Source of the DNA: a virus
Direction: 5' to 3' (one strand)
IMG/VR virus record: IMGVR_UViG_3300043548_000722
Coordinates: 43,651-107,650 of that record
Length of the DNA: 64,000 bases
In this document: positions 1 to 64,000 of the stretch, piece after piece
How the letters are laid out: each line of letters begins with the position of its first letter
Numbering within the stretch: the first letter of the stretch is position 1
The notes under the pieces: model-generated
Told to the model about the DNA's origin: nothing
Seen by the model: the letters and a program-made list of their open reading frames with translations, nothing else
Database searches by the model: none
Position numbers and translations under genes: made by a program

Positions 1-6
1 GAGGTC

Positions 7-300
7 GTGGCCAAGCTCAAGAAGGTCACCGGACCCACGGGCTACCCGACGATTGCGCTGGACTCCGTGGTTCCGGTCACCGAGTTCACCATGGAGAACA
101 AGCAGTGCCCCGTGACGGTCAATGGAGAGGGAGCCCTCACCTACGACGAGTCCTTGGATAATCTGATGAAGAATCAGTTTGACTTCGAGGAGTACACCAA
201 GCCTCGGACAAACGCAGAGTACGCGGAGATGCTGGGCTTGCGTGAGGGCGACATCGGGTTCGCCTCTTCCGCCAAGCGGTACAACAACTTCCGCGGCTAA
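7..300 (+). CDS. Hypothetical protein, 97 aa
   Basis: GTG after GAGG, strong GC3 codon bias, followed by hairpin; start may lie upstream of the window. Confidence 0.7.
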   Translation: MAKLKKVTGPTGYPTIALDSVVPVTEFTMENKQCPVTVNGEGALTYDESLDNLMKNQFDFEEYTKPRTNAEYAEMLGLREGDIGFASSAKRYNNFRG

Positions 301-306
301 TCACTG

Positions 307-339
307 CCGAGGGGCCCCTTCTGGGGCCCCTCGGTCTTT
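307..339 (+). terminator. Intrinsic terminator-like hairpin
   Basis: 12-bp stem CCGAGGGGCCCC/GGGGCCCCTCGG, loop TTCT, then TCTTT. Confidence 0.7.
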
Positions 340-350
340 GCGGAGGAACC

Positions 351-2756
351 ATGCGCTATCAGTTCATTGACACGCCGCTGCCGATGTACGTCTTCTCCGA
401 GGAGGAGGCCAAGAAGCTTGCAGCCCATATGATGACGCTTCCCAGGGTCGGGTTTGACACCGAGACCACGGGGCTCGATAAGCTCGGTGCGCGGATCAAG
501 TTCTTTTCCTTCGGCTACGAAGGAATGCGGTTTTGCGCCCCAGTACGCCTGCTTCCGGTGTTCCAGCCTGTTCTGGAGAACCCAGAGATCCGGAAGTGCA
601 TGACAAACGCAAAGTTCGACATGCACATGGCCGCCAATCACGGCATTCACATCGCGGGGCACATCTACGACACCGTGTCGATGGACTGGCTTCACGATGA
701 GAACCGACAGGGCCGGCACGGTCTAAAGCAGTGCGCGGCGGACTATCTCGGCCTCAAGATGGCTCCGTTCTCGGAAGTGTTTGGAGGAGTGGGGACCACA
801 GACAGAGAAGTCGAAACTTTGTGCCGAATGCACGATGCCCTTGAGACTGCCGATACGTCTCTGGCACTGGAGATCCTGGCGCTGATTGGCCAGATTGACA
901 TGGATCCTGATGACCTCGAGGACATGCAGACCGTCTCCAAGAAGCTCGGATTGGGGCGAAAGGATCACTCCAAACTTCTGCCGGCTACCAAAGTTCTAAA
1001 GATCGCCAGAAAACACGGGCTCTGCCCAACCACTCGCGGAAAGTCTGGCTACGTCAGCGATTTTTACGAACTTCTTGGGATGGGCCCCGTCGCGGACAAA
1101 GAGCGCGATTCGCACAAGGACGCACTCGTTGATCCGGACGCGCTCATTGAGGCGCACGAGTTCATTCTCGGGCACTTGGCGAAGGCTTCGGAGAATGAGC
1201 TGTCTCCGCTCGACATGATCACGCTGCTTGTCGGTGACTACGCGTCTCTCGACGCCTGGGCGACATTCAAGCTCACAGAAGAGCTTGAGTCGCTACTCTC
1301 GAAAGAGAACATCAACCCCGACATGACATTGCTCGATTACTACAACGACGTCTCTGCGACGTTCATCCGGATTCTGTGGATGATGGAGCGTCGCGGGTTT
1401 CAGCTGGACGTCGATGCGATTCAGGCACTCGCCGCTCCGATGGTCATGGACATCGACCGCCTTGAGCGCGAGTTTGTCGCACAAGTCGGCTGGGAGATCA
1501 ATCCAAACAGCCCGACTCAGCTTGTCGATCTCTTCTTCACAACGAAGGGCGGACAGTGGCTAGATCCGTTTGGCAATCCCGCACGCAAGCTCAGCAGCGG
1601 CGGAACAACGGGCGTGAAGAAGCCCTCAGTCAGCAAGGAGGTCATTGAAGAATGGGCAGAGAAGGGAAACCCGCTAGCACAACTTCTTCAGGAACACAGA
1701 GTCTTGAAGAAATTGCACAGCACCTATATCGACGCATTGCCGAGAACCGTCGATGCGCGAAGGCGGATCCACACGGACCTCAAGAGCGCGGGAACGGTCA
1801 CTGGCCGTCTGTCATCCGGAGAGCCAAACCTTCAGAACATTCCGGCTCGTGGTAACTGGGGCCGCAGAATCCGAGAGTTCTTCATCGCCGGGCAGTGGGG
1901 ATCTTGCGATGACTGGTATCTGCCGGATGTAGCGCACATTCAGTCCCCGAAGTATCCGCGCGACCAAGAAATGCTACTGATCGTGGCTGACTACGAGCAG
2001 CTCGAAATGCGGATCATGGCTCACATGAGCGAAGATCCCCGGATGATCGACACGATTCGCAGCGGCAAGGACCTGCACTCCATGACGGGGGCACTTGCGG
2101 TTGGCGCGAACTATGACGACATCGCGGCTGCAAAGAAAGCTGAGCATCCGACCAAGGAACAGCTCGAGCTTCTTGAGCTTCGGAGTCAGATGAAGGCAGT
2201 CGGCTTCGGACTTCTGTACGGGATCGGCCCCAAGAAGCTTGGCCAACAACTTGGCCTGAAGATGGTCAAGAAGTACGGACGAAACGGGATAAACTACGAA
2301 ACCTGTCCCGAAGCAGAGGAGCTTATCGAGAAGTACTTCTCCATCTACCCGAAGGTACAAGAGTTCATCGACGACACTCATTACCAGTGCGAAAATGATC
2401 TCTTTGTACAGACGATCATTGGGAGGTATCGCCGCCTTCCCGATATCTTGTCAAAGGAACGTGGCCTGGCGATGCAGGCTCAGCGGCAATCGGTTAACTC
2501 AAGAATTCAAGGTTCCGCCGCCGATATTGCCATTCAGGCGATGATCAACTGTGAGAGTAACGAGGCCCTTCGCGAACTCGGGGTTCGGATGCTGTTGCAG
2601 ATCCACGACGAGCTCGTGTTCGAGGTTCCGAACATTCCAGACGTTGTCGACCAGGCAAAGATCCACATCCGCAGCTGCATGGAGAACCCGTATCCCATGC
2701 GCGTTCCCATCCTGATTTCGATGGACTCTGCTCGGTCCTGGGGAGAGGCGAAGTGA
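351..2756 (+). CDS. polA: Family A DNA polymerase with 3'-5' exonuclease domain
   Basis: ExoI FDTETTG, ExoII NAKFD, ExoIII YASLD; TGRLSSGEPNLQNIP; motif A ADYEQLEMRIMAH; motif B KAVGFGLLYG; motif C QIHDELVFE; GGAGG RBS. Confidence 0.97.
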   Translation: MRYQFIDTPLPMYVFSEEEAKKLAAHMMTLPRVGFDTETTGLDKLGARIKFFSFGYEGMRFCAPVRLLPVFQPVLENPEIRKCMTNAKFDMHMAANHGIHIAGHIYDTVSMDWLHDENRQGRHGLKQCAADYLGLKMAPFSEVFGGVGTTDREVETLCRMHDALETADTSLALEILALIGQIDMDPDDLEDMQTVSKKLGLGRKDHSKLLPATKVLKIARKHGLCPTTRGKSGYVSDFYELLGMGPVADKERDSHKDALVDPDALIEAHEFILGHLAKASENELSPLDMITLLVGDYASLDAWATFKLTEELESLLSKENINPDMTLLDYYNDVSATFIRILWMMERRGFQLDVDAIQALAAPMVMDIDRLEREFVAQVGWEINPNSPTQLVDLFFTTKGGQWLDPFGNPARKLSSGGTTGVKKPSVSKEVIEEWAEKGNPLAQLLQEHRVLKKLHSTYIDALPRTVDARRRIHTDLKSAGTVTGRLSSGEPNLQNIPARGNWGRRIREFFIAGQWGSCDDWYLPDVAHIQSPKYPRDQEMLLIVADYEQLEMRIMAHMSEDPRMIDTIRSGKDLHSMTGALAVGANYDDIAAAKKAEHPTKEQLELLELRSQMKAVGFGLLYGIGPKKLGQQLGLKMVKKYGRNGINYETCPEAEELIEKYFSIYPKVQEFIDDTHYQCENDLFVQTIIGRYRRLPDILSKERGLAMQAQRQSVNSRIQGSAADIAIQAMINCESNEALRELGVRMLLQIHDELVFEVPNIPDVVDQAKIHIRSCMENPYPMRVPILISMDSARSWGEAK

Positions 2757-3070
2757 CACAGGCCGAGCTGGAGAGGGCGATCTGCAAGAGGACCGGGCTA
2801 CCAGACTCGGTCGTTGCGCTCGTGCTCACAACTCTCAAAGACCTGATCTCGGAGAGCCTCGAAAGACAGCAGGATGTTGTCTTTCGAGGGCTCTTTCGCA
2901 TCTCATCTCGAGTACGGGAGATCAACTCATTTCAGACTGCTGTCGGTTCGAACGAGCCCAAGAGGGCCACAGCGTATAAACTTGTCCTGGGGATCCACCC
3001 CGTTCCTGCTTTCCGAAAGGAGCTAAACAAATGGACAAGTACGCTGTCGTCCTCGATGACCAACACGTAA
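2753..3070 (+). CDS. HU/IHF-like DNA-binding protein
   Basis: MTQAELERAICKRTGL...VVFRGLFRISSRVRE...HPVPAFRKELN follows the HU/IHF pattern; GTGA overlap with polA stop. Confidence 0.8.
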   Translation: MTQAELERAICKRTGLPDSVVALVLTTLKDLISESLERQQDVVFRGLFRISSRVREINSFQTAVGSNEPKRATAYKLVLGIHPVPAFRKELNKWTSTLSSSMTNT

Positions 3071-3210
3071 AGACCGCGATGGAGGGCAAGGGCTCGTGCC
3101 CTTCCTGCGGCTCAAGAAAAGTCGACAACCGGGGTCTCACTCCGGTCTGTCCCAACTGCGGCACCCGCCCGTGGGAGAAGCATGGCTCGCGCCAAGAAGG
3201 AAGAAAGTAA
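3031..3210 (+). CDS. Small double zinc-ribbon protein, 59 aa (absent from ORF track)
   Basis: AAGGAG RBS, ATG 3031; MDKYAVVLDDQHVKTAMEGKGSCPSCGSRKVDNRGLTPVCPNCGTRPWEKHGSRQEGRK; two CPxCG; fills the HU-RecA gap. Confidence 0.8.
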   Translation: MDKYAVVLDDQHVKTAMEGKGSCPSCGSRKVDNRGLTPVCPNCGTRPWEKHGSRQEGRK

Positions 3211-4324
3211 CGCTCAGGCGGCCATCAACAAAATCAAGAGCAAGTACCCCGGCAAGGTCTTCACTGCCGGAGAGTACACGATGCCCTGGAAGGTCAAGAG
3301 ACTACCGACGGGAGTTCTTGACCTCGACATCGCGCTGGGCGGAGGTCTTCCTGCCGGCGGGATGACCTTCCTCACCGGCAAGCAGGGAGTTGGAAAGAAC
3401 TGGCTGGTCAACCAAGTCATTCGCCAGCACCAAGAACGACATGGGGACAAGACAACGGTCGCCGTCGTCTCGACTGAGATGGTCTACGACAAGGAGTACG
3501 CGCAGCTTTGCGGAGTTCGCGTTGCGATGTCGGACATGGAGATCTCCCTCTTGCGGGATCAGTACGAAGCAAACGATGAGGCCTTCCCCGCAGACTATGA
3601 GGAGAAACTCCGCAGGCAGGTCGGTGAGTTCATCACGGTTCCTCCTGCGCTTGCAGAGGAGTCTCTCCAGATTGCGATCGAGCTAATTGAGACCAGAGAG
3701 TTTGACATCGTCGTCATTGACTCCTTCGGATCGTTGCTGACGGAGCACGACGAGGAGAGCAATCTCAGCGAGCCGAACCGAGTGGGCGGTGCTGCGCTTC
3801 TCAACACGCGCTTTGCGCGCAAACTGAACGCGGCACTCGGTCCTGACAAGGACGGCAATCCGAACCTCACTTGTGTCATCGGGATCAACCAGGTCCGCGA
3901 CAACACCGACCGCGCCAACAAGTACTCCCCAAAGACAGTTGAGGCGGGAGGATGGGCACTCAAGCACGCGCGCTGGGTCACGATTGAGATGTCGCCGCAG
4001 GCGAAGGTCCGCGATGGTGACCTCACCACTGGAAAGACAGTGCGGTGGGAGATCACCAAGCAGAAGGCTGGAGGTCACGAAGGAGCCTCTGGCACCTACG
4101 ACTACCTGTTCAAGCACACGGGCATCAATCGCGCAGCGCACTCGATTGCTGTTGCGGCCGATTACGAAGTCATGTCGAGAAAGGGGGCCTGGTACTTCTA
4201 CCAAGGTCAGCAGATTGGGCAGGGACTCGATTCAGCGGTGAAGTTCGTCCTCGACAATGGGCTTCTCCAGAAGATTGAAGACGACACGATGCGAGCGGCG
4301 GGCATCCGCTGCTCGTACGGGTGA
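3182..4324 (+). CDS. recA: RecA/UvsX-like recombinase
   Basis: PTGVLDLDIALGGGLP, Walker A GKQGVGKN, Walker B IVVIDS, INQVRD, GGWALKH, KGAWYFYQGQQIGQG. Confidence 0.95.
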   Translation: MARAKKEESNAQAAINKIKSKYPGKVFTAGEYTMPWKVKRLPTGVLDLDIALGGGLPAGGMTFLTGKQGVGKNWLVNQVIRQHQERHGDKTTVAVVSTEMVYDKEYAQLCGVRVAMSDMEISLLRDQYEANDEAFPADYEEKLRRQVGEFITVPPALAEESLQIAIELIETREFDIVVIDSFGSLLTEHDEESNLSEPNRVGGAALLNTRFARKLNAALGPDKDGNPNLTCVIGINQVRDNTDRANKYSPKTVEAGGWALKHARWVTIEMSPQAKVRDGDLTTGKTVRWEITKQKAGGHEGASGTYDYLFKHTGINRAAHSIAVAADYEVMSRKGAWYFYQGQQIGQGLDSAVKFVLDNGLLQKIEDDTMRAAGIRCSYG

Positions 4325-4791
4325 GCCGGAGGCCAACGTGCCCCGTCTGTAGCGGAGTCAATCTGGTTCCGTGGTCGTTGGGAAAGGTCCGCTGTCGCAC
4401 ATGCGACCGGGCCTTTCCCCGCCACGAGATCCAGTCCGAGGAGTACGTTCCTCGGGCTCCGCGAAGCCAAAGCACTCGCGCTCAGGCTGACAAGCAGGAG
4501 CGTCGAGTTGCTAAGGACCTCGGGGCACGCCAAACGATTGCATCCGGGCAGACGCCCGTGGACAAAGGAGACATCAAGTCGGACCTGGTTCGTGTGGAAT
4601 GTAAATACACCGATAGTAAGTCATACTCTCTAAAGGCAGCGGATTTAGTCAAGATTGCCGGGCAGGCAACCAAGGACCAAATTCCACTGTTCTATGTTGA
4701 GTTCAGGACTGAGGGGGAAGGCTACTACGTCATCCCTGAGCACTGGTTCCTTCAACTTCTCGAGAAGTACAAAGATGATCAGGACGATTAA
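4321..4791 (+). CDS. PD-(D/E)XK Holliday-junction-resolvase-like nuclease with N-terminal Zn ribbon
   Basis: CPVC...CRTC; QERRVAKDLG...ASG...KGDI...VECKYT. Confidence 0.75.
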   Translation: MSRRPTCPVCSGVNLVPWSLGKVRCRTCDRAFPRHEIQSEEYVPRAPRSQSTRAQADKQERRVAKDLGARQTIASGQTPVDKGDIKSDLVRVECKYTDSKSYSLKAADLVKIAGQATKDQIPLFYVEFRTEGEGYYVIPEHWFLQLLEKYKDDQDD

Positions 4792-5584
4792 GGACCTTGA
4801 GGGTCTCTCTGCCGAAGAGATTGAGGCCGTGCGCAAAAGCATCAACATGCGCTGCTACTACTACATGGGCGTGAAGAAGTTGGGCCAGCAGGAGGGCATG
4901 ACGCTCACCGAATACACGGCATGGAAGGCAATTCCGGCGGATGAACCTTGCCGTGCCTGCCACGGGACCGGAACCTGGAAGAAGCCCGAGCGCAGCGTGG
5001 GCACGATTCACGCAAGCTCGGCGGCCTCCTGTGTTCGCCGCCTCTACTACGATGTCGATGCAAGCATTCGTCCCAAGTCAGTGATCTCCCCAGAGTTGCA
5101 GATCACCTTCGCGATGGGCCACGCGATTCACGATGTTGTGCAGAAGGCGCTGCATGCCGCGCTGCCTGGTAAGTTCGCGGATGAGATGACGGTCGATCTG
5201 GACGAGGCGATGGTACTCGGCAGTCACACGGACGGCGTCGCCGAGATTGAGCAGGCTCGGGTCCTCGTCGAGATCAAAAGTATTGGCAAAGAATTCGACA
5301 CGCTCGTGAAGCCGAAGGACGATCACATTACGCAGGCTGTGGCCATCTACGCCAAGGCCCTCGAAGTCCCGTTCATCAGCTTCTTGTATGTCAGCAAGTC
5401 GTGGCCCCACAACGTCAAAGAATTTGTGATGGTCTACGACGAGAAGTACTACCGCAGATGGTGGAAGAACAAGGGCCAGGTCGTAGACCTTGCGCTTGAG
5501 AAGGGGGAACCTCCGATCGCCGATGCGTCAAAGGACGATTGCGGGTTCTGCCCGTATTCCTATCACTGCCCTCAAAAGCTGTGA
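4775..5584 (+). CDS. Cas4-like PD-(D/E)XK exonuclease
   Basis: HASSAASCVRRLYY, GHAIH, HTDG, VEIKS, QAVAIY, C-terminal CGFCPYSYHC; start placed at ATG 4775 (MIRTIK). Confidence 0.85.
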   Translation: MIRTIKDLEGLSAEEIEAVRKSINMRCYYYMGVKKLGQQEGMTLTEYTAWKAIPADEPCRACHGTGTWKKPERSVGTIHASSAASCVRRLYYDVDASIRPKSVISPELQITFAMGHAIHDVVQKALHAALPGKFADEMTVDLDEAMVLGSHTDGVAEIEQARVLVEIKSIGKEFDTLVKPKDDHITQAVAIYAKALEVPFISFLYVSKSWPHNVKEFVMVYDEKYYRRWWKNKGQVVDLALEKGEPPIADASKDDCGFCPYSYHCPQKL

Positions 5585-5592
5585 GGTGAAGG

Positions 5593-6138
5593 ATGACGAA
5601 GCGCGCAGCCACGGACTTTACCGTAACCCTGGAAGACGGGGAAGAGATGTACTCGGGGGCCGCAGATCGGGCTCTCCAAAGAATTGAGAAGCTTGGCCTG
5701 GAGATCCCTGCGCGCCCCGTCGATTCCAGCGGACAGCCGTTCGATGGAAGGCTCCCGTCAAACGTGGCGGACTTCACCACGAGGGAACTGGCGGAAGTCT
5801 ACACCTTGATGTGTAACTACGCGGATTATCTTGAGAACCTCCACACGGTCGCACGCGCAGAGGTTCTCAACTCCGACCGCCGTCTCAAACTGACCAAGGC
5901 GCTGGTCCGCAAGACCAAGCCGGGCACAGCACAGGAAAAAGACGACCAGTGCCTCACGGATGTTCGGTACATCGAGGCGGACGTGGCCTACGTGGAGGCT
6001 GCGACCTACCAGGAACTCCTGGAAGGGTTGGCCAAGGCGGCGTCGCGGGATCGGTCGGTCCTCAGCCGGCTGATTGAGACAAAGAAGATGGAGCTGGACA
6101 ATAAGCGGAGGGACAACAATGCTCGAGTATACCGATAG
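5593..6138 (+). CDS. Helical protein, possibly UvsY-like recombination mediator
   Basis: GAGGTG RBS; coiled-coil C-terminal half; next to RecA-like gene; function is inference only. Confidence 0.5.
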   Translation: MTKRAATDFTVTLEDGEEMYSGAADRALQRIEKLGLEIPARPVDSSGQPFDGRLPSNVADFTTRELAEVYTLMCNYADYLENLHTVARAEVLNSDRRLKLTKALVRKTKPGTAQEKDDQCLTDVRYIEADVAYVEAATYQELLEGLAKAASRDRSVLSRLIETKKMELDNKRRDNNARVYR

Positions 6139-6601
6139 TCTGAGGTTGTGGGTCCCCTTCCTCCCTCCGTCCGAAAACCGGATCCGCGTTCATCGGAGAC
6201 AGGGCGGCCAGGTCTATTCGAAGGAAGCACGCGACTTTCAGACGCTTTTCGCAGATCATCTGCGGACTTCCTTCTTCACTGACTTGGCCGCGTTCGTCCA
6301 AGGTCATACAGAGAAGAGCCTGTATGTGCTCCGGATGGTGTTCCACTTCGACACTGTCATCAACAGTGGATGGGCTAAAAACCAAGCAAAAACACTCTAT
6401 AAGAAGTTTGACGTGGGCAATCGACGTAAGTTGATTGAAGACTGCCTCTCCACTGCGCTCGACATTGACGACTCAGTGTTCTTCGAGGTGCAGCTTGTGA
6501 AGCGCATGAGCCAGACTGGGGAGGGTGTTGAGATCCTTCTTACCCGTGCTCCTCCGTCTTCCTTCGGAGTCCCAGATGTCAGACGAATTCAACAAAAGTG
6601 A
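6119..6601 (+). CDS. rusA: RusA-like endodeoxyribonuclease
   Basis: PFLPPSENR, FDVGNRRKLIEDCL...IDDS match the RusA D-x-x-N-x-x-K...D...DD pattern; GGAGG RBS before ATG 6119. Confidence 0.75.
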   Translation: MLEYTDSLRLWVPFLPPSENRIRVHRRQGGQVYSKEARDFQTLFADHLRTSFFTDLAAFVQGHTEKSLYVLRMVFHFDTVINSGWAKNQAKTLYKKFDVGNRRKLIEDCLSTALDIDDSVFFEVQLVKRMSQTGEGVEILLTRAPPSSFGVPDVRRIQQK

Positions 6602-6869
6602 GCTGATTGAGCTCTTGCGCGAAGAAGGTCATGGGAATATCAGCAGAGGAAATGGGATCCCAAGACTGATTGCTGCGCTCGAAGATGAGGAAGATCCGGA
6701 GCCCTGCCCGCTGGAGGGAAGACGCTCTACGATGGAGAAGCACATCCGGCGGAACTGGACCCGAATACGGACCCAGCTTCCGCGCTGCAACGGGAAGTGC
6801 ACAGTATTCGGCTGTCCAGACGCTATTGTCATTGGCTGCTGGCTGAGATTCAAGGACGAAATAATATGA
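6576..6869 (+). CDS. Small Cys-rich hypothetical protein, 97 aa
   Basis: GGAG RBS, ATG 6576; RCNGKCTVFGCP...CW. Confidence 0.7.
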   Translation: MSDEFNKSELIELLREEGHGNISRGNGIPRLIAALEDEEDPEPCPLEGRRSTMEKHIRRNWTRIRTQLPRCNGKCTVFGCPDAIVIGCWLRFKDEII

Positions 6870-7774
6870 CTTGGGAACCGTGCGTTACCTGCGCTCGGGT
6901 CTCAAAGTGTGGAGACGTTGATCACAACCTCCTCCTCGAAGGGGGAGGTTGTTCTCTCCACGAGCCTGCACACGAAGGCATCGTACGCGCCCGCCTTCGC
7001 ATCATGGACGAGTTTGGCGCACTCGCAATACCGACAAAGAAGAACCTAAAAGACGGAGTCATCACAATGGCTGGTACTGTTTCATCTACGGCCGCATCGA
7101 AGCGTAACCTCCGTGCCCTGGGCAAAGTCCTGGGGGTTGTTCCCAAGGGCGGCGCCAGCTTCAAGCTGTCGGCCGAAGAGATCTGCACGATGATCAAGGA
7201 GAGCGGCGACCCGCGCTTCATCAATCTTGAGAAGATGAGCGATGAGGAGGTCGCGGCCATCACGGAAGAACTCGGTGGTGAAGAGGGTGGTGAGGAGACT
7301 GCCGCCGCCGCTCCCGCACCGACGCCCGCTCCCGCTGCCCCGGCCGCGAAGAAGCCGACGGCACCGGCCCCTGCTGCGCGTGCTTCTGCTCGCTCCAAGC
7401 CGGAACCCGAGGCTGAGGCTGAGGAAGAGACCGAAGCTCCGGCGCCGCGTGCTCCGCAGCGTCCTGCTCCGGCTCCCGTTGCGCCGCTCCGTCCCGATGC
7501 GAAGCGTCCGGCGGCCCCTGTCCGGCCGGCGGCCCCTGCTGCCTCGGCACCCACCAGCGGCCTGTCGGCCGACCTCAGCAAGCTTGAGGAGATGGTGATG
7601 GTCATCGGGAAGGCGGGCGATGCTCGTGATCTCGCGCTCAAGAACATCATCACCACGCTCAACCAGCTGGCCGAGAAGGTGGAGGCGATCGACGCTCATC
7701 TCGCCTACCAGTACAACGCGAGCGTCGAGCCGGGAAACGAGATCAAGTCTCTGACCGAGGTAAGCTGGATCTGA
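6866..7774 (+). CDS. Protein with Cys-rich N-terminus, Pro/Ala-rich linker and coiled-coil C-terminus
   Basis: ATGA overlap at 6866; second in-frame ATG 7067 with GGAG RBS; strong codon bias from 7067. Confidence 0.8.
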   Translation: MTWEPCVTCARVSKCGDVDHNLLLEGGGCSLHEPAHEGIVRARLRIMDEFGALAIPTKKNLKDGVITMAGTVSSTAASKRNLRALGKVLGVVPKGGASFKLSAEEICTMIKESGDPRFINLEKMSDEEVAAITEELGGEEGGEETAAAAPAPTPAPAAPAAKKPTAPAPAARASARSKPEPEAEAEEETEAPAPRAPQRPAPAPVAPLRPDAKRPAAPVRPAAPAASAPTSGLSADLSKLEEMVMVIGKAGDARDLALKNIITTLNQLAEKVEAIDAHLAYQYNASVEPGNEIKSLTEVSWI

Positions 7775-7914
7775 TTGAGATCCTGTCTGACCGGCTGGAG
7801 ACGATGGGTCTCGACGAGATCTTCGAGATCATCACCGCCGCAGGGTACGGAGTGCGGCGAAAAGGGCTGACCCACGAGCAAGTCAAACGGCTCTTGATCA
7901 GTCTGACCGCATAG
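7732..7914 (+). CDS. Open -1 frame: frameshift extension of the upstream gene or a small non-ATG gene
   Basis: G GGA AAC heptamer 7732-7738; -1 frame reads ...KLDLIEILSDRLETMGLDEIFEIITAAGYGVRRKGLTHEQVKRLLISLTA to TAG 7912-7914, ending just before the terminator. Confidence 0.55.
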   Translation, partial: GKRDQVSDRGKLDLIEILSDRLETMGLDEIFEIITAAGYGVRRKGLTHEQVKRLLISLTA

Positions 7915-7918
7915 GTCA

Positions 7919-7951
7919 AGGGGGACTCCTCACGGAGTCCCCCTCTTTTTT
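7919..7951. terminator. Terminator between convergent operons
   Basis: Stem AGGGGGACTCC/GGAGTCCCCCT, loop TCAC, T-run. Confidence 0.85.
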
Positions 7952-10900
7952 AGCCCCAACCCTTGTCGCCTGCTCGATCCGTGAGCCAGCCGATACGCGC
8001 CCCACGAAACTTTACATTCGGCGGGTACATTGTAGAGATTGCTCGATGCGCCCAGTTTGTGTCTCCGTCAACGAAGGGACCTGGGTCAGATGTCCCAACT
8101 GCAATCGCCTTTCCAAACTTCCCGAACGAGAACGCGACTGCCTCCGCCAGGGTGCTGACCGTTGTGGTGGTAGGCTGATACTGCGGCTGCACTATTACCG
8201 GAAAGTCAAACGACGAATCCGGAGACACTGAAGTAAGGCCAACGGCATCCGACAAGTTGAAAGGAAGCACCTCTCCTGTGCCGAGCGCGTTTGGCGTTCT
8301 CCTGGGGCCGCCAATGAACCGGATGACAAGTGCGTATGCAAAATGCCTGCGGTCTACACGAAGCGCCGCGGCTGAGATCGCCTCGTCAGGTAGGTGCAGT
8401 CTCTTCTTAACGAAGTATTCCTTTCGCGCGAACACACTAAGAGGAGAGGACCCGATGAAGGGGGCGGAGTATTCCCACGCTTCTTCGACCTCGTTGGTCG
8501 CGTCTGCATTGTCGCCAACTGCGGGCAAATCCACTTCGCCAGACCAGATAATCTCCCCAAACCCGAACTCGGGCTCGTGTTCGTTCCATCTCGCAAAATC
8601 ATCCTGATCGAACGCCGTATCCAGGGTATTGAACCTCCAGAGCTCTACGAGCACTCCGGCATTAGGCTCCCACTGTGAGACATCAGACACCTCCTCGAAG
8701 GTAGCGCCACTACCAATCTTCCAGAAGATCTCAGGAGCTCTCTTGTAGATTCCCCAACAAGTACTTGAGCTCGGGCGCATGCTTAGAGAAATTGAAACCT
8801 CTGAGAGTACGGAGCCGTGAGGGGCATCGACCGGCATCGTAAAGCCGACAAACCCAGGGGGAATGAACGAGTCCCTAGGAATATCTACATCATTAACGCT
8901 CCAGGACGAGTTCACTGTCAGGTGTCCGTGGAGCGCGTACCAAAGAGGATCAAACGCTGCCGTATACAACGTGATTGTGGCAGAGTTGACCCCGATATCG
9001 AACAGCCTGTACATGTCTACTGATGGCCTGATCCATCGATCCTCGGGGATAGAGTTGATCAGGCTTTCAATGAGATCCCCCTGTCCAGCTGACAGGGTCT
9101 CCCGTATAGAGGCACATTCACCTCGGAGGGCATACGCCGCGTTGACTAGAGCAACATAGAATTCTTCATTTCTACTTACGACCCTGGGCTCAGTGTCTTC
9201 GTACTGCCTAATAGCTGCCGAAGCCAGTTTTTCGCAGGTAGCAAGAAACTCCATAAAGGCCTCCGATACCGCGGTATCCAACGGATCTGCGGTATGGGCG
9301 CTGTCCAAAACAACCCAGGCGGCGTCTGCGTCCTCGTATGCCGTACCCCAGGAAAACTTCAGGATTTCCGAGGAAGCATCTGGCATCGGCTCTAACATCA
9401 ATGTACGTAGATTATTTCCATATGTCCATGCATTTGCCGGGCTCGGTTGTCCGGAGGTATCAGACAAAATCTGTTGCGTTGTCTTAACTCCTAAGATTGT
9501 TTGAGAGTTCACAGTACGTAGCAGACCAGGACCTCCCCGCAGCTCTTGCATACCCATCGAGTACGTTGAAGTTGGAGGGGTGAACGATGTGGAAGTGCTC
9601 AAGTCGTAGTCACGCTGCCAGCCCATGTTCACGCCGTAATCCTGCCCACCAAGCAACTTGGTATCGGCAGGACCAAGCGTCTGGTAGCCCTTTACGGCAT
9701 TGGCAAACCGGAACCCATGCGCGGCAACGTGGCCCGAAGTAAGTACCGGACCGCTAACCTTCAGTGGGTCCGTGTCGTGCTGGACGGAGATCTCCTGGAA
9801 CGCCATGTACGTCGAGGTAGTCGGATCAGCCGGGACCGTAATCTGGAGAAATAACTCCTCGTCAAGCCTGCTCTCCTGAAGCGCGCTTGAGGCACGATCC
9901 ACAACCCCATTGACCGCGAGCGTGGCTTCGTAGGATCGAATCTCCACCGCGCCAGAAGACACAAAGCTCACTACGGATACCGAGTCCGAGGCGACTGTCG
10001 TTCCTGACGCGGTCACCATGGCGAGTCCGACAGTCACAGGAGCCGCAGTGCCTCCCGATGCCGCACGCAGACGAATCTTGAGACGAAGGTGGTCCTTCCA
10101 GATGTATCGACGCCCGCGCTGGCGAAGGACTGTTGCCGTAGCTGCTCTAGTCACGATTAGTGTGCCGCCGTGTGTGGGCTGGTAGCTGAGGGCTCCGCCC
10201 AGACCCACCTTGCGGATGTCGGTCAACGCAAAGTCGGAGGCCGTGGTATCCACAGTCTCGTCGGCATAAAATGGAGGGCGAGGCTCATTTGAGTACGTCG
10301 CCCACGGAGTCGTGTGGTGAGGCGACTCGGCGCTTCCGGACCATGCGGACGACTCAAAAAGAAGCGGTGCTGAGATAGGGTCGTAGTCTTCGGCAGCCCC
10401 AATCCCTGCACCATCTGTGGTCAGCGCCCATTGTACGAATGAGAGCGTCTTTGAGTTTCCGGAGCGGTCAACCGTGCTGTCCGCGCGTTCATCCAGAGAG
10501 TTTGAGTCAGAGGACAGCAGTGGAAGCTGGTCAAGAGTCTTGAGCGCCTGATAGGTGCCGACCTGCATCCAGTCCGCAATGTCTATGTAGGAGCGGTGCC
10601 ATCGCAGGCCGTGCAGCCGGAAGTCAGCTCCGGCCGCAGGCGTGATCGCAACATCTCCGCCCAGTGCAAAGAAGATATCGGTTCCGTCGCTCTCCACTGC
10701 CAAAATCGCATATCTTTCGCCAGTGGAAATAACCTCAACGATGCAGCCAACCCACGAGGACGCCGGCCCCGGCAGGGCTCCGACTCCGAGAGACGAGACC
10801 GCGAGCACTCCTGCATGGGCAAGATTGAAGCGAGTGTAGTCGGAGGCAGTGAAGTCTCCTATCGGGTCGCTGTCCGTCTCATTGGCAGGGCGGATAATCC

Positions 10901-13900
10901 CCGGCCTTCCCAAAGTAGTCGGAGCTGCCCAGTAGGAAGAGCTCGAGGGGTCCCAGTGATACCCGATGTGCAGATCCGAGTTTGACCCCCACATTGGGTA
11001 GATCATTCGGCCCGCAGCAATGACATCCTCTGAATACACCCCTCCCAGAGCGTGCCCAAAGTCACTGTCGGGAGGATTGCCGTGTACCCAAATCGAACCG
11101 ACGGTTTCGATGGCTGAGCCCAAGCCCGTGATTGCGGGCTCCGTCCCATCCGACTTGCGAATGAAGACGGCCGCAGCCGAGGGCGTGTGTGACCCGCCCG
11201 CAGTGTCTTCACCTTTTGCGACCACCAACGCAGGGTCTGTGCCGCGCTGAATGACTCCAGCAGCAAACGACCTACGAACCCCGGTCGTGTAGTCGGCCCC
11301 ATCAGTGTCCGGAAGTCTGAAGGCCGAGCTGTTGCCGAACCCCGATGCCTCTACAAAGAGGCCAACGGCGGTAGAGTCGACTGTCTCGGAAGAAGCGACG
11401 GCGACATGGATGCCGTCCGCAGGTGAGAACGCGTTTACGTCCACGGCGTAGCCACGGCTGACATCGTCGGCCCCGCCGTCCAAGGCAGAAAACTCCGAGT
11501 CATTGGCCGTGACAAGGATGCCTGCGCCGGTGCCTGCCCACCCCACGCGAATGCCGATGACGGTGTCGTTTGCGCTTGCAGCCGCCGGATCCTGCTCCTG
11601 GAACACGCTCAGGGCTGCGCGGCCTGCCGCCGCGCCTCCGAACATGGGCACTCCGACGCCCATGCGCAGATTCAGAAGCATGAACTGATGTGAGCCGGTG
11701 AAGGTCGGAGACGTACCGTCGAGATTGCGAATCGTAAGCTGGTTCGGACGGGTTTCGTAGGCTTCGTAAAGACCCGCGTACAGACCCGTGAGCACACGCA
11801 CGTAGGTCTTTGCGCCGTGCGAGTTGGCCGACCGGGCTGACGTGGAGTGGTGCGTGATTGGGTACAGAGTTCGCAGATTGTCTGGATTTACGGAGACTGA
11901 TGCCGAGTTCACGACTGACGTGATCACGCCACCTGACGCAAACGACCCGGTCAGGATGTCAAGATTCGAAACCGTGGTCCCATCAAGGAGCGCGGATTTC
12001 GTCACATGCTCGAAATGAGCAAAGGCCAGGTCGCTACCGACGCTGCTGCCATTGACCTTCGTATGATGGAAACCTCCTGCCCTTACGCTCTCGGTGACGC
12101 TGCTAATTGCTGCGCGATAGTCCGTGACCAGGTCGTCAAAGATCTCCCATGACGACACGTTGTCCGCACCGCCGCCAAGCGGCAGCACGGTGCCAATCTG
12201 ATGCAGCGGAGGGACAATCTGCACAGTCCGCCCATCAATCCAGCGCGTGATGCGCCAATCGGCGTAGTTCGTGCCGCTGATGACGAAGTTGATCGCGCGA
12301 CCAACGTCCTCAAGGGTGAATGCGTCGTAGGTGCCGGAGGCATCGTATCCAGAGGCACGGAGGAGGTTCCCCTCCAGAACTTCCGCTGCGTCCACGGATG
12401 TGCGATTGGAGGCGGCCGTCGTTGCGGCGGGCGTTGCGAAAAGAGTGACTGGGCGATCAGTAACTTCTGCAAAGAAGCCGCCACCCTTGTCCTGGCCCTG
12501 TCCCTGGTAGACACCGCCGAAGTTGAGATTGCGGTGCAGGTTTCGTAGGACCCAGCCATCGACCTCTTCTGACGAGTTGATGGCCGGGACCAGCAAGAAG
12601 TCTCGAGGCACGCGACCAAATGCGTTCTGCATGCCGAGGATGATGCGGATACCGCCTGCGGGAACACGCGGGATGTGCGGCTCGAACCACAGGTACAGCG
12701 AGGTTTCGAACAGTCCATTCGAGTGGACAGTGAGCGTCTCTCCCGACTGGGCGTTGAGAAGATGCAGAGACTCATCTGTTTCGTGCCGAACGACGATCTC
12801 TGTCTCCGAAACGACAGTGTCTACAACGTATCTCCCCGCGTTCGAGATTGGGGTTACAACGACCGGACCCGTTAGCTCAACGATGTCCCCTTCACGCACT
12901 CCGTTCGTGACAAACGTCGCGCCGGAGCAAATGATCGTAGCGCCATCGATAATCTCTGTGACGCCCACAGAGCTTTGCTTCAGAGACTCTCCGCCCAAAG
13001 CATTACGGTAGAACGGGTAGTCATCTGTGCTGAGCGGTAGGTTGGCCGACCCGTCTTCGTTGAAGGTACTCGCGCCTCCAACAATCCCGCCAGAGGGCAG
13101 GTAAGCAACGGTGCCGATGCCCACTACCTTGTCAAGAGATAGCAACTCGTTCCACTCGGAGTCGAGGACCGCAAAGTACTGAGAGATCTGCTGAAGCGAG
13201 GCGTCGGCAGGAAGATCAACGAAAATTGCGGTCTCGAGCACTGCATCGAGATCATCGAGGTATCCGGTGGCCAGGTCGATTGAGGTCACCGCCCCCGTGA
13301 GCGCGTCATACTTCAGACGAGGGCTGTCCTCTGGGATCTCCAGCACGACAGGTACGGCCACTTCGCGGACAAGCTGGACCTGGTGGCTGTCGAGGTTCTT
13401 GGCTAGGCTGTGCAGAGCGCGATTGACGCTCTCGCTCGTCCGGTCCTCTCCACGCGCGACGAAGCTAGACCGCGGACGGTTGCCCTGCGTCAGAGCTCGC
13501 GGACTGGAAGATGCAAGGTCCCCCGCAGTCACCCGTGCAGACGGATGCGGGTTTACGTGTAGGCCAACCAGCGGAGCAAGGTCTGTGAAGCCCGCGGCAG
13601 TCGGAAGAACCTCGATAAAGGCATTGGTCCCTTCCGCAGCAACGTAGCCGGTGTTCTTGGCAACAACCTTGAGCACACCTTCGTAGGCATAGGCAGTCAG
13701 CGGGGCCGGAATGGATACCGCAGCGGCTGCGGTGTTGATCCCATCTACGATCTGCGCCAGGGTTAGCGCAGAGACAGAGGAGAACGAAACGACCAGGCTC
13801 GCCAAGGATTCTGTCGCAAAAGTGATCGCAAAGCTGCCCGGGCTACTCGCTGCCAAGATGGCATCGATGTCGTCGAAGCCTCCGGTGGCATTGATGGGCT

Positions 13901-13979
13901 TGGCGCCAAAGATAACGGGCTGCGCGAGGACAGCTTTGTCCGTCTTGCTTGCAAGAAAGGGACGGCGTACAAAACTCAT
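7950..13979 (-). CDS. Large tail fibre/adsorption-like virion protein, 2009 aa
   Basis: Beta-rich, Gly/Ser/Thr-rich; distal end of the baseplate operon; contains G-D-x-V...G-x-Y-x-V modules. Confidence 0.6.
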   Translation of the reverse strand: MSFVRRPFLASKTDKAVLAQPVIFGAKPINATGGFDDIDAILAASSPGSFAITFATESLASLVVSFSSVSALTLAQIVDGINTAAAAVSIPAPLTAYAYEGVLKVVAKNTGYVAAEGTNAFIEVLPTAAGFTDLAPLVGLHVNPHPSARVTAGDLASSSPRALTQGNRPRSSFVARGEDRTSESVNRALHSLAKNLDSHQVQLVREVAVPVVLEIPEDSPRLKYDALTGAVTSIDLATGYLDDLDAVLETAIFVDLPADASLQQISQYFAVLDSEWNELLSLDKVVGIGTVAYLPSGGIVGGASTFNEDGSANLPLSTDDYPFYRNALGGESLKQSSVGVTEIIDGATIICSGATFVTNGVREGDIVELTGPVVVTPISNAGRYVVDTVVSETEIVVRHETDESLHLLNAQSGETLTVHSNGLFETSLYLWFEPHIPRVPAGGIRIILGMQNAFGRVPRDFLLVPAINSSEEVDGWVLRNLHRNLNFGGVYQGQGQDKGGGFFAEVTDRPVTLFATPAATTAASNRTSVDAAEVLEGNLLRASGYDASGTYDAFTLEDVGRAINFVISGTNYADWRITRWIDGRTVQIVPPLHQIGTVLPLGGGADNVSSWEIFDDLVTDYRAAISSVTESVRAGGFHHTKVNGSSVGSDLAFAHFEHVTKSALLDGTTVSNLDILTGSFASGGVITSVVNSASVSVNPDNLRTLYPITHHSTSARSANSHGAKTYVRVLTGLYAGLYEAYETRPNQLTIRNLDGTSPTFTGSHQFMLLNLRMGVGVPMFGGAAAGRAALSVFQEQDPAAASANDTVIGIRVGWAGTGAGILVTANDSEFSALDGGADDVSRGYAVDVNAFSPADGIHVAVASSETVDSTAVGLFVEASGFGNSSAFRLPDTDGADYTTGVRRSFAAGVIQRGTDPALVVAKGEDTAGGSHTPSAAAVFIRKSDGTEPAITGLGSAIETVGSIWVHGNPPDSDFGHALGGVYSEDVIAAGRMIYPMWGSNSDLHIGYHWDPSSSSYWAAPTTLGRPGIIRPANETDSDPIGDFTASDYTRFNLAHAGVLAVSSLGVGALPGPASSWVGCIVEVISTGERYAILAVESDGTDIFFALGGDVAITPAAGADFRLHGLRWHRSYIDIADWMQVGTYQALKTLDQLPLLSSDSNSLDERADSTVDRSGNSKTLSFVQWALTTDGAGIGAAEDYDPISAPLLFESSAWSGSAESPHHTTPWATYSNEPRPPFYADETVDTTASDFALTDIRKVGLGGALSYQPTHGGTLIVTRAATATVLRQRGRRYIWKDHLRLKIRLRAASGGTAAPVTVGLAMVTASGTTVASDSVSVVSFVSSGAVEIRSYEATLAVNGVVDRASSALQESRLDEELFLQITVPADPTTSTYMAFQEISVQHDTDPLKVSGPVLTSGHVAAHGFRFANAVKGYQTLGPADTKLLGGQDYGVNMGWQRDYDLSTSTSFTPPTSTYSMGMQELRGGPGLLRTVNSQTILGVKTTQQILSDTSGQPSPANAWTYGNNLRTLMLEPMPDASSEILKFSWGTAYEDADAAWVVLDSAHTADPLDTAVSEAFMEFLATCEKLASAAIRQYEDTEPRVVSRNEEFYVALVNAAYALRGECASIRETLSAGQGDLIESLINSIPEDRWIRPSVDMYRLFDIGVNSATITLYTAAFDPLWYALHGHLTVNSSWSVNDVDIPRDSFIPPGFVGFTMPVDAPHGSVLSEVSISLSMRPSSSTCWGIYKRAPEIFWKIGSGATFEEVSDVSQWEPNAGVLVELWRFNTLDTAFDQDDFARWNEHEPEFGFGEIIWSGEVDLPAVGDNADATNEVEEAWEYSAPFIGSSPLSVFARKEYFVKKRLHLPDEAISAAALRVDRRHFAYALVIRFIGGPRRTPNALGTGEVLPFNLSDAVGLTSVSPDSSFDFPVIVQPQYQPTTTTVSTLAEAVAFSFGKFGKAIAVGTSDPGPFVDGDTNWAHRAISTMYPPNVKFRGARIGWLTDRAGDKGWG

Positions 13980-14593
13980 AGGAAGCGGACCTCCCAGATC
14001 ACGCGCAGAGTAAACGAAGTGGTCTTGGTTACGGGCTCAAATGTCTTGTAGGCCATTGGTGCCCGATCCGCGACGGCCATACCAGTCGGAGTCGCAGTGC
14101 GACTCCAGTTGTTGTCCGGATCTCCGTCCGTGAACAGCCCGGCCTCCGTGAGAATCACGTTGTCCGGCAGGCTGATCTCTGTCTGCCCATATTCCCGGAT
14201 GAACCGCACCGCCGTCCTGGAGGACGTGGAGGACAACACGGGGAAGGTAGCAGGGACTCTGACTCTCGCCAGGAACTCTCCTGGAACGTACGGGACGCCG
14301 CTGACAAGCTGCGAGATGTTTGCGACCTCGGGCTGGGATCCTACGCCGAGGCCGATGAACGCAATGCGGTCATTCCGAAAAAATTCGTCGCCTGAAAAGT
14401 TCTTAAGAGAGATTAGTTCGGCCAAGTACTCACGGCCCGTGAGCGTCCAGATGTTCGAGCCTTCGACATGCTGACGGCACTTGCCGTTTTCGAAGCTGTC
14501 GATCGTGACGAACCCTTCGATGGCCGGAGCTGAGGCATGGTCCTTGACCACTTTACGGCCAAAGAACGGCAGTAGGCGCGCGATGTTCAGCAT
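13976..14593 (-). CDS. Tail-collar/fibre-attachment-like protein
   Basis: TLTGREYLA...IGLGVG...LTEAGLF...AYKTFEPVTKT...VIWEVRF resembles tail-collar fibre N-terminal domains. Confidence 0.6.
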   Translation of the reverse strand: MLNIARLLPFFGRKVVKDHASAPAIEGFVTIDSFENGKCRQHVEGSNIWTLTGREYLAELISLKNFSGDEFFRNDRIAFIGLGVGSQPEVANISQLVSGVPYVPGEFLARVRVPATFPVLSSTSSRTAVRFIREYGQTEISLPDNVILTEAGLFTDGDPDNNWSRTATPTGMAVADRAPMAYKTFEPVTKTTSFTLRVIWEVRFL

Positions 14594-14775
14594 ACTTCGA
14601 GTCTCCGGATGATCTCTTTGGCCTCGTCCACAGTAACACCGAAGTTGAACGCAATCACTTCGGGGTTGAGAGGTTTGCCGTCCGCAGACTGAATACCTCC
14701 TCTACGCGCTCCCTTGGCGCCGCCCTCAATCTTAAGGGAGTCAACGACTCTTGGCTGTTCTTTGTTCCTGATCAT
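14587..14775 (-). CDS. Small hypothetical protein (possible HTH)
   Basis: Overlaps both neighbours; PEVIAFNFGVTVDEAKEIIRRL. Confidence 0.55.
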   Translation of the reverse strand: MIRNKEQPRVVDSLKIEGGAKGARRGGIQSADGKPLNPEVIAFNFGVTVDEAKEIIRRLEVC

Positions 14776-17700
14776 CGCTTACCCTGCGAAGGCGTTTCTT
14801 TACGGAAGATACGACCGATGACAGACGCGGGTTCTGGAGTCATTTCTGCGATCGTGAACTGGGTAGCAGAGTTTACTTCGATGATTGGGAACAGAAAGTG
14901 ATCTGTCCCGTAATCAAACTCAAAAAAGTCTCCTGGACGAACCCCAAGCTCTTCAATATCGTGGCTTGCATCCGAGATAGTAACGACCGCGGTCCCGTCA
15001 ATGTCAAAGCCTACTGCGGGAGTATACGTCGAAACAATCGCGGCTTCGTCTGCGGGGAAGATACCGTCGATTGTGATGGTCCCTCCGTCGACCTCCGCAA
15101 TGGTGTAGACGCCGTGCGAAAGGCTGCCAGCACTAGGAGCGACCACAAGCAGGTCTCCTGCTGAGGCGGCAAAGGACCCCGTGAGGGTGCTTCCTGAAAG
15201 AGTGACCGGACCGGCAGCGTCGACCACCGTCAGGGGACGATAGATATCGATCTCTATGTCGTCATAGCCCATGAGCCGCTCAAGACGTGGATCTGTGTCT
15301 CCGTCGAATTCTTCGTATACCTGTTTGCGAATTTCTACATTTTCTATGAGACGCTCGACAGGTCGGCTCAAGAAAACCTGATCTCCGTAGATCGCTACAA
15401 TTTTATAGGCAGCCCCGGTGTCCGTATCATAGAGAGTGTCTTCGCGCTCGACATTCTTTAGATCGATATCGGCAATCTCAATTACAGAGACTCCGAGTGT
15501 CGCGGTACTCGCGCTTCCGGAGTAAACCGGGTTCTTCGTCAGTGACCACCGTTCAATACGGTACTCGGCGCTCTCATCGGGGTCCGGAAGAGGAGTCGCG
15601 AGAGTAAGTGCCGTTTCCTGATCTGCAAAGAGATCTGGGGTTCCCGTGTTGGAGGTCGCGTAGAGAGCCCAGTCAAATACTCCGAGATCTTGGATTACAT
15701 AGACGCCGCGGTTTGGCCCACTCAGAATGATGACGCGGTCATCCGCGGTCACACCCGAGGACCGGAACGCAGCATTGTCGTCTCGCAGGACGTGGTGCTC
15801 AAAGAACTCCGCGTCATCTCCAAAGGTACTGTCTACCGCAAATGAAGTCCCTTCATAGATGATGTGAGAGTCATCGCGAAGAACTTGGAACTGGGCAGCA
15901 GAATCCGCCGCAAGAGAGGAGATCGGTTTGGTGTACGGAGTGCTGTCTGCGTCCTCATCAATGCGGAGTTCCGTGTCGCTAACGACCTCCGCAACAATGT
16001 ACATTCCACGATTGGGGCCGGAGATGATGACCAGCCGATCTCCAGCTTGAATGAGATTGCGCCCGAATACCGTGACTTCGCCCGGAAAGGCGGAGTTGAT
16101 CCTGGGGAGCGAGGTAACATCCCCGCTGAACCCGCCTCTTGCGGAGGTCACGGTATCCGAGCCTGCTTCGAACTCGAGGTCGTCTCCCTGAAACAGTGTG
16201 CGCGTACTGCGGCTTCCGAAATCGAAACGACGAAGGGCTTGTCCACTGCCGTTGAGGTCATCAAAGGCCCGTGTGGACTCCGTGCTAAACGCAGGGTCAT
16301 CCATCAGGTGGAGATCCATCCCAAGGGTGGGGCGTGCGTCTACCGTCACGGAGTCAAGCAGCGACAAGACTGCAACGATCTGGGGCTTCGTGTAGATCGG
16401 CCGGATTCGGTTCAGGAACTCTGTGGCCAATGGAATGTCGCGCGAGTCTACTGCGCGCACATCAATCTCAGCCTGCCAAGTATGATACTTGCGCAGCTCG
16501 ACTTCTCCGGGAACGGCAGAGTACTCTCGCCACCAAGTCGGGGACACGACGTTGTCTGTCAAGATCACTGCGTTGGTGAGCGGAGTGAAGGGCGGAAGGA
16601 AGTCACCGACCGCAAAAACGCTACCCGTAAGGGGATTGATCCCTAGACCCTTAAACTTTTCTATGCTGTAGAGATCTGAGCGAGGATAGCGGAAAACGCT
16701 GAAAATTCCCGTACCTAGCCCCTCAGCATCAAGCTCCTCAGTGATTACACGACCGTAGAGGTCCGTGTATTCTGGATCAATCTGAACAATCTCACTTGGC
16801 TTCTCTGTGACGGGCAGATCCAACAGGATGTGCGCGCCAATTTCGGCTGAGCGAAGTGTTGGACCAGAGGCCCACGCGTACATCAGTCCGGCAACTGCCG
16901 CACGATACGAAATCTGAGTCGTTCCATATGCGTCAAGATCTGCTTTAGTAATGTTGACGAGAACGCCAAAGTTATCTTCGATGTATTTGAAATTATCAAT
17001 CAGCGTGAGTGGGGCCCAAAGGGTTTCTGGTGCAGGGCTACTGGGTGTGAACCGGGACGAAAATTCGATGAACCGTCCCTGCCCACGGCGACGAATCACA
17101 TACTCGATGGACTGTTGATCGGCGACTGGGAAGAGCCCGTCCGCAACACGCGGGCTGACTCTTAACTCACGTTCTGAAGTCACGGAGGTGATTGCGTAGG
17201 TCCCCTGGCTAAGCCCCGTCAAGATTTCCAGTTCGTCCCCGGGACGAATTCCATGAAACACCAGAGAGTAGTCAGCGATACCGACGACGGGCGACCGCGC
17301 TCGCGTCGTCAACGCAGTGCCCCGATGCTCCGTGCCCGTGATGCTAAAGTCATTGTTTTCGGACAACTTGATCGGAAGCCGTGACAGCGAGCTAGTAGTG
17401 TCATCCTCGTGGATAAGGATGGTGCTCGATCCCTGAGATTCCACGCGCTCTGGTGAGATGTACTCAAACAATGCTGGAATCGAGTAAACCGGCTCTTCTG
17501 CCTCACCACTCGGATCAAGCGGAATCCTCGTATTTCGAATAACTCGTGTTGGACTAATCTGGATGTCAAAGAAACCCGTCAAGGAAATATTAGTGGTCGG
17601 GTCCAGTGGGAGGTTCTGGTACGAATTGCGAAACTCCCTGCTGTGAAAAATCTCGTAGATGTCCAGCGCGGACTCAGTGTAGAGCGCCTCCCCACTTTCC

Positions 17701-19544
17701 GACAGCGTCACGGTCGGAATTGCCAGCTCTCGCGACATCCTCTCCAGATCAGTCGCGTCAATCTGTCCCTTGTGGTAGTTGCCATTTCCATCGGCGCCGA
17801 ATGATATTGCCGAAGTCCCCAGCTCGAAGGCAATTTTATTTCCGGCGACACCGAGTACCTGAGCCTTAAAGACCGAGCCGATCTCAAGGTCTGTCCGGAA
17901 GACGGTGAACTGGAGTACGTCTCCGGCAGACACGCCCAGCTTCTCGAAGTCGTCGATGGTGTCTGAGCGCAGAGTGGGACACACTCTCCAGCGAATCCCC
18001 TCTCTGCCTGATGGCGCGGTCGCGGACTTAAGAGTGACTGCCCAGAGATTACCGCGCCCACCCTCCTCAACTGGGGAGAACCCCTCGAGAAGCTCGTAGG
18101 TGGCGACTTCGTGACCTACGCCGTCCAGGACGATTATCCTGTCCTCGAATCCTGCTTTTAGATCAATCGAGTAAAGGACCTCTTCTGGAAAGATGGTCCC
18201 CTCGATCTTTGCAGAAGTGACAACCCCCGTCAGGCTCTGGTTCAGAGATGCGATCTCTATAGCAGCTCCTGCCCGAGATCCCGACAAGATGCGTAGACGT
18301 GCCCCTTCGACTGAGTCGAGGACATGCCGGCTCTCTAGACGCACTTGAAAATTGTCGATCACGTATCCCGTGCCGACCAGTGAAACCGTGTCTAAGGCTG
18401 GAAGACTTGCTTCGCCCTGCGGAATGTAGACGGTATTTGTGAACGCAGTTTGAGGGCTCTTAAAGCTGGCCCGGACAGACTTGAGAAGCCGGTACTTAAT
18501 GTTTGAGGCGCGTACCGGCATCGGCGTGATCAGGCGAAGTCTCGTCGTCGACAAGACCTCACCCACTGCGTAGTAGCCAGCATTCGCACCGATAAGAACC
18601 TGAAGGTAGTCTCCGGCCTTTGCTGCTGCGAAGGGCGCGGCGCTGTCGTACACCTCGAAGTAAGATGAGGCGTCTACGACGAGTGTTGTGCCAGAAGCGA
18701 TCTCCTCCCGCCCAGCAAACGGAACCTCATCTGAAACAATGTAGCCAGACGCATCTGCATTGATGCGGTTGATCAAGTACTGCCCACGGCTTGTGCCGGA
18801 GAACAGTGTCATCGTCGTCCCAATGGCACGGACGGTGGTGGGTCCGGAGACCAGCACCTCCTTTGCTGAGATAACGACTGCGCTTGCGACGAATGTCACA
18901 GAACCCGTGAAGGCTCCGGATCCACTCTGGGACCCTCCATACACAATGTCGAGAGTATCTGGATCAAGTTTAAGAGCTGGTGAATAATTCAGCCATTTCT
19001 TCTGGAATAGCGGCTGAATTGTAGCAATTGATTTTGCGCGATCGATCTGAATCGCGCGCAAAAAGTCAGAAGCGACAGCCTGTGTCATTCCGGACCATAC
19101 GATCGGAAAAATCTCTCGATCGTTAACCAGACTCCAGAAGTCGGAAAGCACGTCAAACATGAACGTGCCGTCCACATCTACTCGCTTTACCGCAGGAACA
19201 ACGGCAGGAGAGAAGAACACGGACGCTGTGACCGTGTCGCTCCTGACTCCGTCTGCCTCTACATAAAGAGAGACGGTATATGTTCCAGTGAGGTCTCCCT
19301 CAAGATCTACCGCCTTTTCCGAGTTCTCTGACAGGTCCAGGGCGGCTGCGCTATCGACCGGCCGTGCAGAAAGTGACCAAAATAGCGTAAGGTTGTCGTA
19401 GGAACCCTGGACAGTCGAGCCCGCACCGCTGAACTGCACACGAGACCCGACAATCCCTGTCGCCTCACTGGGAGTGATTTGAGCAACCGGCTTTGCTCTG
19501 AAGGGCTCTACAGCAAAGCGATGAGTCTCGGTTGCTCTACTCAT
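14772..19544 (-). CDS. Large baseplate/tail structural protein with N-terminal PKD/Ig-like domain, 1590 aa
   Basis: KPVAQITPS...VQFSGAGS...LFWS...GTYTVSLYV PKD pattern; several GD-x-L-x-I-x-x-G-x-N-x-G-x-Y modules. Confidence 0.7.
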   Translation of the reverse strand: MSRATETHRFAVEPFRAKPVAQITPSEATGIVGSRVQFSGAGSTVQGSYDNLTLFWSLSARPVDSAAALDLSENSEKAVDLEGDLTGTYTVSLYVEADGVRSDTVTASVFFSPAVVPAVKRVDVDGTFMFDVLSDFWSLVNDREIFPIVWSGMTQAVASDFLRAIQIDRAKSIATIQPLFQKKWLNYSPALKLDPDTLDIVYGGSQSGSGAFTGSVTFVASAVVISAKEVLVSGPTTVRAIGTTMTLFSGTSRGQYLINRINADASGYIVSDEVPFAGREEIASGTTLVVDASSYFEVYDSAAPFAAAKAGDYLQVLIGANAGYYAVGEVLSTTRLRLITPMPVRASNIKYRLLKSVRASFKSPQTAFTNTVYIPQGEASLPALDTVSLVGTGYVIDNFQVRLESRHVLDSVEGARLRILSGSRAGAAIEIASLNQSLTGVVTSAKIEGTIFPEEVLYSIDLKAGFEDRIIVLDGVGHEVATYELLEGFSPVEEGGRGNLWAVTLKSATAPSGREGIRWRVCPTLRSDTIDDFEKLGVSAGDVLQFTVFRTDLEIGSVFKAQVLGVAGNKIAFELGTSAISFGADGNGNYHKGQIDATDLERMSRELAIPTVTLSESGEALYTESALDIYEIFHSREFRNSYQNLPLDPTTNISLTGFFDIQISPTRVIRNTRIPLDPSGEAEEPVYSIPALFEYISPERVESQGSSTILIHEDDTTSSLSRLPIKLSENNDFSITGTEHRGTALTTRARSPVVGIADYSLVFHGIRPGDELEILTGLSQGTYAITSVTSERELRVSPRVADGLFPVADQQSIEYVIRRRGQGRFIEFSSRFTPSSPAPETLWAPLTLIDNFKYIEDNFGVLVNITKADLDAYGTTQISYRAAVAGLMYAWASGPTLRSAEIGAHILLDLPVTEKPSEIVQIDPEYTDLYGRVITEELDAEGLGTGIFSVFRYPRSDLYSIEKFKGLGINPLTGSVFAVGDFLPPFTPLTNAVILTDNVVSPTWWREYSAVPGEVELRKYHTWQAEIDVRAVDSRDIPLATEFLNRIRPIYTKPQIVAVLSLLDSVTVDARPTLGMDLHLMDDPAFSTESTRAFDDLNGSGQALRRFDFGSRSTRTLFQGDDLEFEAGSDTVTSARGGFSGDVTSLPRINSAFPGEVTVFGRNLIQAGDRLVIISGPNRGMYIVAEVVSDTELRIDEDADSTPYTKPISSLAADSAAQFQVLRDDSHIIYEGTSFAVDSTFGDDAEFFEHHVLRDDNAAFRSSGVTADDRVIILSGPNRGVYVIQDLGVFDWALYATSNTGTPDLFADQETALTLATPLPDPDESAEYRIERWSLTKNPVYSGSASTATLGVSVIEIADIDLKNVEREDTLYDTDTGAAYKIVAIYGDQVFLSRPVERLIENVEIRKQVYEEFDGDTDPRLERLMGYDDIEIDIYRPLTVVDAAGPVTLSGSTLTGSFAASAGDLLVVAPSAGSLSHGVYTIAEVDGGTITIDGIFPADEAAIVSTYTPAVGFDIDGTAVVTISDASHDIEELGVRPGDFFEFDYGTDHFLFPIIEVNSATQFTIAEMTPEPASVIGRIFRKETPSQGKR

Positions 19545-21826
19545 TAGGCGGTGTCCGTGAGGTCGATGAACACGTTGGCTTTCGCGCCGTAGATTTTACT
19601 CTCTAGTACCGATCGTGGCGACTGGAGAGTGACGGCGTAATCGTATCCAGATCCGAGGCCAACCGCCGCCGAACGAAGGTTGACTGACATACGATTGTAC
19701 ACTGAACCGAACTTTAGGGTGGGAATCGAGCCAATCGATACGGTCTTGCCGTCCAGAATGTTGTCCACCGTGGCGCGCTTCGCGGACCCGCTGTCTGCCC
19801 ATGGGATGTCAATGCTGGGCTCCTCTTCAAAGTCAATGAAGAGTCTGACGCTCTTGCCAGGCAAAATCACAAGAAGGTATGTGTGCTCTACGGAGAGGTC
19901 AATCGGTGCTGAGATCAGTCTTCCGACTTCGGACTCTGGGTTGAGTACCTCCAGAACATCTTGTGTGTCCTGGCTCACGAATACGAAAGTCTCGGATCGA
20001 TCTTCTGCCGTTACAAACTGGAGCTGAACGAAGGTGTCTGCCGCGCTGGCGCGCACTGCCATCAGCGCGGCACTCGCCATGCGAACTGGATCCACCTGCT
20101 CAAGCTGGTCTACGATCTCCACGATCTTGGCCTGGGCGAATACCGCGATGCCAGTGACATACTCTGTATATTCGTCCGCAGTAAAGGAGATGTGGTAAAA
20201 CCCGACGAGATCACTTGCGTCCGGCTCGATTACAGCCACGTCGTCTACAATTGAGACTGGCGCGGAGCCTTCGTAGGTCCAAGCAGAAAAGTCTCCTGCG
20301 TAGGCGACTTCCTTTACGGGCATGAAAATAAAGTTCTCAATCGCAAAGATGCCGTCGAAGTAGACTGACCCCAGGTCCTCTTGATCGAGGAATCCGATGT
20401 CAAAACGCGCGAGACCCTGTGCGTCGCTGAGGCCACTAAGGTCCGTGCTGGTAAAAGAACCGCCGATGACGAGCTCGGCCGCTGTCGGGGCGATGGAGCA
20501 GAGAACTTGCGTCCCATCAAACACAGTCAAAATAAACGGCGCCGTCTCACTCCAGTCAACCTCTGCCGTCTCGTAGTTCTCTGTGATCAGGCGGTTGTTG
20601 GAGCCGAGCGCATTCGTGTACATGCCGAAGGACGTGGTTCCGTCGTTCAAGAAGCGAAACTTGAGCGCATCCACTCCATTACTGATGTCAAAGCCCATGC
20701 CTATATTGTAGGAGCCGCCATGTTCTTCTTGTTGCGGGCGTCCACGAAAGAACACCAGCCACTTTGAGGTCTGAAGCTGCGGCTCTTCAGATCTCAACCT
20801 GGAGTTGGTGGTCTCATTAGCGGTCAGCAGTAGTAAGTCTGTGTCCGGGATCCAGGAGGCTGACTCTCTCCTCATCCGGGAGACATCCGCCTGACTCGCT
20901 GCAATCAGACAGCCGGATGCCTCTGCTGTCCCTTCCTGAAACGCCTCCACTCCTCCCGCAGAGACCAGGGTCTCACCGTGCTCTTCCAGGAGCATGGAGT
21001 AGAGGTACGCCTCCCCTACGCGCTCTTGATCCAATCCAAAAAAGACGCTGGACCCCGCGCTGGGGTTTTGAGACTCAACCAGGCCAATACGCGCGGTAGG
21101 AATGAACTTTCCAAGCGCACTGATTGGCTCGTCAAACAGCCGAGTCTCCTCTTTTGTGGTCTCGTCGGTGACTGTCACAATCGCCCGAGCCAGGTATCCC
21201 GACGCCTCGAAGAAGATGCGGAACGAGTGCGTGGCCGCTGACCAGTCGAAGTTCACGGTCTGATTGACGGCCCGCACCCCCGAGGAGTCCGCGGGACCCG
21301 TGATTCGGACGTACTTTGTCCCAGCGGAATCACCGCAGAAAACAAAGATCCCGGTGCTGCGGTCCCAGTGGATGTAGCCAAACAACACGCCGTTGTAGTC
21401 CGTGTCGCTCAGGTAGGCAGCTGGTCCGGCTGAGGGGATGACAGGTACTGCGAAACGAAGTTCGCACCCGACAGGCGCGTCCTTTGTCACATCTCCGTGG
21501 AGAAAGAGCACGTTTGATGACTTGACTGCCGAGGCGCTTGCGATGCTTAGCACCGCATCGCCCGAAACATTTTCAAACGTGAGATCTGCACGGTTGTTGT
21601 TTCTTTCAATCGGGAGAGAATCGCTGAAGACGTCAAAGACATACGGCTCGCTGAGCGGAAGCTCTGTCTCGTTCGGCGGATCAAAGACAGCCTTCGCAAA
21701 CGTAACGAAGCCGTAGACCTCCCCGGGGTCCACCTGGTAATCGTCGTCCCGCACGCCAAAGTAGATCGGCAGTGTGGGGGAGAACTCCTCACCTTCGGCG
21801 GGAGTGCGGTTGACGACGTTAGGCAT
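19544..21826 (-). CDS. Beta-sandwich virion structural protein, 760 aa
   Basis: Start placed at MPNVVN (21826), overlapping the upstream stop; acidic, beta-rich. Confidence 0.65.
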   Translation of the reverse strand: MPNVVNRTPAEGEEFSPTLPIYFGVRDDDYQVDPGEVYGFVTFAKAVFDPPNETELPLSEPYVFDVFSDSLPIERNNNRADLTFENVSGDAVLSIASASAVKSSNVLFLHGDVTKDAPVGCELRFAVPVIPSAGPAAYLSDTDYNGVLFGYIHWDRSTGIFVFCGDSAGTKYVRITGPADSSGVRAVNQTVNFDWSAATHSFRIFFEASGYLARAIVTVTDETTKEETRLFDEPISALGKFIPTARIGLVESQNPSAGSSVFFGLDQERVGEAYLYSMLLEEHGETLVSAGGVEAFQEGTAEASGCLIAASQADVSRMRRESASWIPDTDLLLLTANETTNSRLRSEEPQLQTSKWLVFFRGRPQQEEHGGSYNIGMGFDISNGVDALKFRFLNDGTTSFGMYTNALGSNNRLITENYETAEVDWSETAPFILTVFDGTQVLCSIAPTAAELVIGGSFTSTDLSGLSDAQGLARFDIGFLDQEDLGSVYFDGIFAIENFIFMPVKEVAYAGDFSAWTYEGSAPVSIVDDVAVIEPDASDLVGFYHISFTADEYTEYVTGIAVFAQAKIVEIVDQLEQVDPVRMASAALMAVRASAADTFVQLQFVTAEDRSETFVFVSQDTQDVLEVLNPESEVGRLISAPIDLSVEHTYLLVILPGKSVRLFIDFEEEPSIDIPWADSGSAKRATVDNILDGKTVSIGSIPTLKFGSVYNRMSVNLRSAAVGLGSGYDYAVTLQSPRSVLESKIYGAKANVFIDLTDTA

Positions 21827-24800
21827 TCCCGCTCCGCGCACGGACAAGGATGCGCTCCTGGCCAGTGCCTGGGTCTGTCGAGGTAGGCGTACCCGGAATG
21901 TAGAACGTCGTCCTGTGCGACCCGTGGAACGTACCTTCGGAGAGACCGATCGAGTCGTCCGACCTCGAAAGGATGCGACGACGGTCCAGGTCATGCGTCA
22001 CGATCTGGAGGATGATCGGGTGCTTGTACGAGGTGACGTTATTGGAATGTAAGAATTTCTCGATCTTGGATACGTCCAGGATCTCGTTCGGGTCAAGGCC
22101 GTTAATGTAGTTGGCAATCTCGGCCGCCATCTTCGTTCGGTTTCCGCCCGTGGCCTCGATGTCTACGTAGACGAAGGAGGGCAGGAAGTGCCGAGCCAGC
22201 GGATCCGCGCAAAGAGTGCGGTTGAGGTTCGAGGACAGGAGAGCCTGCACTCGCCCGACTTCCGCAGAGAACTCGTGCTGAACAACGAAACTTGCGCCGT
22301 TGAGGTTGACCCTGTTCTCTGCGAGATCATCGAGGTCGTTGGGCAAGAACGAGGCCGACATGTAGATCTTGCACTGCTCAGCCGCGCTGTAGGAGTAAAG
22401 CGGGTCTACGACCTCCATTCGGTAGCCATCGGAGTCGTAGGTTCCGAAGATTGGCGTCATATGCGTGTCTTTCGGAATGTTGTAGACCGGGCGACCTCCC
22501 AGAGAGAACGCACGTACGTCCATGAAAAAGAGTCCGCTCTCGGTGCCCTGACCGCGCATCTCGGTTGAGGAGAGGTGGACACAGTGGGGACGGACGATCT
22601 CGTAAGGCTGCTTCACACCGCGCACGGGACCCAGTCCCTCCAGGTCTCGCTGACGCGCATAGCCTACGTCAATCGAGCCGCCCTGGTAGATCGCCCGAAC
22701 TCGCGAGGTCAGCCTATCGGACGAGGGATGCACCGTCGCAACACGCCACACGGACGGCGTCCCGCTGTAGATGCGGATGGGGCGTAGCCCAACCATTTCG
22801 GCGCCCCCGTCGATTGCAGATTCCTCAAGCTCATCCACTGGGGCACTCACGATAGCCCAATGAACTCCTGTCTCTTCGAACCCGAAGTTGTTTCTATCAA
22901 GCGTTGCAGTTTGCCCACTGGTAGACACTGCGGTGATCTGGTAACTACCGTCAACACCCGAGTAATTTGAGAGATAGATCGTTAGGTACCTTCCAACGTC
23001 GGATGCAGTAAACGGATTATTAGAGTCCTGGATCGTCGCTGTCCCGGCCGTAATCCCTCCCTCGTTTCCACTTTTGAGGATCGGTGTGGTTCCTACCGGA
23101 AGTGGCCGGTCCAGTGCCAGGTACTCGTCGCCTACTTCGACGACTGTGTATCCGCCTTCCCCATCCCCCTCCTCAATAAATACAAAGTCTCCTACATGAA
23201 CCACGTCCTGGTCATCTCCTGAGCTCGGTGACAGGAATGTAAAGTCAGGAATACCGAGCTGAAGTCGAGGCAGTCGTATAATGTTCGAATTGGTCTGAGT
23301 TATGACCGCAACTACGCGATCCATCTTCGGAGTTGGCAGAGCACCAACAACTTCGAGGAGTGTGCGCTGCTCGTAGATCCGAACGAAGTCGGAGCCCGGC
23401 TGCACTCCCGAAGTCAGGAAGGCGGACAGGAGCGCATCAGATGGCTCAAGCTCAAATGAGTCGGATGCTGTTGTATGCGCTGTCAGCGTCACGTCTCGAG
23501 GAAGGTCTACGGGCGTAAGCGGACCTGTCCTTGATGCGCCAGGAAATACCTGACGGGAGGGCTCGGTTCCTGCCGCGACGAATAGAAGTTCCTCGGCTCC
23601 GGTAGGGACTGAGAACAGGGTCGGCGCGTGGGGATGGAAGAACCGGCGGGTTTCCTCACCATTCTCCGTCCACACATAGTCGGTGCAGGAACTGGGCCCG
23701 TACACAGTTACCGACGTGGGTTCTGTGAAGTAGAGCCGCACAATCTGTTCTGCAGTCGGCCGCGCGACCACGTAGGAGTCAAAGAACCCAGCCACCATCT
23801 TCTTCAAGACAGAGCCCGGGTTGACGACGAACTCAGACGGCACGTCGTAGCCTGCCGAGGAGAGCGTCTGGAACAGCCAGCTAAAGGACTCCTGCACAAG
23901 CTGCCACGGATTGACTGGATCTCCGACACGCGGGCCAGAGGCAATTGAGGCGGTGACGTTGAAGGAAGGAGGAGACAGGCTGAGGGCCGGAGCGGTACGC
24001 GGCACAAACTCGGACAGGCCCACGAATGGGTTGACCGGAAACTCGTTCTTGATCTTTACAATCGAAAACGTGTAGGCCACTCGCTCGTCAAGATAGTCGT
24101 CAGACGTGCTCGAGCCACTCGTCGAGACGATGCACCCGCCGTGATACACCTTGTAGGTGTAGACCTTGTCGATCACGTACGAGCCTGCATTGGCGCCGTG
24201 ATCGATGGTTAGGATGTCCCCCGGCTTGGCGCGAGAAAGTGCAGCGGGCGTATTCCGCAGCTCACCGTTGTTGTACTGGTCCATCGCGTCTGCGAAAGAC
24301 ACCTCATTGGTGAACAGCGCCTTCCAGTCAAACTCCGGGGTTGCGAGGAAGATGTTGTTGCAGCCGTCAAAGAGCGCCTTCGGGACAAGGATCTCGTACT
24401 GTGCCAGGATCGTCTGGGTCGCAAAGTCGTCGATGTCGCGCATCGTAAAGGGGGAGAACAGGTCGAAGAACGCTCGGAAATCGTCCCCAAGAGAGAACTG
24501 ATCCGTAAGGTCTACGAGCCACTCCCGAATGGCAAACAGGAAGTCCTTTGCTGCATCAGGAAGCGCGAGGCTGAGATGCGTCTGGACTGAATGCCCAGTC
24601 GTCGAACCGGGGTCAGAGAACAGCGTCAATACACCGACGTAGTCCTCGTCCGAAGGCAGGCACTCATCGCTGTAGCAGGTCCCGGGCCTTTCCGAGTACT
24701 GGGTGATGGTAACGAGGTCCGCTGGCTTGATTGTCCCGTCTGGAGACCTCTGACCAGTCCCGCTCTTGGCTCCCGTAGAGTCTACGTCGTAGGCAACGAG

Positions 24801-27176
24801 ACGCACATGTTCTGTCGGGGCCCACTCTGGTCCGGCATCGGGGAACACAAACCCATTGAGACCCCTGAAGACCTCTTTTGCACCAGAAAATCCATCCACA
24901 GCGCGGGCGCCCACAGGAAGTGCAGGAGGGACGGCGTATCCAGAGGACTGTCCTCCGGCTGCCTGCACAACCATGCCGTTTGGCGCGATGCGGATCAATG
25001 GTCGGCTAAGGCCTGTGCCGGCCGCGTACACTCGATACGAGACGTTCGAGTCTGTTGCCGTCATTGGCACTTCTAAAATAGGACCTCTACCGCCCAGAGT
25101 AGGATCAAACCCGACAATACGATATTCTCCAGTGTTATTACCGTCCAGAATCTCAAGTACACTGCCTGGGCCCACGTTGTAGGAGACCAGGTCTGTGTCC
25201 ACACGCACAGTCGACGAACCGATGACTGTACGAAGATCCGCAGCAGTAGCACCAGCAAAAGGAAAGAGAGGAGCCTTTGGAGTAAAGGCGTCAACGACCA
25301 CCTCCGACACAATACGGAAGCGATAGTCGCCACCGAGGACAGTCATGGCGGTGTCCAGAGTGAGTTCTGGGCCCCGCACATCCATGATTTTGTATGTCCC
25401 GGTATCGGGTCCGTTAACTACTGTAAGTGTCATTCCCCGCGAGACGCCGATCTCCTCCCAGAGCGTCTGCTCAACGGCCACAAGTGTTGCCGTTGCAGAC
25501 GATGTGAACCCAATGACGTACGCTGGGGCAGTCCACTCGTTATCTGAGGTAAGGCCGACCAGGTCGATGTAGTGGTTTCCTGCGACCGTTGAGACCGTGT
25601 ACGCGAGACCGGCGGTGTCTTCCTCGATCGTAGTGCCGTCCGAAGAGAAATGAATCACTTCTCCCGTCAGGAAGGACCCACTGACGGCCGCGAGTCGCAG
25701 CCGTAAACGCGCGTTTACTTTGTTGGCAGCAGCCCGGTAGTCTGTCAGCTCAGACGGCAGTTCGTCCGCCGACACGGTAAACAGGTCGTCGCTTTCGTAG
25801 ACGCTGACTTCGCTGGATGCGGAAGACAGTGTGGAGACCGCTGTGGATGAGCGTGTCGGGCGCACATACACATCGTAGTGACCGCCGATGTGTACCTGGT
25901 CGTCGCGAATGACGATCTCATCCCCTTCATCGGGATTGGTGATGCCACCGGGAATGCCGGAGATCCGCAGTTCTGCGCGATCATAGGCGGCAGCGAACAC
26001 CCCGGGCAGCAGCCCCGGGATGGCAGAGCCTGGGGGCGAGTCTACCTCTGGCGCTCGATTAAGGCGCAGAAGATAGATTGTCGGGATGCCCTCAAGGTCC
26101 TCAGAGCTTTCGTAGAGGACCTCCTCCACGACGAACCTCTGGTTCTCTACGCCAGCCCCATAGAGGAACTTCCAGAAATTGAGATCGATCTGTCCGCCGT
26201 CACGGATCCTACGCCGACCGTCTCTGCCCTTGTTCTCGAACATGGAGAGGAGGATCATGTACCGGCCGAGGATGAGACTCATCCCCGAACAGATCACATC
26301 GCCGCCGCCGGAACCCGTGATCTTGTCTCTCTGCATTTCTGGATCGCCAAATCCAACGACCTCCAGATTTCGCACAGACGGAAACTCGGAGAAGATCCTG
26401 GCTCGGATACCGCGACGCGTGTTGAGGCTGCGCTCCGTCAGAGCAGTCTGCGTCCTTGCGAGCAGTTGCTCAGAGGATTCTGCGGTCTCCCCATTGGTAA
26501 ACGAGAACAGGTTGGTCACACGGACCGCTGCGGGAACTCCCGTAATTGTACTTAAGGAGTTGGCAGAAATGTTGTAGGCATCTCCTGGCAGCTCTGCAAT
26601 CACGCCTACATCAACGTAGAAAAACTGACCAGATCTCTGCGCCGCCACTACTTCAGGTCGAAAGAACTGAGGAACGCGGGGAAAGAAACTAAGACCGCTC
26701 GCACTTCGAATCTGTGTCGTAGAAAGGATGCTAACAAATGTAGGCTGTGAAAAGAAGATCCGCGCTGTCCCGGAGGCCCTCGATCCGGGTTTCCGGGAGA
26801 CAAAGAAGTTCGCGGCTAGGTCTTCCGCGTCCTCAATCCGAAGAGTTGATGCGTTCCTAGCGGACTGTGAGCTTCGAATGATCTGAAGTTCCCTCTTCAG
26901 CGCCTCCATGAGGAGCTGTAGCGGACGAATGACGATGTCAACAATAGCAGTGCCGTCCTCAACGGACAGCGTGGGATACTCCTGCCGTAGTCGCGTCTTG
27001 AGAAACTCCTCAATATCCATGTCAAACGGGTCAGTCGAAAGTGCCCGAAATATTGGATCAATTACCTGGAGATAAAGGCTTCCATTCTCAGAGGAATCTA
27101 GCGACGGGTCAAATGCCTCAAGACGCTCAACCAAGAGGTCTCGAATCTGCTGAGCCTGAGATGATGTGTTGGCCAT
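21819..27176 (-). CDS. Baseplate J-like wedge protein with large internal insertions, 1785 aa
   Basis: SRASGTARIFFS...VIAELPGDAYNI...VRVTNLFSFTNGETAESSEQLLAR is the baseplate J signature. Confidence 0.8.
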   Translation of the reverse strand: MANTSSQAQQIRDLLVERLEAFDPSLDSSENGSLYLQVIDPIFRALSTDPFDMDIEEFLKTRLRQEYPTLSVEDGTAIVDIVIRPLQLLMEALKRELQIIRSSQSARNASTLRIEDAEDLAANFFVSRKPGSRASGTARIFFSQPTFVSILSTTQIRSASGLSFFPRVPQFFRPEVVAAQRSGQFFYVDVGVIAELPGDAYNISANSLSTITGVPAAVRVTNLFSFTNGETAESSEQLLARTQTALTERSLNTRRGIRARIFSEFPSVRNLEVVGFGDPEMQRDKITGSGGGDVICSGMSLILGRYMILLSMFENKGRDGRRRIRDGGQIDLNFWKFLYGAGVENQRFVVEEVLYESSEDLEGIPTIYLLRLNRAPEVDSPPGSAIPGLLPGVFAAAYDRAELRISGIPGGITNPDEGDEIVIRDDQVHIGGHYDVYVRPTRSSTAVSTLSSASSEVSVYESDDLFTVSADELPSELTDYRAAANKVNARLRLRLAAVSGSFLTGEVIHFSSDGTTIEEDTAGLAYTVSTVAGNHYIDLVGLTSDNEWTAPAYVIGFTSSATATLVAVEQTLWEEIGVSRGMTLTVVNGPDTGTYKIMDVRGPELTLDTAMTVLGGDYRFRIVSEVVVDAFTPKAPLFPFAGATAADLRTVIGSSTVRVDTDLVSYNVGPGSVLEILDGNNTGEYRIVGFDPTLGGRGPILEVPMTATDSNVSYRVYAAGTGLSRPLIRIAPNGMVVQAAGGQSSGYAVPPALPVGARAVDGFSGAKEVFRGLNGFVFPDAGPEWAPTEHVRLVAYDVDSTGAKSGTGQRSPDGTIKPADLVTITQYSERPGTCYSDECLPSDEDYVGVLTLFSDPGSTTGHSVQTHLSLALPDAAKDFLFAIREWLVDLTDQFSLGDDFRAFFDLFSPFTMRDIDDFATQTILAQYEILVPKALFDGCNNIFLATPEFDWKALFTNEVSFADAMDQYNNGELRNTPAALSRAKPGDILTIDHGANAGSYVIDKVYTYKVYHGGCIVSTSGSSTSDDYLDERVAYTFSIVKIKNEFPVNPFVGLSEFVPRTAPALSLSPPSFNVTASIASGPRVGDPVNPWQLVQESFSWLFQTLSSAGYDVPSEFVVNPGSVLKKMVAGFFDSYVVARPTAEQIVRLYFTEPTSVTVYGPSSCTDYVWTENGEETRRFFHPHAPTLFSVPTGAEELLFVAAGTEPSRQVFPGASRTGPLTPVDLPRDVTLTAHTTASDSFELEPSDALLSAFLTSGVQPGSDFVRIYEQRTLLEVVGALPTPKMDRVVAVITQTNSNIIRLPRLQLGIPDFTFLSPSSGDDQDVVHVGDFVFIEEGDGEGGYTVVEVGDEYLALDRPLPVGTTPILKSGNEGGITAGTATIQDSNNPFTASDVGRYLTIYLSNYSGVDGSYQITAVSTSGQTATLDRNNFGFEETGVHWAIVSAPVDELEESAIDGGAEMVGLRPIRIYSGTPSVWRVATVHPSSDRLTSRVRAIYQGGSIDVGYARQRDLEGLGPVRGVKQPYEIVRPHCVHLSSTEMRGQGTESGLFFMDVRAFSLGGRPVYNIPKDTHMTPIFGTYDSDGYRMEVVDPLYSYSAAEQCKIYMSASFLPNDLDDLAENRVNLNGASFVVQHEFSAEVGRVQALLSSNLNRTLCADPLARHFLPSFVYVDIEATGGNRTKMAAEIANYINGLDPNEILDVSKIEKFLHSNNVTSYKHPIILQIVTHDLDRRRILSRSDDSIGLSEGTFHGSHRTTFYIPGTPTSTDPGTGQERILVRARSGNA

Positions 27177-27187
27177 GAGCGATCCTA

Positions 27188-27826
27188 CTATACTGAAAGA
27201 CCCGCGACAATCGCATTTCCGTCTTCTGCGACAATACGGAGCCTGATGTCCAGGGACAACGAAGTGCTGTCGAACGAAGAGCCGAGAAGCTCTATGTTTC
27301 TAACTCTCCGCGATGATGGGAGGTCCGCTCTGCGAGACTGAGCCCTCCGCAGCGCAGAGAGTGCGGCACGAACCTTATCCTCTATAAGTCCGACCTGTGA
27401 ACTTCGCTGTGGATCAGTCCCTAGAATAGATAACAGACCTCCACCGGCGTTGGGCGTAAAGATGTCAGATCCAGGACTCGTAAACAGGTACTTCAAAACA
27501 AACTGCACGATTTCATTAGAAGGATTTGACTGTGACGACGGAGTTAGGGACTCGAAACTAATTATGGACGCATCATAGTCAGCCTGAGAGATCTTAAGGA
27601 CGTTGAGCGTACGGATCGGGGAGCCAAGCTCCGACTCTGGGATGTCTGCAATAACATGTGAGTCGTTAAGAACGACATATACTGGGCTTCGAACGCCGTT
27701 GATGAGAACAGCGGAGATTCCCTGAAACCCGGTGCCCTTGATGTCTAGGGAAAACCCCCCATTGAAGAAGTCAAGGCCGACAACTCTTGCGACTTCTTGA
27801 TACTGAAGGAGCGGAAAATCCATCAC
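27188..27826 (-). CDS. gp25-like baseplate/sheath initiator with N-terminal IPT-like domain
   Basis: VQFVLKYLFTSPGSDIFTPNAGGGL...LDIRLRI fits the gpW/gp25 pattern; directly upstream of J-like gene. Confidence 0.7.
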   Translation of the reverse strand: MMDFPLLQYQEVARVVGLDFFNGGFSLDIKGTGFQGISAVLINGVRSPVYVVLNDSHVIADIPESELGSPIRTLNVLKISQADYDASIISFESLTPSSQSNPSNEIVQFVLKYLFTSPGSDIFTPNAGGGLLSILGTDPQRSSQVGLIEDKVRAALSALRRAQSRRADLPSSRRVRNIELLGSSFDSTSLSLDIRLRIVAEDGNAIVAGLSV

Positions 27827-28167
27827 AGAGCCTCTGCAAGCAGCGCAGACCGTAGAGCCTGTAATGCTCCAGTCTGAGAACCGTCGAAGGTGCCGAAAAG
27901 ACTGGACCGCAGGGCACGAATCTTTTGAATCTGCCCGAGTGTTGCTCGTGCCGGTATGGCCGCAGATCCAAAACCTACGGCTTCGGCGCTGTCCACTATC
28001 TCCTCAGCTTCAGAGTCGATATCTAAGATTCTATTGTCAATTTCGGTTAGAAACGTAGAAGTCTCTGAGGTATTAGGCCCAGAAAGCCCGGTTTCGACAA
28101 CTGAGGCTATAATTAGCTGGGAAACGTGGTAGCTCAGCCGCACTACGTCAAGCGAAGGTGTGGTCAT
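27823..28167 (-). CDS. Hypothetical protein, 114 aa
   Basis: ATGA-type overlaps in operon. Confidence 0.65.
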   Translation of the reverse strand: MTTPSLDVVRLSYHVSQLIIASVVETGLSGPNTSETSTFLTEIDNRILDIDSEAEEIVDSAEAVGFGSAAIPARATLGQIQKIRALRSSLFGTFDGSQTGALQALRSALLAEAL

Positions 28168-29516
28168 TCTGCACCTCTGGCGTACTGTAGTAACTCGGAA
28201 GTCTGCGCATCTAAATCAAACGCACGAACTGCGGACGTAAACACGGTCTCAGCAAATATCGCAAATCTTCCCCTGCGGAGTAACTCGGCTGCCTTATCAA
28301 ACCCCTCTCGGTCAAGGTCGAGAACAAGTCGACGTGACACCTCTGCCAGAGACGGGGCAACCTCAGTAGGAATGCTCAAAATAGTCTGTAGTAGGGTAGT
28401 CTCAGTAGGAACGGGGACCCCAAAGGCATTCAGGCATCTGGCCGTGTTCGTCGTTACCGTAGAAACCTGCGCTGCCGCTGCGGCAAGTCTCTGCATGAGA
28501 CGAGCAGCATCGCCTCGGGACGAGATAGACGCTGCCTCTTCTGGCGTTGGGATGTCTGCTCGCAGAAGTGCTTTTAGCGGGTATACCTCTTTAACAGCCT
28601 CTATCATTAGATTTTTGGCAGCTGATGTTATTGTTACCGGACCTTCAGGGGCCGCGTCCGACACAGTCACTCCGACTGAGCTAACGCCGGTAATCTCGGT
28701 CAAGAAATTTCCTACACGAAGAATATCGCCCACCTCCACTCGACAGAGCAGAGGATTGATTGTGAGCAGTACGGTCTGTCCTTGGCGAGAAGATTGAAAT
28801 TTACTAGGGAAAGCGGACGCCTCGCTTAATCTATGCGAGCTAGACGATGGAAATGAAAGAGCTCTTATGACTCCTCCAGATGCAACGATACCAGCCAGCG
28901 CGGCAGAGGGCTGAGTTTGCTGAGCCGCTCTTTTTAGGGAGAGCAGAGGGGCCACCGCCGCAACCGGCAGCAGCGTACTGTGCAGCTGACTGTCTCCAGA
29001 GGTAATGTCCGAGACGATTATGGCTACGTCCGCTAACCTCCGTCGTACATCGTGAAGAATCCGAGTCAGTCTGTTCCCCGCGTCATCGATCGATACCACT
29101 TTATTGCGGACCAAGGAACGGGTCATTTGGTTTGCGAGTTCTCCAGACTGGCGAAGAACTGCACGCAGCCCGTCCTCGGTAGGATTTCTGAGCGTCTGAT
29201 CTATCTGTCGTACAACTTCTGCTGAAGATGGGACTTGCACCTCTACGGGAGTCGTCTGCGAATCATAGGCTGCCTCCACTGCCCGACAGAGCAGCGCATG
29301 GAGATCACTTAGGGCTATACCAAGCGCGCGAGCTCTCTTTAGACGAAAGTACTGTAGGATCTCTGGCTGATGAATCAAGGTCTGAGCCACTCGGCTCCTG
29401 GCTTGGTCCCATCTCAGTTGCCGTTCCGTCTCCCCGGGCACAAGATCTCTTGGTGTCGCCCGAATCCTTAGCGCAGATCGAATCTGCGCTTGAGAAACGT
29501 TGAGTTTGTGTGCCAT
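28164..29516 (-). CDS. Hypothetical structural-module protein, 450 aa
   Basis: Start at MAHKLN (29516) overlapping upstream TGA. Confidence 0.7.
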   Translation of the reverse strand: MAHKLNVSQAQIRSALRIRATPRDLVPGETERQLRWDQARSRVAQTLIHQPEILQYFRLKRARALGIALSDLHALLCRAVEAAYDSQTTPVEVQVPSSAEVVRQIDQTLRNPTEDGLRAVLRQSGELANQMTRSLVRNKVVSIDDAGNRLTRILHDVRRRLADVAIIVSDITSGDSQLHSTLLPVAAVAPLLSLKRAAQQTQPSAALAGIVASGGVIRALSFPSSSSHRLSEASAFPSKFQSSRQGQTVLLTINPLLCRVEVGDILRVGNFLTEITGVSSVGVTVSDAAPEGPVTITSAAKNLMIEAVKEVYPLKALLRADIPTPEEAASISSRGDAARLMQRLAAAAAQVSTVTTNTARCLNAFGVPVPTETTLLQTILSIPTEVAPSLAEVSRRLVLDLDREGFDKAAELLRRGRFAIFAETVFTSAVRAFDLDAQTSELLQYARGAE

Positions 29517-30412
29517 CAGGTCACCGTCAGTGAGATGACGTTGAGCGATGTCGGTAGAGCGGGGAACCTGCGGGCGGGGGCGATGCTGGGTGCGAACTGA
29601 ATTTCGCACTCGCCTGGAGAGACGCCGACGACCGTGAGCACGTTGTCTTTCTGAGTAACGGTAGCCACGGTCGGGTCCGAACTCTTGGCGCTCACAAGGC
29701 AGACTGTGAGACGGTCTGAGTCGGGGTTCTTTGGGTATGGCCCAACAAGTCCACTTGAGAGCACGCTGTTGATCGTGATCTCAACGTCGTCTCCGGCCGC
29801 CAACGTCACGGCAGAAGATGGAACGTCTACATACGCGACGTACGGCCAGACGAGCTCAGTGAACCCAGTCGCCGGCAGGTCCGGGACCATGACATGAAAG
29901 ACCTGCTCTCCGTAGGACTCGACCACAACATCGTAGCGAGCACCGCGCAGCAAGTCGAACTCGACGTAGCCCTGGCCATCCGACGAGATGAGAACCTTGG
30001 CGTTGCCGGTCGCCATACCTCCGCTGATCCGCACGTAGTCCGTCAGCATGAGGTCAATCGTGACGTCAGGAAGTCGCTGCCCGGCCGCGCCGATCAGAAA
30101 CCCGCTGACTCTGCACAGATTTGCCTGAGTCGCAGGAGGGCGGGCATCTAAGTCCTGGCCCGCAACATCGAAGATGGAGTCCTCCTCGATGACGACGCTC
30201 AGCTTCTTTGCAAAGCTAAAGCCGGCCTTGAAGAAGCGCACCCAGTAGGTTTCTACCGGAAGCTCAAACACGACTTCGCCCGACGAGTCCGTATTCCCGC
30301 TGTCAATGAAGGTCGTTCCGTCCTCTGTGAAGACAAAGACCGTCACGCCAGGAACCTGAGTCTCTCGTGTCTCGTCAGAGGAGTCGTATGTGTAAAAGGT
30401 GACCGATGCCAT
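29516..30412 (-). CDS. Ig-like/transthyretin-like beta-sandwich virion protein
   Basis: VPGVTVFVF...GNTDSSGEVVFELPVETYWVRFFKAG; C-terminal SSDPTVATV...GVSPGE Ig-like motif. Confidence 0.7.
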   Translation of the reverse strand: MASVTFYTYDSSDETRETQVPGVTVFVFTEDGTTFIDSGNTDSSGEVVFELPVETYWVRFFKAGFSFAKKLSVVIEEDSIFDVAGQDLDARPPATQANLCRVSGFLIGAAGQRLPDVTIDLMLTDYVRISGGMATGNAKVLISSDGQGYVEFDLLRGARYDVVVESYGEQVFHVMVPDLPATGFTELVWPYVAYVDVPSSAVTLAAGDDVEITINSVLSSGLVGPYPKNPDSDRLTVCLVSAKSSDPTVATVTQKDNVLTVVGVSPGECEIQFAPSIAPARRFPALPTSLNVISLTVT

Positions 30413-31080
30413 CAGGACCTCCGGGGGAGAGGAATCAGCTCGAGTTCCTGAACTTCGAGAAGGTCGCTTCCTGTCGCGGCAAGGTCAAAGAGGTCAATGT
30501 TCGCCTGATTGGGAACTGTTACGTTTCGCACAAGTGCGGTGCCTGAGATGGTCAGCAGCCCCTGGATGCCCCGAACGACATTGAACGAGACTTGCCCTGA
30601 CGCATTTGAGACGGCAGTCACATCGGCAGCGACAAACCCGATGCCCATCTTTCTTGCCGACTCGATGCTTGGGCTGAAGCGGACGTAGACACCTTGAAGG
30701 TAGTCCCCTGCCGCGTCGATGAAGGTGCCCGTGATGAGGCACGTATTGGATGACCCTACATCCGGCGCATCGGGGACGTCTACGTTTGAGGCGTGGTCAA
30801 ACGCGAAAACAACGTCAGTGGCTGTGTACTCGACGGAGTTGACCGTGAAGGTCCACACCAAGTCGTACTGGCCCGAGGTCGCCGGAGTCCACGGCGCGGT
30901 GTAAACGCCCAGCTCGGTGTTCGTCGGATTTGTGATGGTCGCGACAGTTACTCCGGCCTTCTGAATGACCAGAGTCGGAGCACTGTCAGCGTTTACTCTG
31001 AAAGTAGATCCAGAACTAGAGGTGAACTGGATGGTCAGGATGGACGATGTGGCGACCCCGACTGCCTTAAAGCTGCTCAT
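30412..31080 (-). CDS. Ig-like virion protein
   Basis: GVYTAPWTPATSGQYDLVWTF; CLITGTFID resembles CRVSGFLIG in neighbour 29516-30412. Confidence 0.65.
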   Translation of the reverse strand: MSSFKAVGVATSSILTIQFTSSSGSTFRVNADSAPTLVIQKAGVTVATITNPTNTELGVYTAPWTPATSGQYDLVWTFTVNSVEYTATDVVFAFDHASNVDVPDAPDVGSSNTCLITGTFIDAAGDYLQGVYVRFSPSIESARKMGIGFVAADVTAVSNASGQVSFNVVRGIQGLLTISGTALVRNVTVPNQANIDLFDLAATGSDLLEVQELELIPLPRRS

Positions 31081-31081
31081 C

Positions 31082-31480
31082 CTAGCTCCTGACGGAGAAG
31101 GTCAGTACGCCGGTGAGGTCGCCAATCACTGCCGGAGCGATCAGTTCCACCCCGTCCTCAATGGGCTGCGACGTAACAGACGGGTTTGAAAGCTCAGTGG
31201 ATACCTCAAGGACTGCCTCGAGACGGGTGATGTCCGTCTTCACAAGAGTGCCCTCGGCACTCAGCGCGAGGTAGTGAATCACAAACCACCCCGGAGCGGT
31301 CGGGGTGAAGGTGTTGATGTAGACGCGCGTTTCTGTGGTGCTGAGCGAGGCAGACTCGGTAAGTGTGAGGTCCCAGCTCGTACCCGTGTCCATGCTGAAC
31401 ACTTTGGCCGTGACCGTAAGGCCTGTATACGGAGAGTAGAAGGCAATCCGGTAAGGAACGCCGACAGTCGCGGTACTCAT
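31082..31480 (-). CDS. Small beta-rich protein, 132 aa
   Basis: Start at MSTATV (31480), ATGA overlap; YINTFTPTAPGWFVIHY. Confidence 0.65.
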   Translation of the reverse strand: MSTATVGVPYRIAFYSPYTGLTVTAKVFSMDTGTSWDLTLTESASLSTTETRVYINTFTPTAPGWFVIHYLALSAEGTLVKTDITRLEAVLEVSTELSNPSVTSQPIEDGVELIAPAVIGDLTGVLTFSVRS

Positions 31481-31986
31481 GAATCCGTCCGGAAGAGGTC
31501 CGAGAGATAGCCGCCATAGGTTCCGTGGATGCACTTGATTTGAGAGAACTTGTCTCCGTCAAAGCCACCACAGAACGTCATCTTGATCGAGGGACTGACA
31601 AAGACTGCCATTAGATACCAGTCGAAGTCTCCCTTTTCGATGATCTCCTCCGGCACTCCCAGAGGCTGCTTTTTGGCCTGCCCCTGCCCCTCTCCCTGCC
31701 AAACTGCACGGGGCACTGGAAGCCCCGGAGTCATCGCAAGGTATGCATACGGCTCCGTATGCTTGCCGAGGATGACTTCGGCCGAAGTCTCATCTTCCGG
31801 TAGGAAGAGCATGGGCAAGGTCGGCAAAGATGGAACGCCGTTGTCCATCTCGAACACGTAGAGTGCCGCGAGGACTGGGCGCGTCTTGCTTTCCCGGTCC
31901 TCGACCATGCTGTCAATCAGGAACCGCGCCCACTGAAGGGCAACCTCATCCGGATTGCTCGCCGTCGACAGGTCCACCGTTGCCAT
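31477..31986 (-). CDS. Hypothetical protein, 169 aa
   Basis: ORF in operon. Confidence 0.65.
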   Translation of the reverse strand: MATVDLSTASNPDEVALQWARFLIDSMVEDRESKTRPVLAALYVFEMDNGVPSLPTLPMLFLPEDETSAEVILGKHTEPYAYLAMTPGLPVPRAVWQGEGQGQAKKQPLGVPEEIIEKGDFDWYLMAVFVSPSIKMTFCGGFDGDKFSQIKCIHGTYGGYLSDLFRTDS

Positions 31987-32320
31987 GCTTCTTCCGAAGA
32001 GTCACGTACATCTCTGCGGCAGTGTTTACCGCATCGCGCGCAAGCGCAGGACTCAGTTTCGAGATCATAGCCGCTACAAGCTTCCTTGGGAAGGACAGCG
32101 TGGGCATGGCGGACAGGAGAGAGCAGAGACCCAAAATCTCCGTCACGATCTTGTACTCAGAGGGGGTCAGTAGCGTAGTTGGCTCTCCAGACAGCGAGAA
32201 AATCTCTCCCGTCTCGGTGTCGAAGATGGCCTTCTCCCCTTCGTAGCCATCCATGATGGCCTTCACGGCTGCATCCAATGTTTTGCGCGGCTTCTTCTTG
32301 CTACCGACAAAGGCAAACAT
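31946..32320 (-). CDS. Hypothetical protein
   Basis: GGAGG RBS 5 nt before ATG 32320. Confidence 0.6.
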   Translation of the reverse strand: MFAFVGSKKKPRKTLDAAVKAIMDGYEGEKAIFDTETGEIFSLSGEPTTLLTPSEYKIVTEILGLCSLLSAMPTLSFPRKLVAAMISKLSPALARDAVNTAAEMYVTLRKKHGNGGPVDGEQSG

Positions 32321-32339
32321 CATGACCTCCAAAATGAAC

Positions 32340-32368
32340 GAGGCCCTGGCGGAGTACGCCAGGGCCTC
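32340..32368 (-). terminator. Terminator-like hairpin after the 601-aa gene
   Basis: 12-bp stem GAGGCCCTGGCG/CGCCAGGGCCTC, then GTTCATTTT on minus strand. Confidence 0.65.
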
Positions 32369-32387
32369 TACCCTCTAACCCGAAGGA

Positions 32388-34193
32388 TCAGAAGGCGCCG
32401 CCGCCGCCGGACGACTGGATCGGGGACCGAACCGTCATGAAGCGAGTGGTGGTGAAGGTCTGTGTCGTAGCGATGGGATCGCTGTCGAAGCACATGAACT
32501 GCACCTCAACCGTGCGGTTGTAGTACGCGCCGATCTCGGCCCACGCCTCGAACTGGCCGGTGCCCGTGCGAGACATCTTGTACCAGTTGGTCAGGCCGAT
32601 TGCATCGGTGGTTCCGAGGGCGGAACCTGCCGAGGCGGCGTTGTACAGCGTGGGGTTGGATGCGCCCTGGCCGAGACCCTGCGCGATGATGAGGGCCTGA
32701 CCCTGGGCTGCACCGTTGGTGCCGACCACATCCGGGTCCTCAAGCGCGCCGGTCGTGCCGTCCTGGATGGTCAGACCGAAGCGGATGCGGAACGCGGAAG
32801 CGCCCGAGTAGACCTCGGAGGGAACCGAGGGGACCAGGCGGGCGTTGGTTGTCACCTGGAGGGTGTCAACCACGGCCTTGATGGCGGCGATGTCGGCCGA
32901 GACGTTGGCGCCGGTCGGAGTACCGATCTTCGACTGGATGTCCTGGGTGTCGGTCTCGATGTCGTTGACCTTGGACTTGATCGCAGCCAGGCCTGTCGTG
33001 GCGTCGGTCAGCTCCTCGTGCGCCTCGCGGAGCAGGAAGCCGGCCGTGCCAGCCGTGGTGTAGGTCGCCAGGCTCTCAGCCCACACGTCGGTGCCGGCCA
33101 GGTTGTCGTAGATCTTCTTCAGACCTTCGGCAACGCTGACGGGGTTACCGGCGATGGCGCCACCCGCGAACACCGCGCTGACATCGCCGATTTCGGTCGC
33201 GAGACCGTCCACGACGCCGTCAATGGTGTCCAGCTTGGTCTCGTTGGCGTCGATCTCGGCCTTCAGGGCTGCGAGGCCCGTGGTGCCGTCGGCAAGCGCC
33301 GAAGCGATGCCATCGACCACCGTGTCCACGGTGTCAACCTTGGACTCGATGTTGCCGAGGTCGGTGTCGACGCTGTCGAGGCGAACCTCGAGAGCCGAGA
33401 GACCGTAGGTCGCGTCCTCAACAGCGGCCTTGATCGCGTCAACGTTGCTGTCGACGGTCGCGAGGTCACCGCTCAGGGCAGCGATCTTGCCGAACACCGT
33501 GGCCGAAGCCGAAGTGTCAGCAGCCAGACCGATCAGGTCCTCAGCGGCCTCGGAGGCAGCCACAGTACGGTCGAGCAGCAGGTCAAGACGACCGCCGTTC
33601 GCCCAGTCACCCTGGAGCTCGTTGGTGTCGGCGAGGATCGCCGTCACGTCGGTCTGAAGAGCGCCGACCTCGGAATCAACCGTGTCGATCAGAGCCTTCA
33701 GGGCGCCGAGGCCGTCAGTGGCGTTGTCCAGGTCATCCTGAACGCCATCCACCTTGTTGAAGATCGTGGCCAGGGCAGCCGCGACAGTCGCCGGAGCGGA
33801 GATGTCGTTGAAGGTCTGCGCGCTGACGTCGCCGATCTCAGAGGCGATGCCGTCCACGACCGTGTCCACGGTCGCCACGTCCGAGAGGACCTGGGCGATG
33901 TGGTTGGCCGGAGCGTAGGCCCACAGGGGGATACGCACGGACTCGCTGTTCTTGGTCACAACCGCGTAGTACATCTTGTCCGCGGTCATGGCCGTGGAGA
34001 GGACCTTGAGGGCGTAGAGACCGCCGCCCATGTCGTCCACGGAAACACCGGAAGCGAGGGTCGAATCGACGCCAGCGGCGTCATCGGCCTCGTAGACGAC
34101 GGCGGTCGGGTTGAGCGACGCAGCCGACATCTGGAACGGGAAATAGGCGTTCTTCCCAGAGGGGACGACACGCTCAAAAGCCATGGTAGCCAT
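32388..34193 (-). CDS. Acidic coiled-coil fibre-like protein with globular ends, 601 aa
   Basis: Repeats VDTVVDGIA / DATxGLxAL; very strong GC3 bias and own terminator suggest high expression. Confidence 0.7.
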   Translation of the reverse strand: MATMAFERVVPSGKNAYFPFQMSAASLNPTAVVYEADDAAGVDSTLASGVSVDDMGGGLYALKVLSTAMTADKMYYAVVTKNSESVRIPLWAYAPANHIAQVLSDVATVDTVVDGIASEIGDVSAQTFNDISAPATVAAALATIFNKVDGVQDDLDNATDGLGALKALIDTVDSEVGALQTDVTAILADTNELQGDWANGGRLDLLLDRTVAASEAAEDLIGLAADTSASATVFGKIAALSGDLATVDSNVDAIKAAVEDATYGLSALEVRLDSVDTDLGNIESKVDTVDTVVDGIASALADGTTGLAALKAEIDANETKLDTIDGVVDGLATEIGDVSAVFAGGAIAGNPVSVAEGLKKIYDNLAGTDVWAESLATYTTAGTAGFLLREAHEELTDATTGLAAIKSKVNDIETDTQDIQSKIGTPTGANVSADIAAIKAVVDTLQVTTNARLVPSVPSEVYSGASAFRIRFGLTIQDGTTGALEDPDVVGTNGAAQGQALIIAQGLGQGASNPTLYNAASAGSALGTTDAIGLTNWYKMSRTGTGQFEAWAEIGAYYNRTVEVQFMCFDSDPIATTQTFTTTRFMTVRSPIQSSGGGGAF

Positions 34194-34252
34194 GGAGGAC
34201 CTCTCACGTTCTTGGGTTGACGAGAGGCTGCCGCTTTAGACGCCGGCGCTCA

Positions 34253-34465
34253 TTACTGTTTACGAATTTGGTTCTTCAACGTCTGGTACGTGTTGAAGAA
34301 CTTGCACTCTTCGGTAGACGGCCAAGTAGACTCGGCCTTGTCGAGTTCCTCTTCTGTAATCTTGAAGACCCAGAACACGCGCCTGCCTTCTCGCTTTACC
34401 GACACGATCGGGAAGCCGCGGGAGACAAGGAAAGAGGCAAATGCCATGTCCTGAGTTTCGAACAT
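34253..34465 (-). CDS. DUF5659-like small protein
   Basis: ETQDMAFASFLVSRGF...RRVFWVF...YQTLKNQI; family recalled by motif. Confidence 0.6.
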   Translation of the reverse strand: MFETQDMAFASFLVSRGFPIVSVKREGRRVFWVFKITEEELDKAESTWPSTEECKFFNTYQTLKNQIRKQ

Positions 34466-34698
34466 CAGGTGAGGGCCGAAGAAAGAGAGGGAAAAAACTC
34501 GGAGATAAACGACTCCGAGTGAAGACGAGATAACTCTACCGCACGACGCCTGATTTGTCTACTTCCGGTCCTCGCTTCCTTCACTATTAGCAGGGTTTCT
34601 TTGTATAGTAGAAGTTCGTACTCACGCGCACGGAGAGCTTCGCGAAGCTCCGCCTCTATTTGTGAGATTAGGGCCGACGATTCTTGGGAGGCATCCAT
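34465..34698 (-). CDS. Hypothetical protein, 77 aa
   Basis: ORF tiles the operon. Confidence 0.55.
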   Translation of the reverse strand: MDASQESSALISQIEAELREALRAREYELLLYKETLLIVKEARTGSRQIRRRAVELSRLHSESFISEFFPSLSSALT

Positions 34699-34700
34699 GA

Positions 34701-35531
34701 CTAAAATGATGCCTCATACGTGCGATATTTCTCTGAAATCTTACCCTTGACCTGAGATACCTTCGAGGCGCTCCAGTTGAGTTCGGCGGCGATTTCGTTG
34801 GTCGACGCTGTCTTACGCTTCCCGTTTTTTCCGAACAAGAAGTTAAAAACCGACTGCTCCTCTAGAGTAAGATCGTAGGGTAGCATCTCAATAATCTCGC
34901 GATGTCGAGGAGACACCTCTTCGAACGGATTGCTCTCAAACCCGTCTTCTCCGCCTGTCGGGATCACAAAAATATCAGGGCGCATCTCTCGCGCTAAACG
35001 CTCTACTTTCTTGAGGCTGATCTTCATGTAATCAGCAATTTCTTGTTGGGTCGGGTCTCTGCTCAAGTCTTCCCTTAGAGAGTCTATTGCCCGTTGATAA
35101 TCGCCGATTCTATTGGCCTGTGCTTCGACGATACGAGTGAAGTTTTGATGTTTTTTAACGTACCTATTCAAACTGCGCAGGTTGGTTGTGACATGAGTTG
35201 CGATCTGCGTCCCGCGGGAAGGGTCATAAGTACGTAGGGCTTTGACCGCCAGAGATCTTGCCTCTGCCTCGATTGCGGGTCTGTAGATGCGCGGTGCGCG
35301 GTGCTTATTGACCTGCGCGGTAATTACTGGATTTAGACTACTGAGTAGCGGCTGTAGCTTGTCCGGATCTTCGTTCGAGACCTTCCACTGGCGCCAAAGA
35401 TCCACCTCATTGGCCGCTTTTCCCGTAAATGGGACGGTCTGCCCCGTAGGATCCTTCTGCCCCCAAGTTGGGGGGAACTGGTGAGGATCCTTAGCCGCGG
35501 TCTTAATCATCCAGTCCCTAAGCGATGCCAC
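34701..35531 (-). CDS. Sigma-70 family (FliA/SigB-like) sigma factor
   Basis: Region 2 AVKALRTYDPSRGTQIATHV; region 3 LSRDPTQQEIADYMKIS; region 4 LTLEEQSVF...STNEIAAELNWSASKVSQVK. Confidence 0.9.
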   Translation of the reverse strand: MASLRDWMIKTAAKDPHQFPPTWGQKDPTGQTVPFTGKAANEVDLWRQWKVSNEDPDKLQPLLSSLNPVITAQVNKHRAPRIYRPAIEAEARSLAVKALRTYDPSRGTQIATHVTTNLRSLNRYVKKHQNFTRIVEAQANRIGDYQRAIDSLREDLSRDPTQQEIADYMKISLKKVERLAREMRPDIFVIPTGGEDGFESNPFEEVSPRHREIIEMLPYDLTLEEQSVFNFLFGKNGKRKTASTNEIAAELNWSASKVSQVKGKISEKYRTYEASF

Positions 35532-35764
35532 TATTCCCCCCGAATCTTCTTGCCGGCCTCGTCGGCAGACATCCCCAATCTAACATTTCTACCGTAGTGA
35601 ATTTTATTAGCGAAGTTTTTATCCAGCTGCTCGAAGGCACGCTTAGCAAGGAGCTGCCGATTATAGAACAGCAAATCCAACATCGCGTTGGTGACCTGCA
35701 CGTTGGACTTCTCGGCTGCCTCGGACAACATACCTGAAGGGGGTCTCTGAAAGATGGTATCCAT
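35531..35764 (-). CDS. Hypothetical protein
   Basis: Stop/start overlaps with neighbours. Confidence 0.6.
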   Translation of the reverse strand: MDTIFQRPPSGMLSEAAEKSNVQVTNAMLDLLFYNRQLLAKRAFEQLDKNFANKIHYGRNVRLGMSADEAGKKIRGE

Positions 35765-35991
35765 CACATCATCTCCGGAGTTTGCGGCATCAACGCTGCG
35801 CGCTGTGCCAGTTCCCGCTGCTTACGGATCACCTTACCCTCACGCGCATCCTGAAGGAAGTCCTTTCCGTATGCACCCGCAAGCGTGCCTACGCCCAGTG
35901 CCGTTCCCAGCCCGGCCACCTGTCCCCCGGACAGGGCAATCTTTTCAAGCTCATCAACAAAGAACTGAAACTGCGCTGTAGAGTACCTCAT
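35764..35991 (-). CDS. Small Gly-zipper protein with FVDELEKIA leader, 75 aa
   Basis: FQFFVDELEKIA then AGLGTALGVGTLAGAYG. Confidence 0.7.
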   Translation of the reverse strand: MRYSTAQFQFFVDELEKIALSGGQVAGLGTALGVGTLAGAYGKDFLQDAREGKVIRKQRELAQRAALMPQTPEMM

Positions 35992-35994
35992 CTT

Positions 35995-38900
35995 TTAACC
36001 CCTCTTTCCGATTCCCGAGACGTGGTTTCTTCCGGTAGCAGAACTGCCGCCAATAGTATCACGATAGTCTAGCACACGCTTGGCGCGCTCATAGCGCGGG
36101 TCTAGCCGATCTCCCTCGGTGCCCTCTAACGTGAAGGGATTGGCGGTTGATGTCATCCGATGGCGAAGTCCGACACCCTTGATGTCTAAGAATTCGAGCT
36201 GACTTCCATACTTTTCGCTTCCAAAGTTAACCGCATTTGAATGAAATCCTCCCTGGTATTTTGCTTCAGGGCCCAATGTAGCGCCAGAGTTCTGCACCCT
36301 GCGAACCACTCTGCCTTGCGAGTCCAGCTGAACTTGTTTATCGCCCAAGACTTGCGGTAGATTCGCAATCGGGCGGCGAGTGACTCCGTCGATGTACAAC
36401 AGGGGGTCTGCTCCCGCCTCAGATCGAGTATCGGTGGCTTCCGAGTACTGCTTTGCTATCCAGTCTACAGCTTGTTCTATAGATCTAACTGCGTATCCAT
36501 CAAGACTCTCGGACTCTGGCACAAGGTCGGTAATCGACATTGACTCAAAAAACGGCTTGTAGATCTTAGATGTAAGGCGAGAAACACCAGACTCATCAAG
36601 AGCAGCGGAGTAGTCCTTAGAGATCCACTGTGGGCGGATTGCCTCTTCTACGGGAAGCTTGCCCTCTAATGATTCCTCATTCACGACCTCTGCTACGAGC
36701 GTGTCTTTAGGAATTGGTATGAGAACTTCGAAGTAGTTGCCAGACGCATCGGCATATGCCGTCTGGGGATACCCCGCGTCAAACAAAAGGCCCAAGAGTT
36801 CTCCTACGATTACCGAAGCAGATTCGGTAGGGATTATGCCCACCTCCTGAACTGCATCTCCGGTTTTAAGGAAGTAAACAACTACAGCAGTCCCGTAGTC
36901 TCCAGTCCACAGTCCGCTATTGATTACTCCTCCAAGAACCGGAACGGGGGAAATTGAGATTCGGGGCTCTGATATGTCCTCGAACGTATCAAACGTGTCT
37001 GACGGAGACACGATCGTCGCATCAGTGGCTACCGGCAGTGAACTTAGAAACTCTCCAATATCGTAGATACCGGCAGTTCCTTCAAACAGCTTCCAAAATG
37101 CTAGATCAGCGCCCTTTAGCTCCGCGGACATGGCCCGGACAATGCTGCTCTTGAGACTCCAAGTCTGAGTTGTTGAGACCTTTCTGCCTCCGGTCTGAAT
37201 CGTCATAGTTGCATCGTTCTGGATTAACTCAAAAAACTGATCTTCAGCTTGAGATCCGGTCCTATGCGTTCGTACGTGGGTGAGCACAACACTCGTGATC
37301 GCTCCTCCTTGAGTTATTGAGTGCGTGACTGAATTGACCATCCCAAGGGTAAACGCCCTATTACTAAGATCTGTAGAGCCAGTCTCGTCAACTGTGATGG
37401 ATGCATCTACGATTACCGCGGGAAACCCCGCTACAATAAAAGGACTGAACGCAAGGCTAGCCGACCCAGTCTTCGCTTCGTATCTCTCAGACAAGAGCCG
37501 AAAGTGTGCCACTTTTCGAGCATAGGTCTCGTACGAAGGCATCAATACATCTTCTGGAGATGACCCGTCTTGATACAAATTCTTATAGAATAGTACGTTA
37601 TCCATAGCATGAAACTTAGGAATAATTCCACTATATTTCTCATGATCGTAGACCAGAATGGAATTTGGAGAGCCACCTTCCGATGACGATTGAATCGAGT
37701 CTTGAAGATTGTCGCCGGATACAAATTGCGGAGCATAAAACACTGACTTAACTGCCGCAGATAAAGTCTGCTCAAGGCCAAGGTCTAACTGAAGCCGCGT
37801 CGTTTCTCTGAGCATGTCTCTTTGAGTAAGGAAGCTTTGTAATTGATCTGGGTAGATCACATTACACGCAGGAGGGGGAACGAACCACACATCCGGCCTA
37901 AAGATGAATGTTTTAAGACTTTCTCGTGGGGAAGATGACACCGGAGTAGAGGGTGTCGCTGGGGCCACTGAATCGCCCTCGGGGGTGACACTGCCAAGGG
38001 AGACCGCACCAGACTGTCTCCAGTTGCGAAGCTCGAAGTGGACCGGGTCAGCTCCTATGTTCCCCAAGATAAAAAGAGGATCCTGCCGCGAAGTTTCTGA
38101 CGTAACTGCTAAAGAGCGAATCTCTGGGGTCCTTGCCGCAATGATCTGAACGATCCGTCCCCAAACTACAAAGTCTTTAAATGTAAGAATGTCCTCTTTA
38201 AAGTCCTCTTGACTGCGATAGATTGATTCAAAATCAGAGGCATCTGGTCCTCGCGCCTCCAGGTCCGCCACCGTAGAAAGGCGGATTCCGCTCTCTGCCA
38301 GGGATGCAATAATTCTTCTAAGACGCAGATACCATGTCTCCCCCGATGCCACGTCTTTAATTGGTTCTCCGGGCCCATTCGTGCGGTACGGCATCGCCAC
38401 GCCAATTCGCGCACTACGGCCGGTCTCATAGATCATTTGAATATCGAGGGCTACCCGATTTACGTGGGCACTGCGCAGCTCATACGAAGTAATTTGCGCC
38501 TCTGTCGGATCTGCTCCCTCCCTGGAGCGCAGAATAGCAACTACTTCGGCTCGCTCCCGTAGTGCGTCAGTAACAACCACCTTGGCGCTGGTGTTGCCCG
38601 AGGGAAGAGTGGCCTTGGCCACCGCAGCGCGTACCTCTTCAAGAAACTTAACTGCGATGTCCCGAAAGTCTGCCCGAAGCTCGTCTATCTGAGTGTCTCC
38701 GGTTGTTCCGACCGTGTCGATAGAATCGTCTGTCTCAACCTCGTATTTTGGAATGTCTCGATTTGGGGCATCCGGAACAACCTCTGATTTTCCGGCTACG
38801 TACGTTGGTGTTAAGTTGGTTACTACGTCGTAAAAGACATAATCAAGGATCACTCGGAGAGTTTCTCGAAACGACATCACATCTCCGGCTGGGGCAATTC

Positions 38901-39636
38901 GATCCCTAAGCCAGTCTGAAAACTGAGATGTGTTGTATACGGACTTCGCAGTTTCTCCGGTGTCGGTAATGATTGACTCCAGGACTCTAGTCCGACGCTC
39001 TTGGATGGTAGTCCAGGGGCTCGTTCCGTAAAACTTTCCTTGTGCCCCACTCAGAGTCTCAAGAATGTTGAGCAGTCCGCCAAGAGAGGAGTTCCTTGCT
39101 GACTGGAGAGCAGGAGACTCTGGGTTGCCTCGCGACAAATTACCAATAATATCGGAGGGCGAGTTTATAATGGAGTCGAAAGCAATTTGACTGGTTGTTA
39201 AAAACACAGAGTTGTTGTTTAGAATTGCGCTATTTCCGCCAATCTGTGCGTTGGCATCTGCGTTGTAGTTTAGGCTGTACGAGAAACTCGTATCCCACAC
39301 CACAGAGAAGTCTCGACACATCAAGGAGCCGGATCTGCTCCCCATTCCAGAGTTCGAGAATGTGATGCTATGCACTTCTCCACAGAAGAGGAGCTTGTAG
39401 TGCTCATCGGCGGGCTCATTTAGTCCAGACTCCAGAAACTCCATAGAATCAAGAAAAAAGAGATGTACCGTTGTTCGAGGCAGCAGGAGCTTAAGCTTGT
39501 CCGTGGGCACGACCTCTATGTTCGCAGAGGCAGGCTGCCCCACGGTAGACGTAACTGATGCCGAAATGACGGGGATTTCAATACCCTCCAAGAACAGCTT
39601 GAGATCAAGATAGAATCCAGGCGTTTTGCTTGTCAT
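35995..39636 (-). CDS. Baseplate hub-like protein with inserted M15-type peptidoglycan peptidase, 1213 aa
   Basis: Hub-like N-terminus LKLFLEGIEIPVISASV...LFCGEV; internal TDALR...SAHVNRVALD...DPVHFE. Confidence 0.7.
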   Translation of the reverse strand: MTSKTPGFYLDLKLFLEGIEIPVISASVTSTVGQPASANIEVVPTDKLKLLLPRTTVHLFFLDSMEFLESGLNEPADEHYKLLFCGEVHSITFSNSGMGSRSGSLMCRDFSVVWDTSFSYSLNYNADANAQIGGNSAILNNNSVFLTTSQIAFDSIINSPSDIIGNLSRGNPESPALQSARNSSLGGLLNILETLSGAQGKFYGTSPWTTIQERRTRVLESIITDTGETAKSVYNTSQFSDWLRDRIAPAGDVMSFRETLRVILDYVFYDVVTNLTPTYVAGKSEVVPDAPNRDIPKYEVETDDSIDTVGTTGDTQIDELRADFRDIAVKFLEEVRAAVAKATLPSGNTSAKVVVTDALRERAEVVAILRSREGADPTEAQITSYELRSAHVNRVALDIQMIYETGRSARIGVAMPYRTNGPGEPIKDVASGETWYLRLRRIIASLAESGIRLSTVADLEARGPDASDFESIYRSQEDFKEDILTFKDFVVWGRIVQIIAARTPEIRSLAVTSETSRQDPLFILGNIGADPVHFELRNWRQSGAVSLGSVTPEGDSVAPATPSTPVSSSPRESLKTFIFRPDVWFVPPPACNVIYPDQLQSFLTQRDMLRETTRLQLDLGLEQTLSAAVKSVFYAPQFVSGDNLQDSIQSSSEGGSPNSILVYDHEKYSGIIPKFHAMDNVLFYKNLYQDGSSPEDVLMPSYETYARKVAHFRLLSERYEAKTGSASLAFSPFIVAGFPAVIVDASITVDETGSTDLSNRAFTLGMVNSVTHSITQGGAITSVVLTHVRTHRTGSQAEDQFFELIQNDATMTIQTGGRKVSTTQTWSLKSSIVRAMSAELKGADLAFWKLFEGTAGIYDIGEFLSSLPVATDATIVSPSDTFDTFEDISEPRISISPVPVLGGVINSGLWTGDYGTAVVVYFLKTGDAVQEVGIIPTESASVIVGELLGLLFDAGYPQTAYADASGNYFEVLIPIPKDTLVAEVVNEESLEGKLPVEEAIRPQWISKDYSAALDESGVSRLTSKIYKPFFESMSITDLVPESESLDGYAVRSIEQAVDWIAKQYSEATDTRSEAGADPLLYIDGVTRRPIANLPQVLGDKQVQLDSQGRVVRRVQNSGATLGPEAKYQGGFHSNAVNFGSEKYGSQLEFLDIKGVGLRHRMTSTANPFTLEGTEGDRLDPRYERAKRVLDYRDTIGGSSATGRNHVSGIGKRG

Positions 39637-41270
39637 AGGATCACCGACAGGATCGACCCAAAACTTCCAGGGGATATTGTCCCAGTATCTCCCCGCAGCC
39701 TCGCGGCTCTTCGTGATGCCTCTAGCCTTCGTTGTTCTGTAGAGAGTGTCTCACGGGAGATGTCGGCCTGTAGCGAAAGCTGAGTTTGACGTTCAAGATT
39801 TCCCGTATTTGGATTCGTAATATTATTTTGCAGCTCTCGCCTACGATTAACGATGCTATTGCCGATAGCAAAGATGACCGCTCCAAAAGCTGCCCTTGAT
39901 AAAATACGAAGTACGTTTGCAATTTTCTCGTTCCTGGCCTGAGCCGCGATGGCTGTCCGGCCTGCGCTCTCAAGCTCAGCACGAGAGCTCAGGCCCGGCA
40001 CCGCAGACAAGGCTGGGATGTCGATGCCGAACGCAGCAAACGCCGCAACGCTCTGAGACTGGTAGAAGACAGCCTCCCCCTTGACTTTTGCGTTACGCGC
40101 TTTCTCACTTTCCTGTAGGTACTGGATTTGAGTCTCCGCCCCTTCTCCGGGGTAGCTTAGGTACTCATCTGTGTTCTGGTAGTAGAGGGGAGGAGTTTTA
40201 ACGCGCTTTCTGTAGTTCTCCTCGAGAGACAGATCCCCGGCTACGTTTGTGCGTAAGTCCACCGTCCGCACTGGGGATGACCCCGGATTATTACTAAAGA
40301 TCAGTGTGGGAACGCCAAATAGGTTAGATACCGCCAAGTTGTTTAGGTCTTCCTGGGCGGATCCAGCGGCAAAAATCGATCCTCGTAGTCTCGGGGATGT
40401 GTAGCTAACTGGAACGACCAGGTTTCGGCCGTACAATAGGTTCCGAGCCGACCTAACGAAGTTGTCCAGCGCCGCGTCAATCGAATTCAGTGCGCCAAAG
40501 AATTTTCCAACCGCAGTGGGCTCAGCAAAGGGAGACAGCTTAATATTTGCACGACGAACCGCGGCGGTGGTGCTTTCGTAAGGGGAGTTTCCTGCCAAGT
40601 TGGTCACATCGACTGGAGATGGACCTGTGTTCAGTAAGGCAGGGGATGTTGCATCGACGTGTGGTCTGACCACATCCTCGACGAACATAGAGAAACTTAT
40701 TTGGGTCATATACGGATCTTGTGCGGACACAGATGACGTACAGTTAAGAAGATACCCGTAGATGACAAGCGTGCTCCGTCCGTCGGCCACACGCAGCTTG
40801 GCCCTTGTGTTGGAGCTCGCCAGCGTAGTTCCACGAAGACGTTCCTCGTAATTAAGCCACCATTCTCTGTGCCATTCAAAATCCGCAGTGTTAGGAACCA
40901 CTGCGGTTACGGACACTTGACGCGGCTGCTCGCCAAAGAAGAATGCGTAAGTAGCGCCGAAAGTAGAGATGAATTGATGCTTTTCTGACCTGGACTCTGT
41001 AAATGACTGAATAATAAAGTTGGTCGTGTATGTTACAGGAAGTCCGACAACTGCACTTGAGTTTCGTAATCTAAGATTTGTGGGGGCATCCCCTCCGGGC
41101 GTCACGATTTCAATTGATGCGTGCGAGTCTTTTGGGATCACAATTCCGCGCATCGGCCTTCGGACGAACGTAGTGGGGCTGTTCTCATTCTCGAGACTGG
41201 ATGCCGCGGCGGGGAGTCGGAACCCACGTACCCGCTCTGTTTCGATGAATTGAAGGATAGCAGAGCTCAT
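39633..41270 (-). CDS. Tail tube-initiator/hub-associated-like protein, 545 aa
   Basis: NFIIQSFTESRSEK...TFG...FFFGEQPR; between tape-measure-like and hub genes; function inferred from position. Confidence 0.5.
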   Translation of the reverse strand: MSSAILQFIETERVRGFRLPAAASSLENENSPTTFVRRPMRGIVIPKDSHASIEIVTPGGDAPTNLRLRNSSAVVGLPVTYTTNFIIQSFTESRSEKHQFISTFGATYAFFFGEQPRQVSVTAVVPNTADFEWHREWWLNYEERLRGTTLASSNTRAKLRVADGRSTLVIYGYLLNCTSSVSAQDPYMTQISFSMFVEDVVRPHVDATSPALLNTGPSPVDVTNLAGNSPYESTTAAVRRANIKLSPFAEPTAVGKFFGALNSIDAALDNFVRSARNLLYGRNLVVPVSYTSPRLRGSIFAAGSAQEDLNNLAVSNLFGVPTLIFSNNPGSSPVRTVDLRTNVAGDLSLEENYRKRVKTPPLYYQNTDEYLSYPGEGAETQIQYLQESEKARNAKVKGEAVFYQSQSVAAFAAFGIDIPALSAVPGLSSRAELESAGRTAIAAQARNEKIANVLRILSRAAFGAVIFAIGNSIVNRRRELQNNITNPNTGNLERQTQLSLQADISRETLSTEQRRLEASRRAARLRGDTGTISPGSFGSILSVIL

Positions 41271-41512
41271 TTACGCACCACAGGCACTCGAGTGGTCACT
41301 ATAGAAGTCACGATGTCGCGCGACAAAACTGATCCGTGCTTGGACCCTGTCCTCAACTCATCGATGACCTGTAAGTATCCCTGCCTTACAAGATCTTCGA
41401 TGATAGGAAACTCAACAATTTCTACTCGTCGTCTGACATCAGATTCCGAGGTAGTGACGATAGAGGTGACCTTTCGTCGATCCGAGATAGTGTCAAGAAT
41501 CTGAGTAGGCAT
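41267..41512 (-). CDS. Hypothetical protein
   Basis: Overlapping ORF tiling the operon. Confidence 0.5.
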   Translation of the reverse strand: MPTQILDTISDRRKVTSIVTTSESDVRRRVEIVEFPIIEDLVRQGYLQVIDELRTGSKHGSVLSRDIVTSIVTTRVPVVRK

Positions 41513-44500
41513 CAATCCTCCGGATCAAAAAGTGCAGTCAGGATACGGTTGTTGGATACAGCCCTCTCAACCTTATCTACCATTTCTGCTGTTTTAGTAA
41601 CGGTTTCGGCCATTGTAATCACAGACTCTGAAAAAATATCCTCCGTAGTCTTACCTCTGCGGAGTACCGCACGCGCTCCCTCTGCCGTTCCATACGCCGA
41701 CGACTCCGCGGCACTGAGAGTTCGTACTATCTCTTCGGCAACATCCCCTCTAAAGGCTCCGCCCTGTAGTCCGCGCGTGCGCACAAGTTCGTCGATAGAG
41801 GCGCCGTCTAGTCCCGCTTTCCTTAATTCATCTGGGGTCAGACCTCCGGCAGATAGTGCGCGCAAGTTCTGATATACGCCGACTCCACGTTCGATAAGTT
41901 GCTGCTCTGTAGTCGTGTCTGCCTGAAAGTTTCCCGCAGATGCGGCAGCGATGACTGCCCCCAAGTTCTCCAGCTTATTTCCCTGGGTGCCCTGTTTAAA
42001 TATTTGCTGAGCTTGCTCGCCCTCAAAGCTGTCCACGGATACCGAGCGGATAAGCCGATCTACTGTATTTTCCAGCTCGCTGCCGGCCATGGCACGCTGA
42101 CTTGTAACGGCTCCAGCGGCAATTTTTGAGATCTTTCCTTTCTCATCCTTAGTGAGGCCCCTGGCTCTTTCACTAGCACTCTTGTTTCCGAGTTGTTTCG
42201 ATAAGACGGAATTAAAAGTTCCGAGTTGCTCGGACGTAATATTGATCCCATACCGACGCCTAATCCGCTCTGCCGCCTTCTCGTAACCCTTCTCAGTAGA
42301 GGGAGATGTTTGGATACTGTCCGAAATAATAGAATCAATGTCTACCTGGTTTTTATCGTAAATAGCTGCCAGGTCCATGAGCGGGCCACCAGACTTAAAC
42401 TCGTCAAGGAATACTCCTAGATCAGTCTTAGTAGCAGCGTTCAACGTCATTGCGCCTATTCCGCTGACTGCTCCTGCTCCAAGCTTGAGTAGGGGGTTTG
42501 CTACGGGAAACGCAAGTGCACTCGCAGCAGCCGCCTGGATAGGATTCACGTCCGTTCCGGCAAAGCCTGAAAATGCTTGAGTTGCTGACTCTTGCGCGCG
42601 CTCGATCTCCGCAAACCTAAGATTCGTCCCCACAAGTCCGTCTTCTGCCACAACCTCCGCCAAAAGACGCAGATTATCCGGAGACCCGTGCCCAATGTAC
42701 GCGTCAACTTCCCTGTCGGAGTGTGGCTTGTTCGCGTACATAAGACGTCTACGAACCCTCTCTCGCAAATCCTGCACCGCTTTTCGGCGCTTATCAGGAT
42801 CCGCAATCTCTCGAATTGAAAGAATTTCTTTGTTAAGTGCTTCCCTCTCTCGTGCGTCGATAACACCTCCTGCCCCAAGAAGGCTTCCTCCATAGTTTGG
42901 TGCGAGAGCTGCTCCAAATTGAGCCGTGTTCTCTGTGTTTAGCGTCATTTGGGCAAGACTAGATAGGCCCACTGTGTCCTGGACAACTTGCGAGAAGTAG
43001 TCTCCTCCCCGCAGCGTCTCCATTGCGGCTGTACGCGCCTGCTGAGACAACCCTCCCGTAGTAACGCCAAAAGAAGGCCCTCCTCCAAAGACTAGCCTTT
43101 CTATGCCTTCTGCCTCTGCGGTAAACCTGCGAGAGAACCTACTAAATGGCTGCGCAAGATCGGTCTGCACATCTTCTAAAGTACCTGTCGCCGACTGGTA
43201 CAATCCTCCTAGCGTCATTTCCCTATTAGCCGCTGCATTTTCGTTAGTAATCCGCTCCTGCTCAATACGCTGAGTTCTTGCGTCATTTACCATCTTTCTA
43301 CTGTCGCGCATCTTTTGAAGAGCGCGAAGTGTACGACGGTCCATTTCAAATTGGGTCTGAGCGATAAGTGCAATCTGGTCCTCACTGGTCTTTCCAGATT
43401 CCTTGGCAATCTCATCTATGAGTGCCAATACTGCATCAGATCCCTCGCCGGTTTCTAGCAGTGCTTGTTTAATGTCCTGCTGGCGTGTGACAAAAGACTC
43501 TTTACCAGACATGGTGGACGTCTTTTGCTGTCCCAGAGTTTTTAGGTCTTGGAGACTAAGGTCACCAGTTTGTAGTCTCTTTAGTAGATTGAGGTCGATG
43601 CCTCCCTTGAATCTGCCTTCTTGATTGGTTGTGCCGAGCGCACTGAGTAATAGAGTGCCGGCTCCGCCGGACAGACCCTGTAGCGTAGACCCCAGTACTT
43701 GCTGCGACATCGCTGCAATCGCGTCTGCCGGCGTCTGAGCCCCTGTGATGTCCATCATCTCCGTTCCGGACAATCCGATGCCCGAGGTCATCCCCAGCGA
43801 CAAGAGCTCAGCGACAGAACGAACCGACGTTCCGCCGGCTTTTCCGCTCATACCCTGACCTCTCGTCATACCGGCTCCTCCCATAAGCAGCTGGGAGAAT
43901 GCCTGCGAACTCATCCCCATCCCCCGCATAAAGGTCATACTCGCGGTATTTCCCATTACATCCGCGGACGTATAAAACCCAGCCCCCCGCATCTGTTCGA
44001 AAAACCTACTACTCTCCTCCATGCTCGTGCCTAAAGCACGCGCCATCTTGTGCAGAGTCTTACCGAGTTCCGTAACTCTTTTTGCTAGTTTTTCGGCATC
44101 CTGCACTCCCTGGTGCATGCCCATTTCCGTAAACCGCTCGGTCGCGCGAAGCGCATCTGTCATTGACACAAAGGGATTATTTTCTCCGATTGCAGTAATT
44201 CCACGCTGAATAGTATTGAGCTGGGATTGACTAAATCCTCTACCTGTCTGAGGGTTGCCTCCGAAGGGATTGTAGAACTGCATATTTCCGAACATTTGAT
44301 TTACGGCGCCAGCCTGCTGAAGTCCTACGCCGGCAAAATGTGCTCCTGCACCGGCGGCCATCAAGCCCACTCCAACTGGCCCTCCGAGCATCCCCATCAT
44401 AAGCCCAGAACCGGAGCCAAATGCTGCACCACCTACGCCCGCAATAGACAAGGGAATAGAAGCCATTCCCAGCAGGGACGTGGCTTGAGAACTAATATTT

Positions 44501-44664
44501 AGCCCCGATTGCAGCATTTGCGGAGCGTATACGCGCGCGCCAGTCTGCTGGGAGGGTCCCATCGCATAGCTAAACGACGGAGGAAAGTGAGCACCTCCCA
44601 CGTTCGGAACCATTGTAGGAGACGCTACTCCTGACATTCCAGGGGCTGTGCCGTAGGGGATCAC
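41512..44664 (-). CDS. Tape-measure-like protein, 1050 aa
   Basis: Gly/Met/Ala-rich hydrophobic N-terminus, long helical body, upstream of hub/baseplate genes. Confidence 0.65.
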   Translation of the reverse strand: MIPYGTAPGMSGVASPTMVPNVGGAHFPPSFSYAMGPSQQTGARVYAPQMLQSGLNISSQATSLLGMASIPLSIAGVGGAAFGSGSGLMMGMLGGPVGVGLMAAGAGAHFAGVGLQQAGAVNQMFGNMQFYNPFGGNPQTGRGFSQSQLNTIQRGITAIGENNPFVSMTDALRATERFTEMGMHQGVQDAEKLAKRVTELGKTLHKMARALGTSMEESSRFFEQMRGAGFYTSADVMGNTASMTFMRGMGMSSQAFSQLLMGGAGMTRGQGMSGKAGGTSVRSVAELLSLGMTSGIGLSGTEMMDITGAQTPADAIAAMSQQVLGSTLQGLSGGAGTLLLSALGTTNQEGRFKGGIDLNLLKRLQTGDLSLQDLKTLGQQKTSTMSGKESFVTRQQDIKQALLETGEGSDAVLALIDEIAKESGKTSEDQIALIAQTQFEMDRRTLRALQKMRDSRKMVNDARTQRIEQERITNENAAANREMTLGGLYQSATGTLEDVQTDLAQPFSRFSRRFTAEAEGIERLVFGGGPSFGVTTGGLSQQARTAAMETLRGGDYFSQVVQDTVGLSSLAQMTLNTENTAQFGAALAPNYGGSLLGAGGVIDAREREALNKEILSIREIADPDKRRKAVQDLRERVRRRLMYANKPHSDREVDAYIGHGSPDNLRLLAEVVAEDGLVGTNLRFAEIERAQESATQAFSGFAGTDVNPIQAAAASALAFPVANPLLKLGAGAVSGIGAMTLNAATKTDLGVFLDEFKSGGPLMDLAAIYDKNQVDIDSIISDSIQTSPSTEKGYEKAAERIRRRYGINITSEQLGTFNSVLSKQLGNKSASERARGLTKDEKGKISKIAAGAVTSQRAMAGSELENTVDRLIRSVSVDSFEGEQAQQIFKQGTQGNKLENLGAVIAAASAGNFQADTTTEQQLIERGVGVYQNLRALSAGGLTPDELRKAGLDGASIDELVRTRGLQGGAFRGDVAEEIVRTLSAAESSAYGTAEGARAVLRRGKTTEDIFSESVITMAETVTKTAEMVDKVERAVSNNRILTALFDPED

Positions 44665-44684
44665 GTTAAACTCCGAAGTTTTGA

Positions 44685-44693
44685 GTCATAATA
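44685..44693 (+). promoter_or_regulatory. Putative promoter -10-like motif GTCATAATA
   Basis: One of six G-N-Y-ATAA-N-A copies upstream of + strand units. Confidence 0.5.
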
Positions 44694-44710
44694 TAGTTAG
44701 GAGGTGAGTA

Positions 44711-45022
44711 ATGGTATGGATATGGGTTGCGACAATGGTCGTGGCCGTCTTGAGTAAAATCAAGGCGGTGCTTGATCAAGAGGCGGCGATGGAGGCCGCC
44801 ATCAGTGAGGAGTTCTTGGAGAGACTCCGCTGGAACTCCCGGATCCGGGCGGCGATGCGCGCCGAGGTCGAGGAGACCGAGGTCCAGTGGGTGACTTTGA
44901 GCGTCCCGTCTGTGGGCACGTTCAAGATTACCGCCGATGAGGCGGTGGTCCTCCAGAGGGAGGGGCTGGATACGGACAAGGCCCACCGAATCCTCCGGAC
45001 GGCGCTTGAGCGTGGAGTATAG
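44711..45022 (+). CDS. Hypothetical protein, 103 aa
   Basis: AGGAGGTG RBS, upstream motif, downstream hairpin. Confidence 0.75.
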   Translation: MVWIWVATMVVAVLSKIKAVLDQEAAMEAAISEEFLERLRWNSRIRAAMRAEVEETEVQWVTLSVPSVGTFKITADEAVVLQREGLDTDKAHRILRTALERGV

Positions 45023-45024
45023 AC

Positions 45025-45050
45025 AGGCGGGGCCCTCCGGGGCCCCGCCT
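45025..45050. terminator. Hairpin between convergent genes
   Basis: 11-bp stem AGGCGGGGCCC/GGGCCCCGCCT, loop TCCG. Confidence 0.65.
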
Positions 45051-45062
45051 TGTCATCGATCT

Positions 45063-45254
45063 TCATGTTAGCTGGCACGGTCCCTTCTCAGGCTCGTCGA
45101 CCACGAACTTGCCGGTTTCGCGCGCAACGAGGAAGGACTTGATGATAGATTTTTCGAAACGAGCAAGAGGCTCCGCTCCCTGGCTGCGGAACCAATGATC
45201 AAACGCTTCGATTTCTCGATCGAGGCGGGATAAAAGTTCTTTCTTTTCTGCCAT
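45063..45254 (-). CDS. Small hypothetical protein, 63 aa (MAEKKELL...)
   Basis: GGAG RBS before ATG 45254; protein-like sequence filling the gap. Confidence 0.55.
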   Translation of the reverse strand: MAEKKELLSRLDREIEAFDHWFRSQGAEPLARFEKSIIKSFLVARETGKFVVDEPEKGPCQLT

Positions 45255-45258
45255 AAGA
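45250..45258 (+). promoter_or_regulatory. Putative promoter motif GCCATAAGA upstream of ligase
   Basis: Matches shared motif. Confidence 0.4.
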
Positions 45259-45272
45259 TCTCCGGAGGTCGT

Positions 45273-46541
45273 ATGGAGTATATCACCCTGTACAATCGGG
45301 CGCGTTCCGGCGCCATTCGTATCTGGCAGGTTGCCCTGGAACAGGGCAAGGTCACCACGCAATTCGGGCAGAAGGACGGAGTCCTGCAAACCGTGGTCGA
45401 TTACGGCTATGAGAAGAATGTTGGCAAGGCCAACTTCATCTCAGCAGAGCGAGATGCGGAGAACCTCGTGGATCGACTGATCCGCGAGAAGAAGCGCGAA
45501 GGCTACCGCGAAGAGTTGGAAGAGGTCACCTTTGATCCCTTTGACCCTCCGGAGATGCTGAGCTTCTACAAGCCGCAGAACGCGCTCAACTCCACGATGG
45601 AGGCGATGATCGAGCGGAACGAGGCGTGGGCGGTGCGGAAATATGATGGCGAGATGATGGTGTTGATTCACCGCCCGGATGGCGAGGTCCGTATCCTGTC
45701 CCGCAAGATGCACCCGACACACCATCACGAGAACATCCCTTGGTCGGAGAGGTTTTCGCACATCGCGAACTCTCTGAAGAGGGACACGCCTCGCGGTACG
45801 GTTCTCCTGGGCGAGATGGTTGGCCCCGGGTGGAGCGATGATCGTTGGTTGGTGGCCCAGGTACTCAAGTCTCGAACGGCCCGCGCGATCGAGCTCCAGC
45901 GGGCGCACGGGCCGATGCGTTTCCGGGCCTGGGATGTGGCCTGGTGGGGAATGGAACAGCTTATCGGGAAGATTGAGTACCGACACAGGTACGACAACAT
46001 CGACGAGCTTACAGATGGCGACTACCTGCTGCCCGCAGAGGTGCTGGTGGAGGATGACTACACTGGCGTGGATGACCTGCGGCGCATCGCCGCAGAGAAC
46101 CGATGGGAGGGGTTCGTGATTGTGAATCCCTGCGATACCTACGGCGATCGCGGCTTCAACCTGCGGGGCAAGCCGGATCGTCCCTCGGGATGCTGCAAGC
46201 TCAAGCCATTCTTTGAAGATGATTTTGTTGCGATCTGGGACCCTGCGAAGAAGCAGGGCAAGTACGGTCGGGGCAAGTACACGGGCCAGTTCGGCGCGTG
46301 CTCCCTGTACCAGATCGACTCGAAAGGGAAGATGCGGTACATCTGCGAGTGTGGCAACGGCTTCACCGCCGAGTTCATCCGTGAAAACTCGGCGGCTCCG
46401 TGGCAGAAGGTCATTCAGGTCCGGTACGAGTCACGGACCTATGAGTCGGAAGATGACGAAACGAACGCGCTACAGTTTCCCCGCTTCATGATGGAGCGGA
46501 CGGACAAGAGCGCGGATGAGTGTGTGAATCCCCGGCTCTGA
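45273..46541 (+). CDS. ATP-dependent DNA ligase with WGR-like N-terminal domain
   Basis: Motif I RKYDG, LLGEM, motif IV WEGFVI, motif V KLKP, OB domain CGNGFT...LQFPRF...RTDK. Confidence 0.92.
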   Translation: MEYITLYNRARSGAIRIWQVALEQGKVTTQFGQKDGVLQTVVDYGYEKNVGKANFISAERDAENLVDRLIREKKREGYREELEEVTFDPFDPPEMLSFYKPQNALNSTMEAMIERNEAWAVRKYDGEMMVLIHRPDGEVRILSRKMHPTHHHENIPWSERFSHIANSLKRDTPRGTVLLGEMVGPGWSDDRWLVAQVLKSRTARAIELQRAHGPMRFRAWDVAWWGMEQLIGKIEYRHRYDNIDELTDGDYLLPAEVLVEDDYTGVDDLRRIAAENRWEGFVIVNPCDTYGDRGFNLRGKPDRPSGCCKLKPFFEDDFVAIWDPAKKQGKYGRGKYTGQFGACSLYQIDSKGKMRYICECGNGFTAEFIRENSAAPWQKVIQVRYESRTYESEDDETNALQFPRFMMERTDKSADECVNPRL

Positions 46542-46546
46542 AAAGT

Positions 46547-46579
46547 AGGCCCCGCAGACATCTGCGGGGCCTCTTTTTT
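46547..46579. terminator. Bidirectional intrinsic terminator
   Basis: Stem AGGCCCCGCAG/CTGCGGGGCCT flanked by AAAA and TTTTTT. Confidence 0.85.
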
Positions 46580-46928
46580 AGCCACCGAATACGAAGGCTT
46601 CTTTCGGATGGCCTGCGGATTCTTTGGCAGCCTCCTCGGCTCTCCTGGAGATGGCCTGAAGCTCGCGCTGCTTTGCTGCCTCTGCCGCAGCACGCGCGCG
46701 CATCTCGATGACTTCCTTGAGCCGAGACTCGATCTGCTGCTCAGAGTAGATCGGTCCCTGCGCCAACAGGGAGCGGAGGGTGAGTAGGAGGTTGTCGTGC
46801 GCTTCCAGCGCCTCTCCCAATACGGAGTCGTTCTCCGACAGCCGCTGGATCTCTGATAGGATCGTGCTGTAGGCAGAGGACGAGAGTCTCTCGAGGACGG
46901 CGACGCGCTCTTCAAGGCTGGCGTTCAT
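46578..46928 (-). CDS. Coiled-coil hypothetical protein, 116 aa
   Basis: GAGGAG RBS; ends at terminator. Confidence 0.7.
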   Translation of the reverse strand: MNASLEERVAVLERLSSSAYSTILSEIQRLSENDSVLGEALEAHDNLLLTLRSLLAQGPIYSEQQIESRLKEVIEMRARAAAEAAKQRELQAISRRAEEAAKESAGHPKEAFVFGG

Positions 46929-47191
46929 TAGATCTCCTCACTAAGAATACCCCTAATCTCTTTCTCCATTTCCGCAACACCCTCTTCCAGTTCCTCGACG
47001 ACCTCCTCGATGACGTCGGTAGATACTGGAGCGCCCTCGCAGGAGATCTGCGCGAGTGGGGTGGCCACCCCATCAGAGGGTAGGAAGCGGGTGCGTAGGA
47101 TCTGAACCAGGGTGTGCTGAATGGCGCTGCGCTGCTTGAGCTCCTTTACTTTTGCGAGAACGGAGCCTACGGTCTTGGCTGCGGGCGGCAT
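46928..47191 (-). CDS. Hypothetical protein, 87 aa
   Basis: GGAGG RBS; TAATG coupling. Confidence 0.7.
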   Translation of the reverse strand: MPPAAKTVGSVLAKVKELKQRSAIQHTLVQILRTRFLPSDGVATPLAQISCEGAPVSTDVIEEVVEELEEGVAEMEKEIRGILSEEI

Positions 47192-47221
47192 GAAAAAAAT
47201 CCTCCAAAAACTGGTATAACA
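47192..47221 (+). promoter_or_regulatory. Putative promoter AAAAATCC...AAACTGGTATAACA
   Basis: Near copy of 62643-62670 (AAAAATCC...AAACTGGGTATAAGA); TG-n-TATAAC extended -10. Confidence 0.55.
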
Positions 47222-47334
47222 TACCTGTGAAGAAACTGAGAAGTCTCCGGAGAAATCGACGAAGTACTCACCGCACCCAGGGCGTACCGGACTGTTCGGG
47301 AAAGCTGGGTGCGAACTCTAATAGGAGATCTCAC

Positions 47335-47556
47335 ATGGACGAAATTCTTAAGAAGTCGGCTGCTATGCGTATGTTTTTCAACATCAACACCTTTCGATGG
47401 GAGTCCATGGATCCAGAGATCTCACGGGCCATCCAACAGGTGTACGCAGATAACCCTATTCTTACTCTGGGATCTGTTCCTTTCGCGGTTTTTGCGGAGT
47501 TAATCCGCGTAGTGCTCTGCTGCGATCCGCCCTCCGAACGCCCTCCAGAAGAGTAA
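47335..47556 (+). CDS. Hypothetical protein, 73 aa
   Basis: AGGAG RBS before ATG 47335; overlaps kinase 3' end convergently. Confidence 0.5.
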   Translation: MDEILKKSAAMRMFFNINTFRWESMDPEISRAIQQVYADNPILTLGSVPFAVFAELIRVVLCCDPPSERPPEE

Positions 47557-48472
47557 AGTCGCTTGGAGCAACGTTTTGTATTCCGTACAGTGTACGGAAC
47601 ATCTCCGATTGGGTGATTGGAGTAGTCAGTATCGCTTTGCGACGAAACGCGGAATCTTCCATAAGCCTTTGCATAAAGCCACTTTGACGCTGCATTAGGG
47701 TTTCTATGTCCGGGGCTGTACTCCCGACCGGCAATCCTACCCACCTCTGCACAAAGCGCGACCTCGGGCTGCTAGCAGCTAGCGTCTGTGCAGCGCGGTC
47801 GGGGGAAGATGGAATGAAGTCAATAATTTTGGGACCAGAGGCCGTCATAATCGTATTACCAGGATTGCCTACTACATCTCCAAGGGTCTTTTTTGCTCCC
47901 ATCCGGAAATTACTTGCCGGAAGATGCGCCACGGCCCGAGTAAAGTCAGTGCTCCCGGGGGCATTGAGCTGCTCTGGGGTCACATAGCTGGCGAAGTCCT
48001 TTTCGGGTCCCGAGACGAACTCTGTGTGGTAATACGGAGTGCCGCTGTCCGCCCGCCGAAGCTTCGGACTGTAGAGTGTGGCGAACGTAGGGTCTTTGGT
48101 CGCACGCGCTCTTCTGAGCATATTAAATTTTTCGGCGAGTACTCGTTGGTCGTAAAGTGGGCCCTTGGTATCAAAGGTCTTCATAACCGACAAGGGCACA
48201 GGGGAATCTGTGGAACCTACAACAAGGGCTGCGGGCCCTTCGGCCCCGCTTCCGAGTACCTTTATAATAGAGCCCATTCGGGTTTTTTTCAGGGAACCCT
48301 CGGCGTCTAATTTTTCTGCAAGCCGCGTTGCTCCGGAGATATCTCCTGCCTCCACAAGTGCCCGCAGGTCTTTTAGATATCGGCGCGCTGCAATTTTTGT
48401 CTGGCCTGCAGACTCTTCAGCCCACAAGGGATGAGTAAGTAGAATAGCCTCGTATGCGGCAACTTTATTCAT
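47462..48472 (-). CDS. Protein kinase-like fold protein with K-x-A leader
   Basis: Gly loop LGSGAEG, VMK lysine, hinge TEFVSG, catalytic GDVVGNPGN, KIIDF. Confidence 0.75.
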   Translation of the reverse strand: MNKVAAYEAILLTHPLWAEESAGQTKIAARRYLKDLRALVEAGDISGATRLAEKLDAEGSLKKTRMGSIIKVLGSGAEGPAALVVGSTDSPVPLSVMKTFDTKGPLYDQRVLAEKFNMLRRARATKDPTFATLYSPKLRRADSGTPYYHTEFVSGPEKDFASYVTPEQLNAPGSTDFTRAVAHLPASNFRMGAKKTLGDVVGNPGNTIMTASGPKIIDFIPSSPDRAAQTLAASSPRSRFVQRWVGLPVGSTAPDIETLMQRQSGFMQRLMEDSAFRRKAILTTPITQSEMFRTLYGIQNVAPSDFTLLEGVRRADRSRALRGLTPQKPRKEQIPE

Positions 48473-50984
48473 CTTGATCTCCAGTTTGAGGGATTGATGT
48501 TACACCGTCGTTAGTGTCTTGGCTAGGAAGCTCTACAGTCTTATTTTTATTGGCAGCTCGGCGCCTCAAAATCTCTGCGGCGAGAGGGACCCCTGCCGAA
48601 GGTATTGCACCCGCGGCATACGTACCATAGGCAGGTAGCAGAGTTTTGAGGCGCCTCCCACGGACTGCTGGAGCGGCAGCCATCATAGCCCGCGCGGTTG
48701 CGCGTGCCTCCTCAAGCAGCACAGGTGCCCACATTGACGTTGCCCCAGCGATGCCCAAGTTTCTTGCTTGAGCCCATCGTTTTTCAGGATCTTGCTCATT
48801 GGCCATAGTCGCTTTTGCTCCATAGCCAAACGCCCCTAAAGTAAGGCCCGTGCCAACCAGGCGGGCAGGTAGTATGGAACTCTGAAGTATCTTTTTCCCA
48901 ACTCCACCTGCTGCATGTCCAAGTTCGTGGGCAAGGACATCAGGATCTTTTATCCCCTCCATGAAGACTTTGTTGATAGTTGGGTTGTAGTGCGGCCCAC
49001 GTCCCTGCAACTGCGCGGCAATTAGATCTGCTATTTGTGCTCTTTCTGTGGGGGGACGACCCTCTACAATTTTACGAAGAAGATAATTATCAGTCATCAG
49101 TTTCTCAGCATCGGCTTTAGTTGGAGCCCCTTGAGATGCAGGTACAGGAGAGTTTTTAAACATTGTATCGAACTCATTTGGATCTCTGGGGCTATTTCTT
49201 AACTTGTCCACAACAGAACGACCTGCCGCATTCTGAAGTGTCTTACCGGCTACGGTCGCTGCTCCAAGGACTCCAAGGGATGTACCAAGAGCCCTTTTTT
49301 TGGACACGCCCTGTTTGTCTTCCGCGGACTCAGATGATGCTCGCTTCTCCCTATTTTTAGCTGACCCGTCTGCCGGCTCATTCTTCGGCCACAGCTCACG
49401 ACGCGCCCAGTAGTTTGCACTGAGCTTGTCGTTGGCAGTCAGACTCCCGTCTTTGCCGCGGATTCCGGCCGAACGCGTGAGGTAGTTCTTCTTTGCCGCG
49501 TCGGAGTAGTTGTGCTTGTAGCCCTTCTGCCCAAAGTGGATCAGCTTGACCTGGTCCCCTTTCTTGGCAAGAACCATCTTTTTCTTCTCGGGACGGTCGG
49601 AGTCAATCGGCTGGTTGTACCCAGGAAAGGTACGGCCGCGATACTCGATCTCAGCCTGCTTGATCACCTCCTCATCTTCCAGAGGCGCGTCGGCATTCCG
49701 CTGAAGAGCTATGGCTCGACGACGAAGTAGCTCAGCAGACAGTGGTAGTCCGGCTGAAGGTAGCGCAGAAATAGCATATGTTCCGAACGCTGGTGTAAGG
49801 GCGGCCAGTCTGCGTAAACGAGCTCCCTTGGGAGCCGCCAGGACTGCCCGTCCGCTAGCCCGGCCTTCCTCAAGAAGCGTTGGTACGTGCTGTAGTGCGG
49901 CCCCTACCGTTCCAAAATTTCTTGAGTGTTCAAACCTGCGCTCCTGTTCCTCTGGGGTTCGTCCCGCAGCACTGACCATTAGTGCGGCAGACCCAAACCG
50001 CATACCCGTGCCCACTGAAGGCACGAGACCTTTACTAAGTGCGTGCAATATTCTTTTCCCCCACGTACCCTCAGAGTGTCCCATTTCATGGGCCAAGAAG
50101 TCTGGGTTAACCGCACCCCCCGTAAGAATCATCTTAGGAGACTCGAGGTACTTGGGTGTGGTATCTTTGAAGTAGTCAGACAGTACCTGTGCGAGCTCAG
50201 GCAACTCCTCGACCCCGATGTCGAAATTGTCGAGCACGGTCGGGTCTCTTTTTAGAATCTCTAGAATCTCATCTGCGGACGGGTTCGCCATTAAGACGGG
50301 CACGCCTTTGGACTCAATGCTGGCACGTAACGAGTTAAATTCTCTGACCCTAGTTCTGTCGCGAAGCTGCCCCTCTATAATTGGAGTCAGCAGTCCCTTG
50401 TCAACGCCGAATGCGGTGGCTCCTAGTCCGGCTGTGGCCCCAACACCTGTCCCGAGAATTGTGCTCGCGGATACGTTATCCCCTGGATAATGTGACACGG
50501 CCGAGGCTGCTTTAGTTGCAGCTGCGTTTGCAATCCGAGCCTTCATGCCCGCGGACATACCGGGGTGGTCTCTCTTAAGAGCTTTATAGATCTCCTTGAC
50601 CTTTGCTGGCCGATCCTGCTCCAGAAAGGGCGGCATATCAGACGCCGATTTGGTTTGAGACTTTTGGTAATCTCTGAGGTCTTTATACTTTGACTTTACT
50701 TTGTTACCAGTTTCTTTGGCGGAGCTAGCTAAACTGCGAGCCGCGTCAACTCCCGCTCGAACAGCCAATCCTCCCGAAGCCAAGCCTCCGGCATAAAGAG
50801 CCCCTCGAAGGACCGGATTTTTCTTAGCAAAATCACTTCCCATTGGTAGATATTTTGTCATCAGTGCGCCAGAACCCGCGGCTCCCGCGATTCCAGTAAG
50901 GCTTTTAGTGTAATCTTCCTGTTTGTAGGAGGGGCCGACATCAACTTCCGCAGACTTGTAAAAAAGAGAAATCTCTCGGATCAT
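48465..50984 (-). CDS. Polyprotein-like protein: Gly-zipper module, small helical module, Zn peptidase, DUF5754-like module, second Zn peptidase
   Basis: LAHEMGH...LLEEGRAS...AFGTY and LAHELGH...LLEEARAT...AYGTY; IHFGQKGY...SANYWARRELW. Confidence 0.85.
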   Translation of the reverse strand: MIREISLFYKSAEVDVGPSYKQEDYTKSLTGIAGAAGSGALMTKYLPMGSDFAKKNPVLRGALYAGGLASGGLAVRAGVDAARSLASSAKETGNKVKSKYKDLRDYQKSQTKSASDMPPFLEQDRPAKVKEIYKALKRDHPGMSAGMKARIANAAATKAASAVSHYPGDNVSASTILGTGVGATAGLGATAFGVDKGLLTPIIEGQLRDRTRVREFNSLRASIESKGVPVLMANPSADEILEILKRDPTVLDNFDIGVEELPELAQVLSDYFKDTTPKYLESPKMILTGGAVNPDFLAHEMGHSEGTWGKRILHALSKGLVPSVGTGMRFGSAALMVSAAGRTPEEQERRFEHSRNFGTVGAALQHVPTLLEEGRASGRAVLAAPKGARLRRLAALTPAFGTYAISALPSAGLPLSAELLRRRAIALQRNADAPLEDEEVIKQAEIEYRGRTFPGYNQPIDSDRPEKKKMVLAKKGDQVKLIHFGQKGYKHNYSDAAKKNYLTRSAGIRGKDGSLTANDKLSANYWARRELWPKNEPADGSAKNREKRASSESAEDKQGVSKKRALGTSLGVLGAATVAGKTLQNAAGRSVVDKLRNSPRDPNEFDTMFKNSPVPASQGAPTKADAEKLMTDNYLLRKIVEGRPPTERAQIADLIAAQLQGRGPHYNPTINKVFMEGIKDPDVLAHELGHAAGGVGKKILQSSILPARLVGTGLTLGAFGYGAKATMANEQDPEKRWAQARNLGIAGATSMWAPVLLEEARATARAMMAAAPAVRGRRLKTLLPAYGTYAAGAIPSAGVPLAAEILRRRAANKNKTVELPSQDTNDGVTSIPQTGDQDE

Positions 50985-50987
50985 GGC

Positions 50988-52229
50988 TCATTTCCCCTTA
51001 CTAAGGCTTGTGTTTGCAGCAAGGCCGTGCGAGCTGTATTGCTCGCCTTGACGGGTGGCTTCGCGCTTCTGGCGCGCAGCCTTGGCGAGACGGTCCTTGC
51101 CCTCTTCAGTCTGGCGTAGTCTATCCGCTTTTTGCTTTGGAAGATATACCCCTCTTCCGCCTTCGCCTGGCTTGTCGCCACCTGTCCAGTTCCAGTCCTG
51201 CTTGGTCCACTTCTTCAAGGAGTTGTTAGACGCAGAGGGCTTGGCGCCGGAGTAACCCCCGCCTTTGTCCTTGTAGATTTTGGTCGCGAGTTGCATGGCG
51301 CGCGCAGAGTGCTTGCCGCCCATCTTGGCGCGCGCCTCGGCTTTGGCTTGCTCCCATTTCTGCGGGTCAGTCTTGGTAGCGGTAGCTGAGGCTGTCTTAC
51401 CTGTAAATGGAGAGTCTATCGGGCTTGGGAACCTCTTATTTGCTATATCCCTGGCGCAGTCACGGGTAAAATCGCATACTCGACCGTCTACCATTGACGA
51501 GCCAGGAGCAAGTGGTGGGTGTCCCATTTTTTTAAGTGAATCATTTACGAGTGGCTCTAGTTCTCCTTTTCTCCACATCCAACGGTCATCGAAGAGGAAG
51601 AGTGTCGGGGCTGCATGGCGAATTTCACTCTCCCTGCCACCTGTGGCCTCCCTGATGGCCTGTTGTACTTCTTCTGGAGACAGGTCGTGCTCTATGGCTT
51701 TAAGACCCATTTCGTAGCGTGTGTAGTCATCCATGTGTTTTTGAAGTCGTTGTTGTACAAACTGCGCCTTAACCTCTTGGGGGATAGCACTCGCAGACTG
51801 GATTGTACTAGGATTTAAATTGGGCATCTGATTTGGCATCTGATTCGGCAGGCCACGCTTAAGTGTCCGCAGGCCGAGTGCTCCAAGTCCGAGTGCTCCA
51901 AGTGCTCCAGCAGACCCCAGGAGAATGTTTCGTCTCCTGCGCTCGGCCGCGTCCCGTTCAGACTGCTCATTCTTTTGGGGATCTACCTTGGTGGCAGTTG
52001 CGGAAGCCTGCTTTTTAAGGAGCGAAACTTCGGCTTTGGACTCTCCATAGCTTCCAGGATACGCCGTGCCGAGCGCCTTCCCGATCCCATCATATGCAGA
52101 GTAGACCTTGTACTCGGCCCAGGAAGGGATCTCCAGACCAAGATCGATCTTCTCCTTGAGATGTTTCGCCTGCGCGGCGATTCTCTCAAGGGTCTTGCTC
52201 AGCATGTGTGAGTCGTCGTACTCGCTCAT
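50988..52229 (-). CDS. Three-module protein ending in a DUF5872-like domain
   Basis: HSARAMQLATKIYKDKGGGYSG...SLKKWTKQDW...YLPK; modules separated by KQA/KTA-SATATK. Confidence 0.8.
   Translation of the reverse strand: MSEYDDSHMLSKTLERIAAQAKHLKEKIDLGLEIPSWAEYKVYSAYDGIGKALGTAYPGSYGESKAEVSLLKKQASATATKVDPQKNEQSERDAAERRRRNILLGSAGALGALGLGALGLRTLKRGLPNQMPNQMPNLNPSTIQSASAIPQEVKAQFVQQRLQKHMDDYTRYEMGLKAIEHDLSPEEVQQAIREATGGRESEIRHAAPTLFLFDDRWMWRKGELEPLVNDSLKKMGHPPLAPGSSMVDGRVCDFTRDCARDIANKRFPSPIDSPFTGKTASATATKTDPQKWEQAKAEARAKMGGKHSARAMQLATKIYKDKGGGYSGAKPSASNNSLKKWTKQDWNWTGGDKPGEGGRGVYLPKQKADRLRQTEEGKDRLAKAARQKREATRQGEQYSSHGLAANTSLSKGK
51823..51909. repeat. Two short in-frame tandem repeats
   Basis: GGCATCTGATTY x2 (51823-51846; PNQM) and CCGAGTGCTCCAAGT x2 (51874-51903; GALGL). 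Confidence 0.85.
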
Positions 52230-52738
52230 TTGCGACCTTCCCAGTCGAGGGAGACCTCATCCTTGGTGATGGGGCCGCCGGAAGCCCAAGTATAGCAAGA
52301 TCGCGCCGAATGGCACTTGAAGTCGTGCATGTGGCAGTAGCCGAGATGGCCATCCTCTTGCACCATGCCAGGCATGCAGTCCTGCATTCGCGGAGAGATG
52401 TCGAACGCAACGCAGTTGCCGCACTTCGACTTCTTTGCAACTGCGGCAGTTGTGTTCCAGTGTTCGGCCAGGTGTTTCCAGTACCCCTCGTCGGACAGAT
52501 TGAGAGGCCCGTACTTGATGTGCTCTGCCTTGATCGCGCGGTTCCGGTTCTTGGTATTGACTTCCAAGCTGCGGGTTGCAAGCGGGCACGCCGCTGCCGT
52601 CTTACCGCCAGAAAGGGGATATCCGCAATTGGCACACTTCTCTGCACCCGCATGGTTCATGTGCCCGCACTTAGGGCATTTGATCTGAGCGGCCGAGAGC
52701 TTGACCATCTCGAGGAAGAAGCCAGTGAGGGGTCTCAT
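52226..52738 (-). CDS. Leader + zinc ribbon + Cys-rich domain protein, 170 aa
   Basis: CPKCG...CANCG; CGNCVAFD...GYCHMHDFKCHSARSCYTW. Confidence 0.85.
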   Translation of the reverse strand: MRPLTGFFLEMVKLSAAQIKCPKCGHMNHAGAEKCANCGYPLSGGKTAAACPLATRSLEVNTKNRNRAIKAEHIKYGPLNLSDEGYWKHLAEHWNTTAAVAKKSKCGNCVAFDISPRMQDCMPGMVQEDGHLGYCHMHDFKCHSARSCYTWASGGPITKDEVSLDWEGRK

Positions 52739-55700
52739 GCGGGATCCGTGAACTTGGTGCGATTGGTCTTTCGGCTGACGGCACGTAGGTTGCCGTGGCC
52801 GTTTCCTCCGCCCTTTGACAGCGGTGTCTTGTGATCGGCCTCACGCGGATCACCTTTCTTTAGCCCGAGCTTTCGGCGAGCCTGGTTGCGCAAACTGCGG
52901 TTCTCAACCTGTTCTGGCTTGGCGTGGTACTCAGCGTACTCTTTTTTGTAGTCCCTCTTTCGATCGCCGTAGGAGCTTATTTTAGTTTGTTCCGCGAATC
53001 TCCCAAGTATCGCATTGTGGCTTTTCGGGTCTCCAATAACCCCAACCTTCTTGTTGGTATTGGGGTTAAGGAAGTCCCTGGGCACCGTCAGGTCCCAGTG
53101 TTTTTCTCCATTCGGAGAAAATCCATTTGCGGCATAGGAGGCTGAAACCAGGTTACCGCAGATAAATTTATCCGCATCTTCTGGATTTTGCTTACGGCTA
53201 ATTAGGTTCTTCGCCATTTTCTCTGGGATCAGCAGGGAAGCGCCCTGTCCAGCCAAGAAGGCAAGACTGTCGTAGTCTCTGCCAACTCGACTCTCGGCAA
53301 AATTAGCCGCTCCCTCTCTAACTTTCTTTGAAGCTTTTGGGCGAACTACAATTGCTGATTGGATTCCATCAAGTGCTTCCTCTAAGTTTCTTTTTTGAAC
53401 TCCATCCTCGATACGTGCCTCAACTACTCGGTCCTTACCGACATAAATAGCAGAATGCGCGTGAGAACCCTGGAGTGCAGTCGAAATCCGTGTAAACACC
53501 GCACTGGGGGCGCTAAGAAGCGCAGGCTGGTTACTATGCTGCTTCGGGGTCATCAGGAGAATGTCTCCTTCTTTTAATTTAGATCTAATACGGGACACAC
53601 TGTCTGCCACCTCAGCAACCTTCAACCGCTCTCCCGGAGGACGCATTGAAGGGCCGAGGACTGTCTTTACGACGTGGCGATTTCCGACGTCTCCGACAAC
53701 AGCATAGCCACGACCCCGTTTAAGGGGGATGTGGTATGTCTGTCCTTTGCGGAGCTTCATGTTCCGCAGCTTTGCGCGGAGTGTGTTGACCTCGGGCTCT
53801 GCTCCAGGAGCACGCTCAGCGATGCGGTCTTCAACATGACCAGCTTCTTTCTTGGTCTCTATAAGACTCGCCCGCTGAAAGACCTCTCGCATCTGCCGCG
53901 CCAACTCAGTTTTCTCATCTGCGCGATCTTGGATCCACTCCTCGGTAGATTTACCAGGATCGAGATTTAGTAGCGACGAGATATTTCCTTGGGGAATTGT
54001 GGAATAGTACCTTTGAACGACTACCTTTCGTTCTTCAGGAGGAAGATGATGATGGCTCTGGTAACGCACCCCTCTGCCGATAACCTGGTCAATCTTTGAG
54101 TTGTTCCAGTGCGGCTCTAGAACTTGGACGAGCTTTGTACCCTTGAGGTCTAGTCCCTCGGTTCCGGAACTCGAGACCAGCAAAACTGGAGTTTTACCAG
54201 AGTTATAGTTTTCGACCAGCTGGGCTTTTTGCTTTGCAGTCAGGGCTCCCGTAAGGGTCTCAAATTTGATACCAGTTCTCTGGAGAGACTTTTCATAGGG
54301 ACGAAGTCCGGCCTCTACATAGTTGGAGTAGACGACCCCTCTGAAATTTGGGTCTGTCTTAGACATTGCACGAAGGCGGCTCACCGCCTCTTGGATCTTC
54401 GGAGTACTGAGGCGCTCCTCAATGTCCGTCATTTCTTTGACATATGGCCTCGGAGATAGCGACGCCTGTCTCCCTCCGGCAACAAATGCATTCAGGTCCT
54501 TTGCCTCCTGTTTAGAGGGAGGCAGGCCTGCCTTAATCTTCATTCTGACGTGAAGCGGAGCAGCGCCCATCACGGTTTCATAGACGGCGTGCTGAGTCTC
54601 CGACATTGGAACACGAATCTTCTCTTCCACCTGCACCGGGAAGTCTGATGCCGATGCCTCGTCGTGCAGATCAATGCGACCTGTGAGGGCATCTATAAGG
54701 GCCTTACGATTTTTTAAAGACCTTTTAATCCCCGGCTGTACGCCAAGTAGTCCCTGAAGCAGTCCCGGAGATACTTCCGTCTCTTGAATAAATTTGGCAT
54801 CGAAGCCAGAAGGATCTGCAGGAAGCACTGCCTTACCTGCTGCAATATTTGCCAAAGGAGCAATATCCGAGGGCTGGTTGTACAGGGCAGTACCTGTGAG
54901 TAGCAACCTCTTTTGCGCCTTCGCGGCATCGGCACGAAGCAGTGACGCAGCGAGAGTGCCTGAATTCCTGAGCCGATGCGCCTCATCGATTACCAGAAAC
55001 CTAGAGGTGTCAATCCCCTTTCCCTCCTTTGCGTCCCTGGTGGCCTTTTCGTAGGAACGAATGCGAGCCGTCACCTCCCCACGAACATGCTTCTTTAGTT
55101 CCTTCTCATAGTTTGGAGTTAACGATGCTGGAGTTACGACTTCAATTGGCAAGCCACTATTGACCGCCGCTGCAATTGAGGTCAGCGTTTTTCCTGCGCC
55201 TACGCGATGGGCAACAATGACTCCATCTGAATTTTCGATCTTCCGCAGCACTCTCTCCTGATGAGGCTTTAGAGCAGAGATGACCTCAGCTGCCTCCTTT
55301 TTCATCGCGTCGCTGGTGTAGACAACGCCAATGTCCTTGTAGAAAGAGTCTTTGGGTAGCGTCTTTTTTAGTTGCCGAAGTTTGCGCTTACCAAAGCGAT
55401 CTACCGCCTGCTGGTAACTGGCGTCGATCTTGTCGTACGCATAGCGAGGGACGGCAACAACAGTGGCTGGACGGCCCTTCACAGGATCAAGATCCTTCCA
55501 GTAGGCGCCCGGCACGTCCTTGTATTCATTAAACGAGGAGAGGTCCCCGATCTCCTCAAGCGGAACCATGTAGTCGATGTCGCTGGTCTTCTTGGGGATT
55601 GAGAGTCTTCCGCTCCCTACGATGGTCCATGTTCCATCGTGCGGCTTGCCATCGATCACAGGGTTGGGAAGGTTGTCCTGAAATCTCGCAGCAGCGGTCT

Positions 55701-56124
55701 TGCTCATCTCCCGGAACTGCTGGATGTGCTTACAATCCTGCGCCTCTCCAGGCTGCGCAACAGACTTCTTGTACCTCCAGTCATTACAGGTACAGCCAAG
55801 TCTCTCCGATCCGCGCAGCTTCGTGATCTGATACGACTTGCCGCCGTCTCCGGGAATGTCAGCGATCTTCTTCCCGGTCTTGAGACGGTTCATGGAGTCG
55901 GCGTACTGAAGTAGCTTGGGGTCCGTCATTGGATCCGCGCCAAGCTGCTTTACGAACGACTTTCTCGCGGTGTTGTCCGTGAAACGGTCCCAGTCCTTTT
56001 TCTCTGAGGACTGGAACTGCTCTACACGTTCTTGTGCCTTCTTCTTCTCGCGAGACTGAACTGCCGCAGTCGTTCCGGCTGCTCCCAGTCCTACAGCGGC
56101 AAGCGGGAGAAGCAACTTCGGCAT
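52735..56124 (-). CDS. Six-module polyvalent protein: SWIM, nucleotidyltransferase, SNF2-like helicase, RNase-like, permuted papain (C92-like), HNH
   Basis: CTC...CKH; VGS...DID; GAGKT/DEAH/TGT/QVIGRGVR; HVEDRIAER...VKTV; GDILL...HSAIYVG...FICGNLV; DHKTPLSKGG...NLRAV...N. Confidence 0.9.
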   Translation of the reverse strand: MPKLLLPLAAVGLGAAGTTAAVQSREKKKAQERVEQFQSSEKKDWDRFTDNTARKSFVKQLGADPMTDPKLLQYADSMNRLKTGKKIADIPGDGGKSYQITKLRGSERLGCTCNDWRYKKSVAQPGEAQDCKHIQQFREMSKTAAARFQDNLPNPVIDGKPHDGTWTIVGSGRLSIPKKTSDIDYMVPLEEIGDLSSFNEYKDVPGAYWKDLDPVKGRPATVVAVPRYAYDKIDASYQQAVDRFGKRKLRQLKKTLPKDSFYKDIGVVYTSDAMKKEAAEVISALKPHQERVLRKIENSDGVIVAHRVGAGKTLTSIAAAVNSGLPIEVVTPASLTPNYEKELKKHVRGEVTARIRSYEKATRDAKEGKGIDTSRFLVIDEAHRLRNSGTLAASLLRADAAKAQKRLLLTGTALYNQPSDIAPLANIAAGKAVLPADPSGFDAKFIQETEVSPGLLQGLLGVQPGIKRSLKNRKALIDALTGRIDLHDEASASDFPVQVEEKIRVPMSETQHAVYETVMGAAPLHVRMKIKAGLPPSKQEAKDLNAFVAGGRQASLSPRPYVKEMTDIEERLSTPKIQEAVSRLRAMSKTDPNFRGVVYSNYVEAGLRPYEKSLQRTGIKFETLTGALTAKQKAQLVENYNSGKTPVLLVSSSGTEGLDLKGTKLVQVLEPHWNNSKIDQVIGRGVRYQSHHHLPPEERKVVVQRYYSTIPQGNISSLLNLDPGKSTEEWIQDRADEKTELARQMREVFQRASLIETKKEAGHVEDRIAERAPGAEPEVNTLRAKLRNMKLRKGQTYHIPLKRGRGYAVVGDVGNRHVVKTVLGPSMRPPGERLKVAEVADSVSRIRSKLKEGDILLMTPKQHSNQPALLSAPSAVFTRISTALQGSHAHSAIYVGKDRVVEARIEDGVQKRNLEEALDGIQSAIVVRPKASKKVREGAANFAESRVGRDYDSLAFLAGQGASLLIPEKMAKNLISRKQNPEDADKFICGNLVSASYAANGFSPNGEKHWDLTVPRDFLNPNTNKKVGVIGDPKSHNAILGRFAEQTKISSYGDRKRDYKKEYAEYHAKPEQVENRSLRNQARRKLGLKKGDPREADHKTPLSKGGGNGHGNLRAVSRKTNRTKFTDPA

Positions 56125-56134
56125 CGGCGGATTC

Positions 56135-56779
56135 CTACGCGGTGATGAACGCTCGGAAACGAGACTCGAGAGATGACCCGGAGAGAATGTCCTTTAGGAT
56201 GTTCTGAAGGGGATAGATGGTCAGCCCCTTGTTTCTCCGTGCAGTCTCGGCATCGTAAGACCGGCCCATCATAACCGTCCGAGGATCAGTTGCGCTATAC
56301 TTCGCGTAGATGTCGGCGTTGCTGCCCAACATGCGCCACCACCACGCAAGTCTCTCCGCTGCCTGATCGATGGATGTGCGGTAGAAGATCGAGTCCCCGA
56401 TGTCTGTCAGCCGATGCGCGACCTGACACCTCGGGCAGACAATGATGCCTGTGTCCTGGGCAAGATCTCCCGAGATCAGATTGTTGCACCCAGTCTGAGT
56501 AGGTGCCTTCGAGAAGGCCATCTCCGCAGGGCTGATCTTCGGTGCGTCCTGGTTGCGACGGCAGATGAAGAGCATCTCATCTCCGCCTCCATGTAGGCGC
56601 TTCCCCGATTCCCAGAAGGAGAGGGAATACGCAACGGGCTTGTGGAGAGAACGCTCCGAACGGAACCAGATCTGGATCTTGTATTTCGCCTTCTTGGCCG
56701 CCTCCTCGGCTGCCTTGATGTTCTCGGCTTCAATCTTGGAGGCGAGCTCTACGCTCAGGGTCTGCATACTCATGGTCAT
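56135..56779 (-). CDS. Hypothetical Zn-binding protein, 214 aa
   Basis: WESGKRLHGGGDEMLFIC...GC...CPRC; GGAG RBS. Confidence 0.75.
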   Translation of the reverse strand: MTMSMQTLSVELASKIEAENIKAAEEAAKKAKYKIQIWFRSERSLHKPVAYSLSFWESGKRLHGGGDEMLFICRRNQDAPKISPAEMAFSKAPTQTGCNNLISGDLAQDTGIIVCPRCQVAHRLTDIGDSIFYRTSIDQAAERLAWWWRMLGSNADIYAKYSATDPRTVMMGRSYDAETARRNKGLTIYPLQNILKDILSGSSLESRFRAFITA

Positions 56780-57321
56780 TCTCCGCTTGCAACAGTGACG
56801 TACGCGCCCTTGCGCTTGTCGCCGAACTTCTTGGTGACGCCCTCACCGGGATTGTTCCGAGGCCCTCGAGTCGCAAACGGAAGACGAACGGTTCGAATGA
56901 TCCGGATACCGTCATCCGTCATGACCCTCCGCTCGCCCAGCAAGTCGGATGAGGCTGGGATCTCTGGCGCGTTCTCTTGTGCGCGCGCAGGTTTGGTCGC
57001 GACCGGAGCTGGCGGCACCGCGGCCTTCTTGTTCGGGTCGCAGAGGATTGGCCCAAGATCGGCGTAGGCTGTGTGTAGCATCCCGCCTACGTCCAAGCTC
57101 CAAAAGAAGGTGGGCCTACCTTCTTTGATGGCGTACTCTTTGCGGACACGGATGGCGTAGTCTTCCTCATCCTCGGCAAAGCGAAGAAGATCGATGAGTG
57201 CCAACTCCCATGCCGCAGAGTCCTTCACGCGGAAGAGGACCTGATGACTGGCGTTTGAGTCGTCCCGCTCTTCGTGAATCAGCTCGATATAGTTCGAGCG
57301 TTTAATGTAGGGTTTAAACAT
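56776..57321 (-). CDS. Hypothetical protein, 181 aa
   Basis: Start at MFKPYI via TAATG overlap. Confidence 0.7.
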   Translation of the reverse strand: MFKPYIKRSNYIELIHEERDDSNASHQVLFRVKDSAAWELALIDLLRFAEDEEDYAIRVRKEYAIKEGRPTFFWSLDVGGMLHTAYADLGPILCDPNKKAAVPPAPVATKPARAQENAPEIPASSDLLGERRVMTDDGIRIIRTVRLPFATRGPRNNPGEGVTKKFGDKRKGAYVTVASGE

Positions 57322-57668
57322 TACCATTCCTTCATGGCGCGGTCGATGAGCTGGTAGACCTGTCCGAGGATTGACGGCCCCTCGTCGTCTGATGCAGTCT
57401 TCACAGCAGGCATTTCCTCCCACTGCAAGTGCTTGCACGGCTCTCCTCCCGCAAGCTCGTCGAGAGACGTGCCCTCGGGCTCTCCGCCTTCTCGCGGATA
57501 TGCGCAACAGATGTTCTCTTGGCAGATTTCTGGCTGACAAGAGCCGTGACGGTCAGCCCCGATAAAGGAGAAGGTACACCCCGGAGGGATGAAATGATGG
57601 ACTTGCGGGTAGTCCCGACAGAACTGGGGTCTCGTCGGATAGATGCCACAGCGACCGACACAAGCCAT
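57321..57668 (-). CDS. Cys-rich YkgJ (CxxCxxCC)-like metal-binding protein, 115 aa
   Basis: GGAG RBS; CGIYPTRPQFCRDYP signature. Confidence 0.7.
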   Translation of the reverse strand: MACVGRCGIYPTRPQFCRDYPQVHHFIPPGCTFSFIGADRHGSCQPEICQENICCAYPREGGEPEGTSLDELAGGEPCKHLQWEEMPAVKTASDDEGPSILGQVYQLIDRAMKEW

Positions 57669-57669
57669 C

Positions 57670-58200
57670 TCAGTCTCCACTGACAACGAACGCGGTTGCG
57701 CGCTCGAAGTCTCGAATGAGAACACCCTTCGAGCTGCCACAGAGGAACACTGTGTTGCTCGGGGCCTGCGTATCTACATACACAGAGACACCGAAGACCT
57801 CTGTGAGACTTACATTTCTGAGCCAGTCTGTGAGGACGGCCTCTTCTGCAACGACAACTCCTGCGAGAGTCATCCCTTGTTTGCGAAGGTCTGCGACCGC
57901 GCTGCATACAAGATGCAGCGGATCCGACTTGTCCGCCTCAATGATGTCCAACTCACAGTACTGTCGCACGATCTGGTAGGGAGTCAGCAGCCCCGAGTCG
58001 AGGCCGAGCTCCTCTGTCTCGGCATCCATTAGGCGAGGGATCTCTACCTGGAGGTCTTCGCCCTTCTGGTACAGGATCCTCGTGGGCTTGTCCTTCCCTG
58101 CAAACAGAGTCTCGATTGCCGAGACTAGACCCTGCACAGTCTGACGCTGAAGCGGCACGACTTCACTGACCATGACCTTACGGCGTGGTTTGAGATTCAC
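57670..58200 (-). CDS. Hypothetical protein, 176 aa
   Basis: GAGGTG RBS before GTG. Confidence 0.7.
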   Translation of the reverse strand: MNLKPRRKVMVSEVVPLQRQTVQGLVSAIETLFAGKDKPTRILYQKGEDLQVEIPRLMDAETEELGLDSGLLTPYQIVRQYCELDIIEADKSDPLHLVCSAVADLRKQGMTLAGVVVAEEAVLTDWLRNVSLTEVFGVSVYVDTQAPSNTVFLCGSSKGVLIRDFERATAFVVSGD

Positions 58201-58348
58201 TTCTCACCTCGCGCTTCTTCAGCCATTCAATGAAGTCTCTCATCATCTGGCTGATGGAGAGATCGTGTGCTTCGGCATACTGCCGCAGGAAGATGTGCTG
58301 CCCTTCTGTGACTCGCACCTGTATCCTGCGCTCTTTTGGTGAAGGCAT
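58178..58348 (-). CDS. Ribbon-helix-helix DNA-binding protein, 56 aa (absent from ORF track)
   Basis: MPSPKERRIQVRVTEGQHIFLRQYAEAHDLSISQMMRDFIEWLKKREVRSESQTTP: alternating strand + two helices; fills the gap. Confidence 0.75.
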   Translation of the reverse strand: MPSPKERRIQVRVTEGQHIFLRQYAEAHDLSISQMMRDFIEWLKKREVRSESQTTP

Positions 58349-58350
58349 GA

Positions 58351-58686
58351 CTACACCCGGTATTCGCCGTGAATGCCGATTGTGCCGGATCCCTCCACAA
58401 CTGCAAGGACGTCCTTCACGTTGAGAAGGAAAAACTCGCAGTCGCGGTCACTGCCCATCAGATGTCCCACCTGATTCGCAAACCGAAGAAACCCTCGGTA
58501 AACAATCCTATCACCGACCTCGACGCCGGCCGGGCCCACCCTCGGGGCGGTGACCGCTACAACTTCGGCCACGCCTTCAGTCTTGACGTCTTTGTCGACG
58601 TCAGTCGGGATGTAGAGACCTGCGATGGTGGTCGTGGAGTGTGGGACTGTCTTGCACAGAGCCCATCCCGGCATCGGTGTCAGCAT
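58351..58686 (-). CDS. groES: GroES-like co-chaperonin
   Basis: LTPMPGWAL...TIAGLYIP...AEVVAV...VEVGDRIVY...FLLNVKDVLAVVE. Confidence 0.85.
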   Translation of the reverse strand: MLTPMPGWALCKTVPHSTTTIAGLYIPTDVDKDVKTEGVAEVVAVTAPRVGPAGVEVGDRIVYRGFLRFANQVGHLMGSDRDCEFFLLNVKDVLAVVEGSGTIGIHGEYRV

Positions 58687-58688
58687 GA

Positions 58689-59060
58689 TCAAGCCTGCAC
58701 AAAGCCAGGGAGGTCAGTGTCGGACGACGGCAAATGGGGGACTGCGGAGGGCGAAGTTACCTCCTTCTGCACAGTCGTTACCCCTTTGACCTTTCCGTAG
58801 GCGTCGAACCTCTTGTCCTGCGGAACCGCGTCCAGCTGCTCAAGCAGCCATTCCGGCGCCTTCTTACGCCGCGCGTTGTCAAAGAGGCCATCCATCGTCT
58901 CGGCCCAGTACACATCGGGGCCGCAACGCCAGACGGCGATCGCACGGATCTCTCCGTTCTTGTCGACGATCTGGACCTGCATCATGACTACGTCAGCGGT
59001 CGCGATCACTTGGCGGCGGACTGTCGGGTGAAACTGGGTCTTCTTGGGTGCGGCGGCCAT
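58689..59060 (-). CDS. Hypothetical protein, 123 aa
   Basis: AAGGA RBS; operon tiling. Confidence 0.7.
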   Translation of the reverse strand: MAAAPKKTQFHPTVRRQVIATADVVMMQVQIVDKNGEIRAIAVWRCGPDVYWAETMDGLFDNARRKKAPEWLLEQLDAVPQDKRFDAYGKVKGVTTVQKEVTSPSAVPHLPSSDTDLPGFVQA

Positions 59061-59310
59061 TGGTGTTCCTTGTCAGTAGTGTGGAGATTCCGGGGACGAT
59101 GGCAACAGGGACTTCACATCCACAGGTGTAGACAGGAGTCTCTGTCTCGAAGTCGTTTACGATCCGCACGGCCTCATTACAGATGGAGCACAGATCGTTG
59201 TCGATTCCGACCAGCGGAGGCAGGTCTTCCATCATCAGGCCCTTGTTCTTGAGAGCCTGAATGATCATGTCAAGCTTGTACTCAATGCGCACAAGCGCGA
59301 GCTTGTTCAC
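58993..59310 (-). CDS. Small Zn-finger protein
   Basis: CSIC...CGC. Confidence 0.6.
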   Translation of the reverse strand: MNKLALVRIEYKLDMIIQALKNKGLMMEDLPPLVGIDNDLCSICNEAVRIVNDFETETPVYTCGCEVPVAIVPGISTLLTRNTNGRRTQEDPVSPDSPPPSDRDR

Positions 59311-59657
59311 AGGTCATCCTCGTCATCTACGAGAAGATGCTTCTGAGGGGTGCCCATCTTGTACGAACGCGGGATCTTGACGGGAGCCTCGTCACCCTCA
59401 TCGTCCGGGTGAGAGAACTTGGGAATCGGTCGGAAGGTAGGAGGAGCCTCAGCTTCCTCCTCATCGTTCGCGTCCTCTTCCTGGGCCTCCTGGGGCATCG
59501 AGCCCGAGTGAGGAGATGCATTCGCAAGCAGAGTTGCGGCCTGATCCTCACTGATTTGGAACCGGAACTCTCCGGCCGGGCCCTTGGCCAGGACGTAGAG
59601 ACCGCGCTCCTCGCCAGAGAAGGAATGGATGTCCATGAGTCCGAGTAGTACGATCAC
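59307..59657 (-). CDS. Acidic hypothetical protein, 116 aa
   Basis: AGGAG RBS, GTGA overlaps. Confidence 0.65.
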   Translation of the reverse strand: MIVLLGLMDIHSFSGEERGLYVLAKGPAGEFRFQISEDQAATLLANASPHSGSMPQEAQEEDANDEEEAEAPPTFRPIPKFSHPDDEGDEAPVKIPRSYKMGTPQKHLLVDDEDDL

Positions 59658-60019
59658 TGCTTTCTCCTGACAGTCTTGAGGCGGGGAGCCTTCCCGGGGG
59701 CCATCCCCTGTTCCACCGGCTTGACCTTGATGTGCTGCATCTTCTTGAGTCCATCGAGTCGGTCGTGCATGCTTTTGCGCTCCTTCTCAACGGTCGCCTT
59801 GTTGACGAGGTTTTGGTACTCCTTGAAGGCCTCGGTCGCTGAGTCCCCTCCGAGTGCTGCCTGCGCGACTGCGCGGGTTTCTGCGACGCGGAGAGATGTT
59901 CGGGACTTCCAGACCATCAAGTGAAGTGCCTCGTGCAGCGACCCAAACCTGGGCATTGGCGCCTTGTCATAGATGACGTTGGCGCGTGCCCAGCCGAGAG
60001 GAGTGCTTAGCCATTTCCC
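59654..60019 (-). CDS. -1 frame C-terminal extension (gpT-like part) of tail assembly chaperone
   Basis: Frame open from G GGA AAT (60019-60013): GKWLSTPLGWARANVIYDK...; no good own RBS/start near its 5' end. Confidence 0.7.
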   Translation of the reverse strand, partial: GKWLSTPLGWARANVIYDKAPMPRFGSLHEALHLMVWKSRTSLRVAETRAVAQAALGGDSATEAFKEYQNLVNKATVEKERKSMHDRLDGLKKMQHIKVKPVEQGMAPGKAPRLKTVRRKQ

Positions 60020-60741
60020 AGCACCTCCATTGTGAGACCCTTGGTCACGCGCTCGAGGAACCACACCAAGTTCTGGGTGATGAGCTGGAACACGGGCGAT
60101 GACAGCTTACGGACGTGCCCGAGTCGCTTTTCAATCGCGGCCTCGTGGATCTCGCCGTTCACCACCGTAGGAGGCCAGCGGTTCCCATTTACAGAGAAAA
60201 TGTGGAAGCTGAGCGCCAGTTCATTGGAAGAACGCAGGAACACGCGCGCAGTGGCCTCCTTGTTCTTCGACAGCTGCGTATCGACGTACGCCTCTTCCAT
60301 ATCGGTCACGGAGCGGAACACGACCTCCAGCTTTCCGGGAATGATCGGAACAGCCTGGGTCACTTCGCCGTTCATCAGATACTGGCCAATATCGATTCCT
60401 TCACGCAGGCGAGACTCGACCGCACGGCGCAGCTTTTCGTTCTCGTCCAGCTCCTTCTCGGGCGCTTCAGTCCTTGCCTCTGGTGCGTTCGTCTCTTCGT
60501 CCTCCTCCTGCGGAGGCGGCACCTGGGCAGCAAGCGCAGACAGTCCCGCCGTTGTCTGGGGAGATAGCTGTGTCTTGGGCGCCTGCCGACTTTCCCAGGA
60601 CTTCTGCGTGTCCTCAAACGAGGGCGTGCCAGTCATATCCTTGGGACGGTCAGGAACGCGGGCAGCCTTGGCGCGCTCGATCACTTCGGCGTACTTCGAG
60701 CCCTTCGGAGGCGGATCGTGGAACGTCGTCGGCTTGGTCAT
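60007..60741 (-). CDS. Tail assembly chaperone-like protein (gpG-like), 244 aa
   Basis: LEVVFRSVT...SVNG...; ends LGNG* on an X XXY YYZ slippery heptamer. Confidence 0.65.
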   Translation of the reverse strand: MTKPTTFHDPPPKGSKYAEVIERAKAARVPDRPKDMTGTPSFEDTQKSWESRQAPKTQLSPQTTAGLSALAAQVPPPQEEDEETNAPEARTEAPEKELDENEKLRRAVESRLREGIDIGQYLMNGEVTQAVPIIPGKLEVVFRSVTDMEEAYVDTQLSKNKEATARVFLRSSNELALSFHIFSVNGNRWPPTVVNGEIHEAAIEKRLGHVRKLSSPVFQLITQNLVWFLERVTKGLTMEVLGNG

Positions 60742-61175
60742 TTGTCTTCTTCCTCGAGTAGCGCCGCATAGCTACGGCTTTTGATTCGTGATGTGGGTGC
60801 GTGGGTCTCTGTTCCCTGCGGGGTGATGTCACTCCCCCGGTAATACGGACCCTGTGTCCCTTGGGCGTGCGAACCCCCCTCGGGCTGCATCCAGACCGAA
60901 GAGCGCGGTACGCCGTACAGTCGATTCCCACAGCTCGTGCACTGATGGATCTTCTGTCCGGTTAGCGGAGTTCGGATCGTGAAGCTGGTGCTCCCGCACT
61001 TGCACTTAAGCGGTGCCTTCGTTGGCTTCTTGACGCCACCGATCGCATCGATGATGTCGTCAGCGGCCGAGCGCATTGTTCCCGTCGCCGCCCCTGGCTT
61101 GGCGACTTGCGCTTCTTTGTGAAAATCCTCTACCCGCGCCGGCTTGAGGAACTCTTCCAGATCGTCGTCTTCCAT
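60738..61175 (-). CDS. Zn-ribbon protein, 145 aa
   Basis: CKCGSTSF...CTSCG. Confidence 0.7.
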   Translation of the reverse strand: MEDDDLEEFLKPARVEDFHKEAQVAKPGAATGTMRSAADDIIDAIGGVKKPTKAPLKCKCGSTSFTIRTPLTGQKIHQCTSCGNRLYGVPRSSVWMQPEGGSHAQGTQGPYYRGSDITPQGTETHAPTSRIKSRSYAALLEEEDK

Positions 61176-61206
61176 GTGCGAGTTGTACTCACACTTGTAC
61201 GCACAG

Positions 61207-61857
61207 TCAAGAAAGTTTTATAACGATTGTCTCATTCATCTGGGCAGGAGCCGCAGTAAGTCCGCTTGCGGACAACAGTTCTCGCTCCTCCACGCCGTAG
61301 ATGTGAAGAACTACTTCACTGAGTCCGGATGGCACAGTGAAATTGATCTCTACATAGTCAGGCATGTCGTTGACGCTGGTGACTGCGCACCCAACGGTCA
61401 ATGAGTCCACAGTGGGAGCAAGAGTAATCCCCGAGCCGCGCGTAGAGACCTCGGAGTAGCAAAGCTCGATCAGTGCAGTGTAGACTCCGGCAGCAAACGT
61501 AACGCTCTTGGCCGCCAGCACTTCTTCTGCGGCACTACGTCCCTTTGAGGACTGTGGAACGCGTACGCCATCACGGATCGTGTATGGGCAGAACGTGATC
61601 TTTCTCCGATTGCGCGCTGATCGGTATGCATTCAGAAGCGGGTTGGAGCTGGGAGTCGTCCACCACTCAGTCACCTTCTTGAACGCGTCAAGGAGATGCA
61701 CGATCTCCGTTGCCTCCCCACTCGGAGGCGGAGCGGGTCTGCCGAGTCTCGCTCTTCGGCCGATCTGGTTCTTGACTGCCAGAACTTCTGGCACCACAGG
61801 TGCGCCAGACACTTCTGCTGCGATCTCCACTCCAGGATCGGCGATTAGGCTACTCAT
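61207..61857 (-). CDS. Hypothetical protein, 216 aa
   Basis: GGAG RBS, overlap with upstream gene. Confidence 0.7.
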   Translation of the reverse strand: MSSLIADPGVEIAAEVSGAPVVPEVLAVKNQIGRRARLGRPAPPPSGEATEIVHLLDAFKKVTEWWTTPSSNPLLNAYRSARNRRKITFCPYTIRDGVRVPQSSKGRSAAEEVLAAKSVTFAAGVYTALIELCYSEVSTRGSGITLAPTVDSLTVGCAVTSVNDMPDYVEINFTVPSGLSEVVLHIYGVEERELLSASGLTAAPAQMNETIVIKLS

Positions 61858-62099
61858 CTACGCTGTCTCCGAACAAAGGACTGTAAGAGACTAACCAACC
61901 CCAATGGATCATCTTGCAGATCTGCGGGCTCAACTGCGCGGACGGTGTCTCCGTCGCGCATTCGATACTCCATCCCGACACGCTTCCAGCCGTCCGCTCC
62001 ACGCACCTCAACTCCTCTACGTGCAAATTTATCAACTTGCCCCGTTCTACGAGCAAAAGATGCGACGGTTTCTCCTGGGGCTGCCACTTTTTTTAGCAT
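61854..62099 (-). CDS. Small beta-grasp (TGS/ThiS-like) protein, 81 aa
   Basis: PGETVASFA...RVGMEYRMRDGDTVRAV. Confidence 0.5.
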   Translation of the reverse strand: MLKKVAAPGETVASFARRTGQVDKFARRGVEVRGADGWKRVGMEYRMRDGDTVRAVEPADLQDDPLGLVSLLQSFVRRQRR

Positions 62100-62105
62100 G
62101 ACTAC

Positions 62106-62133
62106 TTGCGCTCTTGTAAGAACTTCATATACT
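62106..62133 (+). promoter_or_regulatory. Sigma-70-like promoter
   Basis: TTGCGC-16 nt-TATACT upstream of ATG 62174. Confidence 0.45.
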
Positions 62134-62173
62134 CATTTTGACTCGCCGAAGTAGCGAGCAACAGGAGAATAAC

Positions 62174-62518
62174 ATGGCACGCGGACGCATCGGCTCACTG
62201 AGCCGCAAGACCTTCTTTCCGAGCACCGGCGACCAAATGGAGAACACCGCTGATGGTGTTGTCTTCGCGTGTGTCCGGAGCAACAAGTTCGAAACCAACG
62301 GCTCGGTGATCCAGTACGGGCTGCTCCAGGGCGTCTCCTCTGATGGTGAGACGTTCTTCCGCTCGATTGACTCTGAGGACAAGGATTGGCTCAACGGCGT
62401 GACGACCATCCGCCGCCTCCTGCAGGCCGAGGGCGTGTGGCGTACCTACACCTGGGCTGAGGAGACCGGCACCTGGCGTCAGGTCCGCGTCTCTGACGGG
62501 CTGCTCCAGAGCGCCTGA
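62174..62518 (+). CDS. Hypothetical protein, 114 aa
   Basis: AGGAG RBS, strong GC3 bias. Confidence 0.85.
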   Translation: MARGRIGSLSRKTFFPSTGDQMENTADGVVFACVRSNKFETNGSVIQYGLLQGVSSDGETFFRSIDSEDKDWLNGVTTIRRLLQAEGVWRTYTWAEETGTWRQVRVSDGLLQSA

Positions 62519-62555
62519 GTTTAAGGCTGGATCCCACAGCTCTCCCCGATTAGCA

Positions 62556-62564
62556 GTCATAAGA
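62556..62564 (+). promoter_or_regulatory. Putative promoter motif GTCATAAGA
   Basis: Shared motif upstream of RBS/ATG 62589. Confidence 0.5.
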
Positions 62565-62588
62565 ACGCTAGACAAAGAGGGAGAAGTT

Positions 62589-62759
62589 ATGTGGGATCTG
62601 GCCACGCTCAGGAAGCTGAATGACGAACGATGTGCTTACCTCAAAAATCCCAGAGAAACTGGGTATAAGAATTGTGCCGAAGGTCTTAGCGGCGGAACCG
62701 AACTACGTCCAGATCGCAATGGGCTGGTACGCCCAGTACGAGAAGACCGGAAGCCATGA
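62589..62759 (+). CDS. Small hypothetical protein, 56 aa (MWDLATLRKLNDER...)
   Basis: GAGGGAG RBS; overlaps next ORF, so 3' part uncertain. Confidence 0.4.
   Translation: MWDLATLRKLNDERCAYLKNPRETGYKNCAEGLSGGTELRPDRNGLVRPVREDRKP
62643..62670 (+). promoter_or_regulatory. Putative promoter AAAAATCC...AAACTGGGTATAAGA
   Basis: Near copy of 47192-47221. Confidence 0.5.
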
Positions 62760-62856
62760 TGCCTTGATGCAGTCAAGGCATTTTGCGGGTGTGGCGCACG
62801 AAATGGGTCAGGCAATTTTGCTGGACGATCCTACACAAGATGAACTGTTGAGGTGA
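62674..62856 (+). CDS. Small hypothetical protein (start uncertain)
   Basis: MPKVLAAEPNYVQIAMGWY...; part of ORF 62620-62856. Confidence 0.55.
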   Translation: MPKVLAAEPNYVQIAMGWYAQYEKTGSHDALMQSRHFAGVAHEMGQAILLDDPTQDELLR

Positions 62857-62859
62857 TTC

Positions 62860-63057
62860 ATGGAATCCTTTGCAGACGTCACCACGGTGGCACTGGAAAT
62901 GCTCGAGCAAGGCCGAATCGCGGTGGATGGTAAGCACGGATACAAGGCCGCGCACAAGCGGATGCGTAAGCTATCCAATCACCTTACGAAGCTCCTCGTG
63001 CAGCTTCGTAAGGAGAGCATGGCTGCGTGCGGCCAGCGTGATGGAGGGGAGGAGTGA
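62860..63057 (+). CDS. Histone H1-like (Hc1 N-terminal-like) basic helical protein
   Basis: GYKAAHKRMRKLSNHLTKLLVQLRKES resembles the Hc1 GNKAAgtRaRk...RkeS motif; GAGGTG RBS. Confidence 0.55.
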   Translation: MESFADVTTVALEMLEQGRIAVDGKHGYKAAHKRMRKLSNHLTKLLVQLRKESMAACGQRDGGEE

Positions 63058-63278
63058 TGGACCAGATCGAGGTTCGCCTCTTCTCTAAGCAGGACCGGAA
63101 CGGCGATGAGTATTTCATCGGCAGTACGGAACTTCCCGCCTCTGTGGACCTCTCTGAGGTCACCTTTGTTTTCTTTCTTCCAATCGAGGGAGAGACGAAG
63201 GGATCTCTGAAGATCCGTCCGCGGCAGCCGCGCCGGGCACCTACTACGCATGACGCTGTCGAGCAGACAGACGACTAA
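63054..63278 (+). CDS. Hypothetical protein, 74 aa
   Basis: GGAGG RBS. Confidence 0.7.
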   Translation: MMDQIEVRLFSKQDRNGDEYFIGSTELPASVDLSEVTFVFFLPIEGETKGSLKIRPRQPRRAPTTHDAVEQTDD

Positions 63279-63282
63279 ACTC

Positions 63283-63313
63283 TCGAGAGGGGGCTCTTTG
63301 AGCCCCCTCTCGA
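63283..63313. terminator. 14-bp hairpin before tRNA cluster
   Basis: TCGAGAGGGGGCTC-TTT-GAGCCCCCTCTCGA; no clear U-tract on +. Confidence 0.55.
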
Positions 63314-63330
63314 AAATTCTTTGAAAATGC

Positions 63331-63339
63331 GTTATAAGA
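63331..63339 (+). promoter_or_regulatory. Putative tRNA-cluster promoter GTTATAAGA
   Basis: Shared motif ending 10 nt before tRNA-Arg. Confidence 0.55.
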
Positions 63340-63349
63340 AAGTTGAAAG

Positions 63350-63426
63350 CTCGTTGTAGCTCAGTTGGATAGAGCGCCCGCCTTCTAAGCGGGGGGTCCC
63401 AGGTTCGAGTCCTGGCGACGAGGCCA
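63350..63426 (+). tRNA. tRNA-Arg(TCT)
   Basis: Cloverleaf; anticodon arm CCCGC-CTTCTAA-GCGGG; GTTCGAGTC; CCA. Confidence 0.95.
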
Positions 63427-63430
63427 TTTT

Positions 63431-63506
63431 TCCGGTATAGCTCAGTCGGTAGAGCAACGGACTGTTAATCCGTGGGTCACTGGTTCGAGTCCAGTTGCCG
63501 GAGCCA
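63431..63506 (+). tRNA. tRNA-Asn(GTT)
   Basis: ACGGA-CTGTTAA-TCCGT; GTTCGAGTC; CCA. Confidence 0.97.
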
Positions 63507-63509
63507 CTT

Positions 63510-63585
63510 GGGGACATAGCTCAGCTGGGAGAGCATCTGCTTTGCACGCAGAGGGTCAGGGGTTCGAGTCCCCTTGTCTCCACCA
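63510..63585 (+). tRNA. tRNA-Ala(TGC)
   Basis: TCTGC-TTTGCAC-GCAGA; G3:U70 pair; CCA. Confidence 0.97.
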
Positions 63586-63627
63586 CTTTGACGAGCGCCC
63601 CTGCGGTAGTGGGGCAGTGAGGTAATC

Positions 63628-63948
63628 ATGGCAAAGAGTGCGCCGGCGACCGTTTCCGGCACCCCCAACTCAAAGGGCCGCGAGGCCCGACAGAACCGCG
63701 AAGCGCGGCGTACCCGTAAGGCGCTGCGCCACGCCGAGAAGCGCGGCGCCAGCTCCGAGCGTGTGGCCCGCATCAAGAGCCATCTCGCCGCGATCGAGGA
63801 GGGCAAAGCTCCCGGCCCCAACATGGGGCGCAAGCAGCGGCGCGATGCCGCACTCGCGCAGCAGAAAGCTGCGATCGAGTCGAAGAAGGCGGCCAGGGCC
63901 GCGATCGTGGTCACCGCCGCCGACGGCAAAGTGACCGAAGTCAAGTAG
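63628..63948 (+). CDS. Highly basic Arg/Lys/Ala-rich protein inside the tRNA cluster
   Basis: GAGGT RBS, strong codon bias. Confidence 0.8.
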   Translation: MAKSAPATVSGTPNSKGREARQNREARRTRKALRHAEKRGASSERVARIKSHLAAIEEGKAPGPNMGRKQRRDAALAQQKAAIESKKAARAAIVVTAADGKVTEVK

Positions 63949-63955
63949 GTTGAGC

Positions 63956-64000
63956 GGGGCGGTAGCTCAGTGGTTAGAGCAGCAGGCTTATATCCTGCCG
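63956..64000 (+). tRNA. tRNA-Ile(TAT), 5' part (cut by window end)
   Basis: GGGGCGG-TA-GCTC-AGTGGTTA-GAGC-A-GCAGG-CTTATAT-CCTGC; anticodon TAT 63989-63991. Confidence 0.85.

Follow-up and report, generated by a model that had tools for sequence, protein, structure and literature searches.

In phage T4, the head protease gp21 processes capsid and core proteins as well as the internal proteins IPI–III and Alt, which carry capsid-targeting leaders. Within the gp21 group, the recognition motif also serves for self-cleavage of the protease, and packaged proteins are ejected into the host (PMC10052503). Polyprotein strategies are characteristic of RNA viruses and of certain DNA viruses of eukaryotes; the virion polyproteins pp220 and pp62 of ASFV, for example, are cut at GG-X by a SUMO-protease-like cysteine protease to give core-shell products. 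The processing and delivery of polyvalent proteins have reportedly been an open prediction since 2017. Iyer et al. (2017) predicted that the processing is done mainly by zincin-like metallopeptidases embedded in the proteins (PMC5512222). Delivery together with the DNA has been proposed for them, and transfer without cleavage is known for the N4 virion RNA polymerase and for some of the polyvalent proteins of plasmids (PMC5512222). In phage SPN3US, 13 of the 14 mapped cuts remove N-terminal propeptides (PMC10052503), and the predicted cleavage sites of pseudorabies assemblin, YLQA-T and VQA-S, both have the cut after Ala (PMC4498786).

We examined five closely spaced open reading frames on the minus strand of an uncultured phage contig of 107.6 kb (~108 kb), encoding proteins of 1129, 170, 413, 839 and 336 amino acids (g1129, g170, g413, g839 and g336). 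They lie within a contiguous stretch of 64,000 nucleotides (the window), whose numbering is used below unless contig positions are specified. These genes most likely encode polyproteins, because the same Lys-x-Ala motif found between their modules also marks the capsid protein, the scaffold-like proteins and the protease of this phage. Sequence and comparative evidence gives good support to the reading of the products as polyproteins with the head-protease motif at their junctions, as enrichment of the motif at module borders and its presence on head proteins both came out positive. The block does not adjoin the head-assembly genes on the contig. A megablast search of deposited phages with the five-gene block gave no match, and no MuF fusion or portal fusion was found for the five genes. 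A preliminary description of the locus had listed 14 K-x-A/S sites in the first four genes and two more in the kinase-like gene; all were located in frame and are given here with the modules that they delimit.

The largest gene, g1129 (52735..56124), encodes a polyvalent protein of six modules, with sites after residues 144, 278, 761, 837 and 1050, that unites SNF2, Helicase_C, C92 and HNH PHROG matches. Module 1 (55693..56124, residues 1–144) has a hydrophobic N-terminus and a CxC...CxH zinc-finger region that is SWIM-like by pattern only, and it ends in KTA (55693–55701); its end (140–145) is set by HSP ends in the related contigs G001, G003 and G007. Module 2 (55291..55692, residues 145–278) contains a GS...DxD pattern and ends in KEA (55291–55299). 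It is possibly a minimal nucleotidyltransferase, a reading drawn from this motif since a Pfam scan of the module returned no match; it is present in G002, missing in G001 and swapped for another module in G003. Module 3 (53842..55290, residues 279–761), which ends in KEA (53842–53850), is an SNF2-type helicase (PF00176, E = 4.9e-17; PF00271, E = 3.3e-14; phrog_62 over residues 276–770) and is missing from the G001 and G002 orthologues. Module 4 (53614..53841, residues 762–837), a small conserved domain with no assigned role that ends in KVA (53614–53622), is kept in all relatives and is preceded by KTA, KES or KLA regardless of the module upstream. Module 5 (52975..53613, residues 838–1050) is a permuted papain-like C92 (YaeF/YiiX) peptidase or amidase ending in KIS (52975–52983); scanned alone, it matched PF05708 at 30.2 bits (cut-off 27), and it is missing from the G001, G002 and G003 orthologues. 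Module 6 (52738..52974, residues 1051–1129) is an HNH-like nuclease (phrog_4590, E = 1.3e-12 over residues 1055–1124, with a weak PF01844 match) and in relatives directly follows KLA, KQA or KYA. The g1129 orthologues of related phages measure 323, 479 and 959 amino acids, with whole modules missing precisely at K-x-A/S sites.

The remaining four genes follow a similar plan. g170 (52226..52738) comprises a leader (residues 1–15) ending in KLS (52694–52702), a zinc ribbon (residues 16–48, with a zinc-ribbon Pfam match over 19–42) ending in KTA (52595–52603) and a Cys-rich core (residues 49–170); seven more distant homologues start at residues 45–50, that is, at the second site. g413 (50988..52229) has three modules (residues 1–75, 76–280 and 281–413) separated by KQA|S (KQA, 52005–52013) and KTA|S (KTA, 51390–51398), with no K-x-A/S leader site before residue 73. 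Its residues 333–400 are matched by phrog_14910; relatives retain either only residues 276/281–411 or residues 1–66 plus 276–409, and their junctions read KEA, KES or KLS.

g839 (48465..50984) opens with a 12-residue leader (KSA, 50949–50957), followed by a glycine-rich hydrophobic module (residues 13–114; KSA, 50643–50651), a small module (115–160; KAA, 50505–50513), a first HExxH module (161–444; KQA, 49653–49661), a phrog_220-like head-protein domain (445–549; KRA, 49338–49346) and a second HExxH module (550–839). At 35% identity (E = 5e-34), the HExxH modules are paralogous to each other. Residues 443–544 match part of phrog_220 (E = 7.5e-32), annotated 'minor head protein and DNA pilot', and in Aphanizomenon phage CL131 the region corresponding to this module is annotated as a 'putative portal protein'. 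G002 lacks both HExxH modules, and there KEA|E links module 115–160 directly to module 445+; the modules of g413 and g839 are spread over different open reading frames in relatives. Last, g336 (47462..48472) has a 28-residue leader with KVA (48458–48466) and KIA (48389–48397), resembling the MDK[IL]AAYQ..HPLW leaders of three virion-block proteins, ahead of a protein-kinase-like body (residues 29–336). A Pfam scan of g336 returned no match; feature-based atlas matches of the body were to OspG, RIO1/ABC1 and Kinase-PolyVal. Each of the ten structural matches was a protein kinase, at a TM of ~0.5. Thus g839, g170 and g336 have leaders of 12, 15 and 28 amino acids that end in K-x-A/S. Scanning module by module with Pfam at E ≤ 1 named only C92 and, weakly, HNH; the SWIM-like, nucleotidyltransferase-like and HExxH assignments follow sequence patterns and are putative.

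To place module borders independently of the motif, we used tblastn breakpoints against related phage contigs, at which modules are gained, lost or swapped in orthologues. Nine of 16 breakpoint clusters fell within 6 residues of a strict K-x-[AS]-[ASEG] site (null mean 1.28; permutation p ≤ 1e-5), and K.A ranked first among 127 a.b patterns at breakpoints, with 8 matches against 1.47 expected and 4 for the runner-up, bearing out the border enrichment that the preliminary description had proposed as a check. Overall, the strict motif is not enriched in the five proteins (19 occurrences versus 14 expected from shuffles); in these proteins the placement of the motif is informative and its count is not. 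A tally of junction alignments, which bear on sites other than the short N-terminal leader sites of g170, g839 and g336, matched 12 of the 16 sites to a module border in relatives. Across these junctions K and A are kept while the x position and the upstream flank vary, whichever module lies upstream. Canonical K-x-A-S occurs at only 5 of the 16 sites; elsewhere Ala, Glu or Gly follows Ala, or Ser replaces Ala. The earlier statement that every boundary carries the motif goes a little too far: in G003 an orthologous helicase junction is without K-x-A, as are distant homologues of the g170 core. The caveat in the preliminary description that K-x-A/S also occurs inside domains was correct, as the five proteins contain another 17 K-x-[AS]. 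The latter are less like head-protein sites than the junction sites are (p = 4e-6, or p = 0.0014 without P1'), and the junction sites score on par with head-block sites.

Could this pattern be coincidental, reflecting linkers rich in Lys, Ala and Ser, or a functionless K-x-A inherited with module ends? The near-chance count in the five proteins fits such a reading, and HSP ends may be pulled towards conserved residues, yet it leaves unexplained the first rank of K.A at breakpoints, the retention of K and A among relatives whose x and upstream flank differ, and a proteome-wide excess specific to head-block proteins. We therefore regard coincidence as extremely improbable and return to the head-protease reading.

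Across the whole proteome, no gapped tetrapeptide is more over-represented than K-x-A-S (47 occurrences versus 12.1 expected), with KTAS alone seen 12 times against 0.7 expected, and the K.AS sites lie mostly in proteins of the head/virion block. Long proteins encoded at contig positions 51600–88314, two of them with tail-fibre or baseplate PHROG matches, show no K.AS enrichment. The 47 sites represent 46 distinct 12-mers and use all synonymous codons, so K.AS is a signal at the protein level; the idea that the motif reflects a recombination or regulatory signal in the DNA was rejected on the same grounds. K.AS is the top head-block motif in all 15 relatives compared, whose proteases are 61–88% identical, and in orthologue alignments K and A persist as x and the flanks change. 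The motif is found in the head block of the cultured Salmonella phage Arash too. A search for K.AS excess in the loci around the relatives' polyprotein genes found no overall excess; there, as in the window, it is the position of the sites that is informative.

Within the head block, two scaffold-like proteins have ten sites each, spaced roughly 10–60 residues apart, and the major capsid protein has a site at the end of a 25-residue leader, which we aligned by eye with a site in the leader of the Arash capsid protein. That protein, gp226, has a K-x-A ending at residue 29. A 2116-amino-acid RNA polymerase-like protein of the virion block has 8 sites against 7.2 expected; as this is about the chance level, a protein cannot be taken for a substrate just because it contains the motif.

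The preliminary description had also called for the prohead protease to be found, and a candidate lies outside the window, 32 kb upstream of it, at contig 9744-11639. The gene sits in a head-assembly block that runs from terminase (contig 14491-16272) to capsid protein (contig 4393-5523), and all three share a strand. Three consecutive genes including that of the protease follow the order of Arash gp220–gp222, with a capsid-protein gene downstream in both phages; the Arash homologue of the protease is gp222, in which a K-x-A ends at residue 32. The motif is present on the capsid leader, on the scaffold-like proteins and at the ends of the protease itself, whose domain is flanked on both sides by KTA|S sites; at the N-terminal site, K and A are at least 90% conserved in a 40-sequence alignment reaching down to 35% identity.

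Modelling points to the kind of enzyme involved. An AlphaFold model built on the 40-sequence alignment, which came from a whole-library profile search, reached a pLDDT of 85.9, with both flanking sites in low-confidence segments; a model from 8 close sequences had reached only 33.7. The best structural match was T4 gp21 (5jbl; Z 9.4, rmsd 2.9 Å over 132 residues), followed by 34 herpesvirus protease entries at Z 6–8.8, with unrelated folds at or below 5.1. Foldseek alone returned nothing at E ≤ 0.001, with herpesvirus proteases and gp21 weakly at the top, and it was a second aligner that clarified the match. The modelled protease thus has the fold of T4 gp21 and herpesvirus assemblin. The protease domain covers about residues 40–295. 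H138 and S194 are invariant in the alignment, as are C204, C207, C218 and H220, which belong to an inserted Cys/His cluster. Neither the protease nor the scaffold-like proteins had a useful Pfam match, and a single weak protease match was all that PHROGs yielded; there is no Pfam model for the family, and a profile of the protease matched no chain among PDB sequences even at E ≤ 10. The clade is very large and mostly uncultured, with 2,843 protease cluster representatives, and we found no report in the literature of Lys-x-Ala specificity for a phage head protease.

These features bear on whether K-x-A might instead be a linker motif for docking or capsid targeting, to scaffold, portal or shell, in proteins that stay intact. 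As a targeting signal might, the motif lies in low-confidence model segments and near N-termini, and uncut transfer has a precedent in the N4 virion RNA polymerase (PMC5512222). However, ten spaced copies in scaffold-like proteins together with sites flanking the protease reproduce the pattern of gp21 and SPN3US gp245 substrates and of the herpesvirus release site, and Ala before Ser is the cleavage pattern of herpesvirus assemblin, whose fold the enzyme here is predicted to have. Nor would docking need a motif at every module border. We consider this alternative unlikely, although less so than cleavage of the junctions by peptidases embedded in the polyproteins themselves, the HExxH modules of g839 or the C92 module of g1129, with no involvement of the head protease.

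Cleavage from within would match the prediction of Iyer et al. 2017 (PMC5512222), and g839 has two HExxH modules and g1129 a C92 module that could perform it. A search for the HExxH module gave no match in five relatives, one rated 100% complete, although their K-x-A junctions are retained, and the three g1129 orthologues without C92 are further counterexamples. An accessory peptidase would moreover leave unexplained why the motif is also found on the capsid leader, the scaffold-like proteins and the head protease. Because they are missing in relatives that keep the junction motif, the zinc-peptidase modules are unlikely to be the general processing enzyme, and we rejected them in that role; processing by any of the embedded peptidases seems to us highly unlikely.

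We therefore return to the head protease. On balance, we think it probable that the junction-motif polyproteins are packaged, cut by the capsid-maturation protease and their modules ejected with the DNA; the scissile bond, the encapsidation of the five products and their ejection into the host are the inferred parts of this scheme. In the proposed mechanism, Lys-x-Ala followed by Ser, Ala, Gly or Glu would be the recognition motif of the clade's capsid-maturation protease, the putative serine protease of assemblin/T4-gp21 fold encoded at contig 9744-11639, which probably cuts after Ala, or after Ser where Ser replaces Ala. Short leaders would open the polyproteins g839, g170 and g336, and motifs at the junctions would divide the five products into ~17 modules: an SNF2 helicase, an HNH nuclease, a C92 peptidase, two zinc-peptidase-like modules, a kinase-like module, zinc fingers and small domains without an assigned role. 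The precursors would enter the procapsid, where the protease would cut the junctions while trimming the capsid protein and chopping the scaffold, and the freed modules would stay inside the head until they pass into the host along with the DNA.

Phage Arash offers the one experimental hint of packaging. Its gp217, encoded next to head genes, is a stand-alone homologue of the helicase module (41% identity, aligned over residues 285–745 of g1129) and has no K-x-A leader. gp217 was detected in virions by mass spectrometry (PMC10585845). This is weak evidence of true packaging, because the list of 116 virion proteins includes ribonucleotide reductases; the same paper makes no mention of a protease (PMC10585845).

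A further, more tentative proposal, to which we give less credence than to packaging and cleavage, is that K-x-A junctions work as a plug-in code for delivery, such that any in-frame domain placed between two sites of a precursor targeted to the head would be packaged, freed by the capsid protease and injected. If so, phages of this clade would evolve their early arsenal by shuffling cassettes at the junctions, and their packaged proteome could be read from sequence alone. Set against the open prediction on polyvalent proteins, the locus offers a concrete and testable answer, in that the junctions carry a capsid-protease signature and modules are gained and lost exactly there. Were it correct, tailed phages would use a polyprotein strategy to load several enzymes into a capsid, a sequence rule would tell which proteins are packaged and injected by the phages of a large uncultured clade, and phage engineering would gain a natural handle for cargo loading.

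Among described systems, the locus is close to the group of T4 gp21, phiKZ gp175 and SPN3US gp245; the enzyme has the fold of gp21 (Z 9.4). As in that group, a repeated three-residue motif occurs in scaffold or core proteins, ends the leaders of head proteins and marks the protease itself, and the short leaders of g839, g170 and g336 end in a head-protease motif like those of T4-type capsid-targeted internal proteins. The motif differs, however, being Lys-x-Ala with an apparently small P1 residue, whereas T4 cuts after Glu at L/I-x-E and SPN3US at A-x-E; and whereas SPN3US cuts mostly release N-terminal propeptides, here the motif separates as many as six unrelated enzyme modules of a single polypeptide. 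With herpesvirus assemblin (UL26/UL80) the protease has in common its predicted fold, a long C-terminal extension, a site right after the catalytic domain and Ala before Ser or Thr at that site (PMC4498786). It differs in that Lys two residues before Ala is the main determinant, in its inserted Cys/His cluster and in substrates that include enzyme polyproteins.

ASFV is likewise a dsDNA virus that derives several virion proteins from a precursor cut at a short repeated motif by a protease of its own; the resemblance is functional only, with GG-X and a cysteine protease there versus K-x-A, an assemblin fold and shuffled enzyme modules here. Like the polyvalent proteins of Iyer et al. 2017, the proteins described here combine unrelated conflict-type domains in one polypeptide (SNF2, HNH, papain-, zincin- and kinase-like) in architectures that vary strongly among relatives, as for g1129, g413 and g839. 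Unlike in that scheme, which predicts mainly embedded zincins and gives no motif, the junction motif here is shared with head proteins, the zincin modules are dispensable among relatives and no MuF domain was detected. Internal proteins processed by a head protease are known; here they would be organised as shuffled polyproteins.

The window forms the final 64 kb of a 107,650-bp virus contig, which is from a tailed phage because it encodes a DNA polymerase, a UvsX-like recombinase, a ligase, tail-fibre and baseplate proteins and a large terminase; no close match to it was found among deposited phages. Five minus-strand genes, with ends overlapping or a few bases apart, occupy window 47462-56124 and comprise 1129, 170, 413, 839 and 336 codons (g1129, g170, g413, g839 and g336). 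Family searches named only some parts of their products. In g1129 they recognised an SNF2 helicase, a C92 papain-like domain and an HNH-type PHROG; g170 yielded a zinc ribbon, and g839 a domain of the 'minor head protein and DNA pilot' PHROG. By pattern, g839 also holds two paralogous HExxH modules (window 48468-49337 and 49653-50504, minus strand; 35% identity), which matched no Pfam family and had no homologue in five related contigs; hydrophobic, glycine-rich segments come after each. Language-model features and predicted structure make g336 look kinase-like. An ATP-dependent DNA ligase gene (window 45273-46541, plus strand) separates the five genes and their two small downstream genes from a long minus-strand block that includes the tail-fibre and baseplate genes. 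Upstream of the five genes, a 254-codon ORF (window 56776-57540, minus strand) is conserved over residues 74-253 in two relatives, where similarity to residues 1-63 lies in a different frame or beyond stop codons; the real start is probably the internal Met74.

The preliminary description had proposed that these five products are polyproteins cut at K-x-A/S by the head protease, and every tripeptide it listed was recovered in frame and in place. Strict sites (K-x-[AS]-[ASEG]) are unremarkable in number in the five proteins (19 versus 14 expected from shuffles). As the claim concerned placement rather than count, borders had to be defined without reference to the motif, and we took them from related contigs. 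Three relatives have g1129 orthologues of 323, 479 and 959 aa. The orthologue in G001 retains query residues 19-144, 758-836 and 1055-1126, that in G002 residues 19-278, 758-838 and 1056-1129, and that in G003 residues 22-145, 269-838 and 1056-1125, a different insert separating the first two stretches. Whole modules have thus been gained or lost exactly at the sites singled out beforehand in g1129, after residues 144, 278, 761, 837 and 1050. Only residues 276/281-411 of g413 are retained in relatives, seven more distant homologues of g170 begin at residue 45-50, and in G002 the g839 module 115-160 directly abuts module 445-549, both HExxH modules being gone.

The relatives' junctions again read K-x-A or K-x-S, independent of the upstream module, for example KTA, KES or KLA ahead of the small GHVEDR-type module, KLA or KQA ahead of the HNH module and KEA or KTA ahead of the phrog_220-like module. 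The predicted enrichment at borders held, with 9 of 16 breakpoint clusters lying at most 6 residues from a strict site (null mean 1.28; p <= 1e-5). When 127 two-residue patterns of similar frequency were ranked by their hits at breakpoints, Lys-x-Ala came first (8 versus 1.47 expected; runner-up 4). The stronger claim of a motif at every border has exceptions, in that one G003 helicase junction and the distant g170 homologues lack it. On a position matrix trained on head-block sites, the originally listed junction sites scored well above other K-x-[AS] in the five proteins (p = 4e-6), as they did when the residue after Ala was dropped to avoid circularity (p = 0.0014). In G001 (L033:8080-9564) the C-terminal g413 module and the phrog_220-like g839 module share a single 494-aa ORF, and here they belong to separate genes (window 48465-52229), so gene borders and K-x-A junctions seem interchangeable in evolution.

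Genome-wide, Lys-x-Ala-Ser is the most over-represented gapped tetrapeptide (47 versus 12.1 expected; KTAS alone, 12 versus 0.7). Most of the 47 sites fall in minus-strand head and virion-block proteins (contig 2.3-37 kb) and five in g839 and g413. Replication proteins have almost none, and the long proteins at contig 51.6-88.3 kb, two with tail-fibre or baseplate hits, carry the motif at chance level. Two scaffold-like proteins have ten sites each, and many proteins have a single site, 20-40 residues in from their N-terminus. All synonymous codons are used at the sites, and the signal therefore acts at the protein level. The tetrapeptide ranked first among motifs in the head blocks of 15 of 15 related contigs (proteases 61-88% identical), and orthologue alignments retain the K and the A while the middle residue and flanks vary. 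This head-block specificity and the pattern ranking rule out a compositional artefact. GxxxG-rich, glycine-zipper-like hydrophobic segments, which may be membrane-active or self-associating, recur in modules that come after K-x-A sites (window 50643-50948, 51390-52004 and 56037-56124, minus strand), in scaffold-like head proteins and in many head-block proteins.

No head protease had been seen in the window, and we located one outside it, a 631-aa protein whose gene (contig 9744-11639) has the same orientation as the terminase gene and lies downstream of it. The protein has no Pfam model and hits a head-maturation protease PHROG weakly; tblastn matched it to the 'capsid maturation protease' of a Gordonia phage, to Bacillus phage G gp19 and to a structural protein from the cultured Salmonella phage Arash. 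Its family counts 2,843 cluster representatives in a large protein library. The N-terminal 300 residues gave a confident model (pLDDT 85.9; 40-sequence alignment), whose best structural match was T4 gp21 (Z 9.4, rmsd 2.9 Å over 132 residues), with 34 herpesvirus protease entries next (Z 6-8.8) and unrelated folds at 5.1 or below. KTAS brackets the protease domain (residues 37-40 and 293-296, each in a low-confidence stretch of the model); conservation of K and A at the N-terminal site is 90% or more, down to 35% identity, and a long C-terminal extension holds further conserved sites. That K-x-A is an uncut docking motif is less likely than cleavage, since docking fits less well with ten closely spaced sites in scaffold-like proteins and with sites bracketing a protease domain. 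Several environmental homologues of about 1000 aa (P0074, P0077, P0088, P0095 and others) contain intein/Hint Pfam domains (PF14528, PF13403, PF14890), and inteins thus appear to have inserted in the protease gene.

The preliminary description had also suggested checking capsid propeptides, and the 376-aa major capsid protein (contig 4393-5523, minus strand; weak phrog_2522 hit) has a single site, at residues 23-25, so that a 25-residue leader ends in KTA. By eye, this leader lines up with that of the Arash capsid protein, which has a site at residues 27-29. A naive longest-ORF call hides the capsid gene behind an opposite-strand 413-aa ORF (contig 4369-5610, plus strand). Processing by the embedded HExxH or C92 peptidases themselves, a published general proposal for polyvalent proteins (PMC5512222), would not explain why capsid, scaffold and protease share the motif, and is unlikely because relatives that retain the junction motif lack those modules.

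Arash, a cultured relative, is a 180-kb orphan myovirus whose paper makes no mention of a protease (PMC10585845). The motif abounds in its head block (EK.A, 14 versus 1.9; K.AS, 12 versus 1.9) and not in its first 50 kb (2 versus 4.1). The beta and beta' subunits of RNA polymerase rank among its most abundant virion proteins (PMC10585845); in our contig, hits to several RNA polymerase beta-subunit PHROGs are spread along a 2116-aa single ORF in the virion block (24866-31216, minus strand), which looks like a fused RNA polymerase of the multisubunit type. Arash gp217, a 472-aa stand-alone helicase encoded next to head genes, is reported in the virion proteome (PMC10585845). It shares 41% identity with the helicase module of g1129 (gp217 residues 6-464 aligned to 285-745), and its extrapolated ends, about 280-753 of g1129, nearly fill the span between two KEA sites (279-761). 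By analogy this is a weak hint that the helicase module is packaged, weak because ribonucleotide reductases are also on the 116-protein virion list and gp217 itself lacks a K-x-A leader.

We propose that this clade's assemblin-fold head protease recognises Lys-x-Ala when a small or acidic residue comes next, a reading we hold with good confidence. The five genes would yield precursors with short leaders, that of g336 resembling the leaders of three virion-block proteins; these precursors would enter the procapsid and be cut at every junction, presumably after the Ala. Junction cutting of these five products is a reading we somewhat favour. The modules would remain as head cargo, and their injection with the DNA as effectors, also suggested in the preliminary description, is a tentative extension.

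T4 gp21 likewise cuts at a short motif, L/I-x-E, repeated in scaffold and propeptides, and head proteases release packaged proteins into the head. SPN3US gp245 is a head protease that cuts at A-x-E, again repeated in scaffold and propeptides (PMC10052503), and the substrates of both enzymes resemble the proteins described here in the closely repeated sites of scaffold-like proteins and the sites flanking the protease. The bracketing sites and long C-terminal extension of the phage protease recall the herpes protease-scaffold precursor with its release site, and the predicted cuts of pseudorabies assemblin fall after Ala (YLQA-T and VQA-S; PMC4498786). Polyvalent proteins and their predicted processing have also been proposed before (PMC5512222). 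Two features differ: the apparent specificity for Lys two residues before a small P1 residue, for which we found no report in the literature on head proteases, and a motif set between unrelated enzyme modules, as many as six in one string, at the very points where these are shuffled among relatives.
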